Positions 1 through 42,079 of a stretch of 42,079 nucleotides of DNA are shown here, piece by piece. Made by a program: the position numbers and the translations under genes. The notes beneath the pieces are model-generated. The model saw only the letters and a list, made by a program, of their open reading frames with translations. It did not search any database and was not told where the DNA came from. The first letter of the stretch is position 1. Each line of letters opens with the position of its first letter. The stretch comes from a virus. The stretch lies in the IMG/VR virus record IMGVR_UViG_3300031616_000014, positions 1 to 42,079 of that record; one strand, given 5' to 3'.

Positions 1-127
1 CATCAGACACCCCAGGAGTCGGAAAGTGAGTAACGCCTTCAACATGATGCCGAAGTGTGACCGTTGCGGCCGGTTCATGCATTGCGCTCCAGGCAGCTCC
101 TACGCGATGCGGTGTTCTGGCTTCCCT
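1..127. repeat. Terminal direct repeat, copy 1 (identical to 41953-42079); the contig closes into a circle of 41,952 unique bp
   Basis: Compared base by base: 1-127 (catcagacacccc...ctggcttccct) recurs exactly at 41953-42079 and runs to the last base of the window. Confidence 0.97.
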
Positions 128-247
128 CCGACACCCGACCATGAGCAGACGCGCTGCAAGTCGTGCACGGAGAAATTTGGCCCGCTGACAGCATCGTCCG
201 GCATCGCCGAGTGGACGGCCGGAGTTGTGGGAAGTCCGAAACTATGA
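26..247 (+). CDS. Small zinc-ribbon-like protein (73 aa), function unknown
   Basis: GTG start 7 nt after AGGAG (14-18). Two CxxC pairs (KCDRCG, CKSC). The stop overlaps the next start (ATGA 244-247). Confidence 0.5.
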   Translation: MSNAFNMMPKCDRCGRFMHCAPGSSYAMRCSGFPPTPDHEQTRCKSCTEKFGPLTASSGIAEWTAGVVGSPKL

Positions 248-756
248 GCCTTCACGAACAATGCGTCGGCGCGACTGACGAGTGGTATACGCCGAAGTAC
301 GTCTTCGACGCACTCAATTGCACGTTCGACATGGATGTGGCCAGCCCGAATCCGCCGCTGCCGTGGATCCCAACTGGACGATTCCTATGTTCCGACAGCC
401 TGGACCAAGACTGGTACGGCTTTATCTGGATGAACCCGCCGTTCGGTGGCAGGAACGGCCTGGTGCCTTGGCTCCAGAAGTTCTGGGACCACGGCAATGG
501 CATTGCACTCGTTCCTGACAGAACCTCAGCGCCGTGGTGGCAGACGTATATTCCGAACGCCGACGCCGTTTTGTTTGTGGCCCGAAAAATCAAGTTCATC
601 AGGCCCGATGGAAAGCCGGGTAATTCTCCAGCGCAAGGGACGTGTTTGGTGGGCCTCGGCGCACAAGCCAAGCTCGCCTTGATGAATGCCGAGTTTACCG
701 GGCTCGGTTCGGTGATGGTGCCGAACTCTTCTGGTGTCCGCGAGAGCAAATCATGA
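244..756 (+). CDS. Phage Dam-type DNA N6-adenine methyltransferase
   Basis: ATG 244 overlaps the upstream stop; the track ORF from 163 is an upstream extension. It has DEWYTP near the N-terminus and catalytic WMNPPFG (NPPF motif IV), the pattern of the phage N-6-adenine methyltransferase family (PF05869-like). Confidence 0.85.
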   Translation: MSLHEQCVGATDEWYTPKYVFDALNCTFDMDVASPNPPLPWIPTGRFLCSDSLDQDWYGFIWMNPPFGGRNGLVPWLQKFWDHGNGIALVPDRTSAPWWQTYIPNADAVLFVARKIKFIRPDGKPGNSPAQGTCLVGLGAQAKLALMNAEFTGLGSVMVPNSSGVRESKS

Positions 757-924
757 GCGCTTCTCCCGCCTCTTCAGTTCCCGCTCTACGGCCTCCCGGA
801 CAAATGCCGTCCGCTCCTCGCCGTCCTCTAAAACGGCGTCGATCCGGTCAAATGTCCCCTCGGGGAATCGGGCCTGCATATCCTCGGCCCATCTTTTTTT
901 GCGTCCCATGCTCTTTTTTCTCAT
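751..924 (-). CDS. Ribbon-helix-helix (CopG/Arc-like) DNA-binding protein, 57 aa
   Basis: Hand-translated and below the track cut-off: MRKKSMGRKKRWAEDMQARFPEGTFDRIDAVLEDGEERTAFVREAVERELKRREKRS. It shows a strand-helix-helix pattern. It is the only minus-strand gene in this arm. Its stop abuts the dam stop (tcatga 751-756). An alternative start is ATG 909. Confidence 0.5.
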   Translation of the reverse strand: MRKKSMGRKKRWAEDMQARFPEGTFDRIDAVLEDGEERTAFVREAVERELKRREKRS

Positions 925-932
925 ATGAGGTA

Positions 933-981
933 TTGACGTATCTCGTTTGAGGTATATAAGTCATATCAGGAATTAACACAA
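933..981. promoter_or_regulatory. Face-to-face divergent sigma70-like promoters sharing one TATATA box
   Basis: Plus strand: TTGACG (933-938)-N16-TATAAG (955-960), ahead of RBS AGGGAGAAGG and ATG 994. Minus strand: TTGTGT (981-976)-N17-TATATA (958-953), ahead of the RHH gene. The intergenic region is AT-rich. Confidence 0.5.
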
Positions 982-993
982 GGGAGAAGGAAC

Positions 994-1140
994 ATGATCA
1001 AGAATTACTCAGTGTTCGACGGATTCACCCTCATAGGCCGCCTGTCCGCTTTTGACGATGATGTGGCCTATGAAATGGCATGCCAGATTTACGGGCGCGA
1101 ATACGGAAAGCACATCCGTGTTGAGGATGAGGGCCAATGA
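994..1140 (+). CDS. Hypothetical 48-aa protein
   Basis: Hand-translated: MIKNYSVFDGFTLIGRLSAFDDDVAYEMACQIYGREYGKHIRVEDEGQ. Strong RBS AGGGAGAAGG (981-990). The stop overlaps the next ATG (ATGA 1137-1140). Confidence 0.5.
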   Translation: MIKNYSVFDGFTLIGRLSAFDDDVAYEMACQIYGREYGKHIRVEDEGQ

Positions 1141-1538
1141 AAGATCTGCTGCTCAAAGCGCTCGAATTGCCAAAAGCGGAACGCTACCGGTTGGCTTTCC
1201 TCATTGCCGAAAGCATCGGATACGTTTTGGCTAAGAATGGTCTTAGTCCCGGCTGCAACGGCCACGAAAATGAACATTTATCCGAAGCGCTGCGGCTAAT
1301 CCGCAAGCACATGCAACCTAGCGACACGGTTGGAAAGATGTTCTTGAGGGTCGCTAAAGCTTTGGAGGCCGAACAGTTTACGCAGTTTGGTGAGGTTTGC
1401 GATGGGTGCGGCAACGTATTGATTTGCCGAAATTGCGGGAAGTTTCGTTCCGGCGAGGCGCAGGAAGATCGACGCCAGCCTCGTGAGTTGATCGACCGAG
1501 AGCCAGACCACGGGCAATATTTGCCACCGCGGACATGA
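1137..1538 (+). CDS. Hypothetical protein with an antitoxin-like N-terminal helix and a C-terminal zinc ribbon
   Basis: The N-terminus LLLKALELPKAERYRLAFLIAESI resembles the LxxALxLPxxER opening of 'addiction module component' antitoxins. The C-terminus carries CDGCG...CRNCG. The segment is visibly lower in GC than its surroundings. Confidence 0.55.
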   Translation: MKDLLLKALELPKAERYRLAFLIAESIGYVLAKNGLSPGCNGHENEHLSEALRLIRKHMQPSDTVGKMFLRVAKALEAEQFTQFGEVCDGCGNVLICRNCGKFRSGEAQEDRRQPRELIDREPDHGQYLPPRT

Positions 1539-1569
1539 CGAAAAATCGAAAGAGCAAAGGAGATTAGAA

Positions 1570-1746
1570 ATGGATACCTTCAATAAGCATATGGTCGGCG
1601 CTCAGGGTGACAACATCGTAATAATGATGCCGCCTCGTGGCCCGATGTCGAAGGAGGAGGCCTTGATATTCGCGGCTTGGATTGTCTCTCTTGCCACCTA
1701 CGACGACGCCGAGTTTCAGAAGGCGCTAGAGGCCGTTCGGTCTTGA
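1570..1746 (+). CDS. Hypothetical 58-aa protein
   Basis: Hand-translated: MDTFNKHMVGAQGDNIVIMMPPRGPMSKEEALIFAAWIVSLATYDDAEFQKALEAVRS. RBS AAGGAG about 10 nt upstream. Packed between neighbouring genes. Confidence 0.45.
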   Translation: MDTFNKHMVGAQGDNIVIMMPPRGPMSKEEALIFAAWIVSLATYDDAEFQKALEAVRS

Positions 1747-1748
1747 AC

Positions 1749-2009
1749 ATGACAGCACCGGCACCCGAGACGATCGAGCGCGAGCAGGGCAAGCTCTACC
1801 TGAGCGATGCCGAATTGATCCGTCGCCTCGGCGTGCCGGAAAAGCACATGCGCAAGATCCTGCCGGGGCTGGAATCCAAGTATGGTTTTCCACGGAAACA
1901 ACCGCTTTTCGGGGATCGACGCTATTGGCCGGCGGTGAAAGCGTGGTTGGATAAGCGCAACGGGATCACGATGAGCCCGGAAGTGGCACGGAGAGAGAAC
2001 AATGACTGA
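1749..2009 (+). CDS. xis: Excisionase-like / winged-HTH DNA-binding protein
   Basis: ATG 1749 is an internal Met of the track ORF 1677-2009. It has an HTH-like LSDAELIRRLGVPEKHMRKIL. It lies immediately upstream of the integrase and overlaps its start by 8 nt. Confidence 0.5.
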   Translation: MTAPAPETIEREQGKLYLSDAELIRRLGVPEKHMRKILPGLESKYGFPRKQPLFGDRRYWPAVKAWLDKRNGITMSPEVARRENND

Positions 2010-3270
2010 ACGCACGCCGCCGCGCGTCGATGGCGCTCCTGGTCTAGTCTGGCGCGAACGCAAGAAGGGATGGGTTGCCTACTGGCAGGCCCGCAGTGAC
2101 CTGGTGAAGAGAGGCTACGCCCCCGGCGCCGTGCGCTTGTGGGAAGGTGCTGAGCTGGACGAGATCGACGCGCTGGAGATTGCCTCGCAGTGCAACGAAC
2201 ACCAATCGGTCATGCTGATCTGGGGTCGCGAGCGAGATGCCGGCGGCAAGCTTATTCCGCTGGTCACCATTGGCAACCTAATCGACAAATACCAGAACGA
2301 TCCGGATTCGGCGTTCCATAAGAAGCGCTATGAGGCGCGGCAGGGTAAGGCAGCGCTGCTGAAGCGGATCGACAAGCGGTTTGGTGACGTCATGCTTTCC
2401 GACATCGCCGGCCGGATGATCCTGTCCTGGTATAAAGAGTGGAGCGACAACGGGCAGAAGGTTTCCGCGGGCGGGGCTTTCATCGCCACCCTGCGAACCC
2501 TGTTCCGGTTCGGTGCCGGCCTCTTGGATGATCGGGAATGCGCCCGGCTGGCCGAGACCCTATCCAGCCAGAGCTACAAGGGGACTAAGCCGCGGGAGGT
2601 CGCACTGTCGGCTGACCAGGCCACAGCCATCCGGGAGAAGGCCCACGAGCGCGGCTGGCCGTTCATCGCCCTCGCCCAGGCCATCCAGTTCGAATGCACC
2701 CTGCGCCAGCGGGACGTCATCGGCGAGTGGGTTCCAGTGAAAGAGCCCGGCGTGTCGGACGTCATCCAGACGAAGAAGTTCAAGGGCGAGAAGAAAACCA
2801 AGAAGTGGATCACTGGCCTCCGGTGGGAGAGGATCGACGAGAACCTGATCCTGCGCCACGTCACCAGCAAGCGGAGCAAGACGATCGTGGTCGATCTGAA
2901 GCTGGCGCCAATGGTCTTGGAAGAGTTCCAGGCCATGTTCGGCTCCATCGATCGCGCCACCATGCCCGCCTCTGGCCCGGTCATCCTGTGCGAGGTCAAT
3001 GCCTGGCCCTACTACAATACCGAGTTCCGCAGGAAGTGGCGGAAAGTGGCGACCGCGGCCGGCGTGCCCAAGGGCGTCAAGAACATGGACACCAGGAGCG
3101 GCGCGATCACCGAGGCCGCCGAGGCCGGCGCCGATATGGAGATGGTCAGGAAGGCCGCGACCCATAGCAACGTCGCGCAAACACAGAACTATTCCCGGAA
3201 CGATGCCAAGGCAACAGCCGAGGTGATGGCCCTGCGGGTAGCGCGTCGAAACAAACCAGCGACAGAATAG
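2002..3270 (+). CDS. int: Tyrosine recombinase / phage integrase
   Basis: 422 aa. The C-terminal catalytic region carries TRSGAITEAAEAG ... ATHSNVAQTQNYSR (R, HxxR-type and Tyr nucleophile context). It is followed by repeated arm-type motifs. Confidence 0.9.
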   Translation: MTERTPPRVDGAPGLVWRERKKGWVAYWQARSDLVKRGYAPGAVRLWEGAELDEIDALEIASQCNEHQSVMLIWGRERDAGGKLIPLVTIGNLIDKYQNDPDSAFHKKRYEARQGKAALLKRIDKRFGDVMLSDIAGRMILSWYKEWSDNGQKVSAGGAFIATLRTLFRFGAGLLDDRECARLAETLSSQSYKGTKPREVALSADQATAIREKAHERGWPFIALAQAIQFECTLRQRDVIGEWVPVKEPGVSDVIQTKKFKGEKKTKKWITGLRWERIDENLILRHVTSKRSKTIVVDLKLAPMVLEEFQAMFGSIDRATMPASGPVILCEVNAWPYYNTEFRRKWRKVATAAGVPKGVKNMDTRSGAITEAAEAGADMEMVRKAATHSNVAQTQNYSRNDAKATAEVMALRVARRNKPATE

Positions 3271-3413
3271 CGGACGGATAGCGGACGGCGAATTAAAGTG
3301 TAATTGGGCCAATTAGTTAGAGCATGGTCCAGACTGCCTAGGTGACGGTACGATTTTGGCAATTCGATAATCAGTGAAAGCAGTTAGCGGAAAACCTGTC
3401 CGCTATCCGAAAC
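3267..3413. promoter_or_regulatory. Candidate attP region with arm-type repeats
   Basis: ATAGCGGACGG is tandemly repeated at 3267-3277 and 3278-3288, the first copy overlapping the int stop. An inverted copy (CTGTCCGCTATCCG, the reverse complement of CGGATAGCGGACAG) lies at 3396-3409. A degenerate TTAGCGGA lies at 3384-3391. About 105 bp of non-coding spacer lies between them. Confidence 0.55.
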
Positions 3414-3435
3414 AGGGGAGGCCTCATTGGGCTGC

Positions 3436-3651
3436 ATGGAGAGATCGATGGCGAAACCACACGAAGAAATAGCATGGGTTCCGATGTGCACCACGGAGAA
3501 CGGCTCCTGGTTCTTCGACGGGATCATCCGCGATCTGCAGTTCGAGGCTAGGAACGCTTTCGCCAAGCACTGCTGTATGGAATGGGAGGCGCTTCGCAAA
3601 GAGGGCTGGCGCATCGTGCGCGTGCGGCTCACGACCGAGCTTCACCAGTAG
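3436..3651 (+). CDS. Hypothetical protein
   Basis: Track ORF 3427-3651. ATG 3436 follows GGGGAGG (3415-3421). The start is uncertain (TTG 3427, ATG 3436 or ATG 3448). Confidence 0.5.
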   Translation: MERSMAKPHEEIAWVPMCTTENGSWFFDGIIRDLQFEARNAFAKHCCMEWEALRKEGWRIVRVRLTTELHQ

Positions 3652-3682
3652 CGATCATTCAAACAGACCGAAAGAGCAAAGC

Positions 3683-3835
3683 ATGACGCGCGAAGAAGCC
3701 ATCAGCCGGGTTCGAATTATCGAACTCCTGTTGGACGCCAACCCAAGGGCCGGGATGGGCTGGCGATGCAGTCTCGATGATGAGCAGCAATTTCTAATCA
3801 AGCACTTCAAATTAACCAAAGAGGACTGGTCTTGA
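3683..3835 (+). CDS. Hypothetical 50-aa protein
   Basis: Hand-translated: MTREEAISRVRIIELLLDANPRAGMGWRCSLDDEQQFLIKHFKLTKEDWS. Its stop overlaps the TTG start of the next gene. Confidence 0.4.
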   Translation: MTREEAISRVRIIELLLDANPRAGMGWRCSLDDEQQFLIKHFKLTKEDWS

Positions 3836-4479
3836 TTGCCCTTGACCTATTTTGCTGCGCGGGCGGCGCCGCCGTGGGGCTGCGGCGGGCCAGCTATCAG
3901 GTCGTTGGCGTGGATATCGATCCGCAGCCCCGATATCCGTTTGCCTTCATCCAGGCGGATGTAATGCAGATCGACTTCCGGCGGTTTGACCTTGTATGGG
4001 CCTCCCCGCCCTGCCAGAAGTTCTGCCGGTTGCGGACCCGCGAGGACTTATCCGGCTATCCGGACCTAATCGAGCCTGTCCGCGCCAAGCTGATCGCCAG
4101 CGGCGTTCCCTACGTCATTGAGAACGTGCCAGAGGCCCCTATCCGCTGCGACCTGATGTTGTGCGGCGGCATGTTCGGGCTCCGCAGCTACCGCCACAGG
4201 CACTTTGAGTGCAGTTTCCCAATCGCACAGCCGGAACACCCAAAGCATGTTGTCAGGGTCAATCGCCGCGGCGAGAACCGCCGGGAGCATTGGGCCAACG
4301 GCGGTTTCATCACGATCACCGGCGATGTGGGTGTATATTGCGGACCCGAGGCCATGGGCATCGATTGGATGTCGGGCAATGAGATGTCCGAGGCCATCCC
4401 GCCAGCCTACGCTGAGTATATCGGACGCGCCGCCCTGGCCTCCTCGCGCCCGCATCTAATCCGAGAGGCGGCCGAATGA
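3832..4479 (+). CDS. DNA (cytosine-5) methyltransferase, compact 215-aa form
   Basis: Motif I DLFCCAGGAAVG, motif IV ASPPCQKF (PCQ catalytic Cys), motif VI YVIENVPE and motif X-like GNEMSEAIPPAYAEYIG. TTG start. Confidence 0.85.
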   Translation: MIALDLFCCAGGAAVGLRRASYQVVGVDIDPQPRYPFAFIQADVMQIDFRRFDLVWASPPCQKFCRLRTREDLSGYPDLIEPVRAKLIASGVPYVIENVPEAPIRCDLMLCGGMFGLRSYRHRHFECSFPIAQPEHPKHVVRVNRRGENRREHWANGGFITITGDVGVYCGPEAMGIDWMSGNEMSEAIPPAYAEYIGRAALASSRPHLIREAAE

Positions 4480-4534
4480 AAGTTTCGATCAGGCCGGCTG
4501 TCCGAAACACTGCTGACCGAACATCGAGGAAGCC

Positions 4535-4870
4535 ATGAGCGAATTTGACAAGGAAGTTATGTGGGCAGTCTCAGGGACCGGGGACGATTTCCAGTGCGTT
4601 CATGTAGACTTCGCGCGTGAGCAACAGGCGGAAATTGACCGGCTGCGGGAGGCGCTAAAGGCCATCCCGCCGCCTGTATGGCAATCACTCGACAATGCCC
4701 CCAAGGACAAACCATTCCTGGCCATGGGCCTAGAACGAACATTCGGCGCCGGCCATTACTTTCTGACGATCGGGAGATGGACCGGCTCTCACTTCGCCGC
4801 CAAGCACGATGGTTCAATGATCATTGCGTGGCTACCGACGCCAGACTTTGATCTGTCAGTCCGCAGATGA
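4535..4870 (+). CDS. Hypothetical protein, DUF551-like C-terminus
   Basis: RBS GAGGAAG. WQSLDNAPKDKPFLAMG ... IIAWLPTPDF resembles the W..v.d.lP ... W.PLP pattern of phage DUF551 proteins. Confidence 0.5.
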   Translation: MSEFDKEVMWAVSGTGDDFQCVHVDFAREQQAEIDRLREALKAIPPPVWQSLDNAPKDKPFLAMGLERTFGAGHYFLTIGRWTGSHFAAKHDGSMIIAWLPTPDFDLSVRR

Positions 4871-4882
4871 ACAGGAGAGAGA

Positions 4883-5227
4883 ATGAAGTTCCGAAAGAAG
4901 CCAGTCGTGATAGATGCCATCCAATGGGACGGTAATGCGCTTTCAGTCCCAATCCCTGAATGGTTCTCCCAGCCGTGGATGGACAAGACCGTTGACCGCG
5001 ATCAGGAAGATCGCTCGAAACTCAACATAAAAACCCTTAAAGGGGTGATGCAGGCTTCGCCAGGCGACTGGATCATTCGCGGCGTCAAGGGCGAACTCTA
5101 CCCGTGTAAGCCGGACATCTTTGCGGCGATCTACGAGGACGTTGACGCTGTTGACCCTCGGGACGACGAGATCAGCCGGCTACGCGCGGAGTTGGACGAA
5201 TGGAAATGCCCTACCCCGAACCCCTAG
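4883..5227 (+). CDS. Conserved phage protein (N4 gp49 / Sf6 gp66-like pattern)
   Basis: RBS AGGAGAGAGA. MKFRKKPVVIDAIQW ... GDWIIRGVKGELYPCKPDIFAAIYE matches a widespread small phage protein family as I recall it; this was not verified. Confidence 0.55.
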   Translation: MKFRKKPVVIDAIQWDGNALSVPIPEWFSQPWMDKTVDRDQEDRSKLNIKTLKGVMQASPGDWIIRGVKGELYPCKPDIFAAIYEDVDAVDPRDDEISRLRAELDEWKCPTPNP

Positions 5228-5251
5228 CCCGGTCTGGCAAGGAGACCGTTG

Positions 5252-5449
5252 ATGCCGCACATTGAACACCCGGCCCGTCAGGGCGACAATCCCAGCATCG
5301 CCGACTGGTTGCGCTTTCATATCGGCGTATGGATGCAGAGCAAGGGCGCGGCGCTGGAGTATCGAGCGCTTTACCCCAACGATGTTGTCTGCGCCGAGTG
5401 CGGTCAATTGGTCCATCCCGGCCAAGAGTGCGACCACATTCCGTTCTGA
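5252..5449 (+). CDS. Hypothetical small protein with a CxxC motif
   Basis: ATG 5252 lies 7 nt after AAGGAG (5239-5244). 65 aa. Carries CAECG...C. Confidence 0.5.
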   Translation: MPHIEHPARQGDNPSIADWLRFHIGVWMQSKGAALEYRALYPNDVVCAECGQLVHPGQECDHIPF

Positions 5450-5474
5450 CGGTCATCAGTAGAGAGCGAAACAC

Positions 5475-5642
5475 ATGGACGACTACGAGAAGCGCATCCG
5501 CGAAAAGGTCTTTGAAAGCGGCATCCTGACGAACGGGGAATGGGTGTATCTAATCGGGGTGTTCAATGCTGCCCGCGAATACGAGCTGGCGCTTGATAAG
5601 ACCGTGCCGGTCACGAATGGTATCCGTGGAGGTGAAACATGA
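5475..5642 (+). CDS. Hypothetical 55-aa protein
   Basis: Hand-translated: MDDYEKRIREKVFESGILTNGEWVYLIGVFNAAREYELALDKTVPVTNGIRGGET. The stop overlaps the next ATG (ATGA 5639-5642). Confidence 0.4.
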   Translation: MDDYEKRIREKVFESGILTNGEWVYLIGVFNAAREYELALDKTVPVTNGIRGGET

Positions 5643-5866
5643 ACGGCATGGATGAACAACAGCGCAAGATAAACGAGCGGATGGCAAAGCCAGGACCGTT
5701 GGTGAACGATGAGGAGGTTCGGGCGGCAGAGGACATGCTCAGGCGCCTTTGCGAGGCGGCGGGTAAAGAACCTCCCATCCCAGCCATCTTCATCCGTCAC
5801 ATGCTTGAAGAAGCAGCCAAGGCGCGGCGACTGAGCTACCGCATGGACGGCGCCCAGCAGTGGTAG
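5639..5866 (+). CDS. Hypothetical protein
   Basis: 75-aa track ORF, translationally coupled to the upstream ORF. Confidence 0.5.
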   Translation: MNGMDEQQRKINERMAKPGPLVNDEEVRAAEDMLRRLCEAAGKEPPIPAIFIRHMLEEAAKARRLSYRMDGAQQW

Positions 5867-5891
5867 AGTTGAGCAGAGATCGGACCATCAG

Positions 5892-6098
5892 ATGAAAATC
5901 TTCTGCCTATTTCTGGCTTTCTGTGCGCTCGCCTTCACACATTGGATATCCTTCATGCAAGGGCGCGCCGATGTGATGACAAAAACCACAGTCGAGTTTG
6001 GCGCTCCTTACTATCGTGGGCCATTCTTCGGAACGTGCCAGACCGAGGTCTATTTTAACAATGAGCGGGGTATCGCCTGCGCCACCCTCCCCCGTTGA
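5892..6098 (+). CDS. Small membrane or secreted protein
   Basis: The hydrophobic N-terminus MKIFCLFLAFCALAFTHWISF looks like a signal peptide or membrane anchor. 68 aa. Confidence 0.45.
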   Translation: MKIFCLFLAFCALAFTHWISFMQGRADVMTKTTVEFGAPYYRGPFFGTCQTEVYFNNERGIACATLPR

Positions 6099-6175
6099 CT
6101 ACCTCGGATATGGCCAAACTCCGTCTTGATGGAGGGGTCAACGTGGGGTAGTGGTGGGCAACACTGGAGGGGGAA

Positions 6176-6313
6176 ATGACCATACTGCGCTACCACATTG
6201 CGTCTGGGCTTATCGAACTAGCCCTGAGGATAATGCCGAAAGGTCCATACAGGGCGGAGATGTTAGATGCTCTAGCCGAGCTTAACGAAAGACTCAGAGA
6301 GGCGATTGCTTGA
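6176..6313 (+). CDS. Hypothetical 45-aa protein
   Basis: Hand-translated: MTILRYHIASGLIELALRIMPKGPYRAEMLDALAELNERLREAIA. RBS GGAGGGGG directly upstream. Confidence 0.35.
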   Translation: MTILRYHIASGLIELALRIMPKGPYRAEMLDALAELNERLREAIA

Positions 6314-6331
6314 TCGGGCTGAAGTAACCAC

Positions 6332-6532
6332 ATGATCGAACGCACGTATGACGACGGGTATCATCTCTGGTTTGCTTGGCGCCCCGTCCTGCTCAAGTGG
6401 GAGGGCGGGTACGGCAACCCCTTAAAGCGCGACTACAGGGTGATCTGGCTGCGCTTCGTCCACCGGAAGCGGACTGCCAAAGGAACCTACTACTCAGTAT
6501 TTGAGGGCGGAAAACCTGAGTATCGCTTCTAA
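6332..6532 (+). CDS. Hypothetical protein (last gene of the plus arm)
   Basis: 66-aa track ORF. Its stop codon overlaps the stop codon of the convergent 784-aa gene at 6529-6532. Confidence 0.45.
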   Translation: MIERTYDDGYHLWFAWRPVLLKWEGGYGNPLKRDYRVIWLRFVHRKRTAKGTYYSVFEGGKPEYRF

Positions 6533-8883
6533 GGCACCACGCCCTGATCAGTCCGAAGCGTCATCGTGAACTGCGGAAGTGTCCATCCTGTGGGGAAGGA
6601 TGAGCCGAACACACTCGGAGTTACACCGAGATACAGCCACGCGGTGCTAGGCGGATAACCACCAACTCCGCCTGATGGTGCTGAGATTGTGTCACCAGAA
6701 CAGACACCAGGTGATCCGTTACATGTCACACCGCTCGGCGTAATGACGCGCGTTCCAGCCTGCTTCAGATTGATCGTGGGAAACCAATCGAACACAGTCC
6801 ACGTCGCCTGATCCATCATGTTGTTGTGGAATTGGCCGGTCGGATTCAGTACGAGCGAACCTGAGCCAGTCGCTGCTACCATCACATCTACCGTCAGACT
6901 GACGATCTTCCCCATGCCCGCGATCGTCCCAGCATTGGACGTGTTGACTGTCGGAGCGTAGCTGCGATAGCCGAACTGCCCCAGCGGGGCGAGCGCAGTG
7001 GCTCCGTTTTGAATGTTGACGCCTATAACCTCCGGTGAGCCGGTACAGGCGTCGCAAGTAAATTGAGGAGCTGGATGCACTCGCCACACCGGCGAATATC
7101 CGGCTATCCCCGGAAAGCCACCTGCTTGGTTCGTTTGTGTGTAGACGTTTGTTGGGTCTTGTGTCTGCGCCAACGTCTGCAACAGGCCCACTGATGTGAA
7201 ACCAGCAGTAGCTAGATAGACGTTCCCACCTGGGACGAATATGCGATGAGGCGGTCCATTGGCGACCACGTTATCCGTATTGGCTACCGTGATGACGCCA
7301 CCGCTCATTGTATAGGTGCTGCCCGCGAAATTCTGGGACAGGCCACCCGTTTGCTGGAAATCGGTCACATCGCAGCGGGTGCAAACCAATGGCCCAGTTG
7401 AAGCGCCATTGGTCCATGCGCCCGGGCGAAACAAGTCGAAGTGTGTGTCTGTGATCTGCGAGTTTTTCGCGGTCCCAAATGCGCCGCCGATGTTTGAGTT
7501 CTTCAGGATGAGATTGTCAACCGACGAACTCTGGAAGTCCATCCGTCGCATGACACCCCCGACACCGTTGCCGGTTAGGCCGTCGATGTCTAACGTCGTG
7601 ATTAGCTTATCAACTTCCCAGCCTGGGGAGGCGTTGATATTCAAAGCTGAGTTTCTGATTGTGAATGTTTCGCCGCCAGAGGGCACCGTCCCGTTGGGGC
7701 TGTTCCACGTCACGTTGCGGAACGTAGCATTGCGGATTTTAGCATAAGTTTGACCACTGTCGGAGATCGTAAGACCGCGATATTCGACTGTGGCGTTCCA
7801 AAATGGATGAAGGGCGTAGATCGTTGCTGGGCCGCCTTGATCCAATTGGCCTACACCACCGGCAAAGTATTCCGGCCAAGTATCGAGCAAGGTACTGGTC
7901 AGTGGCTTGTCAAACGTGATGGTGGCTGTTCCCGGGCATCCAACAGTATTATTGCAGACGGCTGTAACGACAGCGTAGGTGAAGAACTGATGGTTGGACG
8001 GGACGCCATAGTTCTGATTGTACCCGGACTGGATGTCCATGCCGGAAATCATCACTGGCGTGCCCGTGGTGAAGCGGCTGATATATCCAGCAGCAAACGA
8101 CGCTGCAGTAAGCGTGACAGTGGTTGCACCTATCGATGCGGATTGGATGCGAGCGGATCGCCCTAGTGGTGCCGTTAGCCCTTGCTCCAATTGAGCCAGC
8201 GCCCCCCAATTTATGGCGGACCCGCCGACGCTATCTATCGTAGCCCCGGTACCCTCAACAATGAGGTTATTGATGCCCGCAAAAAGATATCCCCCAAAGT
8301 TTAACCCCCCGATTGGTTGCGTAATTTGCTGATTGGTTCCGACCCAGCAAACGCTTCCATTCGGGACGGTCAGAACAACCTGATTAGCCCCCTGATTGGC
8401 TTGCGCCCATGTATTGAACGCCTTAAATGCGGGAGCATCGTCACTTCCGTAGGTGATGGATTTTGATACTGACGTGACTTGCGTGCCCATAGTAGGCGTC
8501 ACTACCACCACCTGCTGGCCGCCGCCAAAGGCGCCAACTGAAACGATCGTGCCTGTGTAATCGCCGCCGCCGTTGCCAACACCCGGAATTGCGATGGCCT
8601 TGCCAACGTCACCAGGGCTGGTGAACTGATTGGAGAATACGGTCAAGTTTCCGCTGAACGGCGGTGGCGTGCTGATAGTCAGCGTTACTGTTTGCTTGTC
8701 TCCGTTACATGTAGCAGCCGGACTGGCACAAGGGCCAGAGGCAGAGGCAACTCCCGTAACGATGTTGCAGGCGAGTTGCGGAGTAGCAGTAAGCGCTGTC
8801 TGGAATATAGCAAATGCTGCATAACACGCGCTCGCTGAAACCATCAGCCCAGCAAGCGCAATAATCCACTTCCGCATTTTCAT
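6529..8883 (-). CDS. Exported beta-helix protein, tailspike/depolymerase-like (784 aa) with a Sec signal peptide
   Basis: N-terminus MKMRKWIIALAGLMVSASACYA/AF (n-h-c regions, AxA-type site). ITYGSDDAPAFKAFNTWAQAN resembles the N-cap of pectate-lyase-fold tailspikes. The remainder is long and rich in G, T, N and S. The ATG overlaps the upstream stop (ATGA). Confidence 0.6.
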   Translation of the reverse strand: MKMRKWIIALAGLMVSASACYAAFAIFQTALTATPQLACNIVTGVASASGPCASPAATCNGDKQTVTLTISTPPPFSGNLTVFSNQFTSPGDVGKAIAIPGVGNGGGDYTGTIVSVGAFGGGQQVVVVTPTMGTQVTSVSKSITYGSDDAPAFKAFNTWAQANQGANQVVLTVPNGSVCWVGTNQQITQPIGGLNFGGYLFAGINNLIVEGTGATIDSVGGSAINWGALAQLEQGLTAPLGRSARIQSASIGATTVTLTAASFAAGYISRFTTGTPVMISGMDIQSGYNQNYGVPSNHQFFTYAVVTAVCNNTVGCPGTATITFDKPLTSTLLDTWPEYFAGGVGQLDQGGPATIYALHPFWNATVEYRGLTISDSGQTYAKIRNATFRNVTWNSPNGTVPSGGETFTIRNSALNINASPGWEVDKLITTLDIDGLTGNGVGGVMRRMDFQSSSVDNLILKNSNIGGAFGTAKNSQITDTHFDLFRPGAWTNGASTGPLVCTRCDVTDFQQTGGLSQNFAGSTYTMSGGVITVANTDNVVANGPPHRIFVPGGNVYLATAGFTSVGLLQTLAQTQDPTNVYTQTNQAGGFPGIAGYSPVWRVHPAPQFTCDACTGSPEVIGVNIQNGATALAPLGQFGYRSYAPTVNTSNAGTIAGMGKIVSLTVDVMVAATGSGSLVLNPTGQFHNNMMDQATWTVFDWFPTINLKQAGTRVITPSGVTCNGSPGVCSGDTISAPSGGVGGYPPSTAWLYLGVTPSVFGSSFPTGWTLPQFTMTLRTDQGVVP

Positions 8884-9827
8884 CCACCGATGATCCGGCC
8901 GCCCGCGCCGCCGCCGGAAGGCAGAGAAATCGTAATGCCGGTGGCCTGACCTACATTCATAGAATTTGTCGCCGCGAACGTACCAGCACCCGTAAAGGCC
9001 AAGCCAGAAATGGCACAGTAATCAGCCGTGAAGTTATTTCCTGAAGATATGGTTGCTTGGCCATTGGACGGGTTGTTGTTCGTGAGTAGGCACTGATTAG
9101 TTGAATTGGCCGAGATGTTGCTCAGTGTGGTGATGGTCGTCGTAATACCTTGTTGGAATTGAACGCGGTTTGGGCCTGTGATTGTTAGCGTGTTGATCCC
9201 AATAGCTGTGGCCCCTGACAACTGAAAGAACCTGTCAACGCTGCTATTAACCGTGATGTTGTTGTAGGTTTTGGATGTCCCTGCACGAAACTCTCTCTGC
9301 CCCGATGCTGTACCAGTAAAGGCAACCGTGGAGCCATTGGCGTTGAGCGTGAAGTTGGTCGACCCGGCTGCAGTCCAAATAGCGGTAGCACCGGAGAGCG
9401 TCCAAGTGCCATTGCCCATATTCAGAGTTCGGTTGCCGGCGCCAGTGCTGATGAAAGCAGTTGTGGAAGAGGAAAGCGTGACGTTGTTGTTGTTGGTTGC
9501 AAAGTCCAGCGTGCTCGGACCCGTAAAAGCACTCATATCGAGCGAGATAATTGCAACAGTAGTGTTAACCGTGACTGTGCCAGTGCCAGATGACGCATCG
9601 AACGTGGCGGAGTCACCAGTCGAAGGTGAACCTCCGGTACCACCCCCCGCACATGTGGTGCCGCCACCCGACGCTGAGGCCCATTTTATGCCGCCAGCGC
9701 CACCGCCGCCGGTGTTGGTGCCATCCCAAGAGGCTGTACCACCGACCCAAAAACACGTCACAGCATACGCAGCATTCGGCGCCAAGAATGCGAGCGCGAG
9801 AAGGAAAAGGCCGAAGAGTTTGTTCAT
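8880..9827 (-). CDS. Exported beta-helix-like repeat protein (315 aa) with a Sec signal peptide
   Basis: MNKLFGLFLLALAFLAPNAAYA/VT. The mature start CFWVGGTASWDG...GDSATFDASSGTGTVTV resembles the opening of autotransporter-associated beta-strand repeat proteins. Rich in T, N, G and S. Confidence 0.6.
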   Translation of the reverse strand: MNKLFGLFLLALAFLAPNAAYAVTCFWVGGTASWDGTNTGGGGAGGIKWASASGGGTTCAGGGTGGSPSTGDSATFDASSGTGTVTVNTTVAIISLDMSAFTGPSTLDFATNNNNVTLSSSTTAFISTGAGNRTLNMGNGTWTLSGATAIWTAAGSTNFTLNANGSTVAFTGTASGQREFRAGTSKTYNNITVNSSVDRFFQLSGATAIGINTLTITGPNRVQFQQGITTTITTLSNISANSTNQCLLTNNNPSNGQATISSGNNFTADYCAISGLAFTGAGTFAATNSMNVGQATGITISLPSGGGAGGRIIGG

Positions 9828-9831
9828 GGGA

Positions 9832-10728
9832 TCACCGCGTCACGTAGGTGATGGAGCCGGTGAGCTGCGTCGCGGCGGATTGCGCGATGCAGAGGTCGTT
9901 GGCGTTGGTTGCGGTTTGGAGAACCTGGAATCCGCCGCTGCCTCTCGAAATGCCTCCATTTGCCGCAAAATTGTATCCGGTCGCGGCCGTAGCTACTGAG
10001 GTGCCCGCGCCCACGACTGCAACTGCGCTGGTTGCACAGGTCGTGCCGGTCGTTGCTTCAAACACGGCAACGCTATCGGCAGCATTATTCGTCAACTCGT
10101 ATGCGCAGACGTAGATTTTTTTGGCTGAGACGCCAGTCACAATGACCTTTACCGCAGCCGTCGCAAGGGTGATCGGGACCGTTGTTTTGACCGATGTTTG
10201 ACAAGGATCTCCGGCCAGCCCCAGCATGTTGGTGCCGCCCGACGCATCAAGCACACCTGCATATGTAGCATTCGCCGGAACGGCCGCGCCTGTCGCGCCA
10301 TGGCCCCATAGGGCGTTAGCGGTCTGGTTAGAAGCAATGACAATCGGCGAACTATTGGCCATTGTAGCTTGGCCTGCCGCTAGCGTGTTCGTCACGAAGG
10401 CATTGACGCCGGGAACGTTCACCGCACCGGGCGAAGTGCCGTAGGCTGCCATTGCACCAAGGGTGCCACCGGCCCAAGAGGTGAAGCCGTTGATCTGAGC
10501 GGCGAAAGTGCCGTTACCAATGACTGTAATTCGGCCGGAAGCATCCACAGCCAAACACTGCGCCACAGTCGTATTGTCGCAAAGTATGTGGCGCGGGTAG
10601 TAAACGCTAGTTGCGTCCTTTGCACCGAAGACAAGACCGCTGCCTGCCGTAGCGCCGTAGTTGTCAGCCGCCGATGCTTGTGAGGCAAGCCCGGCAAGAA
10701 TTGCGATCGAAAGGAATATCTTGCGCAT
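9832..10728 (-). CDS. Exported protein (298 aa) with a Sec signal peptide
   Basis: MRKIFLSIAILAGLASQASA/AD. RBS GAGG 8 nt upstream. Mature part rich in A, T and G. Confidence 0.6.
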   Translation of the reverse strand: MRKIFLSIAILAGLASQASAADNYGATAGSGLVFGAKDATSVYYPRHILCDNTTVAQCLAVDASGRITVIGNGTFAAQINGFTSWAGGTLGAMAAYGTSPGAVNVPGVNAFVTNTLAAGQATMANSSPIVIASNQTANALWGHGATGAAVPANATYAGVLDASGGTNMLGLAGDPCQTSVKTTVPITLATAAVKVIVTGVSAKKIYVCAYELTNNAADSVAVFEATTGTTCATSAVAVVGAGTSVATAATGYNFAANGGISRGSGGFQVLQTATNANDLCIAQSAATQLTGSITYVTR

Positions 10729-10732
10729 GGTA

Positions 10733-10939
10733 TTACCTCAGCATGGGCATCACACAGCCCGTTGAAAGATCGATGGTGCCGTCACAGCCGGCGGGTGGTG
10801 AGGGAGCAGTGCCGCAAATGGCCGGGCCAGTCAGAACGGTGAGACCCCAGCCCTGACAGGCGTATCCAGTCAGGCCCGCCGCCCTCGCAGCGCCACCCAG
10901 CGCCAGCATTGCAAGCAGAAAGAGCAGCGCGCGTTTCAT
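10733..10939 (-). CDS. Small exported Cys-containing protein (68 aa)
   Basis: Internal ATG of the track ORF 10733-11254. MKRALLFLLAMLALGGAARA/AG. The mature part of about 48 aa has 4 Cys. The ATG overlaps the upstream stop (ATGA 10936-10939). Confidence 0.5.
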   Translation of the reverse strand: MKRALLFLLAMLALGGAARAAGLTGYACQGWGLTVLTGPAICGTAPSPPAGCDGTIDLSTGCVMPMLR

Positions 10940-11295
10940 GGCTTCGCTGTCCCTATGACTGCTTTCAATGTGGATGTGGTGGCCGGCGTGATACCTGCCA
11001 GATACCAAGTCGAGCCAATGCCGGGCTGCTGAAGCACGATGAAGCCGCCGCCGGGAATGTAATAGCTGGAGGTCGTGGCCGTGATGGAAGAGGAAGATCC
11101 GATATTGTAATAGGCTTCCTGCGACGTGATATTGTATAAGATCACAACAGGTCCGCAGGACGGCAACACCACGTTGGCCGTGCTGGTCGTCAAAGCCCGC
11201 GAGACCTGTCCGCAGGGCGTCAACCCTGCATATTGGGCGTTGGCCCCGCCACACAAGGCGAAAAGAATCGCCAGTGAGCCAAATAGTCTAAGCAT
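10936..11295 (-). CDS. Exported protein (119 aa) with a Sec signal peptide
   Basis: MLRLFGSLAILFALCGGANA/QY. The start lies inside the portal's last codons (8-nt overlap ATGCTTAG). Confidence 0.55.
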   Translation of the reverse strand: MLRLFGSLAILFALCGGANAQYAGLTPCGQVSRALTTSTANVVLPSCGPVVILYNITSQEAYYNIGSSSSITATTSSYYIPGGGFIVLQQPGIGSTWYLAGITPATTSTLKAVIGTAKP

Positions 11296-13627
11296 GGGAT
11301 GCTCCGTTCGGTTTTGATGCTTGGGTCATTTTCTGCTTGTGCTGGAGTTCTCCTAACTCCATTGCACGAGCATGTTCCTTCTCTGACCGCTCCATCTCCC
11401 GTTGGTGCTTCAGGGTCTCGAAATGGTCCTGACGTTGCTGGCGTTCAGCTTCAAGGCGGTTCTTTTCCACCTCGGCCCCTGCGCTGATTTCGGCAATCCG
11501 GATTTCCATTTCCTTCATCTTCACGTCCATCTGCTTTATTTGCATGTTGGCCGCATTGTTCGCCTGCTCGCCCTCGTTCTCGATCCGCTGCCGCTCGACT
11601 TCCGGATCAACTTTGTTCTGCGGATTGGCCGCTTTTTCCTTGGCGTCGAGTTCGGCCTTCTCGCAAAAATCTTCAATCGCTGATTCAAGATCACGACCAA
11701 CGCGGAAGCCACGGACGGCAAATTGAAGCATTTTAGCAGCGAGCGGTGCAAACTCAGGGACCATCTGAGTTGTCTGGGCTGCAACCTCGATAAATTTCGT
11801 AACCTGACCAACAAATTCTGTTCGTGCAGCCTTCTCTTGCTCCATGTCGCCTTGGACAGTGGAGTCGGTTTCGATATCAATTCGAAATCCTCTGAGCTTG
11901 TCCTGACGCAGAAGGCCGATGGCCTCCATGATCATCGCGAGCTTGCGCTGCTGCTTCTGCTCTGGGGTTTCTTCCGGAGGCGGCCCCGGCTGCGGGAAGG
12001 GCATCGCCGCAGCCGGGGGCATCGCACCAGGAGCAGGCGGGGCTGGAGGCGTACCCGCGTCCGGCGCAATCGGAGGACCGGGAGGTGCCGGCATCATGGG
12101 AGGCCCGCCGTTGTGGCCCATCATGGGAGGCGGTCCATGGGGCGGCGGAGGTAGGGCCGGCGGATCGAGCCCTTCGTCATTCATCGCGCCCGAGACCTGG
12201 ATCAGCGTTTCAGCCCGGTATTGCTCGGAAATGATCTCGCCCATGATGGCGATGATGTCCCGGCAGAACCGTGCGATGTCGTCCTGCCGTTCCTGAATGC
12301 GGGTCGCTGAATTGTTCGTCTTGAGCCGCTGCGCGCCCATCGTTTCGCGGGCGTCAGACGTGCCGCGCATGATATCGGAAATGCCGGTGGTCCGGTCCAG
12401 ATCCGCGATGATCTGCTGACGAACTTCGATCAGGGTTTGCAGGACTTTCGCCACCATCTCGATCGGAACCCAATCGATGGCGCCCTTCAGTCCACCCTTC
12501 TCCGCAAAGACTGCCCAGCTATCAACCGGGATCAGGTTGGGCTCTTGGGCCTCTTCGAACACCCGCTTGAGGGCCTGCGCTCCGGCATCATAAACGCCGA
12601 TAACCTTGCAGGCGCCGGTCAGGACATCGATGCGCTTGGTGAGGTCGTCGATCTGCGCGTATTGGTCCTGGCTCTCGGCATAGTCCGGAACCGGGATCGT
12701 CGTGTCATTCGTCATGGTCGCATTGAGCGGACACGGACACGGGAAGAAGCCATCCAGCTTCAGGGGGTCGTCAGCCTCCTTGCAAAGCCCGTCATAGGAC
12801 TTGGCGAAGAAGTAGACCTTCCGCTCGGGCTTCCACCAAATCTCGTAGATGGTCGCCTGCATCCCATCCTTGCCGGTTACGGTGGATGAGGAGTTGTTCG
12901 ATGCCTTGGATGCGTCCTTGTCGTCACCGGGCTTGTGGTCAAGCTCGATCTTCTTTCCGATCTCTTCCCCGAAATATTCGATGCAATCGGAACGGCTCAT
13001 ATAGAGCTTGCGGCCCTTGCCCTCGATCTCGTCCTCGGTTCGGGCATAGGCCGGGAAAGTGTAGTAGTCCTGCCAGTGCAGGTAATCGACACAAACGCTC
13101 TCCCTTAGCAGTTCGTGCTCGGCTTCTTCTTCCGGCTCGGTGTCGTCAGGGACCGGATTATCCGACCCGGCAAGGTCAATGTCGTTATCACCAGACTGAG
13201 GAGGCGATATTGGTTCTCCGAAAAGGGGATAGTATCGTATCCAAACTTGTCCTCTTCCGACCAGGAGGTAGTCGTTTCGGGCGCGTCTGACCGCGCTGTC
13301 GAACCCGGCCATCTGAACTTCATAACGAAGATTCCTCTCAAGGATGGTCGATGCCATCCGCCCGGTAACGTCCTTGTCGAGAAAGCGCCGCTCGCAGATC
13401 GGAACGGGTGTCTTGGAATACAGGGCCGGTTTCAGGGTTTCGGTATTGGCCCAGAACAGGTTGAGCCGGCGTGCCACGCCCACCGAATTGTCGTCCCGCT
13501 CATCGCGGTAATGACGCAGGATTTTCTCACCGCGCTTGTGCCACTTGTTGTTCTCTTTGTCGCATTGCTCCACCTGGCTCTTCCAATGAGCCGCGAGCTT
13601 TTGACCTTCGGATTGCGGTTCAGCCAT
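11288..13627 (-). CDS. Portal protein with a C-terminal coiled coil and an internal Pro-rich insert
   Basis: LNLFWANTETLKPALYSKTPVPICERRF and the following W/Y-rich core match the N-terminal pattern of podovirus portals. The long charged C-terminal helix (QRIENEGEQANNAANMQIKQMDVKMKEMEIRIAEI...) is P22-barrel-like. The track start is TTG 13654; I prefer ATG 13627. Confidence 0.75.
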   Translation of the reverse strand: MAEPQSEGQKLAAHWKSQVEQCDKENNKWHKRGEKILRHYRDERDDNSVGVARRLNLFWANTETLKPALYSKTPVPICERRFLDKDVTGRMASTILERNLRYEVQMAGFDSAVRRARNDYLLVGRGQVWIRYYPLFGEPISPPQSGDNDIDLAGSDNPVPDDTEPEEEAEHELLRESVCVDYLHWQDYYTFPAYARTEDEIEGKGRKLYMSRSDCIEYFGEEIGKKIELDHKPGDDKDASKASNNSSSTVTGKDGMQATIYEIWWKPERKVYFFAKSYDGLCKEADDPLKLDGFFPCPCPLNATMTNDTTIPVPDYAESQDQYAQIDDLTKRIDVLTGACKVIGVYDAGAQALKRVFEEAQEPNLIPVDSWAVFAEKGGLKGAIDWVPIEMVAKVLQTLIEVRQQIIADLDRTTGISDIMRGTSDARETMGAQRLKTNNSATRIQERQDDIARFCRDIIAIMGEIISEQYRAETLIQVSGAMNDEGLDPPALPPPPHGPPPMMGHNGGPPMMPAPPGPPIAPDAGTPPAPPAPGAMPPAAAMPFPQPGPPPEETPEQKQQRKLAMIMEAIGLLRQDKLRGFRIDIETDSTVQGDMEQEKAARTEFVGQVTKFIEVAAQTTQMVPEFAPLAAKMLQFAVRGFRVGRDLESAIEDFCEKAELDAKEKAANPQNKVDPEVERQRIENEGEQANNAANMQIKQMDVKMKEMEIRIAEISAGAEVEKNRLEAERQQRQDHFETLKHQREMERSEKEHARAMELGELQHKQKMTQASKPNGASHA

Positions 13628-13733
13628 TCGCCAGTCTAGCCATGTATAGCCCAAATGATTTGGGGCGAATTATACGCAACTCTACTAGCGCTAAGCAGTA
13701 TTCTCCCGACTTATACAGAAGTAGCCAAAGCTT

Positions 13734-13850
13734 TCATTTCCGGCGGTCTTTCCGCCATTCCAACCATTCCTGAACGGCCGCCCCAATTGAGAGAATTGCC
13801 AGTGCGACCATGAGACCCGCGAGCCAATAGAGCCACCAAAGGTTGCTCAC
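13734..13850 (-). CDS. Tiny membrane protein (38 aa)
   Basis: Hand-translated from a GTG overlapping the upstream stop (GTGA): VSNLWWLYWLAGLMVALAILSIGAAVQEWLEWRKDRRK. One TM helix and a basic tail. Confidence 0.3.
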   Translation of the reverse strand: MSNLWWLYWLAGLMVALAILSIGAAVQEWLEWRKDRRK

Positions 13851-14149
13851 GAGTACTCGCCGTCTACGCCCTTGCGATAGCCCGTGATGAAGCCTTCCCC
13901 ACGCCGCATGTCGGAGATATCTCTTTGCGCCGTGGTGAGCATCTTGACGTGGTTGGTGACGCGCTCCTCAAGGATGCTGACGCGCTTGTCGTGATCTGCG
14001 GCCGTATCGATCTTCTTCTCAACCGCTTCAAGGCGCTGGGCAAGAAGATCAATGCGCCCGCCAATCCGAGTGAAAGCGCCCACAAATCCGATAAGCAGAA
14101 CGACGGCATTTAGGATCGCCCCGTAAGTTATCTCAGGGTTGAATGTCAC
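13847..14149 (-). CDS. Membrane-anchored coiled-coil protein (100 aa), lysis-cassette associated
   Basis: GTG start. TM helix AILNAVVLLIGFVGAF followed by a heptad-like region LAQRLEAVEKKIDTAADHDKRVSILEERV. It sits directly after the spanins. Confidence 0.5.
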   Translation of the reverse strand: MTFNPEITYGAILNAVVLLIGFVGAFTRIGGRIDLLAQRLEAVEKKIDTAADHDKRVSILEERVTNHVKMLTTAQRDISDMRRGEGFITGYRKGVDGEYS

Positions 14150-14216
14150 AACGTCCGGATCTCCTAGCTACCGCCGAGGCTAGGCCCACCCTAGCTCCTT
14201 TAAGTACACCTCACAT

Positions 14217-14489
14217 TTATTGGGCCTTCTCAATGGCGCGACATGCGTCTCGGAATTGCCCATAATCAGTCACCATTTCCTGCACCGCTGATCCTGACTT
14301 CGGCAGCTCCTTTGCTGCCTGCTTCTGGAAGTCCGCCGTGTAACTCCGCAGCGGCGGGCATCGCGATCTAAAAATTACCGTCTGACAGCCTTCGAGTGGT
14401 GTCATCAACAGTGCGACGCTCAGCAAGGACACTGCCGGCGCGGCTCTGAGCGTCGATTTCCTCGCGCTGTGACTCCTTGATAACTTCAT
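14217..14489 (-). CDS. Outer-membrane spanin (o-spanin) lipoprotein candidate
   Basis: It starts inside the i-spanin gene in another frame (overlapped architecture). Signal AAPAVSLLSVALLMTPLEG/C has a lipobox-like LEGC. Confidence 0.5.
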   Translation of the reverse strand: MKLSRSHSARKSTLRAAPAVSLLSVALLMTPLEGCQTVIFRSRCPPLRSYTADFQKQAAKELPKSGSAVQEMVTDYGQFRDACRAIEKAQ

Positions 14490-14613
14490 CTCGACCTCGC
14501 TGCTCAGCAGCTTTCGTCACGTCTCGCACAGCAAGGCGTATCAGGCCGAAGATGCCAGCCACGATGGCTGACGCAACAGCGGCCACGATACCCCATGTCT
14601 GTATGGTGCTCAC
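14368..14613 (-). CDS. Inner-membrane spanin (i-spanin, Rz-like)
   Basis: N-terminal TM WGIVAAVASAIVAGIFGLI followed by a charged helical periplasmic part. Positioned after the holin. Confidence 0.6.
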   Translation of the reverse strand: MSTIQTWGIVAAVASAIVAGIFGLIRLAVRDVTKAAEQRGRDEVIKESQREEIDAQSRAGSVLAERRTVDDTTRRLSDGNF

Positions 14614-14903
14614 TGTGGGGCAGTTACGCTCGGAATGCCCGCAGCAACAGCCGCCTGCTTCGGAACAACGGTGATGCCGTTACCAGCCGTCTCCACGATG
14701 GATTGCGCTTTGGCAGTCTGCGAGTTCACGGCGGACTGGAACAGGACCGAAACCGCTGCATATAGCGTGGCAGCGATGCCAGCCGCATCACCCTTGAGCC
14801 AACCGGCGCCAACGGCGTACATCACCCCAGCGAGAATCCCCTTTTCGATGAGACCTCCGATGGGGCCGGCAAACGTATTGAGGATCGTTAGAATAGCCTT
14901 CAT
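14610..14903 (-). CDS. Holin candidate
   Basis: ATG 14903 is an internal Met of the track ORF and overlaps the endolysin stop. 97 aa with 2-3 hydrophobic helices (GILAGVMYAVGAGWL, AAGIAATLYAAVSVLF). Lies between endolysin and spanins. Confidence 0.55.
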   Translation of the reverse strand: MKAILTILNTFAGPIGGLIEKGILAGVMYAVGAGWLKGDAAGIAATLYAAVSVLFQSAVNSQTAKAQSIVETAGNGITVVPKQAAVAAGIPSVTAPQ

Positions 14904-15541
14904 TTTGTCTCTCCGGTTTTCAAAGCTTTTTTCCACTTCACAAGCCACGCAACGCGATCTTCAATCCCCACCGTTCCGCCGTTCAGCTTCTTGGTTACGC
15001 GAAGAATGTCGTCCACCTTCGCGTAAGGAAGACAGCCGCAATTGATGAAATCCGACACACCGCATTCGAGGAAGTAGCGCGGGTCGATCAGATACTCGGG
15101 GTGGTTGACCACATCTATCTTCGTTGCCTTCGCAACGCGCTCATAGCCTTCGCGTCCAGTGGTCTGTGACGCGCCGCGTCCCCTGAAATTGTAGCCATCA
15201 TCAGACCCAGGACGGTTGCCCATGCGCCCATTGTAGACCTTGTTCGCGAGCGCCCGAGGATTGCCAGAGAACGGCGCAGCGCTTGCCATCGTTGGAAACC
15301 GCGAGGGCCAAACCTGTATGATCCGCTTTGCGGTGTAGTTCATGTTTTCGACGACATCCCGCCCAGCGCCGCATTCGTGGCTGATCTGCGCCATGACGTG
15401 AGCCACCAGCAACGGCGTATCGATCGGGCCGTATTTGGCGAACACGGAAGGCGCCCATGTCGCAACCCCATCGCGCAGTCCGGGGACTTTCTTGTCCCCA
15501 TCCGGCCATAGATTGAAGAGTGCGTTGACGAATGCCATCAC
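14900..15541 (-). CDS. Endolysin, glycoside hydrolase family 19 (chitinase-like) fold
   Basis: AHVMAQISHECGAG...VENMNY...YNGRMGN...YNFRGRGASQTTGREGY matches the GH19 catalytic Glu-Glu region and the GRG.iQlTg motif. Confidence 0.85.
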   Translation of the reverse strand: MMAFVNALFNLWPDGDKKVPGLRDGVATWAPSVFAKYGPIDTPLLVAHVMAQISHECGAGRDVVENMNYTAKRIIQVWPSRFPTMASAAPFSGNPRALANKVYNGRMGNRPGSDDGYNFRGRGASQTTGREGYERVAKATKIDVVNHPEYLIDPRYFLECGVSDFINCGCLPYAKVDDILRVTKKLNGGTVGIEDRVAWLVKWKKALKTGETK

Positions 15542-17154
15542 ATCCTCAACGTGCCGGTGAATTGATATTGCGTATTGCTCCCAACGTATGTGGTGACGTT
15601 GGTGTTATCGCCGGACTCCATCGCCTGCACGAAATGAAATCCGAGCTGCGGGGCAATTGCCCCCTGAATCGTCATGGTAGCGTTGTATTGTCCTGTCGAA
15701 GTCGTGGTGACGCCCGTCCCCTGATAGGTATAGGTGCCGGTGGCATCAAAGCCCATGCCGATATTGCCAAGCGCGCCAGACACAGCAGCCACGCTGAAGC
15801 GCTGGCTGAACACAAAATGTGTGCTGTCTTCCGCGAGGCCGGATACGAATGATATTCTGTTGTTGTTGCTGTTATCCGACGAGCGAGGGGATGAACTGGT
15901 GTAGTTCCAGCTTGCCGCGCTATCAGTGACGGTAGTTACAACCGAGACCCGATTGTAAAGATTCCAGCAGCCAAGGAACGCCGCCGTTCCCCCTGACGCA
16001 GCAGCACCGTAGATCCAATCCATCAGGGATGAACCGTTGCTGCGGGTGGTCCCGACATACGTTCCACGGGAAGCCGCAGGGCCGTTGGTGATGCTGGCGT
16101 TGTTCAGCCAGACACCATTGACCCTGGTCAAGGCCGTGCCAGCCGAACGCAAAACGTCGCTGGTCCAATCGGGACCATGAACCAGTCTCAGCGTTCCTGC
16201 GTCATTCCAGACGAACCAGTCATTGACCTTGCTGGCGCCGATAGCGGCAGGTGAATTCGCCGTGTTGATCGTTGTGACCGAAAGCTCGGTAAAGGTCGTC
16301 GGGACCAGAATAGTACCGTTATAGATCGGGATCTGGTTACCGACATATGGGGTGTAATAGACCGTACCCTGCGCAGCGGTCGTTAAGGACATAACCGGCG
16401 TTGCAGTCGTGAACGTCAGCCGTCCCTGCGGAGTGATGACGAACGTTCCACCCAAAGCCTTCGCAAGATTGGCCGAACCGATGGCCGCCGCGAAGTCGAA
16501 CCCGTTAGCCTTCGCCATCAAGCCGGAGACGAACGAAGAAGCGCCCAGCCGGGACCAAATGACGGCGCCCGCCTCGTTGGTGAAGACAGCCCGATAATCC
16601 GAGGATGTCGGGTCGTTATAGGTCAGGTTGAGCGTGCAGCCTGTACCGGCTCCGGAGGTCGATCCCTGCGCAACCGGGTTGGCCGGCTTGACCGTATAGA
16701 ACCCCGGAAAGGTGACGGTGACAGTTGCGACGGCACTTCCAGAAAGCGTTGCAACCGTAAGAACGGGTTGAAGTATTGCCGTTCCGCCGGTTTCCGTAAT
16801 GGTATCGCCAACCGCATATCCAGAGCCGCCCGCCTGAACGGTTGCCGCTGTGCAACTGAAAATGGTCGTGTTGAGCAGCATTCCCAGCGAATGGGAAACG
16901 AACCCAACGATGCCCGCCGCAGACAAATAGAGGCCGCTTGTCGTGTCGGAGGTAAAGGTAATGCCTGGAGTTGCAAGCGCCCCGGAAATCGCCTTGAATG
17001 CCGCCGTCATGCCGGCCTGGCCGTCTCGGGTCAGAACGTCAGAAAGACCTGACGCAATGTCGGTATAGTTGGCGTTGACCGCGCTACTTAGAATTGTGGT
17101 GTTTGGCACAAACGTATTCAGGATAGAAAAGACCCCACTTCCGTTGAACGGCAC
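15538..17154 (-). CDS. Tail fibre protein
   Basis: GTG start after AGGAGG. The N-terminus FNGSGVFSILNTFVPNTTILSSAVNANYTDIASGLSDVLTRDGQAGMTAAF fits the common tail-fibre N-terminal domain pattern (...dDia.gLs..ltrDG...m). The C-terminus is rich in G, T, S and A. Confidence 0.7.
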   Translation of the reverse strand: MPFNGSGVFSILNTFVPNTTILSSAVNANYTDIASGLSDVLTRDGQAGMTAAFKAISGALATPGITFTSDTTSGLYLSAAGIVGFVSHSLGMLLNTTIFSCTAATVQAGGSGYAVGDTITETGGTAILQPVLTVATLSGSAVATVTVTFPGFYTVKPANPVAQGSTSGAGTGCTLNLTYNDPTSSDYRAVFTNEAGAVIWSRLGASSFVSGLMAKANGFDFAAAIGSANLAKALGGTFVITPQGRLTFTTATPVMSLTTAAQGTVYYTPYVGNQIPIYNGTILVPTTFTELSVTTINTANSPAAIGASKVNDWFVWNDAGTLRLVHGPDWTSDVLRSAGTALTRVNGVWLNNASITNGPAASRGTYVGTTRSNGSSLMDWIYGAAASGGTAAFLGCWNLYNRVSVVTTVTDSAASWNYTSSSPRSSDNSNNNRISFVSGLAEDSTHFVFSQRFSVAAVSGALGNIGMGFDATGTYTYQGTGVTTTSTGQYNATMTIQGAIAPQLGFHFVQAMESGDNTNVTTYVGSNTQYQFTGTLRM

Positions 17155-17163
17155 TAGAGCCTC

Positions 17164-17700
17164 CTACTGTTCTAGAGAGAGCGTCGCTCTCTCACTTGGT
17201 TTCGTGTAATTCAGGCGAGAGGCTTCATGCGGACAGACGCCACCATTGTGGTAGCGACCTGAATTGCAGTTGAAGCAGAGGATGCGGAACGACTTTGGAA
17301 ATCCATTATCGACAAGCCACCGGAATAATGTGCTTCCTGGAGCAACCTCTTTGCGATGCTCGGCTCCATTGTCGTCTGCATGATCGATCGTCAAAAACTT
17401 CGGTTCACTCTCTCCACAGCATGCGCATTCGTGTCCGTAGTGATCGAAAACCACCTTTTTCCACTTTTGATAATGGCGCCGGCGCGTCTCCGCTTGGTAC
17501 TCCGGGTTTTTCCGATATTTTATGCGATCATAAATTTTCAGCCGATCGCTGTTCTTTTCGCGCCAAGCAGATTGATAGCCGTTGCGTTCTGCACTCCAGC
17601 AAGGAATGCAAAACTTCCGGAAATAAAACTTGCCACCCTTCATCTTCTGAAAGCGCGCTAGTTCCTTCTCCTGCTCGCAGGATTTGCAAATGCCAATCAT
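17164..17700 (-). CDS. HNH endonuclease (free-standing, homing-type)
   Basis: CACCGESEPKFLTIDHADDNGAEHR...LCFNCNSGRYHNGGVCPH gives the HNH/zinc-finger signature. RBS GGGAGAA. Visibly lower GC than the flanking structural genes. Confidence 0.8.
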   Translation of the reverse strand: MIGICKSCEQEKELARFQKMKGGKFYFRKFCIPCWSAERNGYQSAWREKNSDRLKIYDRIKYRKNPEYQAETRRRHYQKWKKVVFDHYGHECACCGESEPKFLTIDHADDNGAEHRKEVAPGSTLFRWLVDNGFPKSFRILCFNCNSGRYHNGGVCPHEASRLNYTKPSERATLSLEQ

Positions 17701-17806
17701 AGGTTTTCTCCCATGAATGACTTTCTAACTGGTGCCGCGCTTGCTCTCACGCTTGGCTTCGGTGCCAGCGTATTTATCCACTCTCTTGCGTGGCTGTGGG
17801 AATGGC

Positions 17807-19843
17807 TCACTGAGAAACCCCTCCCGCCATCAGGGCGCGAATTAGTGCTGCCGCCTGCTGGCCCATTGGTGCGGCCTCATTCTTCGCCTTCTTCGCGTTG
17901 TAGTTCAGAAGCTGCTGAACGACGGGATTGACCTTCTCGCCCTTGGCTGTAAGCAGCCGCGCGATATCCTGCCGGGTGTTTGAAAACCCGTGCTCCAGCG
18001 CATAATTGACGGCAGCGCCGGGAGCGGCGCCGATAAGACCGGTTGCAGTCACCCCGAGATTTACCTTCGGAGCTGTCGTGTCATTCATCCCGGCGGTTCG
18101 GGTGGCCGTTCGCGTGCCCTCGATCTTGTTCTTCATCCGCTGGAATTGATCGGCGGCCGATATTTCGTTCTGAATTTCCCGGTTGGCCTGCGGCCCCAGA
18201 AGATGCTCCAGCTTTGCGCTGCTGTTGGGCGCCCCGATCAACGATCGCAGCTTGCGGCCTTCATCGCCTGGAGATCCAACCCTGTGCTCGATCTCGCGAC
18301 GAACGCCAATCTCAACCATTTTGCGTTCGGCAAGGCTCAAGCCGTCAAGATGTTCGGCGAGCTGTTCGGGCAGCATCTTGTTGTTGAATATCGATCGGCC
18401 GAGGTCTAGCGCCTCTTCCATCTGCGGCTTGGTTGCGGCAAGCTTTCGCGCTTGCGCATATTCGCCGCCTGTCACGTTGTCCAGATGACGGATCAGATCG
18501 CGTCGCGCTTGCATGACGGCAGACATGGTGGACTGTGCAGCAGCGCTTTCGTCGGCACCCTTCATCATGCCGTTGATGCGCTGATCGAGGCTCTTTTTGA
18601 CGAAATCCCAATAGCGGATTGATGGCTGCGCAGCGTGCTCGATATCGTCGGCAATATGATACCCCGGACCGCTGATGATGGTTCGGGTTTCGGGTGCGCT
18701 CAATTCCTCGCCCATGTCCTTGGCGATCGTCTTGGCGTTCTTTGCGGCTTGCTGGATGGCCGGGCGCTGGGCCAATTCCTGCATGCGCGCATCGTTGACG
18801 ACGGGATATTTCTCCTCCAGTGCCTTGTAAAGCGGGCCGACGTTCTTGCGGCTCCATTCCTCGATGCCGTTCTGTAGCTTTACAACATCATGGCTTTCGC
18901 CCAAGTGCTTATCGAGCACAGCGTTCAACTGCGGCGCGATGCCTTCAGCGCGTCCAGCCACCGGCTTGTAGACCGTGTTCTGAGCCTTGCCGGAATGCTG
19001 CGCCATAAAGTCAGCGCGGCTTTCCAACTGGTGTCCTAGATCCATGAGCATGGCATTCGGGCCAAGCTCTTTCGTTCTTGCTGCCGCCTGGGGCGCCGTC
19101 AGCTCTTCATCGGCGATGTTCTTGGCGACGCGATCGACAGCAGCGCCCTTGATGCGCCCCCCGCCCAACACGCCCCCCAACTCCTCACCAGCGGTCGCAG
19201 CGGCGACGGTATTGCGCGCACCTTGAACAGCCTTCGAACCCACGCCGGCACCGACACCTCCCAGCAAGCCGCCAGCAAATCGCGCGTAGGGCTCCAGCGT
19301 CCCCGTGAAGTAATCGCCGAGCGCCTGCGACCCGAGGCCAGCACCAACGCCCTGTGCGATCTTGGTAGGAAGGCCACCCGGTCCAATCAAAGCGCCTGTG
19401 ACGTTTTCCGAAACCGACTTAGCGTACTTTCCCTCGGTTGTTTTTGGTTCATAGAATTTGCCGGTGTAGCCCTCGACTGCTTTCTGAATGGTGTCGGAAT
19501 CCGGCGCATCCCGCAAAACCATGCCGCCAGGCAACATCGGGGCCAGTTTCGAGACAGCGCCCTTAAACGTCTGGACCTTCTCAGGTGACGCGCCGATAGC
19601 GTCCCCAACGTAATCAGTTGCGGCAGAGGCCAGTCCCCGCGCACCGCCAGCGGCGCCAGCCGCGCCAATGGCTGCACTGGGAACGCCAATAGCGGTACTC
19701 TTGGCCACATCCGTCAACTTATTGACCTTCGCTCCACCGTTTTCCGCGTGCCATTGCTGAGCGCCAGCCATCGCCCCCGCTTCGTCTGCGGCTTCGATAT
19801 CCAGTTTAGTTCCGGTTGGCGTTTCGATGGTGAATACCGGCAT
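17807..19843 (-). CDS. Internal virion / ejection protein (678 aa)
   Basis: Large, Gly/Ala-rich N-terminal part and a helical remainder. Its position between the nozzle-like genes and the tail fibre matches podovirus internal-core proteins. Confidence 0.5.
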   Translation of the reverse strand: MPVFTIETPTGTKLDIEAADEAGAMAGAQQWHAENGGAKVNKLTDVAKSTAIGVPSAAIGAAGAAGGARGLASAATDYVGDAIGASPEKVQTFKGAVSKLAPMLPGGMVLRDAPDSDTIQKAVEGYTGKFYEPKTTEGKYAKSVSENVTGALIGPGGLPTKIAQGVGAGLGSQALGDYFTGTLEPYARFAGGLLGGVGAGVGSKAVQGARNTVAAATAGEELGGVLGGGRIKGAAVDRVAKNIADEELTAPQAAARTKELGPNAMLMDLGHQLESRADFMAQHSGKAQNTVYKPVAGRAEGIAPQLNAVLDKHLGESHDVVKLQNGIEEWSRKNVGPLYKALEEKYPVVNDARMQELAQRPAIQQAAKNAKTIAKDMGEELSAPETRTIISGPGYHIADDIEHAAQPSIRYWDFVKKSLDQRINGMMKGADESAAAQSTMSAVMQARRDLIRHLDNVTGGEYAQARKLAATKPQMEEALDLGRSIFNNKMLPEQLAEHLDGLSLAERKMVEIGVRREIEHRVGSPGDEGRKLRSLIGAPNSSAKLEHLLGPQANREIQNEISAADQFQRMKNKIEGTRTATRTAGMNDTTAPKVNLGVTATGLIGAAPGAAVNYALEHGFSNTRQDIARLLTAKGEKVNPVVQQLLNYNAKKAKNEAAPMGQQAAALIRALMAGGVSQ

Positions 19844-21174
19844 CAGTGCACCTTCAGAACCTTGAAGCCGCCCGTTGCCGTTCCCGTCCCGTCACCTCGT
19901 TGTTTGACCGCCTCTACATCCATTTCAATCGGATTGCCGGTCAGCGGATTGATGACCGGATGATCCCTGAAGAAATTAGACTTCAGTTCTGAATATCGGC
20001 TGTAGTTGGCCGGATCGCGTAGAAGCTTGCCCAGCTCTTGCTGCTTCAGTGCGGCCTGCTGGATCATGTCAGCCATTGCCAGCGCGCCCTCTTTCGAGGT
20101 CGTCAAGCCGGGAACGCCCTGCATAGCCTTGGCGAAGGTCTCGGAGTTGCTGCCGCCCTGCAATGAACTGGCAAGCGTACCGGCAAGACCGATACCAACC
20201 TTGTTGATCGAGTCCGCAGCGGCGATCGCGTTGAGCTGATCCTTCATCACGCCCGGCGCATAGTTTGCTGCCGCCCGCTTCATTTCGAGCGACCAAGGCG
20301 ATGTCGGGCCGAACGTGATCTTGTCCCCGTACCGCTGAATATTGTCCTTGATGACGCCAATTCCCTTGAGGACGTTCGGAGCATCGTTCGCCGCAGCAAT
20401 ATCGGTTTTGATCACATCGCTATTAGCCTTCGCGCCGCCTTGGCTGAGTTCTCGCGCAGCCGCAAGTTCGCGGCCTTTAGCTGCAAGTGCGTCGATCGTG
20501 AGTGGCATTGCAGGGGCCGGCGCAGGCGGGAGACCCGCGCCAGGCCCCTGCCCCCCACCGGTGCCGCCAGGTAGGGGATTCTCACGCCGCCAGGCTTCTG
20601 TGGCCTCCGGATACATCCGAGTGACGCCGGGAGGCGTGGGAGGCGCAGGAAGTGGTGCGCGCAACGGAGGCGCAGGCTGCGGGACTGCCGAAATACTCGC
20701 ATCCGGCGTGGATAGGCCGGGCCGGATACCGGGCTGAAAGCCGGTATCCACCGGCGCACTTCGGACACCAGCCACAGGGCTCGCATATCCGGGACGGCCA
20801 GCAGCATCCTCAACCGGCTTCGGCCGGATCAGGCCGTCAATCATCAAATTGCGCTGTTCAGGCGAAGCCATCGGATTGGCCGACATGCGCGCGACATTGG
20901 CCGCGTCGGGCTGCTGGCCTCGCTGCAACTGCTGAATAAGCGCCGTCATGTTCGAGGCATTGCCCTCGGCCGCTTGCGACTGGATTTCGTTGGCGCGGTT
21001 GCGCTCAAGGCCACCCGTCACAGCGAGAAGCGCATTCGCAAGCGCGCCAGTCGGACGCGAGACATCCTGCCCCGACCGTTTCATCAGTTCAGCGGCATAG
21101 GCCCGCTGCGTCGCCAACTGTTCAGGAGTGGCGTATGCGGGATTGACGAAGTTGGGGGAGAATTCAGCCATCAA
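19843..21174 (-). CDS. Internal virion / ejection protein (443 aa) with a Pro-rich linker
   Basis: Tightly coupled to its neighbours. Low-complexity PQPAPPLRAPLPAPPTPPG...LPPAPAPAMP in the middle. Confidence 0.45.
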   Translation of the reverse strand: MMAEFSPNFVNPAYATPEQLATQRAYAAELMKRSGQDVSRPTGALANALLAVTGGLERNRANEIQSQAAEGNASNMTALIQQLQRGQQPDAANVARMSANPMASPEQRNLMIDGLIRPKPVEDAAGRPGYASPVAGVRSAPVDTGFQPGIRPGLSTPDASISAVPQPAPPLRAPLPAPPTPPGVTRMYPEATEAWRRENPLPGGTGGGQGPGAGLPPAPAPAMPLTIDALAAKGRELAAARELSQGGAKANSDVIKTDIAAANDAPNVLKGIGVIKDNIQRYGDKITFGPTSPWSLEMKRAAANYAPGVMKDQLNAIAAADSINKVGIGLAGTLASSLQGGSNSETFAKAMQGVPGLTTSKEGALAMADMIQQAALKQQELGKLLRDPANYSRYSELKSNFFRDHPVINPLTGNPIEMDVEAVKQRGDGTGTATGGFKVLKVH

Positions 21175-22040
21175 GTGAACGCAGGCCAGGCCTGCCCTCC
21201 ATAATTCATGGTTGAAGCCGTTCCGCCTCCGCCGAACCCTGAGAACATGCTGCCGAGCCCACCAGCCAGAGACGTTCCACCCGTCATCGGCGCCATGGCG
21301 AGGCCAACACCAGCGCCTGCGAGCTTGCCAATGTTGTTCCAGGTGTCGTTGTAGGACTTCATCTCATTCTCGTAATTCGACTGCACCGCGCCCGAGTAGT
21401 TCGGCGGCTGGATGGTCGCTTGAGGTGGCGATTGATATGTGCCTGCGGTCGGAGCAGATGCGCCGAACAGGCTGCCAGCCGTCTGCAACGGCGCCTGATA
21501 CTCCTGCAGCGCCTGCCCGAACGCCTGCCCCTGATTTTTCGTCAGGTAGTTGGTGGTGATATCGCCCTGATTTCTGGCCTGAAGATTTTTTGCGTTGTTA
21601 TACGCCTCCGTTCCAGGCTGAAGGCCCTGATTGCGAAGCTTGGCCTCCAAAACCGAATCCTGCTGATTGAAGATTGGCTTGAGATACTGCGCATTCCAAT
21701 CGTTCAGCTTGGAAGCAACGGCGCCTGATGCGGAATTAAAGTCCGGCGCCTGCGAGTACATGCTCTGGGTATTGCGCAAGAGATCCTGCGCAGTCTGCCC
21801 AGCGATTTGCTGCGTACCAGTCCGGGTATCCAGAAGCCCCTGCTGACCCTGATTGAGCGACTGCACAATCCGATAGCCGGACGGGCTCGATGAATCAGGA
21901 ACGTAGTTTACGCTGCTAAACGGGTTGGACTGGTCATAGGAGTTGTTTCTGTTCTGAGATTGCGCCGCTTGCAGGTTGAACCCGGCTTGCGCATTGCTTG
22001 TTGCAGTCGGATCGGGTGCATCTGGCTTATTGAAACTCAT
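21171..22040 (-). CDS. Internal virion protein (289 aa), Q/N/G-rich
   Basis: Q/N-rich with a Gly-rich hydrophobic C-terminus (LAGAGVGLAMAPMTGGTSLAGGLGSMFSGFGGGG). ATGA coupling at both ends. Confidence 0.45.
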   Translation of the reverse strand: MSFNKPDAPDPTATSNAQAGFNLQAAQSQNRNNSYDQSNPFSSVNYVPDSSSPSGYRIVQSLNQGQQGLLDTRTGTQQIAGQTAQDLLRNTQSMYSQAPDFNSASGAVASKLNDWNAQYLKPIFNQQDSVLEAKLRNQGLQPGTEAYNNAKNLQARNQGDITTNYLTKNQGQAFGQALQEYQAPLQTAGSLFGASAPTAGTYQSPPQATIQPPNYSGAVQSNYENEMKSYNDTWNNIGKLAGAGVGLAMAPMTGGTSLAGGLGSMFSGFGGGGTASTMNYGGQAWPAFT

Positions 22041-22453
22041 TGCATGGTTCTCCCCGCCAGATGCGCAAGCTTCTCGCCAAACAGCCCGTACATCACCGCG
22101 TCCTCATTCCCGAACCCGTGATGGCGAACGCCCTCAAAGACGAAGCCGAGCTTGTGGATGCTCTTTTTGAGGATCTTGTTTGATTTCTGGGTGCGCACCG
22201 TGATCCGGCTGACCCCGAAATGATCCACCGCTATCTTGGCAAGCTGCTTGACGATATCGAGCGTCAGCGTGTTCGGGCCGTAGTAGGACAGCTCAATATC
22301 CGGCCCGTTGTGAGCCTGGAAGAAGCAGGCACCGATCAGCCGGTTGTCCTCGGCAATGCCACAGGCAAGGTCCACCTTCGTGCACAGCACGCCGAACGCC
22401 TGATAGGTCCAGTCGATAACCAGTTGATCGTTGCCTGTGACGAGGACTTTCAT
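22037..22453 (-). CDS. GNAT-fold acetyltransferase-like protein
   Basis: C-terminal ITVRTQKSNKILKKSIHKLGFVFEGV resembles the GNAT beta4-alpha3...GF.eG region. The canonical Q/RxxGxG/A loop is not evident. Confidence 0.45.
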   Translation of the reverse strand: MKVLVTGNDQLVIDWTYQAFGVLCTKVDLACGIAEDNRLIGACFFQAHNGPDIELSYYGPNTLTLDIVKQLAKIAVDHFGVSRITVRTQKSNKILKKSIHKLGFVFEGVRHHGFGNEDAVMYGLFGEKLAHLAGRTMQ

Positions 22454-24063
22454 CAGAAGAATGCCTTTGCTGGTTCGGCGATGAGATCCCAGCCGTTCAA
22501 CTGCAACAGAACCCCTCCCGTGGTTCCGTTATCCGAGGTCACGACTTGCGTGATGATCGAGGCGCACTGCCCGATGCCCTCAACCGTCGTCCAGTTGGCG
22601 ACCGTTGCCGAGTTCGGTGGCCAGATCGCCTGATCCCACAAGGCGACATCCCACTGCGCGCCGCCTGTGTTGATGGTCGATGGAATGGAGATCGGAGCGC
22701 CTGAGCCGAAATCGATGTTCAAACCGATGCCGGGCGTGACCGTGCCGTCTGTGGTCAGGATCGGCCGCGCCATGGTCCAGCGCTTCAGATGCCCACGGCT
22801 CTCGAAATAGTTGAACGCGGTTTGAACCGTTGCCGTGATGGGCAAATCGGTGACATCGACATAATCTCCCGAACCGATATCGAATTGATAGAGGTTACCG
22901 TCTTCCGCCCCGAAATACGGCACATCGTTGAGAATATCCCAGCAGTTCGCGTTGAGGCCCGTGAACTGGCACCACGCGCCGGTCAGCGTGTTCATGACGT
23001 ACTGAACGACGGTCTGTCCCTCAACCTGCGGAATGTTGAGGATGACGAGTTGCCCCTTAGCATACTCCATCAATTGCCAACCAAAATTGGCCTTGTAGAG
23101 CCGGGCAGAGTTCATCATGGCATTCTGGATCATGGTCGTGGGCGCGACCTTGGCCACTGCCGCACGGTCCAGCGTCATCATCTCGGACATCGGAGTGATA
23201 CCATCCACACTGATAATCCAGAGATTGCCTGCAATGCGGAGGAAGCAGCGGCGGCCGATCGGAGCGCCGAGATCGTAGATGCCTACGAGTGCAAACGTGT
23301 CCGCCGTCGTCGGGTCAGTGCCGGCGTAAATGATGACTTGCCCGCGCGAGGTGATGAAGCAGATATATTCATCGACGTTCTGCTTGTCGTCCTGCGTCCA
23401 TGTCGCAATCGCCTGAATGAAGCCGCCTCGGCCCATGTTCTGACCGAGATCGAACAGCGTCACGTCCCCCGAGATCGCGCTGTTGGCGAGATAACCGACT
23501 TTGGTTGAGTTGACGAACACACACCAGATGCGGCCCTTCCAGACCGTCCAGCTTACAATGTCGTTGGCGGAGTATCCCGAGCCGGTCAGGGTCATCGCCG
23601 CCCATGTCGATCCGTCATAGATGAACGGAGGATCGACGCCATTGGCGCAGGGCATGAAGGCATTTGAGGCCGCATTGGTGAAGTTCACCGACTGCACCCG
23701 CGAATTCGAAAGCCCTGTCTTGGTGGTGATCGCAGCTACCCCGCTTGCGGTCACGTCATAGACATCGCCGCCCCCAACCGCGAACATCTTGGAATTCGCA
23801 ACGTTCGGCGAATTGTAAACCAGGATGCTTTCAACATGGGTCGAGCTTGTTCCGATACCGGTTGCCCAGACCTGAGATCCTCTCCGAACCTCCAGATAAC
23901 CGGGCCGTGGGATGAAATTGTCCAACTGCACCGCATGATCGGGCGGCATGTCGGCAAGCGAGGAGATTTGATCCCAGCCCTTGATGGAAGCGGGAATAGA
24001 CATCGGGAACGATTTTCCCGTGCCCTTCATGAAATCGTTTTTCATACTCAGGGAATTGCGCAT
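22453..24063 (-). CDS. Tail nozzle / tail tubular protein B-like structural protein (536 aa)
   Basis: Size, position and N-terminal pattern (AVQLDNFIPRPGYLEVRRG, beta-propeller-like repeats) resemble podovirus nozzle proteins. One-nt TAATG coupling. Confidence 0.45.
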   Translation of the reverse strand: MRNSLSMKNDFMKGTGKSFPMSIPASIKGWDQISSLADMPPDHAVQLDNFIPRPGYLEVRRGSQVWATGIGTSSTHVESILVYNSPNVANSKMFAVGGGDVYDVTASGVAAITTKTGLSNSRVQSVNFTNAASNAFMPCANGVDPPFIYDGSTWAAMTLTGSGYSANDIVSWTVWKGRIWCVFVNSTKVGYLANSAISGDVTLFDLGQNMGRGGFIQAIATWTQDDKQNVDEYICFITSRGQVIIYAGTDPTTADTFALVGIYDLGAPIGRRCFLRIAGNLWIISVDGITPMSEMMTLDRAAVAKVAPTTMIQNAMMNSARLYKANFGWQLMEYAKGQLVILNIPQVEGQTVVQYVMNTLTGAWCQFTGLNANCWDILNDVPYFGAEDGNLYQFDIGSGDYVDVTDLPITATVQTAFNYFESRGHLKRWTMARPILTTDGTVTPGIGLNIDFGSGAPISIPSTINTGGAQWDVALWDQAIWPPNSATVANWTTVEGIGQCASIITQVVTSDNGTTGGVLLQLNGWDLIAEPAKAFF

Positions 24064-25007
24064 TACGCATCCCCCGGATAGTTCGCATCCTGAACGTTAT
24101 ACGGGCTGAGCAGATAGGGCTGGAACCGCTTACCCATGGTGAGTGTCGGCGCGCCACCGTCACGCGCGATGAGCTGCTGCACATAGTCGTTGTATTCGAT
24201 CTGCATCGAAGCAGCGGTCGGAATGCCCTTTGCCTGTAGAAAACGCCACTTTGTCCCGAGAATGATCGCCTGGGAGTCGAGGATCGGCGTATCAGTATCC
24301 AGTGTCATGGATGCTTGCAGAGGTCCGGAAACCGGACGCACCCAATTCAGCGAGAGATATTCCCATGCAATCTGGAACGGCGTATCAACGGTTTGAGGTG
24401 GTGGCCATAGACGGTACGTGCCTGCTGTTAAGGAGCCTACTTGACGGAAGTGTCTACGTGGTCCCGTCGTCACGATTCCTGAGCGGTGGTATTCGTCTAG
24501 TTGCGGAGAGTCCGGGCCAAGAAGTGCCCAGCGATTGGTTCTGTCCCACGCGGTCCCGTTCAGGAAGCGGTCAAAGTCAGCGTTCTCCGGATAGGTGTCC
24601 TTTGCAAACGTCAGAGCCGTCGCTGTAGCGGGCCCCGTCGCAACCATGTCCATTGTAACCTGCGTGGCGCTATCCACACTCAGCACGCGCGCTGCCACAG
24701 GGATCATGCTTCCAGACACAACGAAGGTTTCCGCCGTGATTGCCGCCGTTGACGGAATACCCGTGATGATGGGAGAGCCGAGAGAAACGGTTCCCGTCGT
24801 GACCAGTGGCGCCCCGACATTCAGCGTGAACAGGCTTTGCAGTACGGTCCAGTTATGGGTGCGCTTGAGGTTGTCGCCCTCGCGGTTGACCAGCGCATAA
24901 AGCTGCGCTGTTTGGAGATCGGTCGCGCCAACAACGGTCGAGGGCTGAACCAGACCTAGTTCAGCCGTAACCGCCTGGACGATTTCGATCAGCGAGAGCT
25001 GCGCCAC
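24063..25007 (-). CDS. Adaptor / tail tubular protein A-position structural protein (314 aa)
   Basis: GTG start. The N-terminus LSLIEIVQAVTAELGLVQPSTVVGATDLQTAQLYALVNREGDNL is typical of head-tail joining proteins in podoviruses. Assigned by position. Confidence 0.4.
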   Translation of the reverse strand: MAQLSLIEIVQAVTAELGLVQPSTVVGATDLQTAQLYALVNREGDNLKRTHNWTVLQSLFTLNVGAPLVTTGTVSLGSPIITGIPSTAAITAETFVVSGSMIPVAARVLSVDSATQVTMDMVATGPATATALTFAKDTYPENADFDRFLNGTAWDRTNRWALLGPDSPQLDEYHRSGIVTTGPRRHFRQVGSLTAGTYRLWPPPQTVDTPFQIAWEYLSLNWVRPVSGPLQASMTLDTDTPILDSQAIILGTKWRFLQAKGIPTAASMQIEYNDYVQQLIARDGGAPTLTMGKRFQPYLLSPYNVQDANYPGDA

Positions 25008-25376
25008 TTAGGCCCCCAGAACAGCAATCCATGCCGTTGAACTGATGCGATACCAAATCTGGACCGTCGTCGCGTTGCAGGTCTCGCCAGCATCGGTCGA
25101 ACCGCTATTCACGGTGCCGCCTGTGTGGGGATAGACCTTGCCGTTTCCGGCAGCGGTATTAGCGACTACGATCGGAGAAAGCAGCGGAACAGACGAACTC
25201 ATGCGGATGCCATCCGAGCCGGATGCCGTCATGACAAAAACGGTATTTTGCCCATCGCATGCGGTGGCATTGGCCGAAGTCGTGCCGGCTGCGGTAATGG
25301 CGACATTAGCGTCACCAAGCGCTATCGCTTGCGGCCACGAAAATCCGAGGCCCATCATGTCTGCCATTTTGGTCAT
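25008..25376 (-). CDS. Small virion-module protein (122 aa)
   Basis: Track ORF packed in the structural operon. Rich in A, T, S and G. Confidence 0.45.
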   Translation of the reverse strand: MTKMADMMGLGFSWPQAIALGDANVAITAAGTTSANATACDGQNTVFVMTASGSDGIRMSSSVPLLSPIVVANTAAGNGKVYPHTGGTVNSGSTDAGETCNATTVQIWYRISSTAWIAVLGA

Positions 25377-26168
25377 TTAGCTCTCCTTCGGTTTGTTGGG
25401 TATTCCGGGCGGACGGCCACGGCGTTTGGCAGGCTCAACGGAGCCGGACAAGTCCTGAACGAATTGAGCGGGGGCCTGAAGATGCGCTTGGCTGTCATCC
25501 GCGCTCGCGTGAACGCGGTTGATCTGCGTTTCCTGGAAGTCATAGGTCTGTGGGTTGGGCGGTGCGGACTGCTTCTGATGCACCAGCGTGGCTAGTTCCT
25601 GCATCTGACGGGTCAGCGTCGCAATCTGCTGATCCTTCTGCGCAAGCGCGGTCTCGAACTTATGGTGATCGACGCCCTTCTCGGCGCGATCGAGGTATTT
25701 CTTGGCCGCGTTCACCCAATCCTGAGCGCCCATGCCAATGGTTGAGATGCCATGCGCCGACAGATGCGCGAGCTGTTCAACGGTGTGGATGTTGTAGCCG
25801 CGAAGCGTCGTCTCGACTTCCGGCTTGGTCGGAAACAGCAGGTTGATCGGGATGCCGTCCGGTATCTGGTTGACGCCCTGCAGATACTGCGCCCATTTGT
25901 TCGGCCAGCGCGCTTTATCGCTATCGTTGACTTCGCGATCGACCACATTCAGACTTTCGCCCGGATGCTGGATCTTCACGAAGTCGCGGCTTTCATGCAC
26001 GGGAACGCCCTGCACGGCCGACTTGGCCCTATTGAGAATGGACTTTTTGTAGAAGCCAACCATCAACTGCGTATCATCGGCGCCGGAATTGGCCATGCCC
26101 CAGCCCTGCCGGTTGACGGCAGCTTCGTCGTACTTGATAGGCGCGAAAGGCGTATAGGAATCACTCAT
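25377..26168 (-). CDS. Virion-module protein (263 aa), function unknown
   Basis: ATGA coupling to the upstream gene. It has a coiled-coil segment (ALAQKDQQIATLTRQMQELATLVHQKQ) and a basic tail (KRRGRPPGIPNKPK). Confidence 0.5.
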   Translation of the reverse strand: MSDSYTPFAPIKYDEAAVNRQGWGMANSGADDTQLMVGFYKKSILNRAKSAVQGVPVHESRDFVKIQHPGESLNVVDREVNDSDKARWPNKWAQYLQGVNQIPDGIPINLLFPTKPEVETTLRGYNIHTVEQLAHLSAHGISTIGMGAQDWVNAAKKYLDRAEKGVDHHKFETALAQKDQQIATLTRQMQELATLVHQKQSAPPNPQTYDFQETQINRVHASADDSQAHLQAPAQFVQDLSGSVEPAKRRGRPPGIPNKPKES

Positions 26169-26980
26169 GCTGCTTTCTCCCGGTTAATCAGTGCGTCCAC
26201 TTTGGCCCTCATGTCTTTCCAGACATCGGCAAACAGGCTGTCTCCGTGCACTGTGACGGAGAACAAGTGGCCGTAGTTCGTGCAGAGCCTCTGAAGGTCC
26301 TGCGCTTGTGCGATCAGCGGAAGCGTCGTCTTGAACACGCGACCATTGAATTCCGTGTCGTAAATTTCGTTTGTGTCGGTATCGTCCGGATAGGCGAATT
26401 TCTCCTCCTCAAAGGACGAATCCACCCCGAAGAAATGAAGGCCCGTATATCCAAGCACCATGCCGAGCGCGATCGAGCGAAGGGCTGCTGTACATCCTCC
26501 GGGGATCTGGCCACGGCCCTCGAATATCTCGTTCGGATAGTCCCCGGCCACGTGCCACATGACGATGCGCTGGCCCGATAGCTGGGTGAATAGCGTCGGA
26601 TGACACTGCGTCGCCAACAGATAGGTGCAGCCTGCCTGTGGATTGGTGAACCACTGGGGCGACGGCATCGCATCGCAAAACACGGTGTAGTTTGGAGCTA
26701 TACCCTGAGAAATCACATGATCATGGGCGCTCGAGCAAACGAGAACGTCGCCCTTGAAGGCGCGAAGATCATCAATCGTGTGCTTGAGCGAAGGTCCACC
26801 CCCAACGATGGCGAGCGGCCGCGACTTCTTCAGATGCTTTATTTCGGTCAGGAACGGATAACTTAGCTTCGAATTGGCAACAATGTTCCCTACCAAACTC
26901 TCCTGAAAGTTTGGCCAGACCGAAACAACCGCAGGTTCCCAGACCGGGGAGGTGCCCCCGGTCTGAGTTTCTTCGAGCAT
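26165..26980 (-). CDS. DUF115 / MptE-like (Maf-type) putative glycosyltransferase
   Basis: The true start is ATG 26980 (MLEETQTGG...), sharing one nt with the upstream TAA; the 105-aa upstream extension of the track ORF overlaps the decoration gene and looks non-protein-like. RPLAIVGGGPSLKHTIDDLRAFKGDVLVCSSAHDHVISQGIAPNYTVFCDA matches the PF01973 core pattern (ivG.GPSL...L......v....sa...L...gi.Pdy.v..D). Confidence 0.6.
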   Translation of the reverse strand: MLEETQTGGTSPVWEPAVVSVWPNFQESLVGNIVANSKLSYPFLTEIKHLKKSRPLAIVGGGPSLKHTIDDLRAFKGDVLVCSSAHDHVISQGIAPNYTVFCDAMPSPQWFTNPQAGCTYLLATQCHPTLFTQLSGQRIVMWHVAGDYPNEIFEGRGQIPGGCTAALRSIALGMVLGYTGLHFFGVDSSFEEEKFAYPDDTDTNEIYDTEFNGRVFKTTLPLIAQAQDLQRLCTNYGHLFSVTVHGDSLFADVWKDMRAKVDALINREKAA

Positions 26981-27546
26981 TACTGCGTGACCCCGACGAC
27001 CGGGAAGTTCAGCATTGCCTGCGCGGTGGCAGTAGTTGCTGCCGTGGTGAGAACCACGCCGGCCATGATCGAGGTCGTGCTGGCAACCGACGCGGAGGAT
27101 AGCTTGCCCGCCGTGGTCGTGGTGTAGAGCAGGACATTCTTCGTGGTCGAGGCAATGATATTGATGCCCGCACACTTTCCGGCCCGCTGGAACCATGCGT
27201 ATTGGCCGCTGGTAACGGCCGTGAACGGCTGAGCACCCAACCAAGCACCGAGCTTGGACGCAGCCAGCGTGTTCGTAACGGAGTCGGCCGTCCACAAGGC
27301 CCCGGTGTTGGTGAGGATAACAACGTCACCAAGGGTGATGTTGCTCCCAGCCAGCGCGTAGACCCATTCCGAGCCGTCCGCACCCTTGGATACCTGCCCC
27401 AGGGAATACTGACCAGTCGGGCTCGGGTAGTCCGGGTTATTGGTCGAGGAGACCGCCGAGGACTGCGCGTAACCAGTGTAAGTTGCCGTGTAGTCAGCAC
27501 CCTCAAGTCCGATGGTGCTGAAGCCTGCAATATTCGGATTAGCCAT
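26980..27546 (-). CDS. Head decoration / cement protein candidate, Ser/Thr-rich (188 aa)
   Basis: Immediately follows the major capsid gene. GDVVILTNTGALWTAD...GQYAWFQRAGKCAGINI resembles decoration-protein beta-sandwich motifs. By my count 47 of 188 residues are Ser or Thr, with tracts such as YTTTTAGKLSSASVASTTS and LTTAATTATA. Confidence 0.5.
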   Translation of the reverse strand: MANPNIAGFSTIGLEGADYTATYTGYAQSSAVSSTNNPDYPSPTGQYSLGQVSKGADGSEWVYALAGSNITLGDVVILTNTGALWTADSVTNTLAASKLGAWLGAQPFTAVTSGQYAWFQRAGKCAGINIIASTTKNVLLYTTTTAGKLSSASVASTTSIMAGVVLTTAATTATAQAMLNFPVVGVTQ

Positions 27547-27555
27547 GTTCAGACC

Positions 27556-28590
27556 TCACGTGTTGTAAAGGACGCCCTGAAGGAAGGCGTTGGAAAGGGT
27601 CATGTTGCCGGCCCAGCCGATCAGCTTCACCATCGCGTCCTGGTTGACGGAGAAGCGGTCCGGATCAAGCGGAACCATGTTGCGACGGGAATGCGGGCGC
27701 CAATGGATGTACTTGGTATTGAGCATGTACATCGTATTGGCCGGCGCACCGCCGACAGCGGAGGTACCACCAGAGGTCTGGTAGGGCAGCGGATCGGCTG
27801 CGTAGCCCTGGAAGCCACCGTCCAGCACGACATCAGCCGTGTTGTACTTGAGCGACTGGAAGCCCAGCGTTCCATGCTCACCGGCGCCGTTCTCGGACGC
27901 GATGCGCTGGATCGCCTGAAGCGACTGCCAGTAGAACTTGTACATGTTGTTGTCCGCCACGATCAGATCCGGGGAGTCACGACCACGAACCTGAAGCAGC
28001 CACAGCGAATCCATGTAGTTCTGGATGTTCGCAGCGGTCGCCGCCGCACCGCCGTTGGTGACAGCGCCATAAGCCTGGTTCTGCCAGAACGTCCATGTCG
28101 CACGATCGATGCCGCCGACGATGCCCGAACCGGGCGAGGACGAGACGAGCAACTGAACCCCGTTCACGGAGCCGGTCACGGTGCCGTCGCCATAGACGCC
28201 CTGCGACATGCCGTTCATGAACGTATCTTCGGCGTTCTCAATCCGGCTTTCGAGCAGGTCGATGATCGCCTCTTCGCCCGAGTTCTGGAGTTCTTCCAGG
28301 CCCGAGATCGAAACCGCGACCGCCGACTGGCGGATTGGAAATTCCGCAGCCGAGAAGGTCTGCGACGGCGCGATGTTCAGGGTCTGATAGCCCGAATACC
28401 ACTGGAACGTCTGGTTGTTGGCGTAGTTGAGTTCCTGGACGATGGTACGGCCACCGCTGAAGGTCTTCATCCGGCCGCGCTTGGAAAGACGAGCCAACAG
28501 CGCATTGTTGCGGCTCATGTTGTCTGCGAGCTGACCCGTGCGATTCCGTAGGGTCGTGGTCACGATTTCAGAAAGATTCGGAAAGGCCAT
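27556..28590 (-). CDS. Major capsid protein (HK97-fold family)
   Basis: 344 aa, directly after the scaffold gene. N-terminal LRNRTGQLADNMSRNNALLARLSKRGRMKTFSGGRTIVQELNYANNQTFQWYSGYQTL fits the conserved opening of a podovirus/BPP-1/epsilon15-type coat family as I recall it. Confidence 0.8.
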   Translation of the reverse strand: MAFPNLSEIVTTTLRNRTGQLADNMSRNNALLARLSKRGRMKTFSGGRTIVQELNYANNQTFQWYSGYQTLNIAPSQTFSAAEFPIRQSAVAVSISGLEELQNSGEEAIIDLLESRIENAEDTFMNGMSQGVYGDGTVTGSVNGVQLLVSSSPGSGIVGGIDRATWTFWQNQAYGAVTNGGAAATAANIQNYMDSLWLLQVRGRDSPDLIVADNNMYKFYWQSLQAIQRIASENGAGEHGTLGFQSLKYNTADVVLDGGFQGYAADPLPYQTSGGTSAVGGAPANTMYMLNTKYIHWRPHSRRNMVPLDPDRFSVNQDAMVKLIGWAGNMTLSNAFLQGVLYNT

Positions 28591-28606
28591 TGCCTACCCC
28601 TTTGGG

Positions 28607-29719
28607 TTAGGCCCGGTTCCTCTCCTGCACCTCGTTCATAGCGGCAAGGATTGATCCTCGTACACCAGCAGCGCTCTTGTCAGCTCCATTCGCCGGAACG
28701 CCTTGACGCGCTCGGGGAGCCGGGGAGACGGCAGCGAGACGGGCTTTCGCAGCCGCCTCTTTCTGTGTTTTTTCGAACTCGGCCTTGCGCTTTTCTTCCT
28801 GCTCTCGCTGGCTCGCCTCGAAAAGCTCGTCATTCATCCGGAGCGCCTTTTGATAGGCAGCTTCCAGATCGTTCTGAGCGACCACGCCAGCCTGCATGAG
28901 TTGCCCCATGGAGACGCGCAGTTTTTCGAAGTGCGGATGGTCTTTCGCGAAAGAGGAAATTTCAGAAGCCACACGGTTCTGTTCCGCCAACTGTTGAGCG
29001 TTGACGAATCCGGTGACGGTCTGCCTAAGCTGGCCTACTTCGTCTAAAACAGGTTTTAGGTGGTCCGGGATCGCCTCGCCGCCATCTGAGGGCGCGGGAG
29101 ATTGTCGGGCGAATTGTGAAAGGTCAACGCCATAGGTGTGGGCAAGATTGTGGAATGCCTGCAGCTGCGTCTGAGGATTGGCGAAACTGGCTTCCCACTG
29201 GAAAAGGCGGCTGATGGCCTCTGCGTCATTCTGCACCCCGAATTGCTGAAATCGGGAGCGGCTTGGCGCTAACACTTGCTCTATGGCTTCATACTGCTTG
29301 GTCTTTTCCGAATAGCTCTTGAAGCCATTCGATACTTCTTCTTCCCGCTTGGCGACATCCTGTCTGATGGGATGATCGGGCGGAAGAGAATTGAAAAATT
29401 CCTTGGACTGTTGCGACCAGCCCGGCGGTGGCCCCACAGGTTTTGACGCCTGCGGGGCTTGCTCTGCCGGAGCGGTCGCGTCCCTGTCCACTGGGACTTC
29501 TTTGGCCGCAGCGGGAGATTCCGCGCTGACCTGTTTCGCCTTGAATTTGCCAGTCTCATCGCGCTCGCGGTCGCCGACTTCCTTCACAGCGCTGTTGAGC
29601 GCCTCGCGAATGGATAGCGGCTTGTCCGGTGTCGAGGTATCGCGGCCAATGTCACCCCCAGACGATTGAGCAATATCCGCGCTCTCGGCTGCATGGGTGT
29701 CGGCAAGTTCGTCAGCCAT
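28607..29719 (-). CDS. Scaffolding protein
   Basis: 370 aa, acidic and helical, Ala/Glu/Gln-rich. Located immediately upstream of the capsid gene, behind an AT-rich intergenic region. Confidence 0.65.
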   Translation of the reverse strand: MADELADTHAAESADIAQSSGGDIGRDTSTPDKPLSIREALNSAVKEVGDRERDETGKFKAKQVSAESPAAAKEVPVDRDATAPAEQAPQASKPVGPPPGWSQQSKEFFNSLPPDHPIRQDVAKREEEVSNGFKSYSEKTKQYEAIEQVLAPSRSRFQQFGVQNDAEAISRLFQWEASFANPQTQLQAFHNLAHTYGVDLSQFARQSPAPSDGGEAIPDHLKPVLDEVGQLRQTVTGFVNAQQLAEQNRVASEISSFAKDHPHFEKLRVSMGQLMQAGVVAQNDLEAAYQKALRMNDELFEASQREQEEKRKAEFEKTQKEAAAKARLAAVSPAPRARQGVPANGADKSAAGVRGSILAAMNEVQERNRA

Positions 29720-29873
29720 ATTCTATCCCGATAAGAATAAATCGGAACATAAGGCTGATTTGGCTGGCGATTAAAGATTAGTTTGAGAATTACAGAGTTT
29801 TACACACTATCGAATACTTGGAACGATTGATTGAACCGCGAATTGTTCGTGCTCACACAACGGAGATTTGCTC

Positions 29874-30077
29874 ATGACCGCAGCTACCGCAGTGAAAGAC
29901 AAACCAGAATCCAAGGATCGCCCCGGCAGCGCCAATGAAGCGCTCGCAGCCGTTAACGAGAACCACACGTGGGTCAAGGAGCCAGAAGATCTGACCACAA
30001 GCCCCGGCCTTCAGCGCGCCGTTCAGGAAAACCGTGACGCTATTCAGGCGCTAGCTGACTACATCGACAAGAAGTGA
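29874..30077 (+). CDS. Small hydrophilic protein on the opposite strand within the late region
   Basis: ATG 29874 lies 9 nt after GGAG (29861-29864). 67 aa. Divergent from the scaffold gene and convergent (2-nt gap) with 30080-30382. Confidence 0.4.
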   Translation: MTAATAVKDKPESKDRPGSANEALAAVNENHTWVKEPEDLTTSPGLQRAVQENRDAIQALADYIDKK

Positions 30078-30079
30078 GG

Positions 30080-30382
30080 TCATCGGTTCTTTAGTTCGTA
30101 AATCGTCCGCTTGATATCCTCAACCCGCTGGCGCTTATCCAGCTTGATCGGCTCGCGCGGCCTGATCGGCTCGTTACCAAGCTCTACCATGCCTGCAGCT
30201 CTGGTTTCAGCCGAAAAGGCCCGCTTGCTGTCGATCACCTTCCCCGTGCCGTGGTGCTTCAAGGGCGCCATGGTGTCGGAGATGACGGCCACCGACCATG
30301 GCTTGGTGTCGTGAACGAGGTGGCGCTCTACCATGCCGTTTTCGTTAGCGTTCGGGTGGTTGGGGCGATAGATCCAGCTCAT
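30080..30382 (-). CDS. Hypothetical protein
   Basis: 100-aa track ORF. One-nt TAATG coupling to the upstream ORF. Confidence 0.55.
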   Translation of the reverse strand: MSWIYRPNHPNANENGMVERHLVHDTKPWSVAVISDTMAPLKHHGTGKVIDSKRAFSAETRAAGMVELGNEPIRPREPIKLDKRQRVEDIKRTIYELKNR

Positions 30383-30567
30383 TAGCGCTTTCTCGTTTTT
30401 TCAGCGGCTATGTCGTATAATTCTGTTTCAGTCATTTTCCGATTTAGAACTTGTTCGCCAAGCCTTATTGCTGACCAGCCATAGGCAAGGGTGAGTTCTT
30501 GCATCCCCCGCTCCAATGCATCTCGGCGCAATGCCTTTATCGCTTCATAGACATTCTTCTCGCTCAT
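30382..30567 (-). CDS. Hypothetical 61-aa protein
   Basis: ATG 30567 (MSEKNVYEAIK...) overlaps the terL stop (ATGA). Confidence 0.5.
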   Translation of the reverse strand: MSEKNVYEAIKALRRDALERGMQELTLAYGWSAIRLGEQVLNRKMTETELYDIAAEKTRKR

Positions 30568-32069
30568 ATCCTCGCCCTCCTCTGCGGCGCCTGCTTCTCC
30601 CACAGATCGTCCAATGAAACCTCGTTGTGCGGACCAACGCCCAGGATTTTCCCAGGCGTATGCTTCACCACGTCCTTGATGTACGGACGGCTCATGCAGG
30701 CGTAGCGGACCTCATCAGGCGCGTGGTCCTCGTTCTCGGTGTCTACGTCCTCCGGCTTGTTCTGGTCATGCTGGAGCGCCGGCAGCGTTCTTATGGTGTC
30801 TCGGCAGGTGGAGAAGAAATAGATTCCAGGCCGTTCCCCATCACCCAGGAGACGCGCTCGTACCTGATCCCATCCACCAAGAGCGCCTCGGGCGGAAACT
30901 CGGGCGTTGTCGGCACGACGGAAGAATACCTTCCGGGTTGCCATTCGCTCACCGATAGACGGACCGCCGTCACTCGCAAAGGCAGCGGGGTCGAGTACCC
31001 CATAGGAAATAGGACTTTGACCATCTAACCCTCTTGGCTCATCTGTCTCTCTCGCTATGATGCCGTCTGCTACGTCTTCGGCGGGTAGTTTGATGCCCAC
31101 ATTGGGAGCCGACGCCCCATACCATTCCCGGTAACGGACGAGAGCACCTCTAGGTAGGCTTCGTAAGCCACCTTGTTGACCCAGATGAAAGTCGTCTCCG
31201 ACAACTGCCCACCATCCGATACTAAAGGGACGAGCACTCCCCCAATCGCCCGATCGGAAGCGGAGCCAAGTTGCTGGAATTTGAAACGGCGCGATGACAT
31301 GCTTAGCCTCCGAGAATTCAGGGAAGAACGCCCCCTCGATCACTGACCAATCGCCCTCAAGCCACGCGCGAACAAGCTGAGCATTGCCTACCATCTGCAG
31401 GTTCGCAACGTATTCCGAGCCGAGGTAACGGTTATCTTGCAGCTTGGATGGGATATAGATGCGGTCGCGCTTTACCTGCTGTTTGGTCCATGGGTTTTCG
31501 TAGGTCTCGCTGATCGTTTTCCAGCCCAGAGGAGCCGGGTCGATATAACGGGCGCGAACCCATTGATGCCCCGGCCCGCCAGGGTTGCCGGTAGCCCTAA
31601 AACCACAAGGTATTCCATGCCCTGACCGAAGCGTTGCCATGAGCTTAAAAATAGGGCTTGGAGATGGAAAGGTTCCAATCTCCTCAATATAGACACGCGT
31701 ATGAGAACGCCCCTGATATGCATCCGCATCCGAGTCGCGATCCAAGTATGCGAACTGGAATCGCGAACCATTCGGGAATCGCCACAGCTTCTCTTGCTCA
31801 TGAAACACCGCTCCCAACGGTTTGAATAGTTGCCGGCTGCGTTCGATCGTGTCCACCAACTGCGTCCGCTCGCGCCGGAACATGATCGCGTTGCAGTGCT
31901 CGCCATATTGATCCTGATGGCTTACGAACTCGCCCAGCATTCCGTCGGTCTTGCCGCCGCCTCTCGCACCACCAAAGAAGATTTCGAAGATCGGACAAGC
32001 CAACAAAGCTTCCTGGGGGCCCGGTTGAGGCCCCCAGATCACGGTGTATTCGGTAGACGCTCTAACCAC
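30564..32069 (-). CDS. terL: Terminase large subunit
   Basis: Walker A FGGARGGGKTDG. Also FRRERTQL, YIEEIGTF (Walker B-like) and GNPGGPGHQWVRARYI, followed by a C-terminal nuclease region (DWGSARPFSIGWW...). 501 aa. Confidence 0.9.
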   Translation of the reverse strand: MVRASTEYTVIWGPQPGPQEALLACPIFEIFFGGARGGGKTDGMLGEFVSHQDQYGEHCNAIMFRRERTQLVDTIERSRQLFKPLGAVFHEQEKLWRFPNGSRFQFAYLDRDSDADAYQGRSHTRVYIEEIGTFPSPSPIFKLMATLRSGHGIPCGFRATGNPGGPGHQWVRARYIDPAPLGWKTISETYENPWTKQQVKRDRIYIPSKLQDNRYLGSEYVANLQMVGNAQLVRAWLEGDWSVIEGAFFPEFSEAKHVIAPFQIPATWLRFRSGDWGSARPFSIGWWAVVGDDFHLGQQGGLRSLPRGALVRYREWYGASAPNVGIKLPAEDVADGIIARETDEPRGLDGQSPISYGVLDPAAFASDGGPSIGERMATRKVFFRRADNARVSARGALGGWDQVRARLLGDGERPGIYFFSTCRDTIRTLPALQHDQNKPEDVDTENEDHAPDEVRYACMSRPYIKDVVKHTPGKILGVGPHNEVSLDDLWEKQAPQRRARI

Positions 32070-32072
32070 GCG

Positions 32073-32399
32073 TCAGGCCGGGATCTTCGCAATGATGGCC
32101 TCTACGGCCGCCGCTGCTTGATCCACGGACGGTTGGTCGTCAGCCGGCGGCGTGCTGGCTTTCGCGACCAGCACATCCACTTTGTTCGAGAGGTCCGCAA
32201 TATCGTTCATCAGCTTGGTATAGTCGGCCATGGCTCTTATCTCCTGATGGCGTTCGAGGAATTTCAATAGGTGGTGCATCACGCCTGTTACGCTATCAAT
32301 TGCTCCGTTCTGATCCGGAGGGTGGTTCACTAGGTAGGGGTTGGGCAAAGCATGATGACGGCCCTCAGCGGCATCGCGCAGTATGTCGTTCATGCTCAT
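32073..32399 (-). CDS. Hypothetical protein
   Basis: 108-aa track ORF between the putative terS and terL. Confidence 0.5.
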   Translation of the reverse strand: MSMNDILRDAAEGRHHALPNPYLVNHPPDQNGAIDSVTGVMHHLLKFLERHQEIRAMADYTKLMNDIADLSNKVDVLVAKASTPPADDQPSVDQAAAAVEAIIAKIPA

Positions 32400-32554
32400 G
32401 ATCGGCGCTCCTCATGCACAATCCCAAACCCGTGCACGGTAAACTTCCAGCCGTCCGCAGGTTGCCAGTTGCCGGCCACATACTCCCAGAGCATCGTCAT
32501 GGTCCAGTCGTCGGATTTCACCCAAATGATCGAAACCGGTTGGAGCCGCGTCAT
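32396..32554 (-). CDS. Hypothetical 52-aa Trp-rich protein
   Basis: Hand-translated: MTRLQPVSIIWVKSDDWTMTMLWEYVAGNWQPADGWKFTVHGFGIVHEERRS. Abuts the upstream stop, and its own stop overlaps the next ATG (ATGA). Confidence 0.4.
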   Translation of the reverse strand: MTRLQPVSIIWVKSDDWTMTMLWEYVAGNWQPADGWKFTVHGFGIVHEERRS

Positions 32555-32869
32555 CTAGTGCTCCGTCCTGTGCTGCTCGGGGACGTGCCGAGAAGTCCAG
32601 TCCTCGGTGGTAGCAACGACCGCCGGAGCACGAATAACCTTAGTCGTTGAAATCTCTCCGGAAATCTCAACTGACGACAAGTCGGGAAGCTTCTTCTTCA
32701 GGAGGGCCAAAGCTACGTTGACTTGCACAGCATCAAGCTTCACGGGCTGCTTGGTCACAGGGTCATTTGTGCCGAAGAAGAATGCCTGCAGCCGATTGAC
32801 GATGTTCGCGACTTGGATCTTGTCGCGGGTGTTTTCGTCATGACGGATTTTGTTAACGCGGGCGGGCAT
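32555..32869 (-). CDS. Terminase small subunit candidate
   Basis: ATG 32869 lies after AAGGA. KIRHDENTRDKIQVANIVNRLQ...LDAVQVNVALALLKKKLPDLSSVEISGE resembles small-terminase N-terminal DNA-binding and oligomerisation segments. Lies upstream of terL. Confidence 0.5.
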   Translation of the reverse strand: MPARVNKIRHDENTRDKIQVANIVNRLQAFFFGTNDPVTKQPVKLDAVQVNVALALLKKKLPDLSSVEISGEISTTKVIRAPAVVATTEDWTSRHVPEQHRTEH

Positions 32870-33026
32870 CTTCAATTTCCTTGGATTGCTTCAGGCGCTC
32901 TTCCCCAGACAGGCAAAGCTGCTGGTATTCAATCAGCGCAATGATATCCTGCCAGTCTAACGGCCAGATGCCGGGCTTCTGCCTGATCTTCTCGAAAACC
33001 GCAGCGGCGTTTCGAACTCGGCCCAT
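32853..33026 (-). CDS. Hypothetical 57-aa protein
   Basis: Hand-translated: MGRVRNAAAVFEKIRQKPGIWPLDWQDIIALIEYQQLCLSGEERLKQSKEIEDARPR. TGATG coupling upstream. Confidence 0.4.
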   Translation of the reverse strand: MGRVRNAAAVFEKIRQKPGIWPLDWQDIIALIEYQQLCLSGEERLKQSKEIEDARPR

Positions 33027-33244
33027 CAATAATATCCTCGATCGATGTCTTCACGGCCGATCAGCACCAGCCACGCATTCGTCACGCGATTGTCGGCCAA
33101 CCAGCCTTTGAATCTCTGCCAGCGAGATAGCGGGAGGGAATCAGGGGCATCCCCATATAACTCCTCAGTTAATGCCCTCTGGAACGCCGTGAAGGAATCG
33201 GCCGCCCGCTGGTGCAGCAACTCGACTTCCATATCGGTTGCCAT
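33026..33244 (-). CDS. Hypothetical 72-aa protein
   Basis: ATG 33244 (MATDMEVELL...) is coupled by TGATG to the upstream gene. Confidence 0.5.
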   Translation of the reverse strand: MATDMEVELLHQRAADSFTAFQRALTEELYGDAPDSLPLSRWQRFKGWLADNRVTNAWLVLIGREDIDRGYY

Positions 33245-33462
33245 CACGACCCCTTCGGCCAAGGCACTTCCACGACGGGGAAGCCCTTGCATTCAGTTGG
33301 AACCTTGACCCTGGCCTTGTACTGCGGGCGGATCGATACGCAGATTCGGTGTTTGAAGTCCTTGGTCGTCTCGTCAGGCTCGGTTGCGATCCAGACTGAA
33401 TGCCATGCCGCTGGCGCGTTCAGTTGCTTGATCAGGTCTTGGGCTGCGTCGAGGATGGTCAT
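33244..33462 (-). CDS. Hypothetical 72-aa protein
   Basis: Track ORF. ATGA coupling with the upstream gene. Confidence 0.5.
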   Translation of the reverse strand: MTILDAAQDLIKQLNAPAAWHSVWIATEPDETTKDFKHRICVSIRPQYKARVKVPTECKGFPVVEVPWPKGS

Positions 33463-34157
33463 GCATCGTTTCCTTGCTCTTCTTTGGCCTTCGGTTTGAA
33501 GCCCAGACCATGGCGCGCATAATGCTCGCGCAATTTATCGGCGCTCGGAGCTTGCGGCTTTGGTAGCTCATTAGGAACAGGTTTGTATTCCTTACTTCCC
33601 ATTGCTTGCTGCAGCTTTTGAAATCCGAGAGTAATCCTAGCCTTCATGGCCGGATCTTCCGGAGGCTCTACATCAGCCCTAAGGACCAACATCAGGTCGC
33701 GCAATTCCTTCTTGCACCATTCCACATGCTCGTCAGCGAGCTGTCGAACGCGGGGAGCGCTTGGCGGAAAGTCAGGGCTCATATCCGAGACCGCACCTCG
33801 GGAGATATCCCGTGCCGCCGCCTTGATCGACCACAGCGGGATATCCGACAAATCGTCCGCATACTTTCGGATCAGAACCTGAGCCTCGACGTGTGACAGA
33901 CCGCGCATGGATGGATAGGCCATCATCAGCGCCGCCACTGCCTCCTCGATCTCGCTGCGGGTTGCGCTTTTGGTCGAACGCATGACCAGCTTCCAGCGGT
34001 TTTCCATCTTGCCGCGAGTGATCGACGGCAGAGGTTCATGCAACCGGCCGTCAACCATCGCCGATCGCCGAAACGATAGTTCCTTAGCCATCCAGACATC
34101 AACGGGAGGCGCCGAAACCAAAATCGCCGGTTGATGCTTCGAAATCGCCTGTGCCAT
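33459..34157 (-). CDS. Replication-module protein of unknown function (232 aa)
   Basis: Follows the iteron-bearing gene. RBS AGGGAA before ATG 34157 gives a 59-nt overlap with the upstream gene; the alternative ATG 34091 removes the overlap. No NTPase motifs seen. Confidence 0.5.
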   Translation of the reverse strand: MAQAISKHQPAILVSAPPVDVWMAKELSFRRSAMVDGRLHEPLPSITRGKMENRWKLVMRSTKSATRSEIEEAVAALMMAYPSMRGLSHVEAQVLIRKYADDLSDIPLWSIKAAARDISRGAVSDMSPDFPPSAPRVRQLADEHVEWCKKELRDLMLVLRADVEPPEDPAMKARITLGFQKLQQAMGSKEYKPVPNELPKPQAPSADKLREHYARHGLGFKPKAKEEQGNDA

Positions 34158-34788
34158 CTTGCCGTTCCCTGTGTTTGTCCATCAGAACCGATACGAATCC
34201 ACCCTTGCCCGCCGGAGGGCCTTTCGAAATGGGATGAACCCGTGCTGTCGGGAGGTATTTCTTCACGTCACGCATACGATTGCGCCAAGTGCCCTTCCAA
34301 CTGAGCTTGACACCCTTCGCGCCTGGCACTCCGGACCAGTAATCGATAAATGCCGGCGTCTCCGCCTCTACCGTTTCCGGTGGAATTCCGAGGGATGCTG
34401 CAAATTTTCGATCATCGTCATCAATCGAAAAATCCGGGGGAATTCTGCTTCCGCGCGCATCCTTCTTACTTTCTTTCTTTTCCTTAACTTCTACTTGGAT
34501 AGCCTCTTCTTTCTTTTCCCTTATAAGAATACAGGGATTTTCCGGTGGAATTCCGGTGGAATGGTCGGGTGGAATTCCGGTGGAATTTCTGGCCGCAGCT
34601 TGTTTTCGCTTGCGTTCTCGGTCCCACGCCCGGCGCTTTTCCATCATCGAAGTGTCCGCCGGATTTCCGGTGGAAACGGCCCTCGCCGCCATCGCCTCTT
34701 CGAGTGTTGCAACCGAACGGATTATAGTTTCCACCGGAATTCCGGTGGAATGCATTTCTGCAATCATGTTTGCGATGGGAGTTTTCAA
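34099..34788 (-). CDS. Putative replication initiator; its gene contains the iterons
   Basis: The repeated peptide STGIP(P/V) is encoded by the iterons. The C-terminal FIDYWSGVPGAKGVKLSWKGTWRNRMR resembles the F..fW..YP...gk...a motif of phage replication proteins. Lambda-O-like arrangement. Confidence 0.55.
   Translation of the reverse strand: MKTPIANMIAEMHSTGIPVETIIRSVATLEEAMAARAVSTGNPADTSMMEKRRAWDRERKRKQAAARNSTGIPPDHSTGIPPENPCILIREKKEEAIQVEVKEKKESKKDARGSRIPPDFSIDDDDRKFAASLGIPPETVEAETPAFIDYWSGVPGAKGVKLSWKGTWRNRMRDVKKYLPTARVHPISKGPPAGKGGFVSVLMDKHRERQDGTGDFEASTGDFGFGASR
34375..34750. repeat. Iteron array / candidate origin of replication
   Basis: TTCCGGTGGAA occurs at 34375-85, 34540-50, 34551-61, 34575-85, 34665-75 and 34740-50. 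An inverted TTCCACCGGAA lies at 34729-39, forming a perfect 22-bp palindrome at 34729-34750. Degenerate copies lie at 34432-42 and 34565-74. A pyrimidine/AT-rich tract at about 34460-34530 lies between the iteron groups. Confidence 0.75.
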
Positions 34789-35033
34789 CCCGCCATCCCC
34801 AGCGCATGCATGTAGGTCGCGAGGATGGCCTCAGCCTCTTCGCGCTTGGTTTGATCCTGCCGGCGAATGGCTACGATCTTCCGAACTGTCTTGACACACA
34901 GGCCGTTAGATTTGGCCTCCTGGTAGATTTCCTTGATACCCTCGGCAATCTCAGCCTTGGATGCTTCCTCGCGCTCCACGCGCTCTACAATCGATTTTAG
35001 CTGGCTATTGTCGCCTATTGTTGGTTCAGACAT
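34785..35033 (-). CDS. gapR: GapR-like (DUF2312) DNA-binding protein
   Basis: ATG 35033. LKSIVERVEREEASKAEIAEGIKEIYQEAKSNGLCVKTVRKIVAIRRQDQTKREEAEAILATYMHALGM matches the DUF2312/UPF0335 (GapR) family pattern almost along its full length. Confidence 0.8.
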   Translation of the reverse strand: MSEPTIGDNSQLKSIVERVEREEASKAEIAEGIKEIYQEAKSNGLCVKTVRKIVAIRRQDQTKREEAEAILATYMHALGMAG

Positions 35034-35229
35034 CTGCGCTCTCGGTTTGCTTGACGGGTACGCGGTGGAATGACTGACGCAACATAAGCGTGATGCCATC
35101 GGTCAGGATGTGGCGCATCTGGTCGGGATGGACTTCGATGCTGATCAATTCAGCCGAACCGAAGGCTTGGAAGTTGAGCAAGTATCGGCCGGCGTCTGGC
35201 GTGGTCAGGTAGGCGATCTTCGCGATCAT
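35026..35229 (-). CDS. Hypothetical 67-aa protein
   Basis: Track ORF, coupled at both ends (ATGA upstream, 8-nt overlap downstream). Confidence 0.5.
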   Translation of the reverse strand: MIAKIAYLTTPDAGRYLLNFQAFGSAELISIEVHPDQMRHILTDGITLMLRQSFHRVPVKQTESADV

Positions 35230-35369
35230 GCCGCCCCACCCTTCTTCCGCAACACCTGGACGAGTTCGAGAACCCTGACCTTGTGGCGTGCAACATCGCG
35301 GTTTCGCGGGCTGACCTTGCGAAGGGCTTGCCGGCGGGCTTTGAGAAGAGCGCGGACGGGGATCTTCAT
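35226..35369 (-). CDS. Arg/Lys-rich 47-aa protein
   Basis: Hand-translated: [47 protein letters not shown]. 15 of 47 residues are Arg or Lys. ATGA coupling at both ends. Confidence 0.4.
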
Positions 35370-35875
35370 CCGATGGCTCCCATGATTAAGGTTCTGAGGG
35401 ATTCGACATCAGCGCTGACGTTCTTGTCGCGCTCGACCATGGCTTCGATTTTGCGCACCGCGTGCAGGACAGTGGTGTGGTCTCGATTGCCGAACCGTCG
35501 CCCGATTTCCGGCAATGAGCGGACGGTGAGCTTCTTGCAGAGATACATCCCAACCTGGCGGGCGCGGACCAGATAGGCCATGCGGCGTTCGGCTATCAGC
35601 TCAACCCGGCTGATCTCGTAGAACTTGGCGACAATCCTTTGAATGTCGTCGATCTTGGGCCGGATGGTGGTTTGCTCGATCTCATCGAGCGTAAACCATG
35701 GCTCCTTAATCGGATTCAGTTCGAATTGCCGCTCTATCCAACTGACAATGACCGGATCTTGCGGCTTAGGAACGAACAACTTTTCCGGCGGTTTCATCTT
35801 CTGGAGCCGCTCGCCTCGTTCCCGGCAAGCTTCCAGCTGTGATGGTGTGGCGTTAGCATATGGATCGTGAAGCAT
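35366..35875 (-). CDS. DnaA domain IV-only protein (DnaA-box-binding HTH, no AAA+ domain)
   Basis: [67 protein letters not shown] matches the Bac_DnaA_C signature (R....aRq.aMYL...lt..Sl..IG..FG.RDHtTV.ha). The protein is only 169 aa. Confidence 0.8.
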
Positions 35876-35877
35876 TC

Positions 35878-36222
35878 CTAACCCCCTTCAGTTTCCTTAC
35901 CAACCAGAGCGCGAACCGCGATAACAATGCGATTATCAGGCCCGGCGATTTCTTCTGTTCTTTTGAGTTCATTTCCCAGCTTTCGCATTTGTAGTTCGCA
36001 CTCTGCGCGATAAGCCGCCCTGATGCTCTCGTAGACCGAGATGCTGATTATCTTGAGACGGTCCCGGCGATACCTTAAGGACCACAAGAATCCATAATCC
36101 ACTCCGTACTGACGTTCGATCTGACGCATGGCGTTTTCCGTATCACCTGGGCCGCGCGCTTTCATGCGCGTGAGGTCTTTCGACCATGCAGCGGCCTGAT
36201 CCAGATACGCAGCGTCAGACAT
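35878..36222 (-). CDS. Hypothetical 114-aa protein
   Basis: ATG 36222 follows AAAGGA. The track ORF extends to 36318 via a non-ATG start, so the start is uncertain. Confidence 0.5.
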
Positions 36223-36351
36223 CTTCAAAATCCTTTTGCGCACTTGCAAAACTCTCCATGGTTTGTTGGTTTCATGGAGGGAACACACGATAACGACGAT
36301 GAACTCGGCTTCATTCACATCGCGGCGGCAACCGCGAATGTCTTGAGATGG

Positions 36352-36585
36352 TTAGAGACGGACAAACAGAAGGATGAACCCAGCAACAACGAGACCAACA
36401 CCAGTGAGGACGCCGGCAAGAGCGTCGATCAACGCCGTGCTTTTGTTGAGCGGCGCCTGAGAGACATCGATCGGTTCGAAGACCGGGCGAGAGGCAGGAA
36501 GTAGAATACTGTCGGGCGGTGCGTATATGCCGCGCGAAGCAGCCGGCCGCGTGTCAAAGCCCCCCGAGCGCGGTCGGCTGCTCAT
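36352..36585 (-). CDS. Tail-anchored membrane protein (77 aa)
   Basis: ATG 36585 (MSSRPRSGG...). C-terminal TM LAGVLTGVGLVVAGFILLFV. The ATG overlaps the upstream stop (ATGA). Confidence 0.45.
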   Translation of the reverse strand: MSSRPRSGGFDTRPAASRGIYAPPDSILLPASRPVFEPIDVSQAPLNKSTALIDALAGVLTGVGLVVAGFILLFVRL

Positions 36586-36710
36586 GCCCTCAACTCCAAA
36601 GGAGCGACAGCGATCTCGCACTGCGCAACCGCCCGGAGGATTCGCCAAAGAACGAAAAGCACGTTAAAGTCGAGCCAAAGAATAAGGGCAACTTCCAAAG
36701 ATGCGCTCAT
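36582..36710 (-). CDS. Hydrophobic 42-aa peptide
   Basis: Hand-translated: MSASLEVALILWLDFNVLFVLWRILRAVAQCEIAVAPLELRA. One TM helix. Confidence 0.35.
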   Translation of the reverse strand: MSASLEVALILWLDFNVLFVLWRILRAVAQCEIAVAPLELRA

Positions 36711-36828
36711 GTCGGACCTCGGGAGATTTTGGATGGAATGGCTGATTTATGGATTGCTGGCGCTGGTAGCGGCGTATGGCATTGGCTTTGTCGCGCTACG
36801 ATATTTCTTCCCGCCGGACAGATCATAG

Positions 36829-36876
36829 ATGCGCCGACCGCTTGGGATTGGGGGGCAAATCTAGCGGTCGGCGCAT
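36829..36876. repeat. Strong inverted repeat / stem-loop (14-bp perfect arms, 20-nt loop)
   Basis: ATGCGCCGACCGCT (36829-36842) pairs with AGCGGTCGGCGCAT (36863-36876). No U/T tract follows on either strand. Confidence 0.8.
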
Positions 36877-37048
36877 ATTCGTGCGGTGTCGGCACGAATT
36901 TGAATTCGTATGCACTCGAAGGTGCAAACAGTTCCAAATTGGAACAACTACGGAGCGAGTATTTTTTCCGTGTACACGCTGCATGTTTCAACTTGCGCAG
37001 TGTCGGGTTGTAGACACATGATGGACTCTCGGGCGACACGAAGAAGCC

Positions 37049-37312
37049 ATGGGGGAGCATATGAGTACACGCAATACCCCGTCGAAAATGACGGACACTT
37101 ACTACGTCACCGACACCACACAGGAAGACCTCGGGAACGGAAATGTTCTCGTCAGAAACTACCGCCGGAGAAACGGCGTCCTCATTCCGGAATTCAACTG
37201 CATCATTGCTTCGCCAAATCTCTTGAAGGCCAGCACGAAGTTCACAACTTTCGTGCGAATGATGTGCAAGAGAGAAGAGCAGTGGCGAGATGCTGGCATG
37301 AGAGTTCACTGA
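37049..37312 (+). CDS. Hypothetical protein antisense to the leftward early operon
   Basis: Track ORF of 87 aa, or 83 aa from ATG 37061 after GGGGGAG. Lower-GC segment. Its 3' end overlaps the 3' end of the Cro-like gene by 7 nt. No recognisable motif. Confidence 0.35.
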   Translation: MGEHMSTRNTPSKMTDTYYVTDTTQEDLGNGNVLVRNYRRRNGVLIPEFNCIIASPNLLKASTKFTTFVRMMCKREEQWRDAGMRVH

Positions 37313-37518
37313 ACTCCTCCCACCTTCACATGATCGACCAAGACCGAGGGCGCGATTTTCGTTGCGTCCTCGATCAACTGCCAATGTTTCTTGTGCGGGA
37401 AGTGATCGCCCCGCTCCCATCGCGAAAGCGTCATGGTCGAAACGCCGATCAGCTTCGCGGCATGTTTCTGCGAAAGCTTGTGATTTGCGCGCCAAACTTT
37501 GAGCGGGTTCTGCTTCAT
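37306..37518 (-). CDS. Cro-like XRE-family HTH regulator (70 aa), first gene of the leftward arm
   Basis: ATG 37518 (MKQNPLKVWRANHKLSQKHAAKLIGVSTMTLSRWERG). Classic HTH_3 pattern. The start codon lies 6 nt after a predicted -10, giving a leaderless or near-leaderless mRNA. Confidence 0.75.
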   Translation of the reverse strand: MKQNPLKVWRANHKLSQKHAAKLIGVSTMTLSRWERGDHFPHKKHWQLIEDATKIAPSVLVDHVKVGGVQ

Positions 37519-37601
37519 GCTGCTACCTAGCCATAAAACGTTAGTGACTGTCAAGCCCTTTTAACGGTTTCTGATAAGTGACGTAAACACAAAGGGTTAG
37601 T
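37519..37601. promoter_or_regulatory. Genetic switch: divergent promoters and operator candidates
   Basis: Minus strand: TTGACA (37554-37549)-N18-CTAGGT (37530-37525), then AGCAGC and the ATG. Plus strand (weaker): TTAACG (37561-66)-N17-TAAACA (37584-89) ahead of ATG 37602. The 18-mer CTAGCCATAAAACGTTAG (37527-37544) recurs inverted at 38008-38025. GTGAC-containing half-sites lie at 37544-48 and 37578-82. Confidence 0.6.
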
Positions 37602-37931
37602 ATGGTCCGTCCTATGCCTGTGAGGATCGGACCCAAGCGCCAACGCCAAGTTTACCTGGCCGAATGGCGAGTCCACTTGGGCCTTACCCAAGAGCAGCTC
37701 GCCCAGCGCATCGGGAAGACCGCCATGACGGTTTCCAGGTGGGAACGGGCCGAGACCCAGATGAACAAAGCCACTATGGATGCAGTGGCCGAGGCCATGA
37801 AGGGTGACATGGAGGGGGAAGACCTCTATTACCATCCTGACCGCCCGAGCCCGAATATGCTGCTCCGGGGTCAGCCGCCTGAGATCATCGATCAGGCCAT
37901 CAAGCTCATCAAAGCCATCCGCCAGAACTGA
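37602..37931 (+). CDS. cI-like XRE-family HTH repressor candidate (109 aa)
   Basis: LGLTQEQLAQRIGKTAMTVSRWERAE is an HTH_3 motif. The gene appears monocistronic and lies between the two promoters that share the 18-bp element. Confidence 0.7.
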   Translation: MVRPMPVRIGPKRQRQVYLAEWRVHLGLTQEQLAQRIGKTAMTVSRWERAETQMNKATMDAVAEAMKGDMEGEDLYYHPDRPSPNMLLRGQPPEIIDQAIKLIKAIRQN

Positions 37932-37997
37932 TTCCCACAGAATAACGCTTTGATACCATTCTGATTTTCAGAGACTAACATTTTTTGTCTATTTCCA

Positions 37998-38027
37998 CTT
38001 GACCGTTCTAACGTTTTATGGCTAGAT
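37998..38027 (+). promoter_or_regulatory. Rightward early promoter with a shared operator-like 18-mer
   Basis: CTTGACC (-35 TTGACC 37999-38004)-N17-CTAGAT (38022-38027), close to the alphaproteobacterial CTTGAC-N17-CTATAT consensus. The spacer and -10 contain CTAACGTTTTATGGCTAG (38008-38025). Confidence 0.6.
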
Positions 38028-38054
38028 GCTTCCATCAGATCGGGAGCAAATCAG

Positions 38055-38222
38055 ATGATCCAATTCGATGAAGGCACGCCCACCCTCTGCGGTCGTGTCA
38101 CTTGGGGCACCAAGGCCGGATACATCACCGAGATCAACCGCCAGACCTACCGCGTGCGCTGGCTCGACGGTGCCGAGACCTCGCAGCTTCGCCCCGATCT
38201 GGATGACGAGGAGCGGAATTGA
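38055..38222 (+). CDS. Hypothetical 55-aa protein
   Basis: Hand-translated: MIQFDEGTPTLCGRVTWGTKAGYITEINRQTYRVRWLDGAETSQLRPDLDDEERN. RBS GGGAG 8 nt upstream. Confidence 0.5.
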   Translation: MIQFDEGTPTLCGRVTWGTKAGYITEINRQTYRVRWLDGAETSQLRPDLDDEERN

Positions 38223-38389
38223 TGACCAAGACATTCGATCCCAAAGTTTATGAATTGGCCGCCCTGTTTTTGATGGACGAGCCGAAGCTCAACGGAGAGG
38301 CCGCGCGGGTCACCCTCGCAGCAGCAATCCAAGAAGCGATTGAGGACGAACTGTTCTTTATGCGCGACACGATGGAGGCAAAGCGATGA
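38222..38389 (+). CDS. Hypothetical 55-aa protein
   Basis: Hand-translated: MTKTFDPKVYELAALFLMDEPKLNGEAARVTLAAAIQEAIEDELFFMRDTMEAKR. TGATG coupling. Confidence 0.45.
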   Translation: MTKTFDPKVYELAALFLMDEPKLNGEAARVTLAAAIQEAIEDELFFMRDTMEAKR

Positions 38390-38547
38390 CCCCCGACCAA
38401 CTCGAACCAACCCTCGAACGCCACGCGAAACTGCTGTGGTGGATGACGGATCAGGCCCGCCTCGCGTTCATCGCGGAACTTCGAGCCGACATGATCCAAC
38501 AAATCGAACTCGAAGCAGTCGCCCGTGAAATGGAGTTGGCATCATGA
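38386..38547 (+). CDS. Hypothetical 53-aa protein
   Basis: Hand-translated: MTPDQLEPTLERHAKLLWWMTDQARLAFIAELRADMIQQIELEAVAREMELAS. ATGA coupling at both ends. Confidence 0.45.
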   Translation: MTPDQLEPTLERHAKLLWWMTDQARLAFIAELRADMIQQIELEAVAREMELAS

Positions 38548-39242
38548 ACGCAGTCGAGAAGATAGAGCCGCAGCCCGCGCGCGCTGTCACGCCGATGGAC
38601 ATGCTCAACCGTGCCGTTGAGAGCGGCGCCGGCCTTGAGATGGTCGAGAAGCTGATGAGCCTGCAGGAGCGCTGGGAAACCGGACAGGCTCGCAAGGCGT
38701 TCGACCGTGCCATTGCAGCGGCAAAGGCCAAGATCACGCCCATTCAGCGCAACGCTAAGGGTCACAATGACAAGCGCTATGCCGACTTCGCCGCGATCGC
38801 CAAGGTGGTTGACCCGATCCTGAGCGAGCATGGCCTCTCCTACCGCTTCCGCACGGCTCAGAGCGACCGCATCAGCGTTACCTGCATCCTGTCGCATGAG
38901 GACGGCCACAGCGAGGAAACCACCCTCACCGGCCCGGCTGACAGTTCAGGCAACAAGAACGCCATTCAGGCGATCGGCTCAACCCTGACCTACCTGCAGC
39001 GCTATTCGCTGGTGCAGATGCTTGGGCTTGCGGCTGCGGCCGACGACGATGGGAAGGCTGGAGGCAACGTCGTTACCGTTACCCAGAAGCAGGCGGACGA
39101 CATCCGAGACCTGATCGAGGCAAACGGCAAGAAACTGGCCGACTTCCTGAAATGGGCCAAGGTCGATCAAATCGAGCAGATCGCCGCCGACAAGTACGAT
39201 TCCTGTGTGGCTGCGATCAACTTCAAGGCGCCCTCGAAATGA
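38544..39242 (+). CDS. erf: ERF-family single-strand annealing protein
   Basis: KRYADFAAIAKVVDPILSEHGLSY...IQAIGSTLTYLQRYSLVQMLGLAAAADDDG matches ERF hallmarks (Y..l..i...v.p.L...Gl, G...TY.rRY.l..lLGl...DDDG). Confidence 0.8.
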   Translation: MNAVEKIEPQPARAVTPMDMLNRAVESGAGLEMVEKLMSLQERWETGQARKAFDRAIAAAKAKITPIQRNAKGHNDKRYADFAAIAKVVDPILSEHGLSYRFRTAQSDRISVTCILSHEDGHSEETTLTGPADSSGNKNAIQAIGSTLTYLQRYSLVQMLGLAAAADDDGKAGGNVVTVTQKQADDIRDLIEANGKKLADFLKWAKVDQIEQIAADKYDSCVAAINFKAPSK

Positions 39243-39862
39243 TGCAGATCATCGAATGCGAACAGGGAACAGCGGAATGGCTTGCCGCGCGAGCTGGCAT
39301 CCCGACCGCCTCGGAATTTCACACGGTCATGGCCGTAGGAAAGAGCGGCGGCAAGAGCGTCACCCGCGTTGCCTACTTGAACAAGTTGGCGGGCGAAGTC
39401 CTGACCGGAGATCCCATGGAGAACTTTGTGAGCGCCGCCATGGAGCGCGGCTCGTTGATGGAGGATGAGGCCCGCGACCTCTACGCATTCCAGAACGGCG
39501 TTGACCCCCAGCGCGTTGGGTTTGTCCGCAACGGCGAGAAAGGCGCCAGTCCGGATAGCCTGATCGGCGACAAGGGGGGCTTGGAGATCAAGTCGGCCGC
39601 CGCACACATCCAGATCGCACGGCTTTTGGACGGTGGATTGCCATCCGAGCACAAGGCCCAGGTGCATGGCAGTCTTTGGGTTTGCGAACGCGAGTGGTGG
39701 GATTTTTGCTCCTACTGCCCGAAGCTGCCGCTGCTGCAAGTCCGCGTCTTTCGCGATGAAGAGTACATCGCCAAGATCGCGCGCGAGGTCGAACTGTTCA
39801 ACGTCGAGCTTCGTCAGACCGTCGAGTTTATCCGCCGCTATGGACAGAAGGAAGCTGCCTGA
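39239..39862 (+). CDS. YqaJ-like (lambda Exo-type, PD-(D/E)xK) recombination exonuclease
   Basis: The start CEQGTAEWLAARAGIPTASEFHTVM fits the YqaJ opening (Q.s.eW...R.G..taSe). ASPDSLIGDKGGLEIKS fits the D...EiK catalytic motif. ATGA coupled to erf. Confidence 0.8.
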   Translation: MMQIIECEQGTAEWLAARAGIPTASEFHTVMAVGKSGGKSVTRVAYLNKLAGEVLTGDPMENFVSAAMERGSLMEDEARDLYAFQNGVDPQRVGFVRNGEKGASPDSLIGDKGGLEIKSAAAHIQIARLLDGGLPSEHKAQVHGSLWVCEREWWDFCSYCPKLPLLQVRVFRDEEYIAKIAREVELFNVELRQTVEFIRRYGQKEAA

Positions 39863-40263
39863 TGCCGCGCGCCGTGGTCAAGATTGAGGGACAGGCCGAA
39901 CGTAACCTGATCGCGCGCTGGGCCATGGATACGCAGAACGTGCCGGCCGGAACTACGGTCGAGTTTCGCGCTCCGCGCCGATCGCTCGATCAGAATGCTT
40001 TGATGTGGTCCCTCTTGGGTCAGATCAGCAAGCAGGTGGATTGGTACGGCCAGAAGCTATCGAGCGAAGATTGGAAGGACGTTCTCACGGCCTCCCTGCG
40101 CCGCACGCGCGTTGTGCCAGGTATCGACGCAGGATCATTCGTCCCTCTCGGCATGCGAACATCTCAGATGACGAAGGAAGAGATCAGCGAGCTTCTGGAA
40201 CTGATCTATGCGTTCGGTGCTCAACAGGACGTCAAGTTCCGGGAATTGGAGTTGGTGTCGTGA
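39862..40263 (+). CDS. ninB: NinB / Orf family recombination mediator
   Basis: RSLDQNALMWSLLGQISKQVDWYGQKLSSEDWKDVLTASL matches the NinB (PF05772) core (RSl.QNa..wa.l.dis.qv.w.G.k.s.edWK). Confidence 0.8.
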   Translation: MPRAVVKIEGQAERNLIARWAMDTQNVPAGTTVEFRAPRRSLDQNALMWSLLGQISKQVDWYGQKLSSEDWKDVLTASLRRTRVVPGIDAGSFVPLGMRTSQMTKEEISELLELIYAFGAQQDVKFRELELVS

Positions 40264-40592
40264 GACGGGAATTTAGCAAGCAGACGAAGCGAGACGCCTT
40301 CCTGCGCGCCGACGGCAAGTGCGAGCGCAAGGATTGCGGCGCCCGTCTCACGCTCGGCAAGTTCGCCTATGACCACGTTATCCCAGATGGATTAGGCGGA
40401 GAGCCGATACTGGAGAATTGCGAAGTCCTCTGTCTGCCCTGCCACAAGGCAAAGACGACCAAGCAGGACGTTCCTGCGATTGCCAAGACCAAGCGCATCC
40501 AGGATCGCCAGAAGGGCATCAAGAAGCCGCGGACGATGACGCGCTGGCGCCGGTTTGACGGGACCATTCGAGAAGCAGGACGTGAACGATGA
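40260..40592 (+). CDS. HNH endonuclease (small, about 110 aa)
   Basis: GTG 40260 lies 8 nt after GGAG and overlaps the ninB stop. CERKDCG...YDHVIPDGLGGEPILENCEVLCLPCHKAKT is an HNHc signature. Confidence 0.75.
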   Translation: MRREFSKQTKRDAFLRADGKCERKDCGARLTLGKFAYDHVIPDGLGGEPILENCEVLCLPCHKAKTTKQDVPAIAKTKRIQDRQKGIKKPRTMTRWRRFDGTIREAGRER

Positions 40593-40669
40593 CCATTTTC
40601 GACGTAGGCCCGGTAGCGGCGCTGGCGATCATCGGCTTTCTGGCGTTCATTCTGCTGGTGCTGCGATGA
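40589..40669 (+). CDS. Micro membrane ORF (26 aa)
   Basis: Hand-translated: MTIFDVGPVAALAIIGFLAFILLVLR. ATGA coupling at both ends. Confidence 0.35.
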   Translation: MTIFDVGPVAALAIIGFLAFILLVLR

Positions 40670-40827
40670 CCCGCGATGAAGCATTCGCCCAGGGTTTCCG
40701 CCTAGCGTGGCGCAATATCTGGCTAATCGCTCTGACCTTCGTGCTCGCCTTTGCCGCCATGTCCGCGATCGGATACTTCGCGGAGCAAGTCGAGATAGCC
40801 AACGCCATTCAGAGGGCAGCGCAATGA
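40666..40827 (+). CDS. Small membrane protein (53 aa)
   Basis: MTRDEAFAQGFRLAWRNIWLIALTFVLAFAAMSAIGYFAEQVEIANAIQRAAQ. One TM helix. ATGA coupling at both ends. Confidence 0.45.
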   Translation: MTRDEAFAQGFRLAWRNIWLIALTFVLAFAAMSAIGYFAEQVEIANAIQRAAQ

Positions 40828-40904
40828 GCGACGCCATGATCTGGCTGATAATCGCCGTGGTTATTGGCATCGGTATCGAGGCTGTGAAGAGGGCAATGCG
40901 ATGA
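40824..40904 (+). CDS. Micro membrane ORF (26 aa)
   Basis: MSDAMIWLIIAVVIGIGIEAVKRAMR. ATGA coupling at both ends. Confidence 0.35.
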   Translation: MSDAMIWLIIAVVIGIGIEAVKRAMR

Positions 40905-41062
40905 CAGCGGCTTTCATTCTTGCGGCATCGGTTGGTGGCGCATGGGCGCTGATCAACTTGGAGGAGATCATAAAGGACTCTTCCACGAAGGGCTGGGGTG
41001 TCGGCATCGGCTCCCTCATGTTCATCGTGTTCGGTTCGGCGGCAATTTGGACGGGAGCCTGA
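40901..41062 (+). CDS. Small two-TM membrane protein (53 aa)
   Basis: MTAAFILAASVGGAWALINLEEIIKDSSTKGWGVGIGSLMFIVFGSAAIWTGA. ATGA coupling upstream. Confidence 0.4.
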   Translation: MTAAFILAASVGGAWALINLEEIIKDSSTKGWGVGIGSLMFIVFGSAAIWTGA

Positions 41063-41064
41063 CT

Positions 41065-41190
41065 ATGTGCGGAGGATTTCCAGGCAGCAGAACCGGCAAG
41101 CCACTGCCCAAGATGACCCTGTGGGAAGCCCTTGTCATCCTGTGGCGTGAAACGGTGTCGCGCCCTGACCATAACAGCGAGACCAAATGA
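41065..41190 (+). CDS. Hypothetical 41-aa protein
   Basis: MCGGFPGSRTGKPLPKMTLWEALVILWRETVSRPDHNSETK. The stop overlaps the next ATG (ATGA). Confidence 0.3.
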   Translation: MCGGFPGSRTGKPLPKMTLWEALVILWRETVSRPDHNSETK

Positions 41191-41774
41191 TGCGCGTATT
41201 AATTGCCTGCGAATTTTCCGGCATCGTCAGGGAGGCATTCCGCGCCCGCGGCCACGATGCCTGGAGCTGCGATCTGCTGCCGGCTGAAGATGGCAGCGAA
41301 TACCATTTTCAAGGTGATGCACTCGTAACGAACTGGCACGAGTGGGATCTGATGATCTGCCACCCGCCCTGCACTCACCTAGCTGTCAGCGGCGCTCGCT
41401 GGTTCAAGGACAAGTTGGAGGAACAAACTCAGGCGCTTTGGTTCGTCAGTAGCCTGCTGAATGCCCCTGTCCCGCGTATCGCGCTTGAGAACCCGATCAG
41501 CATCATCTCGTCCAAGATCCGTAAACCGGACCAGATCATCCAGCCCTGGCAATTCGGCCACGGCGAGGTCAAAGCAACGTGCCTTTGGCTGAAGGGGCTC
41601 CCCAAGCTTGAGCCAACGAACATCGTCGAGGGCCGCACACCGCGGGTACATTACGCCTCGCCTGGTCCCGACCGCTGGAAAGAACGCAGCCGCACGATGC
41701 AGGGTATCGCCGAAGCGATGGCTGACCAGTGGGGCGCGGTTTCGGACACTTCGCAAGATCGGGGGACTGCATGA
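41187..41774 (+). CDS. C5-cytosine methyltransferase-like protein (compact 195-aa phage type)
   Basis: The N-terminal VLIACEFSGIVREAF is motif I-like. MICHPPCTHLAVSG carries the PPC catalytic motif IV. RIALENPIS is the ENx motif VI. Confidence 0.7.
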   Translation: MMRVLIACEFSGIVREAFRARGHDAWSCDLLPAEDGSEYHFQGDALVTNWHEWDLMICHPPCTHLAVSGARWFKDKLEEQTQALWFVSSLLNAPVPRIALENPISIISSKIRKPDQIIQPWQFGHGEVKATCLWLKGLPKLEPTNIVEGRTPRVHYASPGPDRWKERSRTMQGIAEAMADQWGAVSDTSQDRGTA

Positions 41775-41944
41775 GCTACGACGACTGGAAAACACATAAC
41801 CCGGACGATGATCGTTGCGAGTTTTGCGGCGCCGCGCCGTGGGAATGTCGTGGCGGTTGGCAACCTAACAACTGCACCGGAGAGTGCGGCAAAGGCTGGC
41901 GTGATCCCGACCACGAATATGAAAAAATGAGGGATGAGGCATGA
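41771..41944 (+). CDS. Small Cys-rich protein (57 aa)
   Basis: ATG 41771 overlaps the upstream stop (ATGA). MSYDDWKTHNPDDDRCEFCGAAPWECRGGWQPNNCTGECGKGW has 5 Cys and looks zinc-binding. Confidence 0.45.
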   Translation: MSYDDWKTHNPDDDRCEFCGAAPWECRGGWQPNNCTGECGKGWRDPDHEYEKMRDEA

Positions 41945-41952
41945 ATTGTCCC

Positions 41953-42079
41953 CATCAGACACCCCAGGAGTCGGAAAGTGAGTAACGCCTTCAACATGAT
42001 GCCGAAGTGTGACCGTTGCGGCCGGTTCATGCATTGCGCTCCAGGCAGCTCCTACGCGATGCGGTGTTCTGGCTTCCCT
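41953..42079. repeat. Terminal direct repeat, copy 2 (duplicate of 1-127)
   Basis: Exact 127-nt identity with the window start. It re-presents the RBS and 5' part of the ORF annotated at 26-247. Confidence 0.97.

Follow-up and report, generated by a model that had tools for sequence, protein, structure and literature searches.

A portal-coupled late cassette with predicted export signals and fibre- and tailspike-like architecture in a temperate podovirus

The late operon of a temperate podovirus ends in five genes that are translationally coupled to the portal gene, and all five products open with a predicted signal peptide. Our leading explanation, which we hold tentatively, is that these genes encode an exported, disulfide-stabilised version of a mobile accessory receptor-binding/depolymerase module that docks on virions at lysis. 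The window, the whole 42,079-nt stretch of DNA that was analysed, is a complete 42-kb genome (IMGVR_UViG_3300031616_000014) whose integrase gene (2002-3270) identifies the phage as temperate. In the literature searched we found no description of an exported fibre- or tailspike-like cassette in a late operon; the surprise expressed in the original prediction at exported proteins in this location was justified.

Layout, coupling and predicted signals

Five minus-strand ORFs follow the portal gene (Table 1). Their coordinates and junctions were re-verified as first described: the portal stop overlaps the g119 start by 8 nt (11288-11295), ATGA overlaps lie at 10936-10939 and 8880-8883, and the other cassette genes are separated by 4-nt gaps (10729-10732 and 9828-9831). 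The upstream gene is the portal gene it had been taken for; its product shares 29-40% identity with portal proteins of Bradyrhizobium phage ppBjS10J-1 and Brucella Tb-type phages. On its coding strand the cassette has no more promoter- or terminator-like sites than expected by chance, and the overlaps and short gaps uphold the proposal of one translation unit with the portal. We agree that the cassette lacks an usher, chaperone or barrel partner.

Table 1. Cassette genes and neighbouring late genes of the window
Feature	Coordinates	Strand	Predicted signal peptide	Description	Basis
g784	6529-8883	-	MKMRKWIIALAGLMVSASACYA/AF (cut CYA/AF)	N-terminal beta-sandwich, helix cap, right-handed beta-helix, C-terminal beta-sandwiches	AF2, Foldseek
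g315	8880-9827	-	MNKLFGLFLLALAFLAPNAAYA/VT (cut AYA/VT)	FWVGGT..W module at start, repeat-rich, ..RIIGG end	homologues
g298	9832-10728	-	MRKIFLSIAILAGLASQASA/AD (cut ASA/AD)	mature N-terminus ADNYGATAGSG, middle part, C-terminal jelly-roll	homologues, AF2
g68	10733-10939	-	MKRALLFLLAMLALGGAARA/AG (cut ARA/AG)	48-aa mature peptide, 4 Cys	ORF, homologues
g119	10936-11295	-	MLRLFGSLAILFALCGGANA/QY (aa 1-20, cut ANA/QY)	99-aa beta-rich domain, two invariant Cys	ORF, homologues
Portal	11288-13654	-		788 aa; stop overlaps g119 start	phrog_12082, E 1e-165
Lysis block	13847-15541	-		directly upstream of portal	endolysin match, translations
TM + coiled-coil ORF	13847-14149	-			translation
Lipoprotein-like ORF	14217-14489	-			lipobox-like LEGC
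Holin-like protein	14610-14948	-		2 TM; putative holin	TM segments
Soluble endolysin	14900-15541	-		without N-terminal TM	phrog_181, E 1e-48
p538	15538-17154	-		signal-less tailspike/fibre, 538 aa	usual position between tail and lysis genes

Signal peptides were called with a simple heuristic scorer of n-, h- and c-regions together with conservation among homologues. All five cassette ORFs open with the n-h-c/AxA pattern; the scorer was positive for 5/5 of them vs 1 of the ~61 other ORFs of the window (Fisher p = 7e-7). Nearly all full-length g298 and g784 homologues listed retain an n-region with K/R, a hydrophobic core and an AxA site, as do 79 of the 120 full-length g315 homologues listed. 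In all, the signal persists in hundreds of homologues from metagenomes even as its sequence changes. The g784 leader contains a Cys that its homologues do not conserve, and the cassette proteins contain no lipobox. The pattern and its conservation bear out the original signal-peptide assignments and mark the five N-termini as genuine conserved signals of the Sec/SPase-I type, by which the proteins would be exported and cleaved.

Each family examined for this contains signal-less members with an identical mature N-terminus. The g315 homologues (at least 327, with 79 signal-bearing and 32 signal-less sharing the same mature N-terminus) begin either M-A-[SAN]-R-F-W-V-G-G without a signal or AxA/A-[SAN]-R-F-W-V-G-G with one; the corresponding g298 starts are M/L-ADNVVVTAGTG vs ..A/ADNALIVTPGTG and, in the window, ASA/ADNYGATAGSG. 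The predicted cleavage sites are thus supported by natural variants that start at the mature N-terminus. The entire cassette occurs signal-less, with its gene order unchanged, in L027, a Bradyrhizobium prophage, and in L031; in both it adjoins the integrase arm. Per locus, signals are positive throughout (12 loci) or negative throughout (5), never mixed, and neighbours are signal-positive in 29/40 cases beside a signal-positive g315 vs 4/82 beside a signal-negative one (Fisher p = 6e-15). This all-or-none state argues that the cassette proteins have to share one compartment.

The mature forms of g119, g68, g298, g315 and g784 contain 2, 4, 6, 4 and 12 Cys, and six cytoplasmic virion proteins of the window contain none. 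Within the g315 family the mean is 4.0 Cys in signal-positive vs 1.7 in signal-negative members (p = 1e-7); since some signal-less g784-like proteins are also Cys-rich, the argument is a statistical one.

Folds and families of the cassette proteins

The pectate-lyase-like fold first suspected in g784 was borne out at fold level: the AF2 model (pLDDT 91.9, pTM 0.91) and the Foldseek and BFVD matches give a right-handed beta-helix of the pectin-lyase type. Foldseek matches include the K1 capsule lyase 7w1c (E 1e-7), GH110 and the AP22 gp54 and phi297 gp61 tailspikes; those in BFVD are depolymerases and fibres. Of at least 156 homologues, nearly all that begin at a start codon carry a signal peptide at the N-terminus. 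E401, D403, K404, D326, D457 and six Cys are among the invariant residues. The probable role of g784 is that of a polysaccharide lyase or hydrolase, or else of a binder resembling tailspikes.

In g298, which has at least 295 homologues, the mature N-terminus is conserved. The AF2 model shows a low-confidence, fibre- or shaft-like middle part followed at the C-terminus by a jelly-roll of eight strands whose Cys are conserved (residues 151-278 with pLDDT >90). The Foldseek matches of this jelly-roll are cement and knob jelly-roll proteins, all weaker than E 1e-3. The same C-terminal domain occurs in an 846-aa post-portal protein of ctLwi270. The g119 domain is found either free-standing with a signal or fused to the N-terminus of g298-type fibres (e.g. 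P0381), and C28 and C47 are invariant in its homologues (151 cluster representatives at E<=1e-3). The g68 gene starts at an ATG inside a longer mechanical ORF; homologues of 58-59 aa in L007, L008 and L011 back the short form. This gene always immediately precedes a g298-type gene, as the homologous pairs in L006, L007 and L011 show, and its place in L027 and L031 is taken by signal-less Gly-rich counterparts (MNFGRLG.., MSFGRLG..).

The repeat-rich part of g315 is probably a beta-solenoid. Its original reading as an autotransporter-associated beta-strand repeat (PATR) found no backing in Pfam; g315, like the cassette proteins generally, has no sequence-level match among Pfam, PHROG and PDB entries. 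The N-terminal module also heads signal-less proteins of 270 to >3000 aa, and one of these, of 925 aa, adjoins the J and tail-fibre genes of the isolated phage P19250A. A g315-like gene is also present in a small satellite-like island (L025), an observation that speaks against docking.

Distribution of the cassette and the ordinary tailspike of the window

The genes g68-g298-g315-g784 form a syntenic mobile cassette that occurs in unrelated podovirus backbones and has often grown to 5-9 signal-bearing genes. The expectation that homologous cassettes follow the portal held in part. In the backbone lineage of the window, portal adjacency is ancestral (the portal is followed by a g315-like gene in L030, L091 and L066), and it recurs in ctLwi270 and L009; it is not general, as other cassettes lie before TerL, after head genes or after lysis genes. 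In ctLwi270 and in T7-like contigs the cassette sits inside the late operon, between portal and scaffold/capsid genes. In its record ctLwi270 is annotated with a DNA polymerase and without an integrase, and its cassette includes ConA-like lectin/glucanase and polygalacturonase-like proteins. The backbones are very different (P22-type portal, T7-type connector, Tb-type) and share no obvious matching adaptor, which fits free proteins as well as virion parts and to that extent speaks against docking.

A cassette member in L010 matches "minor tail protein" PHROGs. Two further, independent tail-fibre loci encode signal-bearing proteins. One is the gene annotated as tail fibre in ppBdUSDA122-1, an isolated phage of Bradyrhizobium. 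The other lies in a T7-like clade, where the gene at the position of T7 gp17 encodes a signal in 16/16 homologues; these proteins have a conserved N-terminal 190 aa and variable C-termini. Their possible homology to the T7 fibre N-terminus has an hhalign probability of 0.65%, a point against the docking reading.

The window also encodes an ordinary tailspike, p538. The n/h/c scorer found no signal peptide in it, and over its C-terminal 284 aa it shares 36% identity with the "tail spike protein" of Pseudanabaena phage Pam5 (E 2e-32). The cassette is thus an accessory set alongside another receptor-binding protein. In the lysis block, holin and spanin roles are suggested by the translations; because the endolysin is soluble and lacks an N-terminal TM segment, a large-hole holin is implied, which would let the compartments mix.

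Interpretation and comparison with known systems

Lying at the late operon's end, the cassette would share transcription and translation with the portal; each precursor would pass through SecYEG, and signal peptidase I would cleave it behind AxA. Folding of the mature proteins, with disulfide bonds in several of them, would take place in the periplasm; capsids, portals and tails would meanwhile be built in the cytoplasm. Attachment-like proteins are apparently produced in the periplasm, separately from the particles in the cytoplasm, and the module probably meets these only at lysis: the two pools would mix only once the holin, endolysin and spanin-like products breach the inner membrane and wall. 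At that point g119, g68, g298 and g315, as fibre parts, would dock together with the g784 enzyme on finished particles as a second receptor-binding/depolymerase appendage set, with p538 as the first. Since the phage already has this normal tailspike, the cassette would be dispensable for the basic particle, which counts against docking. The cassette proteins might also act before lysis on the cell's own envelope glycans. The steps that we infer are export and cleavage, the disulfides, the activity of the enzyme and, most of all, docking after lysis; we know of no precedent in tailed phages for post-lysis docking of exported parts, nor did the literature searched offer one. Of the three explanations first offered, fibre parts on an unusual route or an exported depolymerase set are favoured by the fibre/tailspike architecture (g784 beta-helix, g298 shaft and knob, g119-fibre fusions, g315 module near the P19250A fibre genes), by the signal-less orthologous cassettes with identical mature N-termini and by the all-or-none signals; a superinfection barrier of small proteins is unlikely.

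A close rival, and a real possibility, is that the proteins are exported and never bind virions. They would be lectin-like binders and a beta-helix depolymerase that descend from receptor-binding proteins and either stay in the periplasm or are released. They would strip or mask the surface polysaccharide of the infected cell late, as it is made, and digest EPS after lysis, which would curb superinfection, let fewer progeny be lost on debris and open the matrix for spread. The signals appear real, the g784 fold is common to monomeric secreted glycosidases (GH110) and tailspikes, its helix holds invariant acidic and basic residues, and the monomer gives a confident model of a compact enzyme with several domains. 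The separate p538 tailspike, the variable positions on unrelated backbones and the lectin/glucanase and polygalacturonase-like proteins of ctLwi270 agree with this, as does the only named host genus, Bradyrhizobium, which makes abundant EPS. However, parts needless for a soluble enzyme are kept, namely the g119 domain in its fusions to Gly-rich linker, shaft and knob, and the N-terminal module of g315, whose exact N-terminus is conserved; all-or-none signals over 4-9 genes favour one assembly over independent enzymes, and the sole fibre candidate of the T7-like clade bears a signal.

That the cassette consists of morons is unlikely; on this view the genes would encode "AMG" proteins, carbohydrate-active or for lysogenic conversion, that the lysogen secretes to benefit the host (surface remodelling, nutrition), and only chance would have put them among late genes. 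The phage is temperate, the cassette lies at the late-region end, where morons gather, or next to an integrase arm (L027, L031), and signal peptides are reported on ~5% of soil prophage CAZymes (PMC13507307). Yet start/stop overlaps tie the genes to the portal and to each other with no promoter- or terminator-like sites beyond chance, the same cassette lies within late operons of T7-like contigs and of ctLwi270, which is annotated with no integrase, and Pfam revealed no CAZy-type domain in its proteins. We consider it very unlikely that the hydrophobic N-termini are uncleaved anchors or assembly helices of ordinary, cytoplasmically assembled tail fibres, perhaps tethered to the inner membrane until lysis or buried in the tail. 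The signal calls combine a heuristic with conservation, the proteins resemble virion fibres, and tailed-phage assembly is, to our knowledge, cytoplasmic in every studied case; but canonical AxA sites precede conserved mature N-termini equal to those of signal-less homologues after Met removal, homologue leaders drift freely in sequence while retaining n-h-c features, one is of the twin-arginine type, and signal-bearing forms are Cys-enriched.

The preferred reading, an exported module that docks at lysis, has partial parallels. Podovirus tailspikes and depolymerases (P22 gp9; K1F/K1-5/SP6 spikes; CBA120 TSP1-4; AP22 gp54; Klebsiella K1 lyase) share the right-handed beta-helix with flanking beta-sandwiches (g784 Foldseek probability 1.0, E 1e-7 to 1e-5), and their modules share serial fibre/spike genes, mosaic exchange across unrelated backbones, conserved N-termini with variable C-termini and late-region borders. 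In contrast to them, every cassette member has a predicted cleavable Sec-type signal, most have several Cys, and the cassette lacks a recognised particle-binding N-terminal domain. Lambda Lom/Bor-type morons are likewise exported proteins encoded in or beside the late structural genes of temperate phages, but they are single small outer-membrane proteins or lipoproteins, prophage-expressed with their own promoter and terminator, whereas the cassette comprises five portal-coupled genes for proteins of up to 784 aa with fibre/enzyme folds and also occurs in T7-like contigs. Sec-dependent lysis proteins (SAR endolysins, spanins and T4 antiholin RI, which reportedly has a cleavable signal peptide) are also late, reach the periplasm through the host's Sec machinery and act there; unlike these small effectors and regulators, the cassette has fibre, jelly-roll and beta-helix architecture, and the window has a separate, complete-looking lysis block upstream of it. 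Possible receptor removal or masking on the infected cell and its surroundings recalls the T5 Llp lipoprotein and free soluble depolymerases, but Llp-type proteins are small lipoproteins, whereas the cassette has no lipobox, and known free depolymerases stay cytoplasmic until lysis. Established virion proteins with cleavable signal peptides that assemble outside the cytoplasm are pIII and pVIII of filamentous phage Ff; Ff is unrelated in sequence, fold and particle type, and its ssDNA filament is extruded through the envelope without lysis.

Signal-type leaders on the portal-linked genes

The five ORFs behind the portal gene (g119, g68, g298, g315 and g784; see table) have exactly the N-termini and junctions of the original prediction, which proposed Sec-type leaders on all of them. 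The predicted cuts are ANA/QY, ARA/AG, ASA/AD, AYA/VT and CYA/AF, respectively. Our scorer is heuristic and asks for a net positive n-region, an uncharged hydrophobic core and small residues at -3/-1. It was positive for 5/5 cassette genes and for 1 of ~61 other ORFs of the window (Fisher p = 7e-7). By this scorer, all five have the basic n-region, the 8-15-residue h-region and the AxA within about 15-35 aa of the start that define a Sec/signal peptidase I (SPase I) substrate. The leaders are conserved among homologues. In g298 (at least 295 homologues) and g784 (at least 156), nearly all full-length entries among the 120 listed for each keep a leader, with widely divergent sequence; a leader is kept in 79/120 listed homologues of g315. 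For g119, 151 cluster representatives were found at E<=1e-3, and 29/30 retrieved sequences have the same kind of leader. Scorer and homologues thus bear out the proposed n-h-c/AxA pattern. A lipoprotein (SPase II) signal was ruled out by the lack of a conserved lipobox [LVI][ASTVI][GAS]C with Cys at +1: the g784 leader ends ..SASAC/YA and its Cys is replaced in many homologues (..SSAYA/AF, ..GAAQA/AF), the g119 leader contains FALC with L at -1, and the leaders of g68, g298 and g315 have no Cys. The sole scorer-positive ORF outside the cassette encodes 68 aa (MKIFCLFLAFCALA.., 4 Cys) and lies near the convergent cassette end.

The tight coupling to the portal gene was confirmed. An 8-nt overlap joins the portal stop to the g119 start, ATGA overlaps lie at 10936-10939 and 8880-8883, and the other two junctions are 4-nt gaps. 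In a consensus scan in and around the cassette, promoter- and terminator-like sites did not exceed shuffled expectation, and its minus (coding) strand had no terminator-like site. Given the start/stop overlaps and this lack of excess, the cassette is best taken as the last part of the late operon, in support of the proposed single late unit with the portal.

The 127-bp direct repeat at the window ends indicates a complete, circularly assembled genome of ~41.95 kb. The phage is a temperate podovirus, kin of Brucella Tb and Bradyrhizobium ppBjS10J-1 phages: its portal matches phrog_12082 (E 1e-165) and is 29-40% identical to the portals of these phages, and its major capsid protein (MCP) is 55-61% identical to those of ppBjS10J-1 and metagenomic relatives. 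A single long minus-strand operon runs from replication through TerL, scaffold-like, MCP, tail, HNH, tailspike, lysis and portal genes to the five cassette genes; its tailspike gene (p538, 538 aa) has no signal. The portal gene lies at the late-operon end behind the lysis block, not between TerL and scaffold (28607-32069). Relatives L030, L091 and L066 have the order TerL, portal, g315-like gene, then scaffold and MCP, so the portal-plus-cassette block of the window has apparently been relocated to the operon end; portal adjacency of the cassette is ancestral in this backbone lineage. With the cassette region as query, blastn had no match among phage records. No host emerged from scans of 185,579 species genomes, and the naming of a host therefore rests on two entries among the g315 homologues, both from Bradyrhizobium, the sole named host genus.

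Coordinates of features in the window and in compared loci (L-numbers)
Feature	Sequence	Position	Strand
127-bp direct repeat	window	1-127 and 41953-42079	
Integrase	window	2002-3270	opposite to late operon
68-aa scorer-positive ORF	window	5892-6098	+
g784	window	6529-8883	-
g315	window	8880-9827	-
g298	window	9832-10728	-
g68	window	10733-10939	-
g119	window	10936-11295	-
Portal	window	11288-13654	-
Tailspike gene p538	window	15538-17154	-
HNH/endonuclease VII-like gene, between tail genes and p538	window	17164-17700	-
MCP, beside scaffold-like gene	window	27556-28590	-
TerL	window	30564-32069	-
Signal-bearing ORFs behind portal	L003 (ctLwi270)	5970-11470	
242-aa signal-bearing ORF	L007	7339-8067	
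Satellite-like island	L025	5712-15723	
gp17-position gene	L032	12985-14559	
gp17-position gene	L039	13915-17466	
gp17-position gene	L040	13128-16814	
gp17-position genes	L118-L131		
Family member with twin-arginine-like leader	L120	5902-7854	
Annotated 'tail fiber protein'	L133 (ppBdUSDA122-1)	3540-7621	

Predicted folds of the cassette proteins

A Pfam and PHROG search assigned none of the five proteins. The AF2 monomer model of g784, from a 55-sequence alignment, has a pLDDT of 91.9 and a pTM of 0.91 and comprises, from N- to C-terminus, a beta-sandwich, a capping helix, a long right-handed beta-helix and further beta-sandwiches. Foldseek matched it to the Klebsiella K1 capsule lyase (7w1c), GH110 glycosidases and the AP22 and phi297 tailspikes (4y9v, 4ru5) with E 1e-7 to 6e-5 and probability 0.97-1.0; phage depolymerase and fibre models in BFVD match as well. 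The pectate-lyase-like look originally noted for g784 thus corresponds to a right-handed parallel beta-helix with such neighbours. E401/D403/K404, D326 and D457 are invariant and would fit an active site. No Pfam family (Pectate_lyase_3, Beta_helix or similar) matched g784 at E<=0.1, and the family profiles of g784, g298 and g315 found no relatives among PDB sequences.

In the g298 model, residues 1-150 are of low confidence and a C-terminal eight-strand jelly-roll is confident. Its Foldseek matches are generic jelly-rolls weaker than E 1e-3 (phage cement proteins, nucleoplasmin, Ena fibres), from which no function was read. g119 consists of one small beta domain, in which two Cys are invariant. 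Elsewhere this domain is fused via a Gly-rich linker and a shaft to a g298-type jelly-roll knob, as in homologue P0381; because of such fusions in other phages, g119, g68 and g298 look like a split fibre.

g315 is a repeat-rich protein and probably a beta-solenoid. The suggestion that it belongs to the autotransporter-associated beta-strand repeat proteins (PATR, PF12951) was rejected, as neither g315 nor any of 40 family members scanned gave a Pfam match beyond noise. Many signal-less phage proteins of 270 to >3000 aa, in which PHROGs found nothing, begin with the N-terminal module of g315 (A-x-R-F/Y-W-V-G-G-T..W) too. In the isolated siphophage P19250A, a protein with this module is encoded directly behind 'host specificity protein J' and 'tail fiber protein'. 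The family alignment shows a conserved C-terminus (..PSGGGGG.RIIGG), and the stop often overlaps the start of a g784-type gene.

Related cassettes and fibre loci with and without signals

The order g68-g298-g315-g784 recurs in five IMG/VR contigs (L008, L011, L013, L016, L020), usually inside runs of 5-9 consecutive signal-bearing ORFs and sometimes with two g784 paralogues; ORFs in these metagenomic loci are mechanical calls. The backbones differ from that of the window. L011 has a P22-type portal and Terminase_3, L006 a T7-type connector, GP7 and Bbp16, and L007 a P22-type coat; L009 and L010/L032 are T7-like. Not every homologous cassette follows the portal: it does so in the window, ctLwi270 and L009, as does the g315-like gene in L030, L091 and L066. 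Elsewhere the cassette stands before TerL (L008, L011, L016), after head genes (L006, L007) or after lysis genes (L010, L027, L031). The late region of L007 also encodes a 242-aa signal-bearing ORF whose N-terminus resembles, by eye, alphaproteobacterial Omp25/31-type outer-membrane proteins.

ctLwi270 (L003/L029, Podoviridae sp., MW202554.1) was the only match in a tblastn search with the five concatenated cassette proteins. Right behind its portal, with an 8-nt overlap, and before the scaffold/capsid genes lie four signal-bearing ORFs: an 846-aa protein with a g298 C-terminal domain, a 197-aa ORF, a ConA-like lectin/glucanase and a polygalacturonase-like protein.

About one quarter of the listed g315 homologues (32/120) have no signal. 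These start M-A-[SAN]-R-F-W-V-G-G, and signal-bearing forms read AxA/A-[SAN]-R-F-W-V-G-G or AxA/VTCFWVGG, so that the mature N-terminus would be the same after Met removal or predicted signal cleavage, in indirect support of such cleavage. Likewise, g298 homologues start M/L-ADNVVVTAGTG without a signal and read ..A/ADNALIVTPGTG with one; the window has ASA/ADNYGATAGSG. Signal-less cassettes occur as whole sets at the same genomic position in L027 and L031. L027, a prophage of Bradyrhizobium sp. SZCCHNRI1073 with a homologue of the window tail protein p678 (both match phrog_5880), encodes a small Gly-rich ORF, a g298-like, a g315-like and an 847-aa protein and a g784-like beta-helix core, all without signal; L031 has the same kind of set. 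With three of the four L027 cassette proteins searched, tblastn returned short metagenomic matches only.

Signal state is all-or-none within loci. Among loci with at least two family members, 12 are all signal-positive, 5 all signal-negative and none mixed. Of the four nearest neighbours, 29/40 are signal-positive beside a signal-positive g315 and 4/82 beside a signal-negative one (Fisher p = 6e-15), a concordance inflated by shared ancestry, as cassettes are inherited as blocks and the events are not independent. Each family examined has crossed between signal states, always together with its partners. This joint switching argues for a shared compartment and probably for shared assembly.

The mature forms of g119, g68, g298, g315 and g784 contain 2, 4, 6, 4 and 12 Cys, respectively, versus none in six cytoplasmic virion proteins. 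The g315 family averages 4.0 Cys in signal-positive and 1.7 in signal-negative members (p = 1e-7), and P0441, a signal-less g119-like protein, lacks both invariant Cys. Statistically, the Cys data point the same way as the signal data. Some signal-positive g315 proteins that begin 'ASRFWVGG' contain 0-2 Cys; disulfides seem to have been acquired after export.

Signal-type leaders also occur, as independent cases, at fibre loci. In a T7-like clade (L032, L039, L040 and 13 further contigs), the gene at the position of the gp17 tail fibre lies directly behind the genes for gp14-, gp15- and gp16-like internal virion proteins. All 16 homologues open with a leader whose sequence varies, and the stretch after it, (Q/A)xPPPVPALPDTERRTSY, is conserved. 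An N-terminal domain of 190 aa is conserved too and precedes divergent C-termini of 250-1000 aa, a layout classical for a receptor-binding protein, and full-length copies contain 8-21 Cys. The L120 member has a twin-arginine-like leader (MTTSRRRFLPRLAAVSF...AIA/QVPPP), which suggests Tat export instead of Sec. Part of the gp17-position protein matches annotated tail fibres of Leptospira, Bradyrhizobium and Sinorhizobium phages. Pfam, PHROG and PDB searches found no T7 gp17 N-terminal domain (Phage_T7_tail), and hhalign against T7 gp17 aligned the expected motif, but with a probability of 0.65% and E 0.09. The position after gp16-like genes and the domain shared with annotated tail fibres are supportive of fibre identity. 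The annotated 'tail fiber protein' of ppBdUSDA122-1 (OP596612.1), an isolated temperate Bradyrhizobium phage, is WAX24263.1, which starts MKLQRLLGAIGAVVMSVSTALA/AEQ. WAX24264.1, encoded by the gene before it, also opens with a hydrophobic signal-like leader, and both genes lie behind a large 'tail protein'. Published Bradyrhizobium phage papers do not mention signal-like N-termini on tail fibres, and a search for the name ppBdUSDA122-1 found no paper.

Possible fates of the cassette proteins

From late portal-coupled genes, signals, fibre and beta-helix folds, a mobile cassette, signal-less orthologues and the all-or-none signal state, we infer export and periplasmic oxidation. The proteins would be exported by Sec, trimmed by SPase I and oxidised in the periplasm, where they would remain until the lysis genes bring the compartments together. 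The lysis block, just upstream of portal and cassette, contains a soluble endolysin and holin-like and spanin-like ORFs; the solubility of the endolysin implies a large-hole holin. The proteins might then attach to finished particles as accessory receptor-binding or depolymerase appendages. In model phages, the final addition of tailspikes and fibres works in vitro, so attachment after compartment mixing is physically plausible. We tentatively take such docking to be somewhat likelier than its absence, because fibre-type parts and exact N-termini are kept in exported forms, four to nine genes change compartment together, and the only fibre candidate of the T7-like clade is itself predicted to be exported. 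Possibly, though we hold this with some doubt, a sizeable group of soil and freshwater tailed phages, including Bradyrhizobium phages, routes fibres or tailspikes via Sec (occasionally Tat), with DNA-filled, tailed cytoplasmic particles, disulfide-bonded periplasmic fibres and final assembly when holin, endolysin and spanin merge the compartments.

The exported set may instead never join the particle and act as periplasmic or released glycan binders plus a depolymerase, stripping receptor polysaccharide from the infected cell and EPS from its surroundings. The normal signal-less tailspike of the window phage and the very different backbones that carry the cassette speak for this course, a close rival of docking which we also consider possible but doubtful; the joint change of compartment and the retained fibre-type parts are what incline us to docking. 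That the hydrophobic N-termini are uncleaved anchors fits the data poorly and is highly improbable. A moron or auxiliary enzymes also fit poorly and are unlikely; a lambda lom/bor-type moron does not suit the start/stop overlaps with the portal and between the genes, or the lack of promoter or terminator excess in the consensus scan.

The cassette works like the tailspike and fibre modules of podoviruses, from which it probably derives, but differs by its export signals; at the sequence level, membership in any described family fails. A lysis function was rejected because endolysin, holin-like and spanin-like ORFs already stand close upstream. An Llp-type lipoprotein or Sie-type barrier was dismissed for want of a conserved lipobox and on account of the large size and the fibre and enzyme folds of the proteins. 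A chaperone-usher or pilus system was rejected for lack of an usher, periplasmic chaperone or sortase-like partner: Pfam and PHROG matched none in the cassette, as originally stated for usher and chaperone, or in the scanned proteins of related loci. To our knowledge, virion proteins with cleavable signals are established only for filamentous phages, which are unrelated to the cassette; our literature search returned no description of signal peptides for either tail fibres or tailspikes.

Should the proteins become part of particles, cytoplasmic completion of tailed virions would be a rule with a widespread exception, lysis would serve assembly as well as release, and the origin of disulfide-stabilised receptor-binding proteins in environmental phages would be explained. 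Otherwise they would represent a large family, so far unannotated, of exported phage proteins that bind and degrade glycans, made late in infection and derived from receptor-binding proteins, with a bearing on superinfection control, progeny escape from EPS-rich hosts such as rhizobia, and the search for depolymerases. Either way, five cassette proteins and 40 scanned g315 members have no Pfam/PHROG match, yet hundreds of homologues between them, and pipelines that treat a signal peptide as anti-structural, or a structural position as anti-export, would misjudge these genes. The natural pairs with and without signal are a ready-made experimental handle, with which two-compartment assembly or an exported glycan-active family, each an informative outcome, is directly testable. 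A signal-less g315-like gene also lies in a satellite-like island of ~10 kb in Bradyrhizobium sp. AUGA SZCCT0182 (JAFCLY010000005.1), together with genes for a VapE-like primase, an HK97-type capsid, a cold-shock domain and an integrase.

Follow-up and report, generated by a model that had tools for sequence, protein, structure and literature searches.

The 42,079-nt viral sequence IMGVR_UViG_3300031616_000014 (positions 1 to 42,079; hereafter, the window) encodes, among its head genes, a putative stand-alone relative of the flagellin glycosyltransferase Maf (hereafter, mini-Maf). We give somewhat better than even odds (roughly 55%) to the explanation that mini-Maf attaches O-linked sugars, drawn from CMP-ulosonic acids of the host, to a protein of the virion surface, the decoration protein being the likeliest candidate; both the acceptor and the sugar are what we infer. 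It is probable that the window phage, like many uncultured relatives, puts a sugar coat on its virions. A sequence-only reading of this DNA had proposed capsid glycosylation, and that interpretation is supported: the in-silico checks were all in its favour and none of the computations refuted it. The genes on which the analysis draws are the following.

2002-3270, strand not given: integrase (window ORF scan).
24063..25007, minus strand: head-to-tail adaptor-like protein, 314 aa, homologue of Mx8 p51 (phrog_6013, E 1e-31).
25008..25376, minus strand: Ser/Thr-rich (22%) protein of family c17, 122 aa, a possible alternative acceptor.
25377..26168, minus strand: head-module protein, 263 aa, homologue of Mx8 p50 (BLASTP, phrog_20268).
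26165..26980, minus strand: putative mini-Maf enzyme ORF, 271 aa (MLEETQ...REKAA), with a PF01973 match.
26940..26965, no strand: palindrome with a 10-bp stem in enzyme codons 6-14, seen in the sequence.
26980..27546, minus strand: capsid cement/decoration protein by predicted fold, family c15, 188 aa, 25% Ser/Thr.
27556..28590, minus strand: major capsid protein of the Mx8 type (phrog_9953, E 4.5e-110).
28607..29719, minus strand: probable scaffolding protein (c12), from its position upstream of the major capsid gene and its conserved neighbour family.

The major capsid protein is 55% identical to that of ppBjS10J-1 and 48% identical to that of Mx8, and BLASTP matched the 263-aa protein to the same two phages (ppBjS10J-1 WAX24473, 3e-25; Mx8 p50, 1.5e-15). 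Homologues of the 314-aa adaptor-like protein carry PF24175 (SU10_adaptor), and its gene marks the end of the head block. The 28607..29719 protein had no family match in Pfam/PHROGs scans. The phage is regarded as temperate because of its integrase. The best clue to its host is a Xanthobacteraceae MAG contig with a capsid protein 88% identical to that of the window; no tRNA gene or att site pointing to a host was found.

The enzyme and decoration genes both lie on the minus strand. In a mechanical ORF listing, the enzyme frame runs on to a GTG at 27295; the 271-aa start was preferred because its length and N-termini agree with the homologues. The enzyme peptide quoted in the sequence-only reading is present exactly in the translation of 26165-26980, and the nucleotide sharing that it described between the decoration stop and the enzyme start (TAATG) was found as an overlap at 26978-26982. 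The enzyme stop in turn overlaps the ATG of the next gene (ATGA, 26165-26168). Translation of the enzyme gene is coupled to that of both neighbours in the head-gene block of this Mx8-like, temperate phage. Judging from its sequence, the palindrome at the start of the candidate enzyme might limit its translation.

Similarity of the enzyme to PF01973, which the earlier reading had proposed, was well above the cutoff of the family (Pfam E 3.4e-15; 56.7 bits vs a gathering score of 34.6), with residues 35-192 matching profile positions 9-170 of 171. All 57 homologous clusters were PF01973 proteins of about 260-300 aa, and the family at E<=1e-30 comprises about 1,400 clusters (50% identity), most members having 255-310 aa. 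PHROGs and NCBIfam hold no family for it. When the profile was compared with the PDB, Maf (5mu5) was matched at E 1.4e-13 over residues 246-426 of its 666 only, and the archaeal MptE kinase (8sd5) at E 0.11. The comparison of an AlphaFold model with Maf gave the same picture: the AlphaFold2 model (pLDDT 92.6) had 5mu5 as its best Foldseek match (E 1e-8, TM 0.60 by query), followed by MptE and then by a GT29 sialyltransferase; in the structural alignment, the enzyme and 5MU5 are only about 17% identical. By both sequence and fold, the closest solved relative of the enzyme is the flagellin glycosyltransferase Maf (5MU5), and the enzyme sits on the Maf side of PF01973, not on the archaeal kinase side. 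Its candidate functional positions are as follows.

26789..26803, minus strand: GGGPS motif, residues 60-64, presumed nucleotide-binding loop (homologue alignment).
26672..26674, minus strand: D103, aligned with Maf E324 (alignment to 5mu5).
26420..26422, minus strand: D187 in the FGVDS motif, aligned with Maf D415 (alignment to 5mu5).

Across 49 enzyme homologues, G61, G62, P63 and L65 were invariant and S64 nearly so, and the GGGPS loop aligned with GSGPS in Maf and GAGPS in archaeal MptE. In the same 49 proteins, conservation of D103 and of D187 reached at least 90%, the equivalence of the two to E324 and D415 being one of sequence alignment, not of 3D side-chain superposition. The C-terminal 80 residues are conserved as well, including an invariant Q225. 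E324 and D415 are essential for the activity of M. magneticum Maf (bioRxiv 10.1101/2020.06.03.131540), and the phage enzyme, as aligned, retains the GxGPS loop and both of these acidic residues.

Maf proteins, which share the PF01973 domain with the phage enzyme (M. magneticum 5MU5, Aeromonas caviae Maf1, C. botulinum, G. kaustophilus), move CMP-activated nonulosonic acids onto Ser/Thr of flagellin. The predicted likeness extends to cytoplasmic Ser/Thr O-glycosylation of a self-assembling surface protein, for which CMP-ulosonic donors would be expected. However, Maf has about 600-700 aa in three domains and is encoded in a flagellar glycosylation island, whereas the 271-aa phage enzyme lacks the N- and C-terminal domains, is encoded in a head operon, with no flagellar gene among the window ORFs scanned, and has a predicted capsid decoration protein, not flagellin, as its acceptor.

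Quite improbably, the protein might not be a glycosyltransferase but an MptE-like pyrophosphokinase, another nucleotide-binding enzyme or a non-catalytic head-assembly factor with an ancestral fold. PF01973 is named after the archaeal 6-hydroxymethylpterin diphosphokinase MptE (8SD5), which has the same superfamily fold and GxGPS loop; Foldseek matched the enzyme model to this kinase (E 5e-6, TM 0.51) and to thiamin pyrophosphokinases; and the commonest fusion partner of enzyme relatives is a methyltransferase, not a glycosyltransferase. Against these points, the kinase is a much weaker match, the sequence profile favouring Maf by 12 orders of magnitude, and it serves pterin biosynthesis, whereas no pterin genes were found near the enzyme. 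The Maf catalytic acids are conserved, and invariant catalytic-type residues speak against a purely structural role.

Sugar-related neighbours and fusions also favour a glycosyltransferase. One relative is a GT2+GT8+MptE fusion preceded by an NDP-sugar 3-C-methyltransferase, and other relatives have GT8, FkbM methyltransferase or NeuD/PglB-like acetyltransferase neighbours (NeuD-like in locus L156). In L057, a GT2 and a NeuB-family nonulosonate synthase, the latter seen once, are encoded two genes upstream of the enzyme homologue. In two close relatives (L094 and L095), a TPR + GT-B-like (GT9-like) protein fills the enzyme slot (TPR E 1e-15; GT9 Pfam E 7.5e-4, below GA), its C-terminal domain weakly matching heptosyltransferase II (1psw, E 0.044). 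This protein, encoded outside the window, has the two-domain architecture of the FlmG class (Caulobacter; TPR + GT-B), which is the second class known to transfer Pse/Leg to flagellin, suggesting functional replacement of the Maf-like gene. Its assignment as a FlmG homologue was dropped, the two-domain architecture alone being supported.

The gene of the 188-aa protein begins 10 nt past the stop codon of the major capsid gene. Its identity as a decoration protein, a candidate assignment in the sequence-only reading, is supported by the predicted fold (AlphaFold2 pLDDT 83.2), for which Foldseek returned Pam3 capsid chain G (1.4e-5), HFTV1 capsid-surface chains (5e-4), the phi29 gp8.5 head-fibre base (8e-4) and the TW1 capsid-stabilising protein (1.4e-3) at moderate TM-scores (0.41-0.49). 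The protein also weakly matched phrog_29386, annotated as ‘virion structural protein’, and the fold model predicts its presence on the capsid. Trimeric cement proteins (lambda gpD, TW1 gp56, Pam3, phi29 gp8.5 base) share the fold predicted for the 188-aa protein and likewise have their genes directly behind that of the major capsid protein; unlike them, the 188-aa protein, which has no detectable sequence similarity to these proteins, has unusually Ser/Thr-rich surface loops and is paired with a modifying enzyme. A literature search on glycosylation of Haloferax tailed virus 1 gave nothing. A recount of the 188-aa protein reproduced the earlier figure of 47 Ser/Thr among 188 residues (S 19, T 28; 25.0%), and both tracts quoted before are present. 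Two segments stand out.

27073..27156, minus strand: Ser/Thr-rich, mostly coil loop, residues 131-158 (IASTTKNVLLYTTTTAGKLSSASVASTT), candidate glycosylation sites (predicted secondary structure).
27427..27462, minus strand: probably disordered Ser/Thr-rich N-terminal segment, residues 29-40 (SSAVSSTNNPDY; pLDDT below 50).

Decoration homologues contained more Ser/Thr in relatives with the enzyme than in those without (23.8% vs 18.1%, p 2e-5), in a phylogeny-uncorrected comparison with perhaps five independent lineages behind it. The difference is located in loops, not in the core: Ser/Thr fractions with and without the enzyme were 0.30 vs 0.16 and 0.35 vs 0.21 in loop 131-158, and 0.35 vs 0.22 in segment 29-40. 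Ser/Thr richness as such is not specific to enzyme carriers. The post-capsid protein of the Bradyrhizobium phage ppBjS10J-1, which lacks the enzyme, has 24.9% Ser/Thr and is weakly similar to the 188-aa protein (BLASTP E 0.002).

Eighteen of the 69 Mx8-like viral contigs carried the enzyme (about 51 of the 69 loci were without it), nearly always in a slot that follows the major capsid/decoration genes and precedes the Mx8 p50-like gene. Co-occurrence of the gene pair, which had been suggested as a check, held in one direction: the enzyme gene lies 3' of the decoration gene and directly adjacent to it in most Mx8-like loci, often with an overlap in the lineage of the window, whereas most decoration homologues occur without the enzyme. 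The idea that the decoration family always comes with the enzyme (four of four look-ups) was rejected on finding that capsid-anchored loci mostly lack it; the look-ups misled because the query alignment had biased this initial sample. The decoration family does not depend on glycosylation, since it is frequent in relatives from which the enzyme is missing.

The capsid-anchored genome scan recovered eight enzyme-bearing prophage loci. Such prophages occur in Caulobacter and Magnetospirillum genomes, and the prophages were mostly in Proteobacteria genomes. An enzyme-alignment scan of 185,579 species genomes gave no match, its search pattern being too strict. Neither tblastn with the enzyme nor megablast with 12 kb of the window matched any of 50,697 deposited phage genomes; no cultured phage in this collection carries the enzyme gene. 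The enzyme is accessory cargo, and its relatives are found among the virion structural genes of several capsid lineages unrelated to one another, often together with other glycosyltransferases, sugar-modifying enzymes or methyltransferases; in L004 the homologue follows a P22-type coat protein and two 93-aa proteins, in L057 the portal, and in about 45 freshwater contigs it is flanked by two Ser/Thr-rich paralogues.

Several of these arrangements bear on whether the same chemistry serves another virion acceptor, i.e., the 122-aa protein (25008-25376), the major capsid protein, or tail fibres or spikes, which we consider unlikely. Where a phage has two copies of the enzyme gene, the second immediately precedes the 122-aa family (c17); in L030 and L057 the homologue follows the portal; and in the freshwater group its neighbours are tail-like proteins (phrog_2941/10775) and Ser/Thr-rich proteins resembling fibres. 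The decoration protein is matched in Ser/Thr content by other structural ORFs of the window (27.0%, 24.7% and 22.1%), and mycobacteriophages have glycans on both their capsid and their tail-tube subunits (PMC12619734). The adjacency and frequent overlap of the enzyme and decoration genes in the lineage of the window, and the loop-specific Ser/Thr enrichment of the decoration protein that tracks enzyme presence, favour the decoration protein instead. A single acceptor family shared by the Ser/Thr-rich neighbours across phage groups was rejected (hhalign probability 0.2%), and there is no single conserved acceptor because these neighbour families are non-homologous.

A broader reading, to which we assign a little less than an even chance, is a widespread modular phage system in which a Maf core of ~270 aa is placed beside the Ser/Thr-rich surface protein of each phage and carries out a sialic-acid-like capping. 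Depending on the phage, the surface protein would be the decoration protein or a fibre of the head or tail, and the caps would be nonulosonic acids or Kdo. GT2/GT8, methyl- or acetyltransferases or the phage's own NeuB would be add-ons, and the core would be interchangeable with TPR-GT-B enzymes.

Modification of the host, through glycosylation of flagellin, pilin or another surface structure that would block superinfection or bring about lysogenic conversion, is improbable. Genes for lysogenic conversion are usually found close to the attachment site or at the end of an operon, whereas this gene is within a late head operon, tied to its neighbours by start/stop overlaps, with no promoter-like site found in 24000-30600. 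Its place inside structural modules is kept across unrelated capsid lineages, and the enzyme lacks the flanking domains of Maf. On the other side, flagellin is the substrate of Maf enzymes, the phage is temperate, and surface glycosylation can protect against phages (bioRxiv 10.1101/2022.03.25.485807). A glycosyltransferase with a non-protein acceptor (phage DNA, host glycolipid or polysaccharide) is highly improbable. Modification of DNA or O-antigen by glycosyltransferases of phages is well known (PMC12619734; bioRxiv 10.1101/2023.12.21.572611), but the gene is in the head module, not the replication module, and no DNA-hypermodification genes are adjacent to it; the only characterised glycosyltransferases of the PF01973 family act on protein Ser/Thr.

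If virion glycosylation is the correct reading, mini-Maf would be a minimal stand-alone version of the Maf catalytic domain, produced late in infection together with the head proteins, and would O-glycosylate exposed Ser/Thr of a virion surface protein in the cytoplasm. The most probable acceptor would be the gpD/TW1-like decoration protein encoded immediately upstream, with sites in loop 131-158 and in the disordered segment 29-40. Because the enzyme lacks the flagellin-binding flanking domains of Maf, it may recognise its acceptor through the core and the C-terminal 80 residues, or through the capsid lattice. Consistent with the earlier statement that sugar-biosynthesis genes are missing, no such domain was present among the window ORFs scanned (those of 100 aa or more, apart from several end ORFs of 100-260 aa at positions 1-6500 and beyond about 34200). 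The donor would come from the CMP-ulosonic acid pool of the host, as pseudaminic or legionaminic acid where the host makes either, or otherwise possibly as CMP-Kdo, which is present in every Gram-negative host; Maf enzymes transfer Kdo and Neu5Ac besides their native sugars. The likely benefit would be an acidic glycan coat on the capsid, providing shielding or altered adhesion.

To our knowledge, virion glycosylation has been shown so far in mycobacteriophages alone, in which it shields the capsid from antibodies. Phage-encoded O-glycosylation of capsids is therein already known, with other enzyme families, from Che8, Rita and other phages (PMC11256854 and PMC12619734, both citing Freeman et al. 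2023). As proposed here, a phage-encoded enzyme puts glycans on virion surface proteins, giving the capsid a glycan coat. The mycobacteriophage glycosyltransferase genes, however, lie near the right genome end in phages of Actinobacteria, and the glycans are at the C-termini of capsid and tail-tube subunits (PMC11256854, PMC12619734), whereas the system proposed here has a Maf-type domain in the head operon of prophages mostly from Proteobacteria and a separate predicted decoration acceptor. The sequence-only reading knew of no described case for this enzyme family, and our literature search likewise found no description of a phage mini-Maf family; the enzyme family and its setting are new.

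If the proposal is true, glycan-coated capsids would be common among phages, temperate and environmental, that infect Proteobacteria and other bacteria, with a bearing on phage stability, adhesion and immune recognition in therapy, and possibly on how phages imitate the flagellar or capsular sugars of their hosts. For glyco-engineering, a compact, stand-alone enzyme that transfers ulosonic acids to Ser/Thr and has a small, defined protein partner would be attractive, and it would help to answer how Maf-type enzymes recognise their acceptors, a question of the flagellin field. Should the modular reading also be true, mini-Maf would be smaller than any other known protein sialyltransferase-like enzyme and would recognise its acceptor without the accessory domains of Maf, and acidic glycan coats would be a common, overlooked trait of the phages of Gram-negative bacteria.

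The window has a G+C content of 57% and encodes an endolysin in addition to the genes listed here. Its simplest interpretation is the complete genome of a temperate phage, or a prophage.

2002-3270, integrase
11288-13654, portal
25008-25376, minus strand, 122-aa Ser/Thr-rich protein
26165-26980, minus strand, 271-aa putative glycosyltransferase
26980-27546, minus strand, 188-aa predicted capsid decoration protein
27556-28590, minus strand, Mx8-type major capsid protein (phrog_9953, E = 4.5e-110)
30564-32069, large terminase

The capsid protein shares 55% identity with its counterpart in Bradyrhizobium phage ppBjS10J-1 and 48% with that in Myxococcus phage Mx8. The head region lies on the minus strand and runs scaffold, capsid, 188-aa, 271-aa, 263-aa, 122-aa, 314-aa adaptor-like and 536-aa proteins, and GNAT; the order in Mx8 is capsid p48, virion protein p49, p50, tail protein p51, p52, and GNAT p53. 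Because the 263-aa and 314-aa proteins are homologues of Mx8 p50 (E = 1.5e-15) and p51, respectively, the 271-aa gene is inserted between p49-like and p50-like genes. The GNAT acetyltransferase gene (22037-22453), whose position in the virion module is shared by Mx8, ppBjS10J-1 and the window phage, may encode a second protein-modifying enzyme for virion proteins. An HNH endonuclease gene (17164-17700) lies within the structural gene block, and HNH genes also break this block in two related loci (L087 and L088). The portal gene is located about 17 kb from the terminase, past the head, tail and lysis genes, an arrangement unusual for the phage group and unlike Mx8, in which the portal directly follows the terminase.

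The GxGPSL-core peptide that the sequence-only reading had associated with PF01973 is present in the 271-aa ORF, and Pfam confirms the association over the full domain (E = 3.4e-15; 56.7 bits, cut-off 34.6). A database search returned 57 homologous clusters, every one of them a PF01973 member of about 260-300 aa. Across 49 of these homologues, once aligned, G61, G62, P63, L65, G177, F184, G185 and Q225 are invariant, and conservation is 90% or higher at H86, D87, D103, H182 and D187. The alignment profile has one strong match among solved structures, residues 246-426 of the Magnetospirillum magneticum flagellin glycosyltransferase Maf (5MU5, E = 1.4e-13), compared with E = 0.11 for the archaeal kinase MptE, after which the Pfam family is named, and it pairs D103 and D187 with Maf E324 and D415. 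These two Maf residues, and their Clostridium and Geobacillus equivalents, are reported to be critical for activity (bioRxiv 10.1101/2020.06.03.131540). The AlphaFold2 model of the enzyme (pLDDT 92.6), compared with Maf structures as had been proposed, also has 5MU5 as its top PDB match (E = 1e-8, TM 0.60), with MptE and then a GT29 sialyltransferase ranked next; among predicted viral structures, it resembles unnamed 'MptE-like' proteins of uncultured phages (TM ~0.8), some of 540-714 aa. Although the phage enzyme has the domain and the aligned active-site residues of Maf, it lacks the length (~600-700 aa), three-domain architecture and flagellar context of Maf proteins, and we therefore term it a stand-alone Maf-type catalytic domain rather than a Maf. 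A perfect palindrome with a 10-bp stem (CAGACCGGGG-AGGTGC-CCCCGGTCTG, 26940-26965), positioned within the enzyme coding sequence 15-40 nt past the start codon, might hold enzyme translation below that of the abundant decoration protein.

The 188-aa protein contains, as had been counted, 19 Ser and 28 Thr residues (47; 25.0%), including both tracts noted previously. This richness is not distinctive: three other structural ORFs of the window reach 22-27%, and in ppBjS10J-1, which lacks the enzyme, the protein encoded after the capsid contains 24.9%. The only sequence-family match that gives the 188-aa protein a name is a weak one to phrog_29386 ('virion structural protein'), and the description of this protein as a head decoration protein is backed by predicted fold and gene position. 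The AlphaFold2 model is a beta-rich domain (pLDDT 83.2) with low confidence at residues 29-40 and a long, mostly coil segment at 131-158; the Ser/Thr tracts map to predicted loop and disordered segments. Its best PDB matches are all capsid-surface proteins, namely Pam3 capsid chain G (E = 1.4e-5), HFTV1 capsid chains (E = 5e-4), the base of the phi29 head fibre gp8.5 (E = 8e-4), the TW1 capsid-stabilising protein (E = 1.4e-3), Sf11 and T1 decoration chains and, more weakly, lambda gpD.

The enzyme is an accessory gene. When loci were located by their capsid gene, 18 of 69 Mx8-like viral contigs with 3 kb or more of sequence downstream carried it. It also occurs in 7 of 68 loci from bacterial genomes and metagenome-assembled genomes (MAGs). 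Carriers include a complete Caulobacter sp. chromosome, a Magnetospirillum MAG and, in addition, a short Xanthobacteraceae MAG contig with a capsid protein 88% identical to that of the window (MAG host labels are unreliable). The Caulobacter locus (L198; strain UC70_42, 4070604-4083572) is an Mx8-like prophage encoding a 488-aa variant of the enzyme followed by an FkbM methyltransferase, and this cultured, fully sequenced bacterium offers a practical experimental entry point. The pairing of decoration and enzyme genes does recur in Mx8-like loci, but decoration homologues are also present in most enzyme-less loci, so the decoration protein is independent of the enzyme. An apparent 4/4 co-occurrence was spurious, produced by a query that had been assembled from enzyme-linked members, and was overturned by capsid anchoring.

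Decoration homologues encoded with the enzyme are richer in Ser/Thr (mean 23.8%, n = 16) than those without it (18.1%, n = 37; Mann-Whitney p = 2e-5), with statistics that ignore phylogeny and roughly five lineages represented. The difference resides in loop and terminal segments.

Ser/Thr fraction of decoration homologues with and without the enzyme, by segment
Residues 27-40: 0.35 with, 0.22 without (p = 0.004)
Residues 50-130 (core): 0.17 with, 0.15 without (p = 0.12)
Residues 131-147: 0.30 with, 0.16 without (p = 3e-4)
Residues 148-160: 0.35 with, 0.21 without (p = 0.002)
Residues 161-175: 0.32 with, 0.20 without (p = 0.003)

Following the invariant G147, most members without the enzyme have 'xxDDxxxA' or 'VVSPTAVA', whereas those with it have 'RLxS/TxS/T'. 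Some enzyme-less homologues are also Ser/Thr-rich; the overall sequence pattern is how an acceptor would be expected to look.

A scan of IMG/VR identified at least 476 relatives of the enzyme. ORFs were called and clustered in the best 80 of these loci (using a simple longest-ORF rule that overestimates some lengths), and the surroundings of the enzyme were inspected over 5-6 kb flanks. In nearly all 80, the enzyme gene resides in the virion structural module. Mx8-like contigs carry scaffold, capsid, decoration, enzyme and p50-family genes, often followed by the 122-aa family and the adaptor. A large environmental ('freshwater') group encodes a ~475-aa methyltransferase-enzyme fusion that lies between 150-aa paralogues (25-34% Ser/Thr; phrog_644) and next to tail-like and fibre-like proteins. 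In a P22-type phage, the coat gene and two 93-aa paralogues precede the enzyme gene, and in some other loci it follows the portal. No homology was detectable between the Ser/Thr-rich neighbour families of different phage groups; what the groups share is a small virion protein rich in Ser/Thr rather than a single family of acceptors. Two diverged copies of the enzyme gene per head module were observed in related loci L015, L017, L018, L087, L089, L099 and L012, one after the decoration gene and the other directly before the 122-aa Ser/Thr-rich family, a pattern suggesting that each acceptor, or each sugar, has its own enzyme.

Circumstantially, function is best supported by the sugar-enzyme context in relatives. 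The enzyme domain is fused to a GT2 and GT8-like region in one locus (L016), where a TcaB9-type NDP-sugar 3-C-methyltransferase lies upstream (PDB E = 2.6e-46), and to SAM methyltransferases in many others. Directly beside the enzyme in the capsid-to-p50 slot are, among others, a GT8 (L092), FkbM methyltransferases (L122 and the Caulobacter prophage L198) and a hexapeptide acyltransferase (L156) whose best NCBIfam match, to NeuD/PglB/VioB sugar acetyltransferases (E = 9e-30), is below cut-off. Among 118 representative neighbours scanned, we found, besides structural proteins, one NeuB-family protein, in L057 (1064-6164), where the order is terminase, GT2, NeuB-family nonulosonate synthase, portal, the Maf-type enzyme and a Ser/Thr-rich 148-aa protein. 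The synthase matches SpsE (2e-37), sialic acid synthase (5e-28) and pseudaminic acid synthase (1e-24). In this contig, part of the presumed donor pathway is phage-encoded.

FlmG is the other known class of flagellin pseudaminyl/legionaminyl transferase. Two close relatives of the window phage lack the enzyme (capsid protein 79% identical); between decoration and p50-like genes they encode a protein of 463-479 aa (L094:7055-8446 and L095:3440-4879) in which N-terminal TPRs precede a domain with weak resemblance to GT9 (GT-B) heptosyltransferases. It resembles FlmG (or OGT) in its TPR and GT-B architecture alone; FlmG binds its acceptor through the TPR (PMC7591256). The head module of a related phage (L133) has enzyme cargo of a different kind: a gene (8152-9312) placed between those of the 122-aa family and the adaptor encodes a 386-aa protein that carries an ADP-ribosyltransferase domain (ART-PolyVal, E = 2.9e-8).

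The TAATG overlap described between the 188-aa and 271-aa genes is real, and the downstream junction of the enzyme gene is a second overlap, ATGA. The enzyme is translationally coupled within the head operon, and no promoter-like site was found in 24000-30600. We infer its activity, donor and acceptor as follows. The enzyme would be produced late, alongside the head proteins. It would bind a CMP-activated ulosonic acid via the GGGPS loop region and use D103 and D187 to transfer the sugar to Ser/Thr hydroxyls in exposed loops of the decoration protein, with the 122-aa protein possibly also an acceptor. Transfer would occur in the cytoplasm, before or during capsid assembly, a timing similar to that described for Maf, which modifies flagellin ahead of its export (PMC4065374). 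As the sequence-only reading had it, no sugar-biosynthesis genes were detected among the window ORFs scanned (those of at least 100 aa, apart from several of 100-260 aa at 1-6500 and beyond ~34200), and the donor must therefore be the host's. Since Maf enzymes accept CMP-Kdo and CMP-Neu5Ac besides their native donors, and CMP-Kdo is universal among Gram-negative bacteria, CMP-Kdo would be a fallback donor.

Flagellin glycosylation by Maf- and FlmG-type enzymes is well studied. Full-text literature searches turned up neither an account of a Maf-type enzyme in phages nor one connecting it with capsid genes, and the gene was absent from deposited phage genomes in the collection searched. Despite this, the enzyme family is large: a profile search of 1.84 billion representatives yielded 3,189 clusters at E ≤ 1e-10 and 1,387 at E ≤ 1e-30, with most members of 255-310 aa. 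Two papers (PMC11256854 and PMC12619734, citing Freeman et al. 2023) describe phage-encoded glycosylation of virion proteins as established in mycobacteriophages such as Che8, the glycans on capsid and tail-tube subunits acting as a shield against antibodies. Virion glycosylation is already known; the Maf-type enzyme beside capsid genes is the new part.
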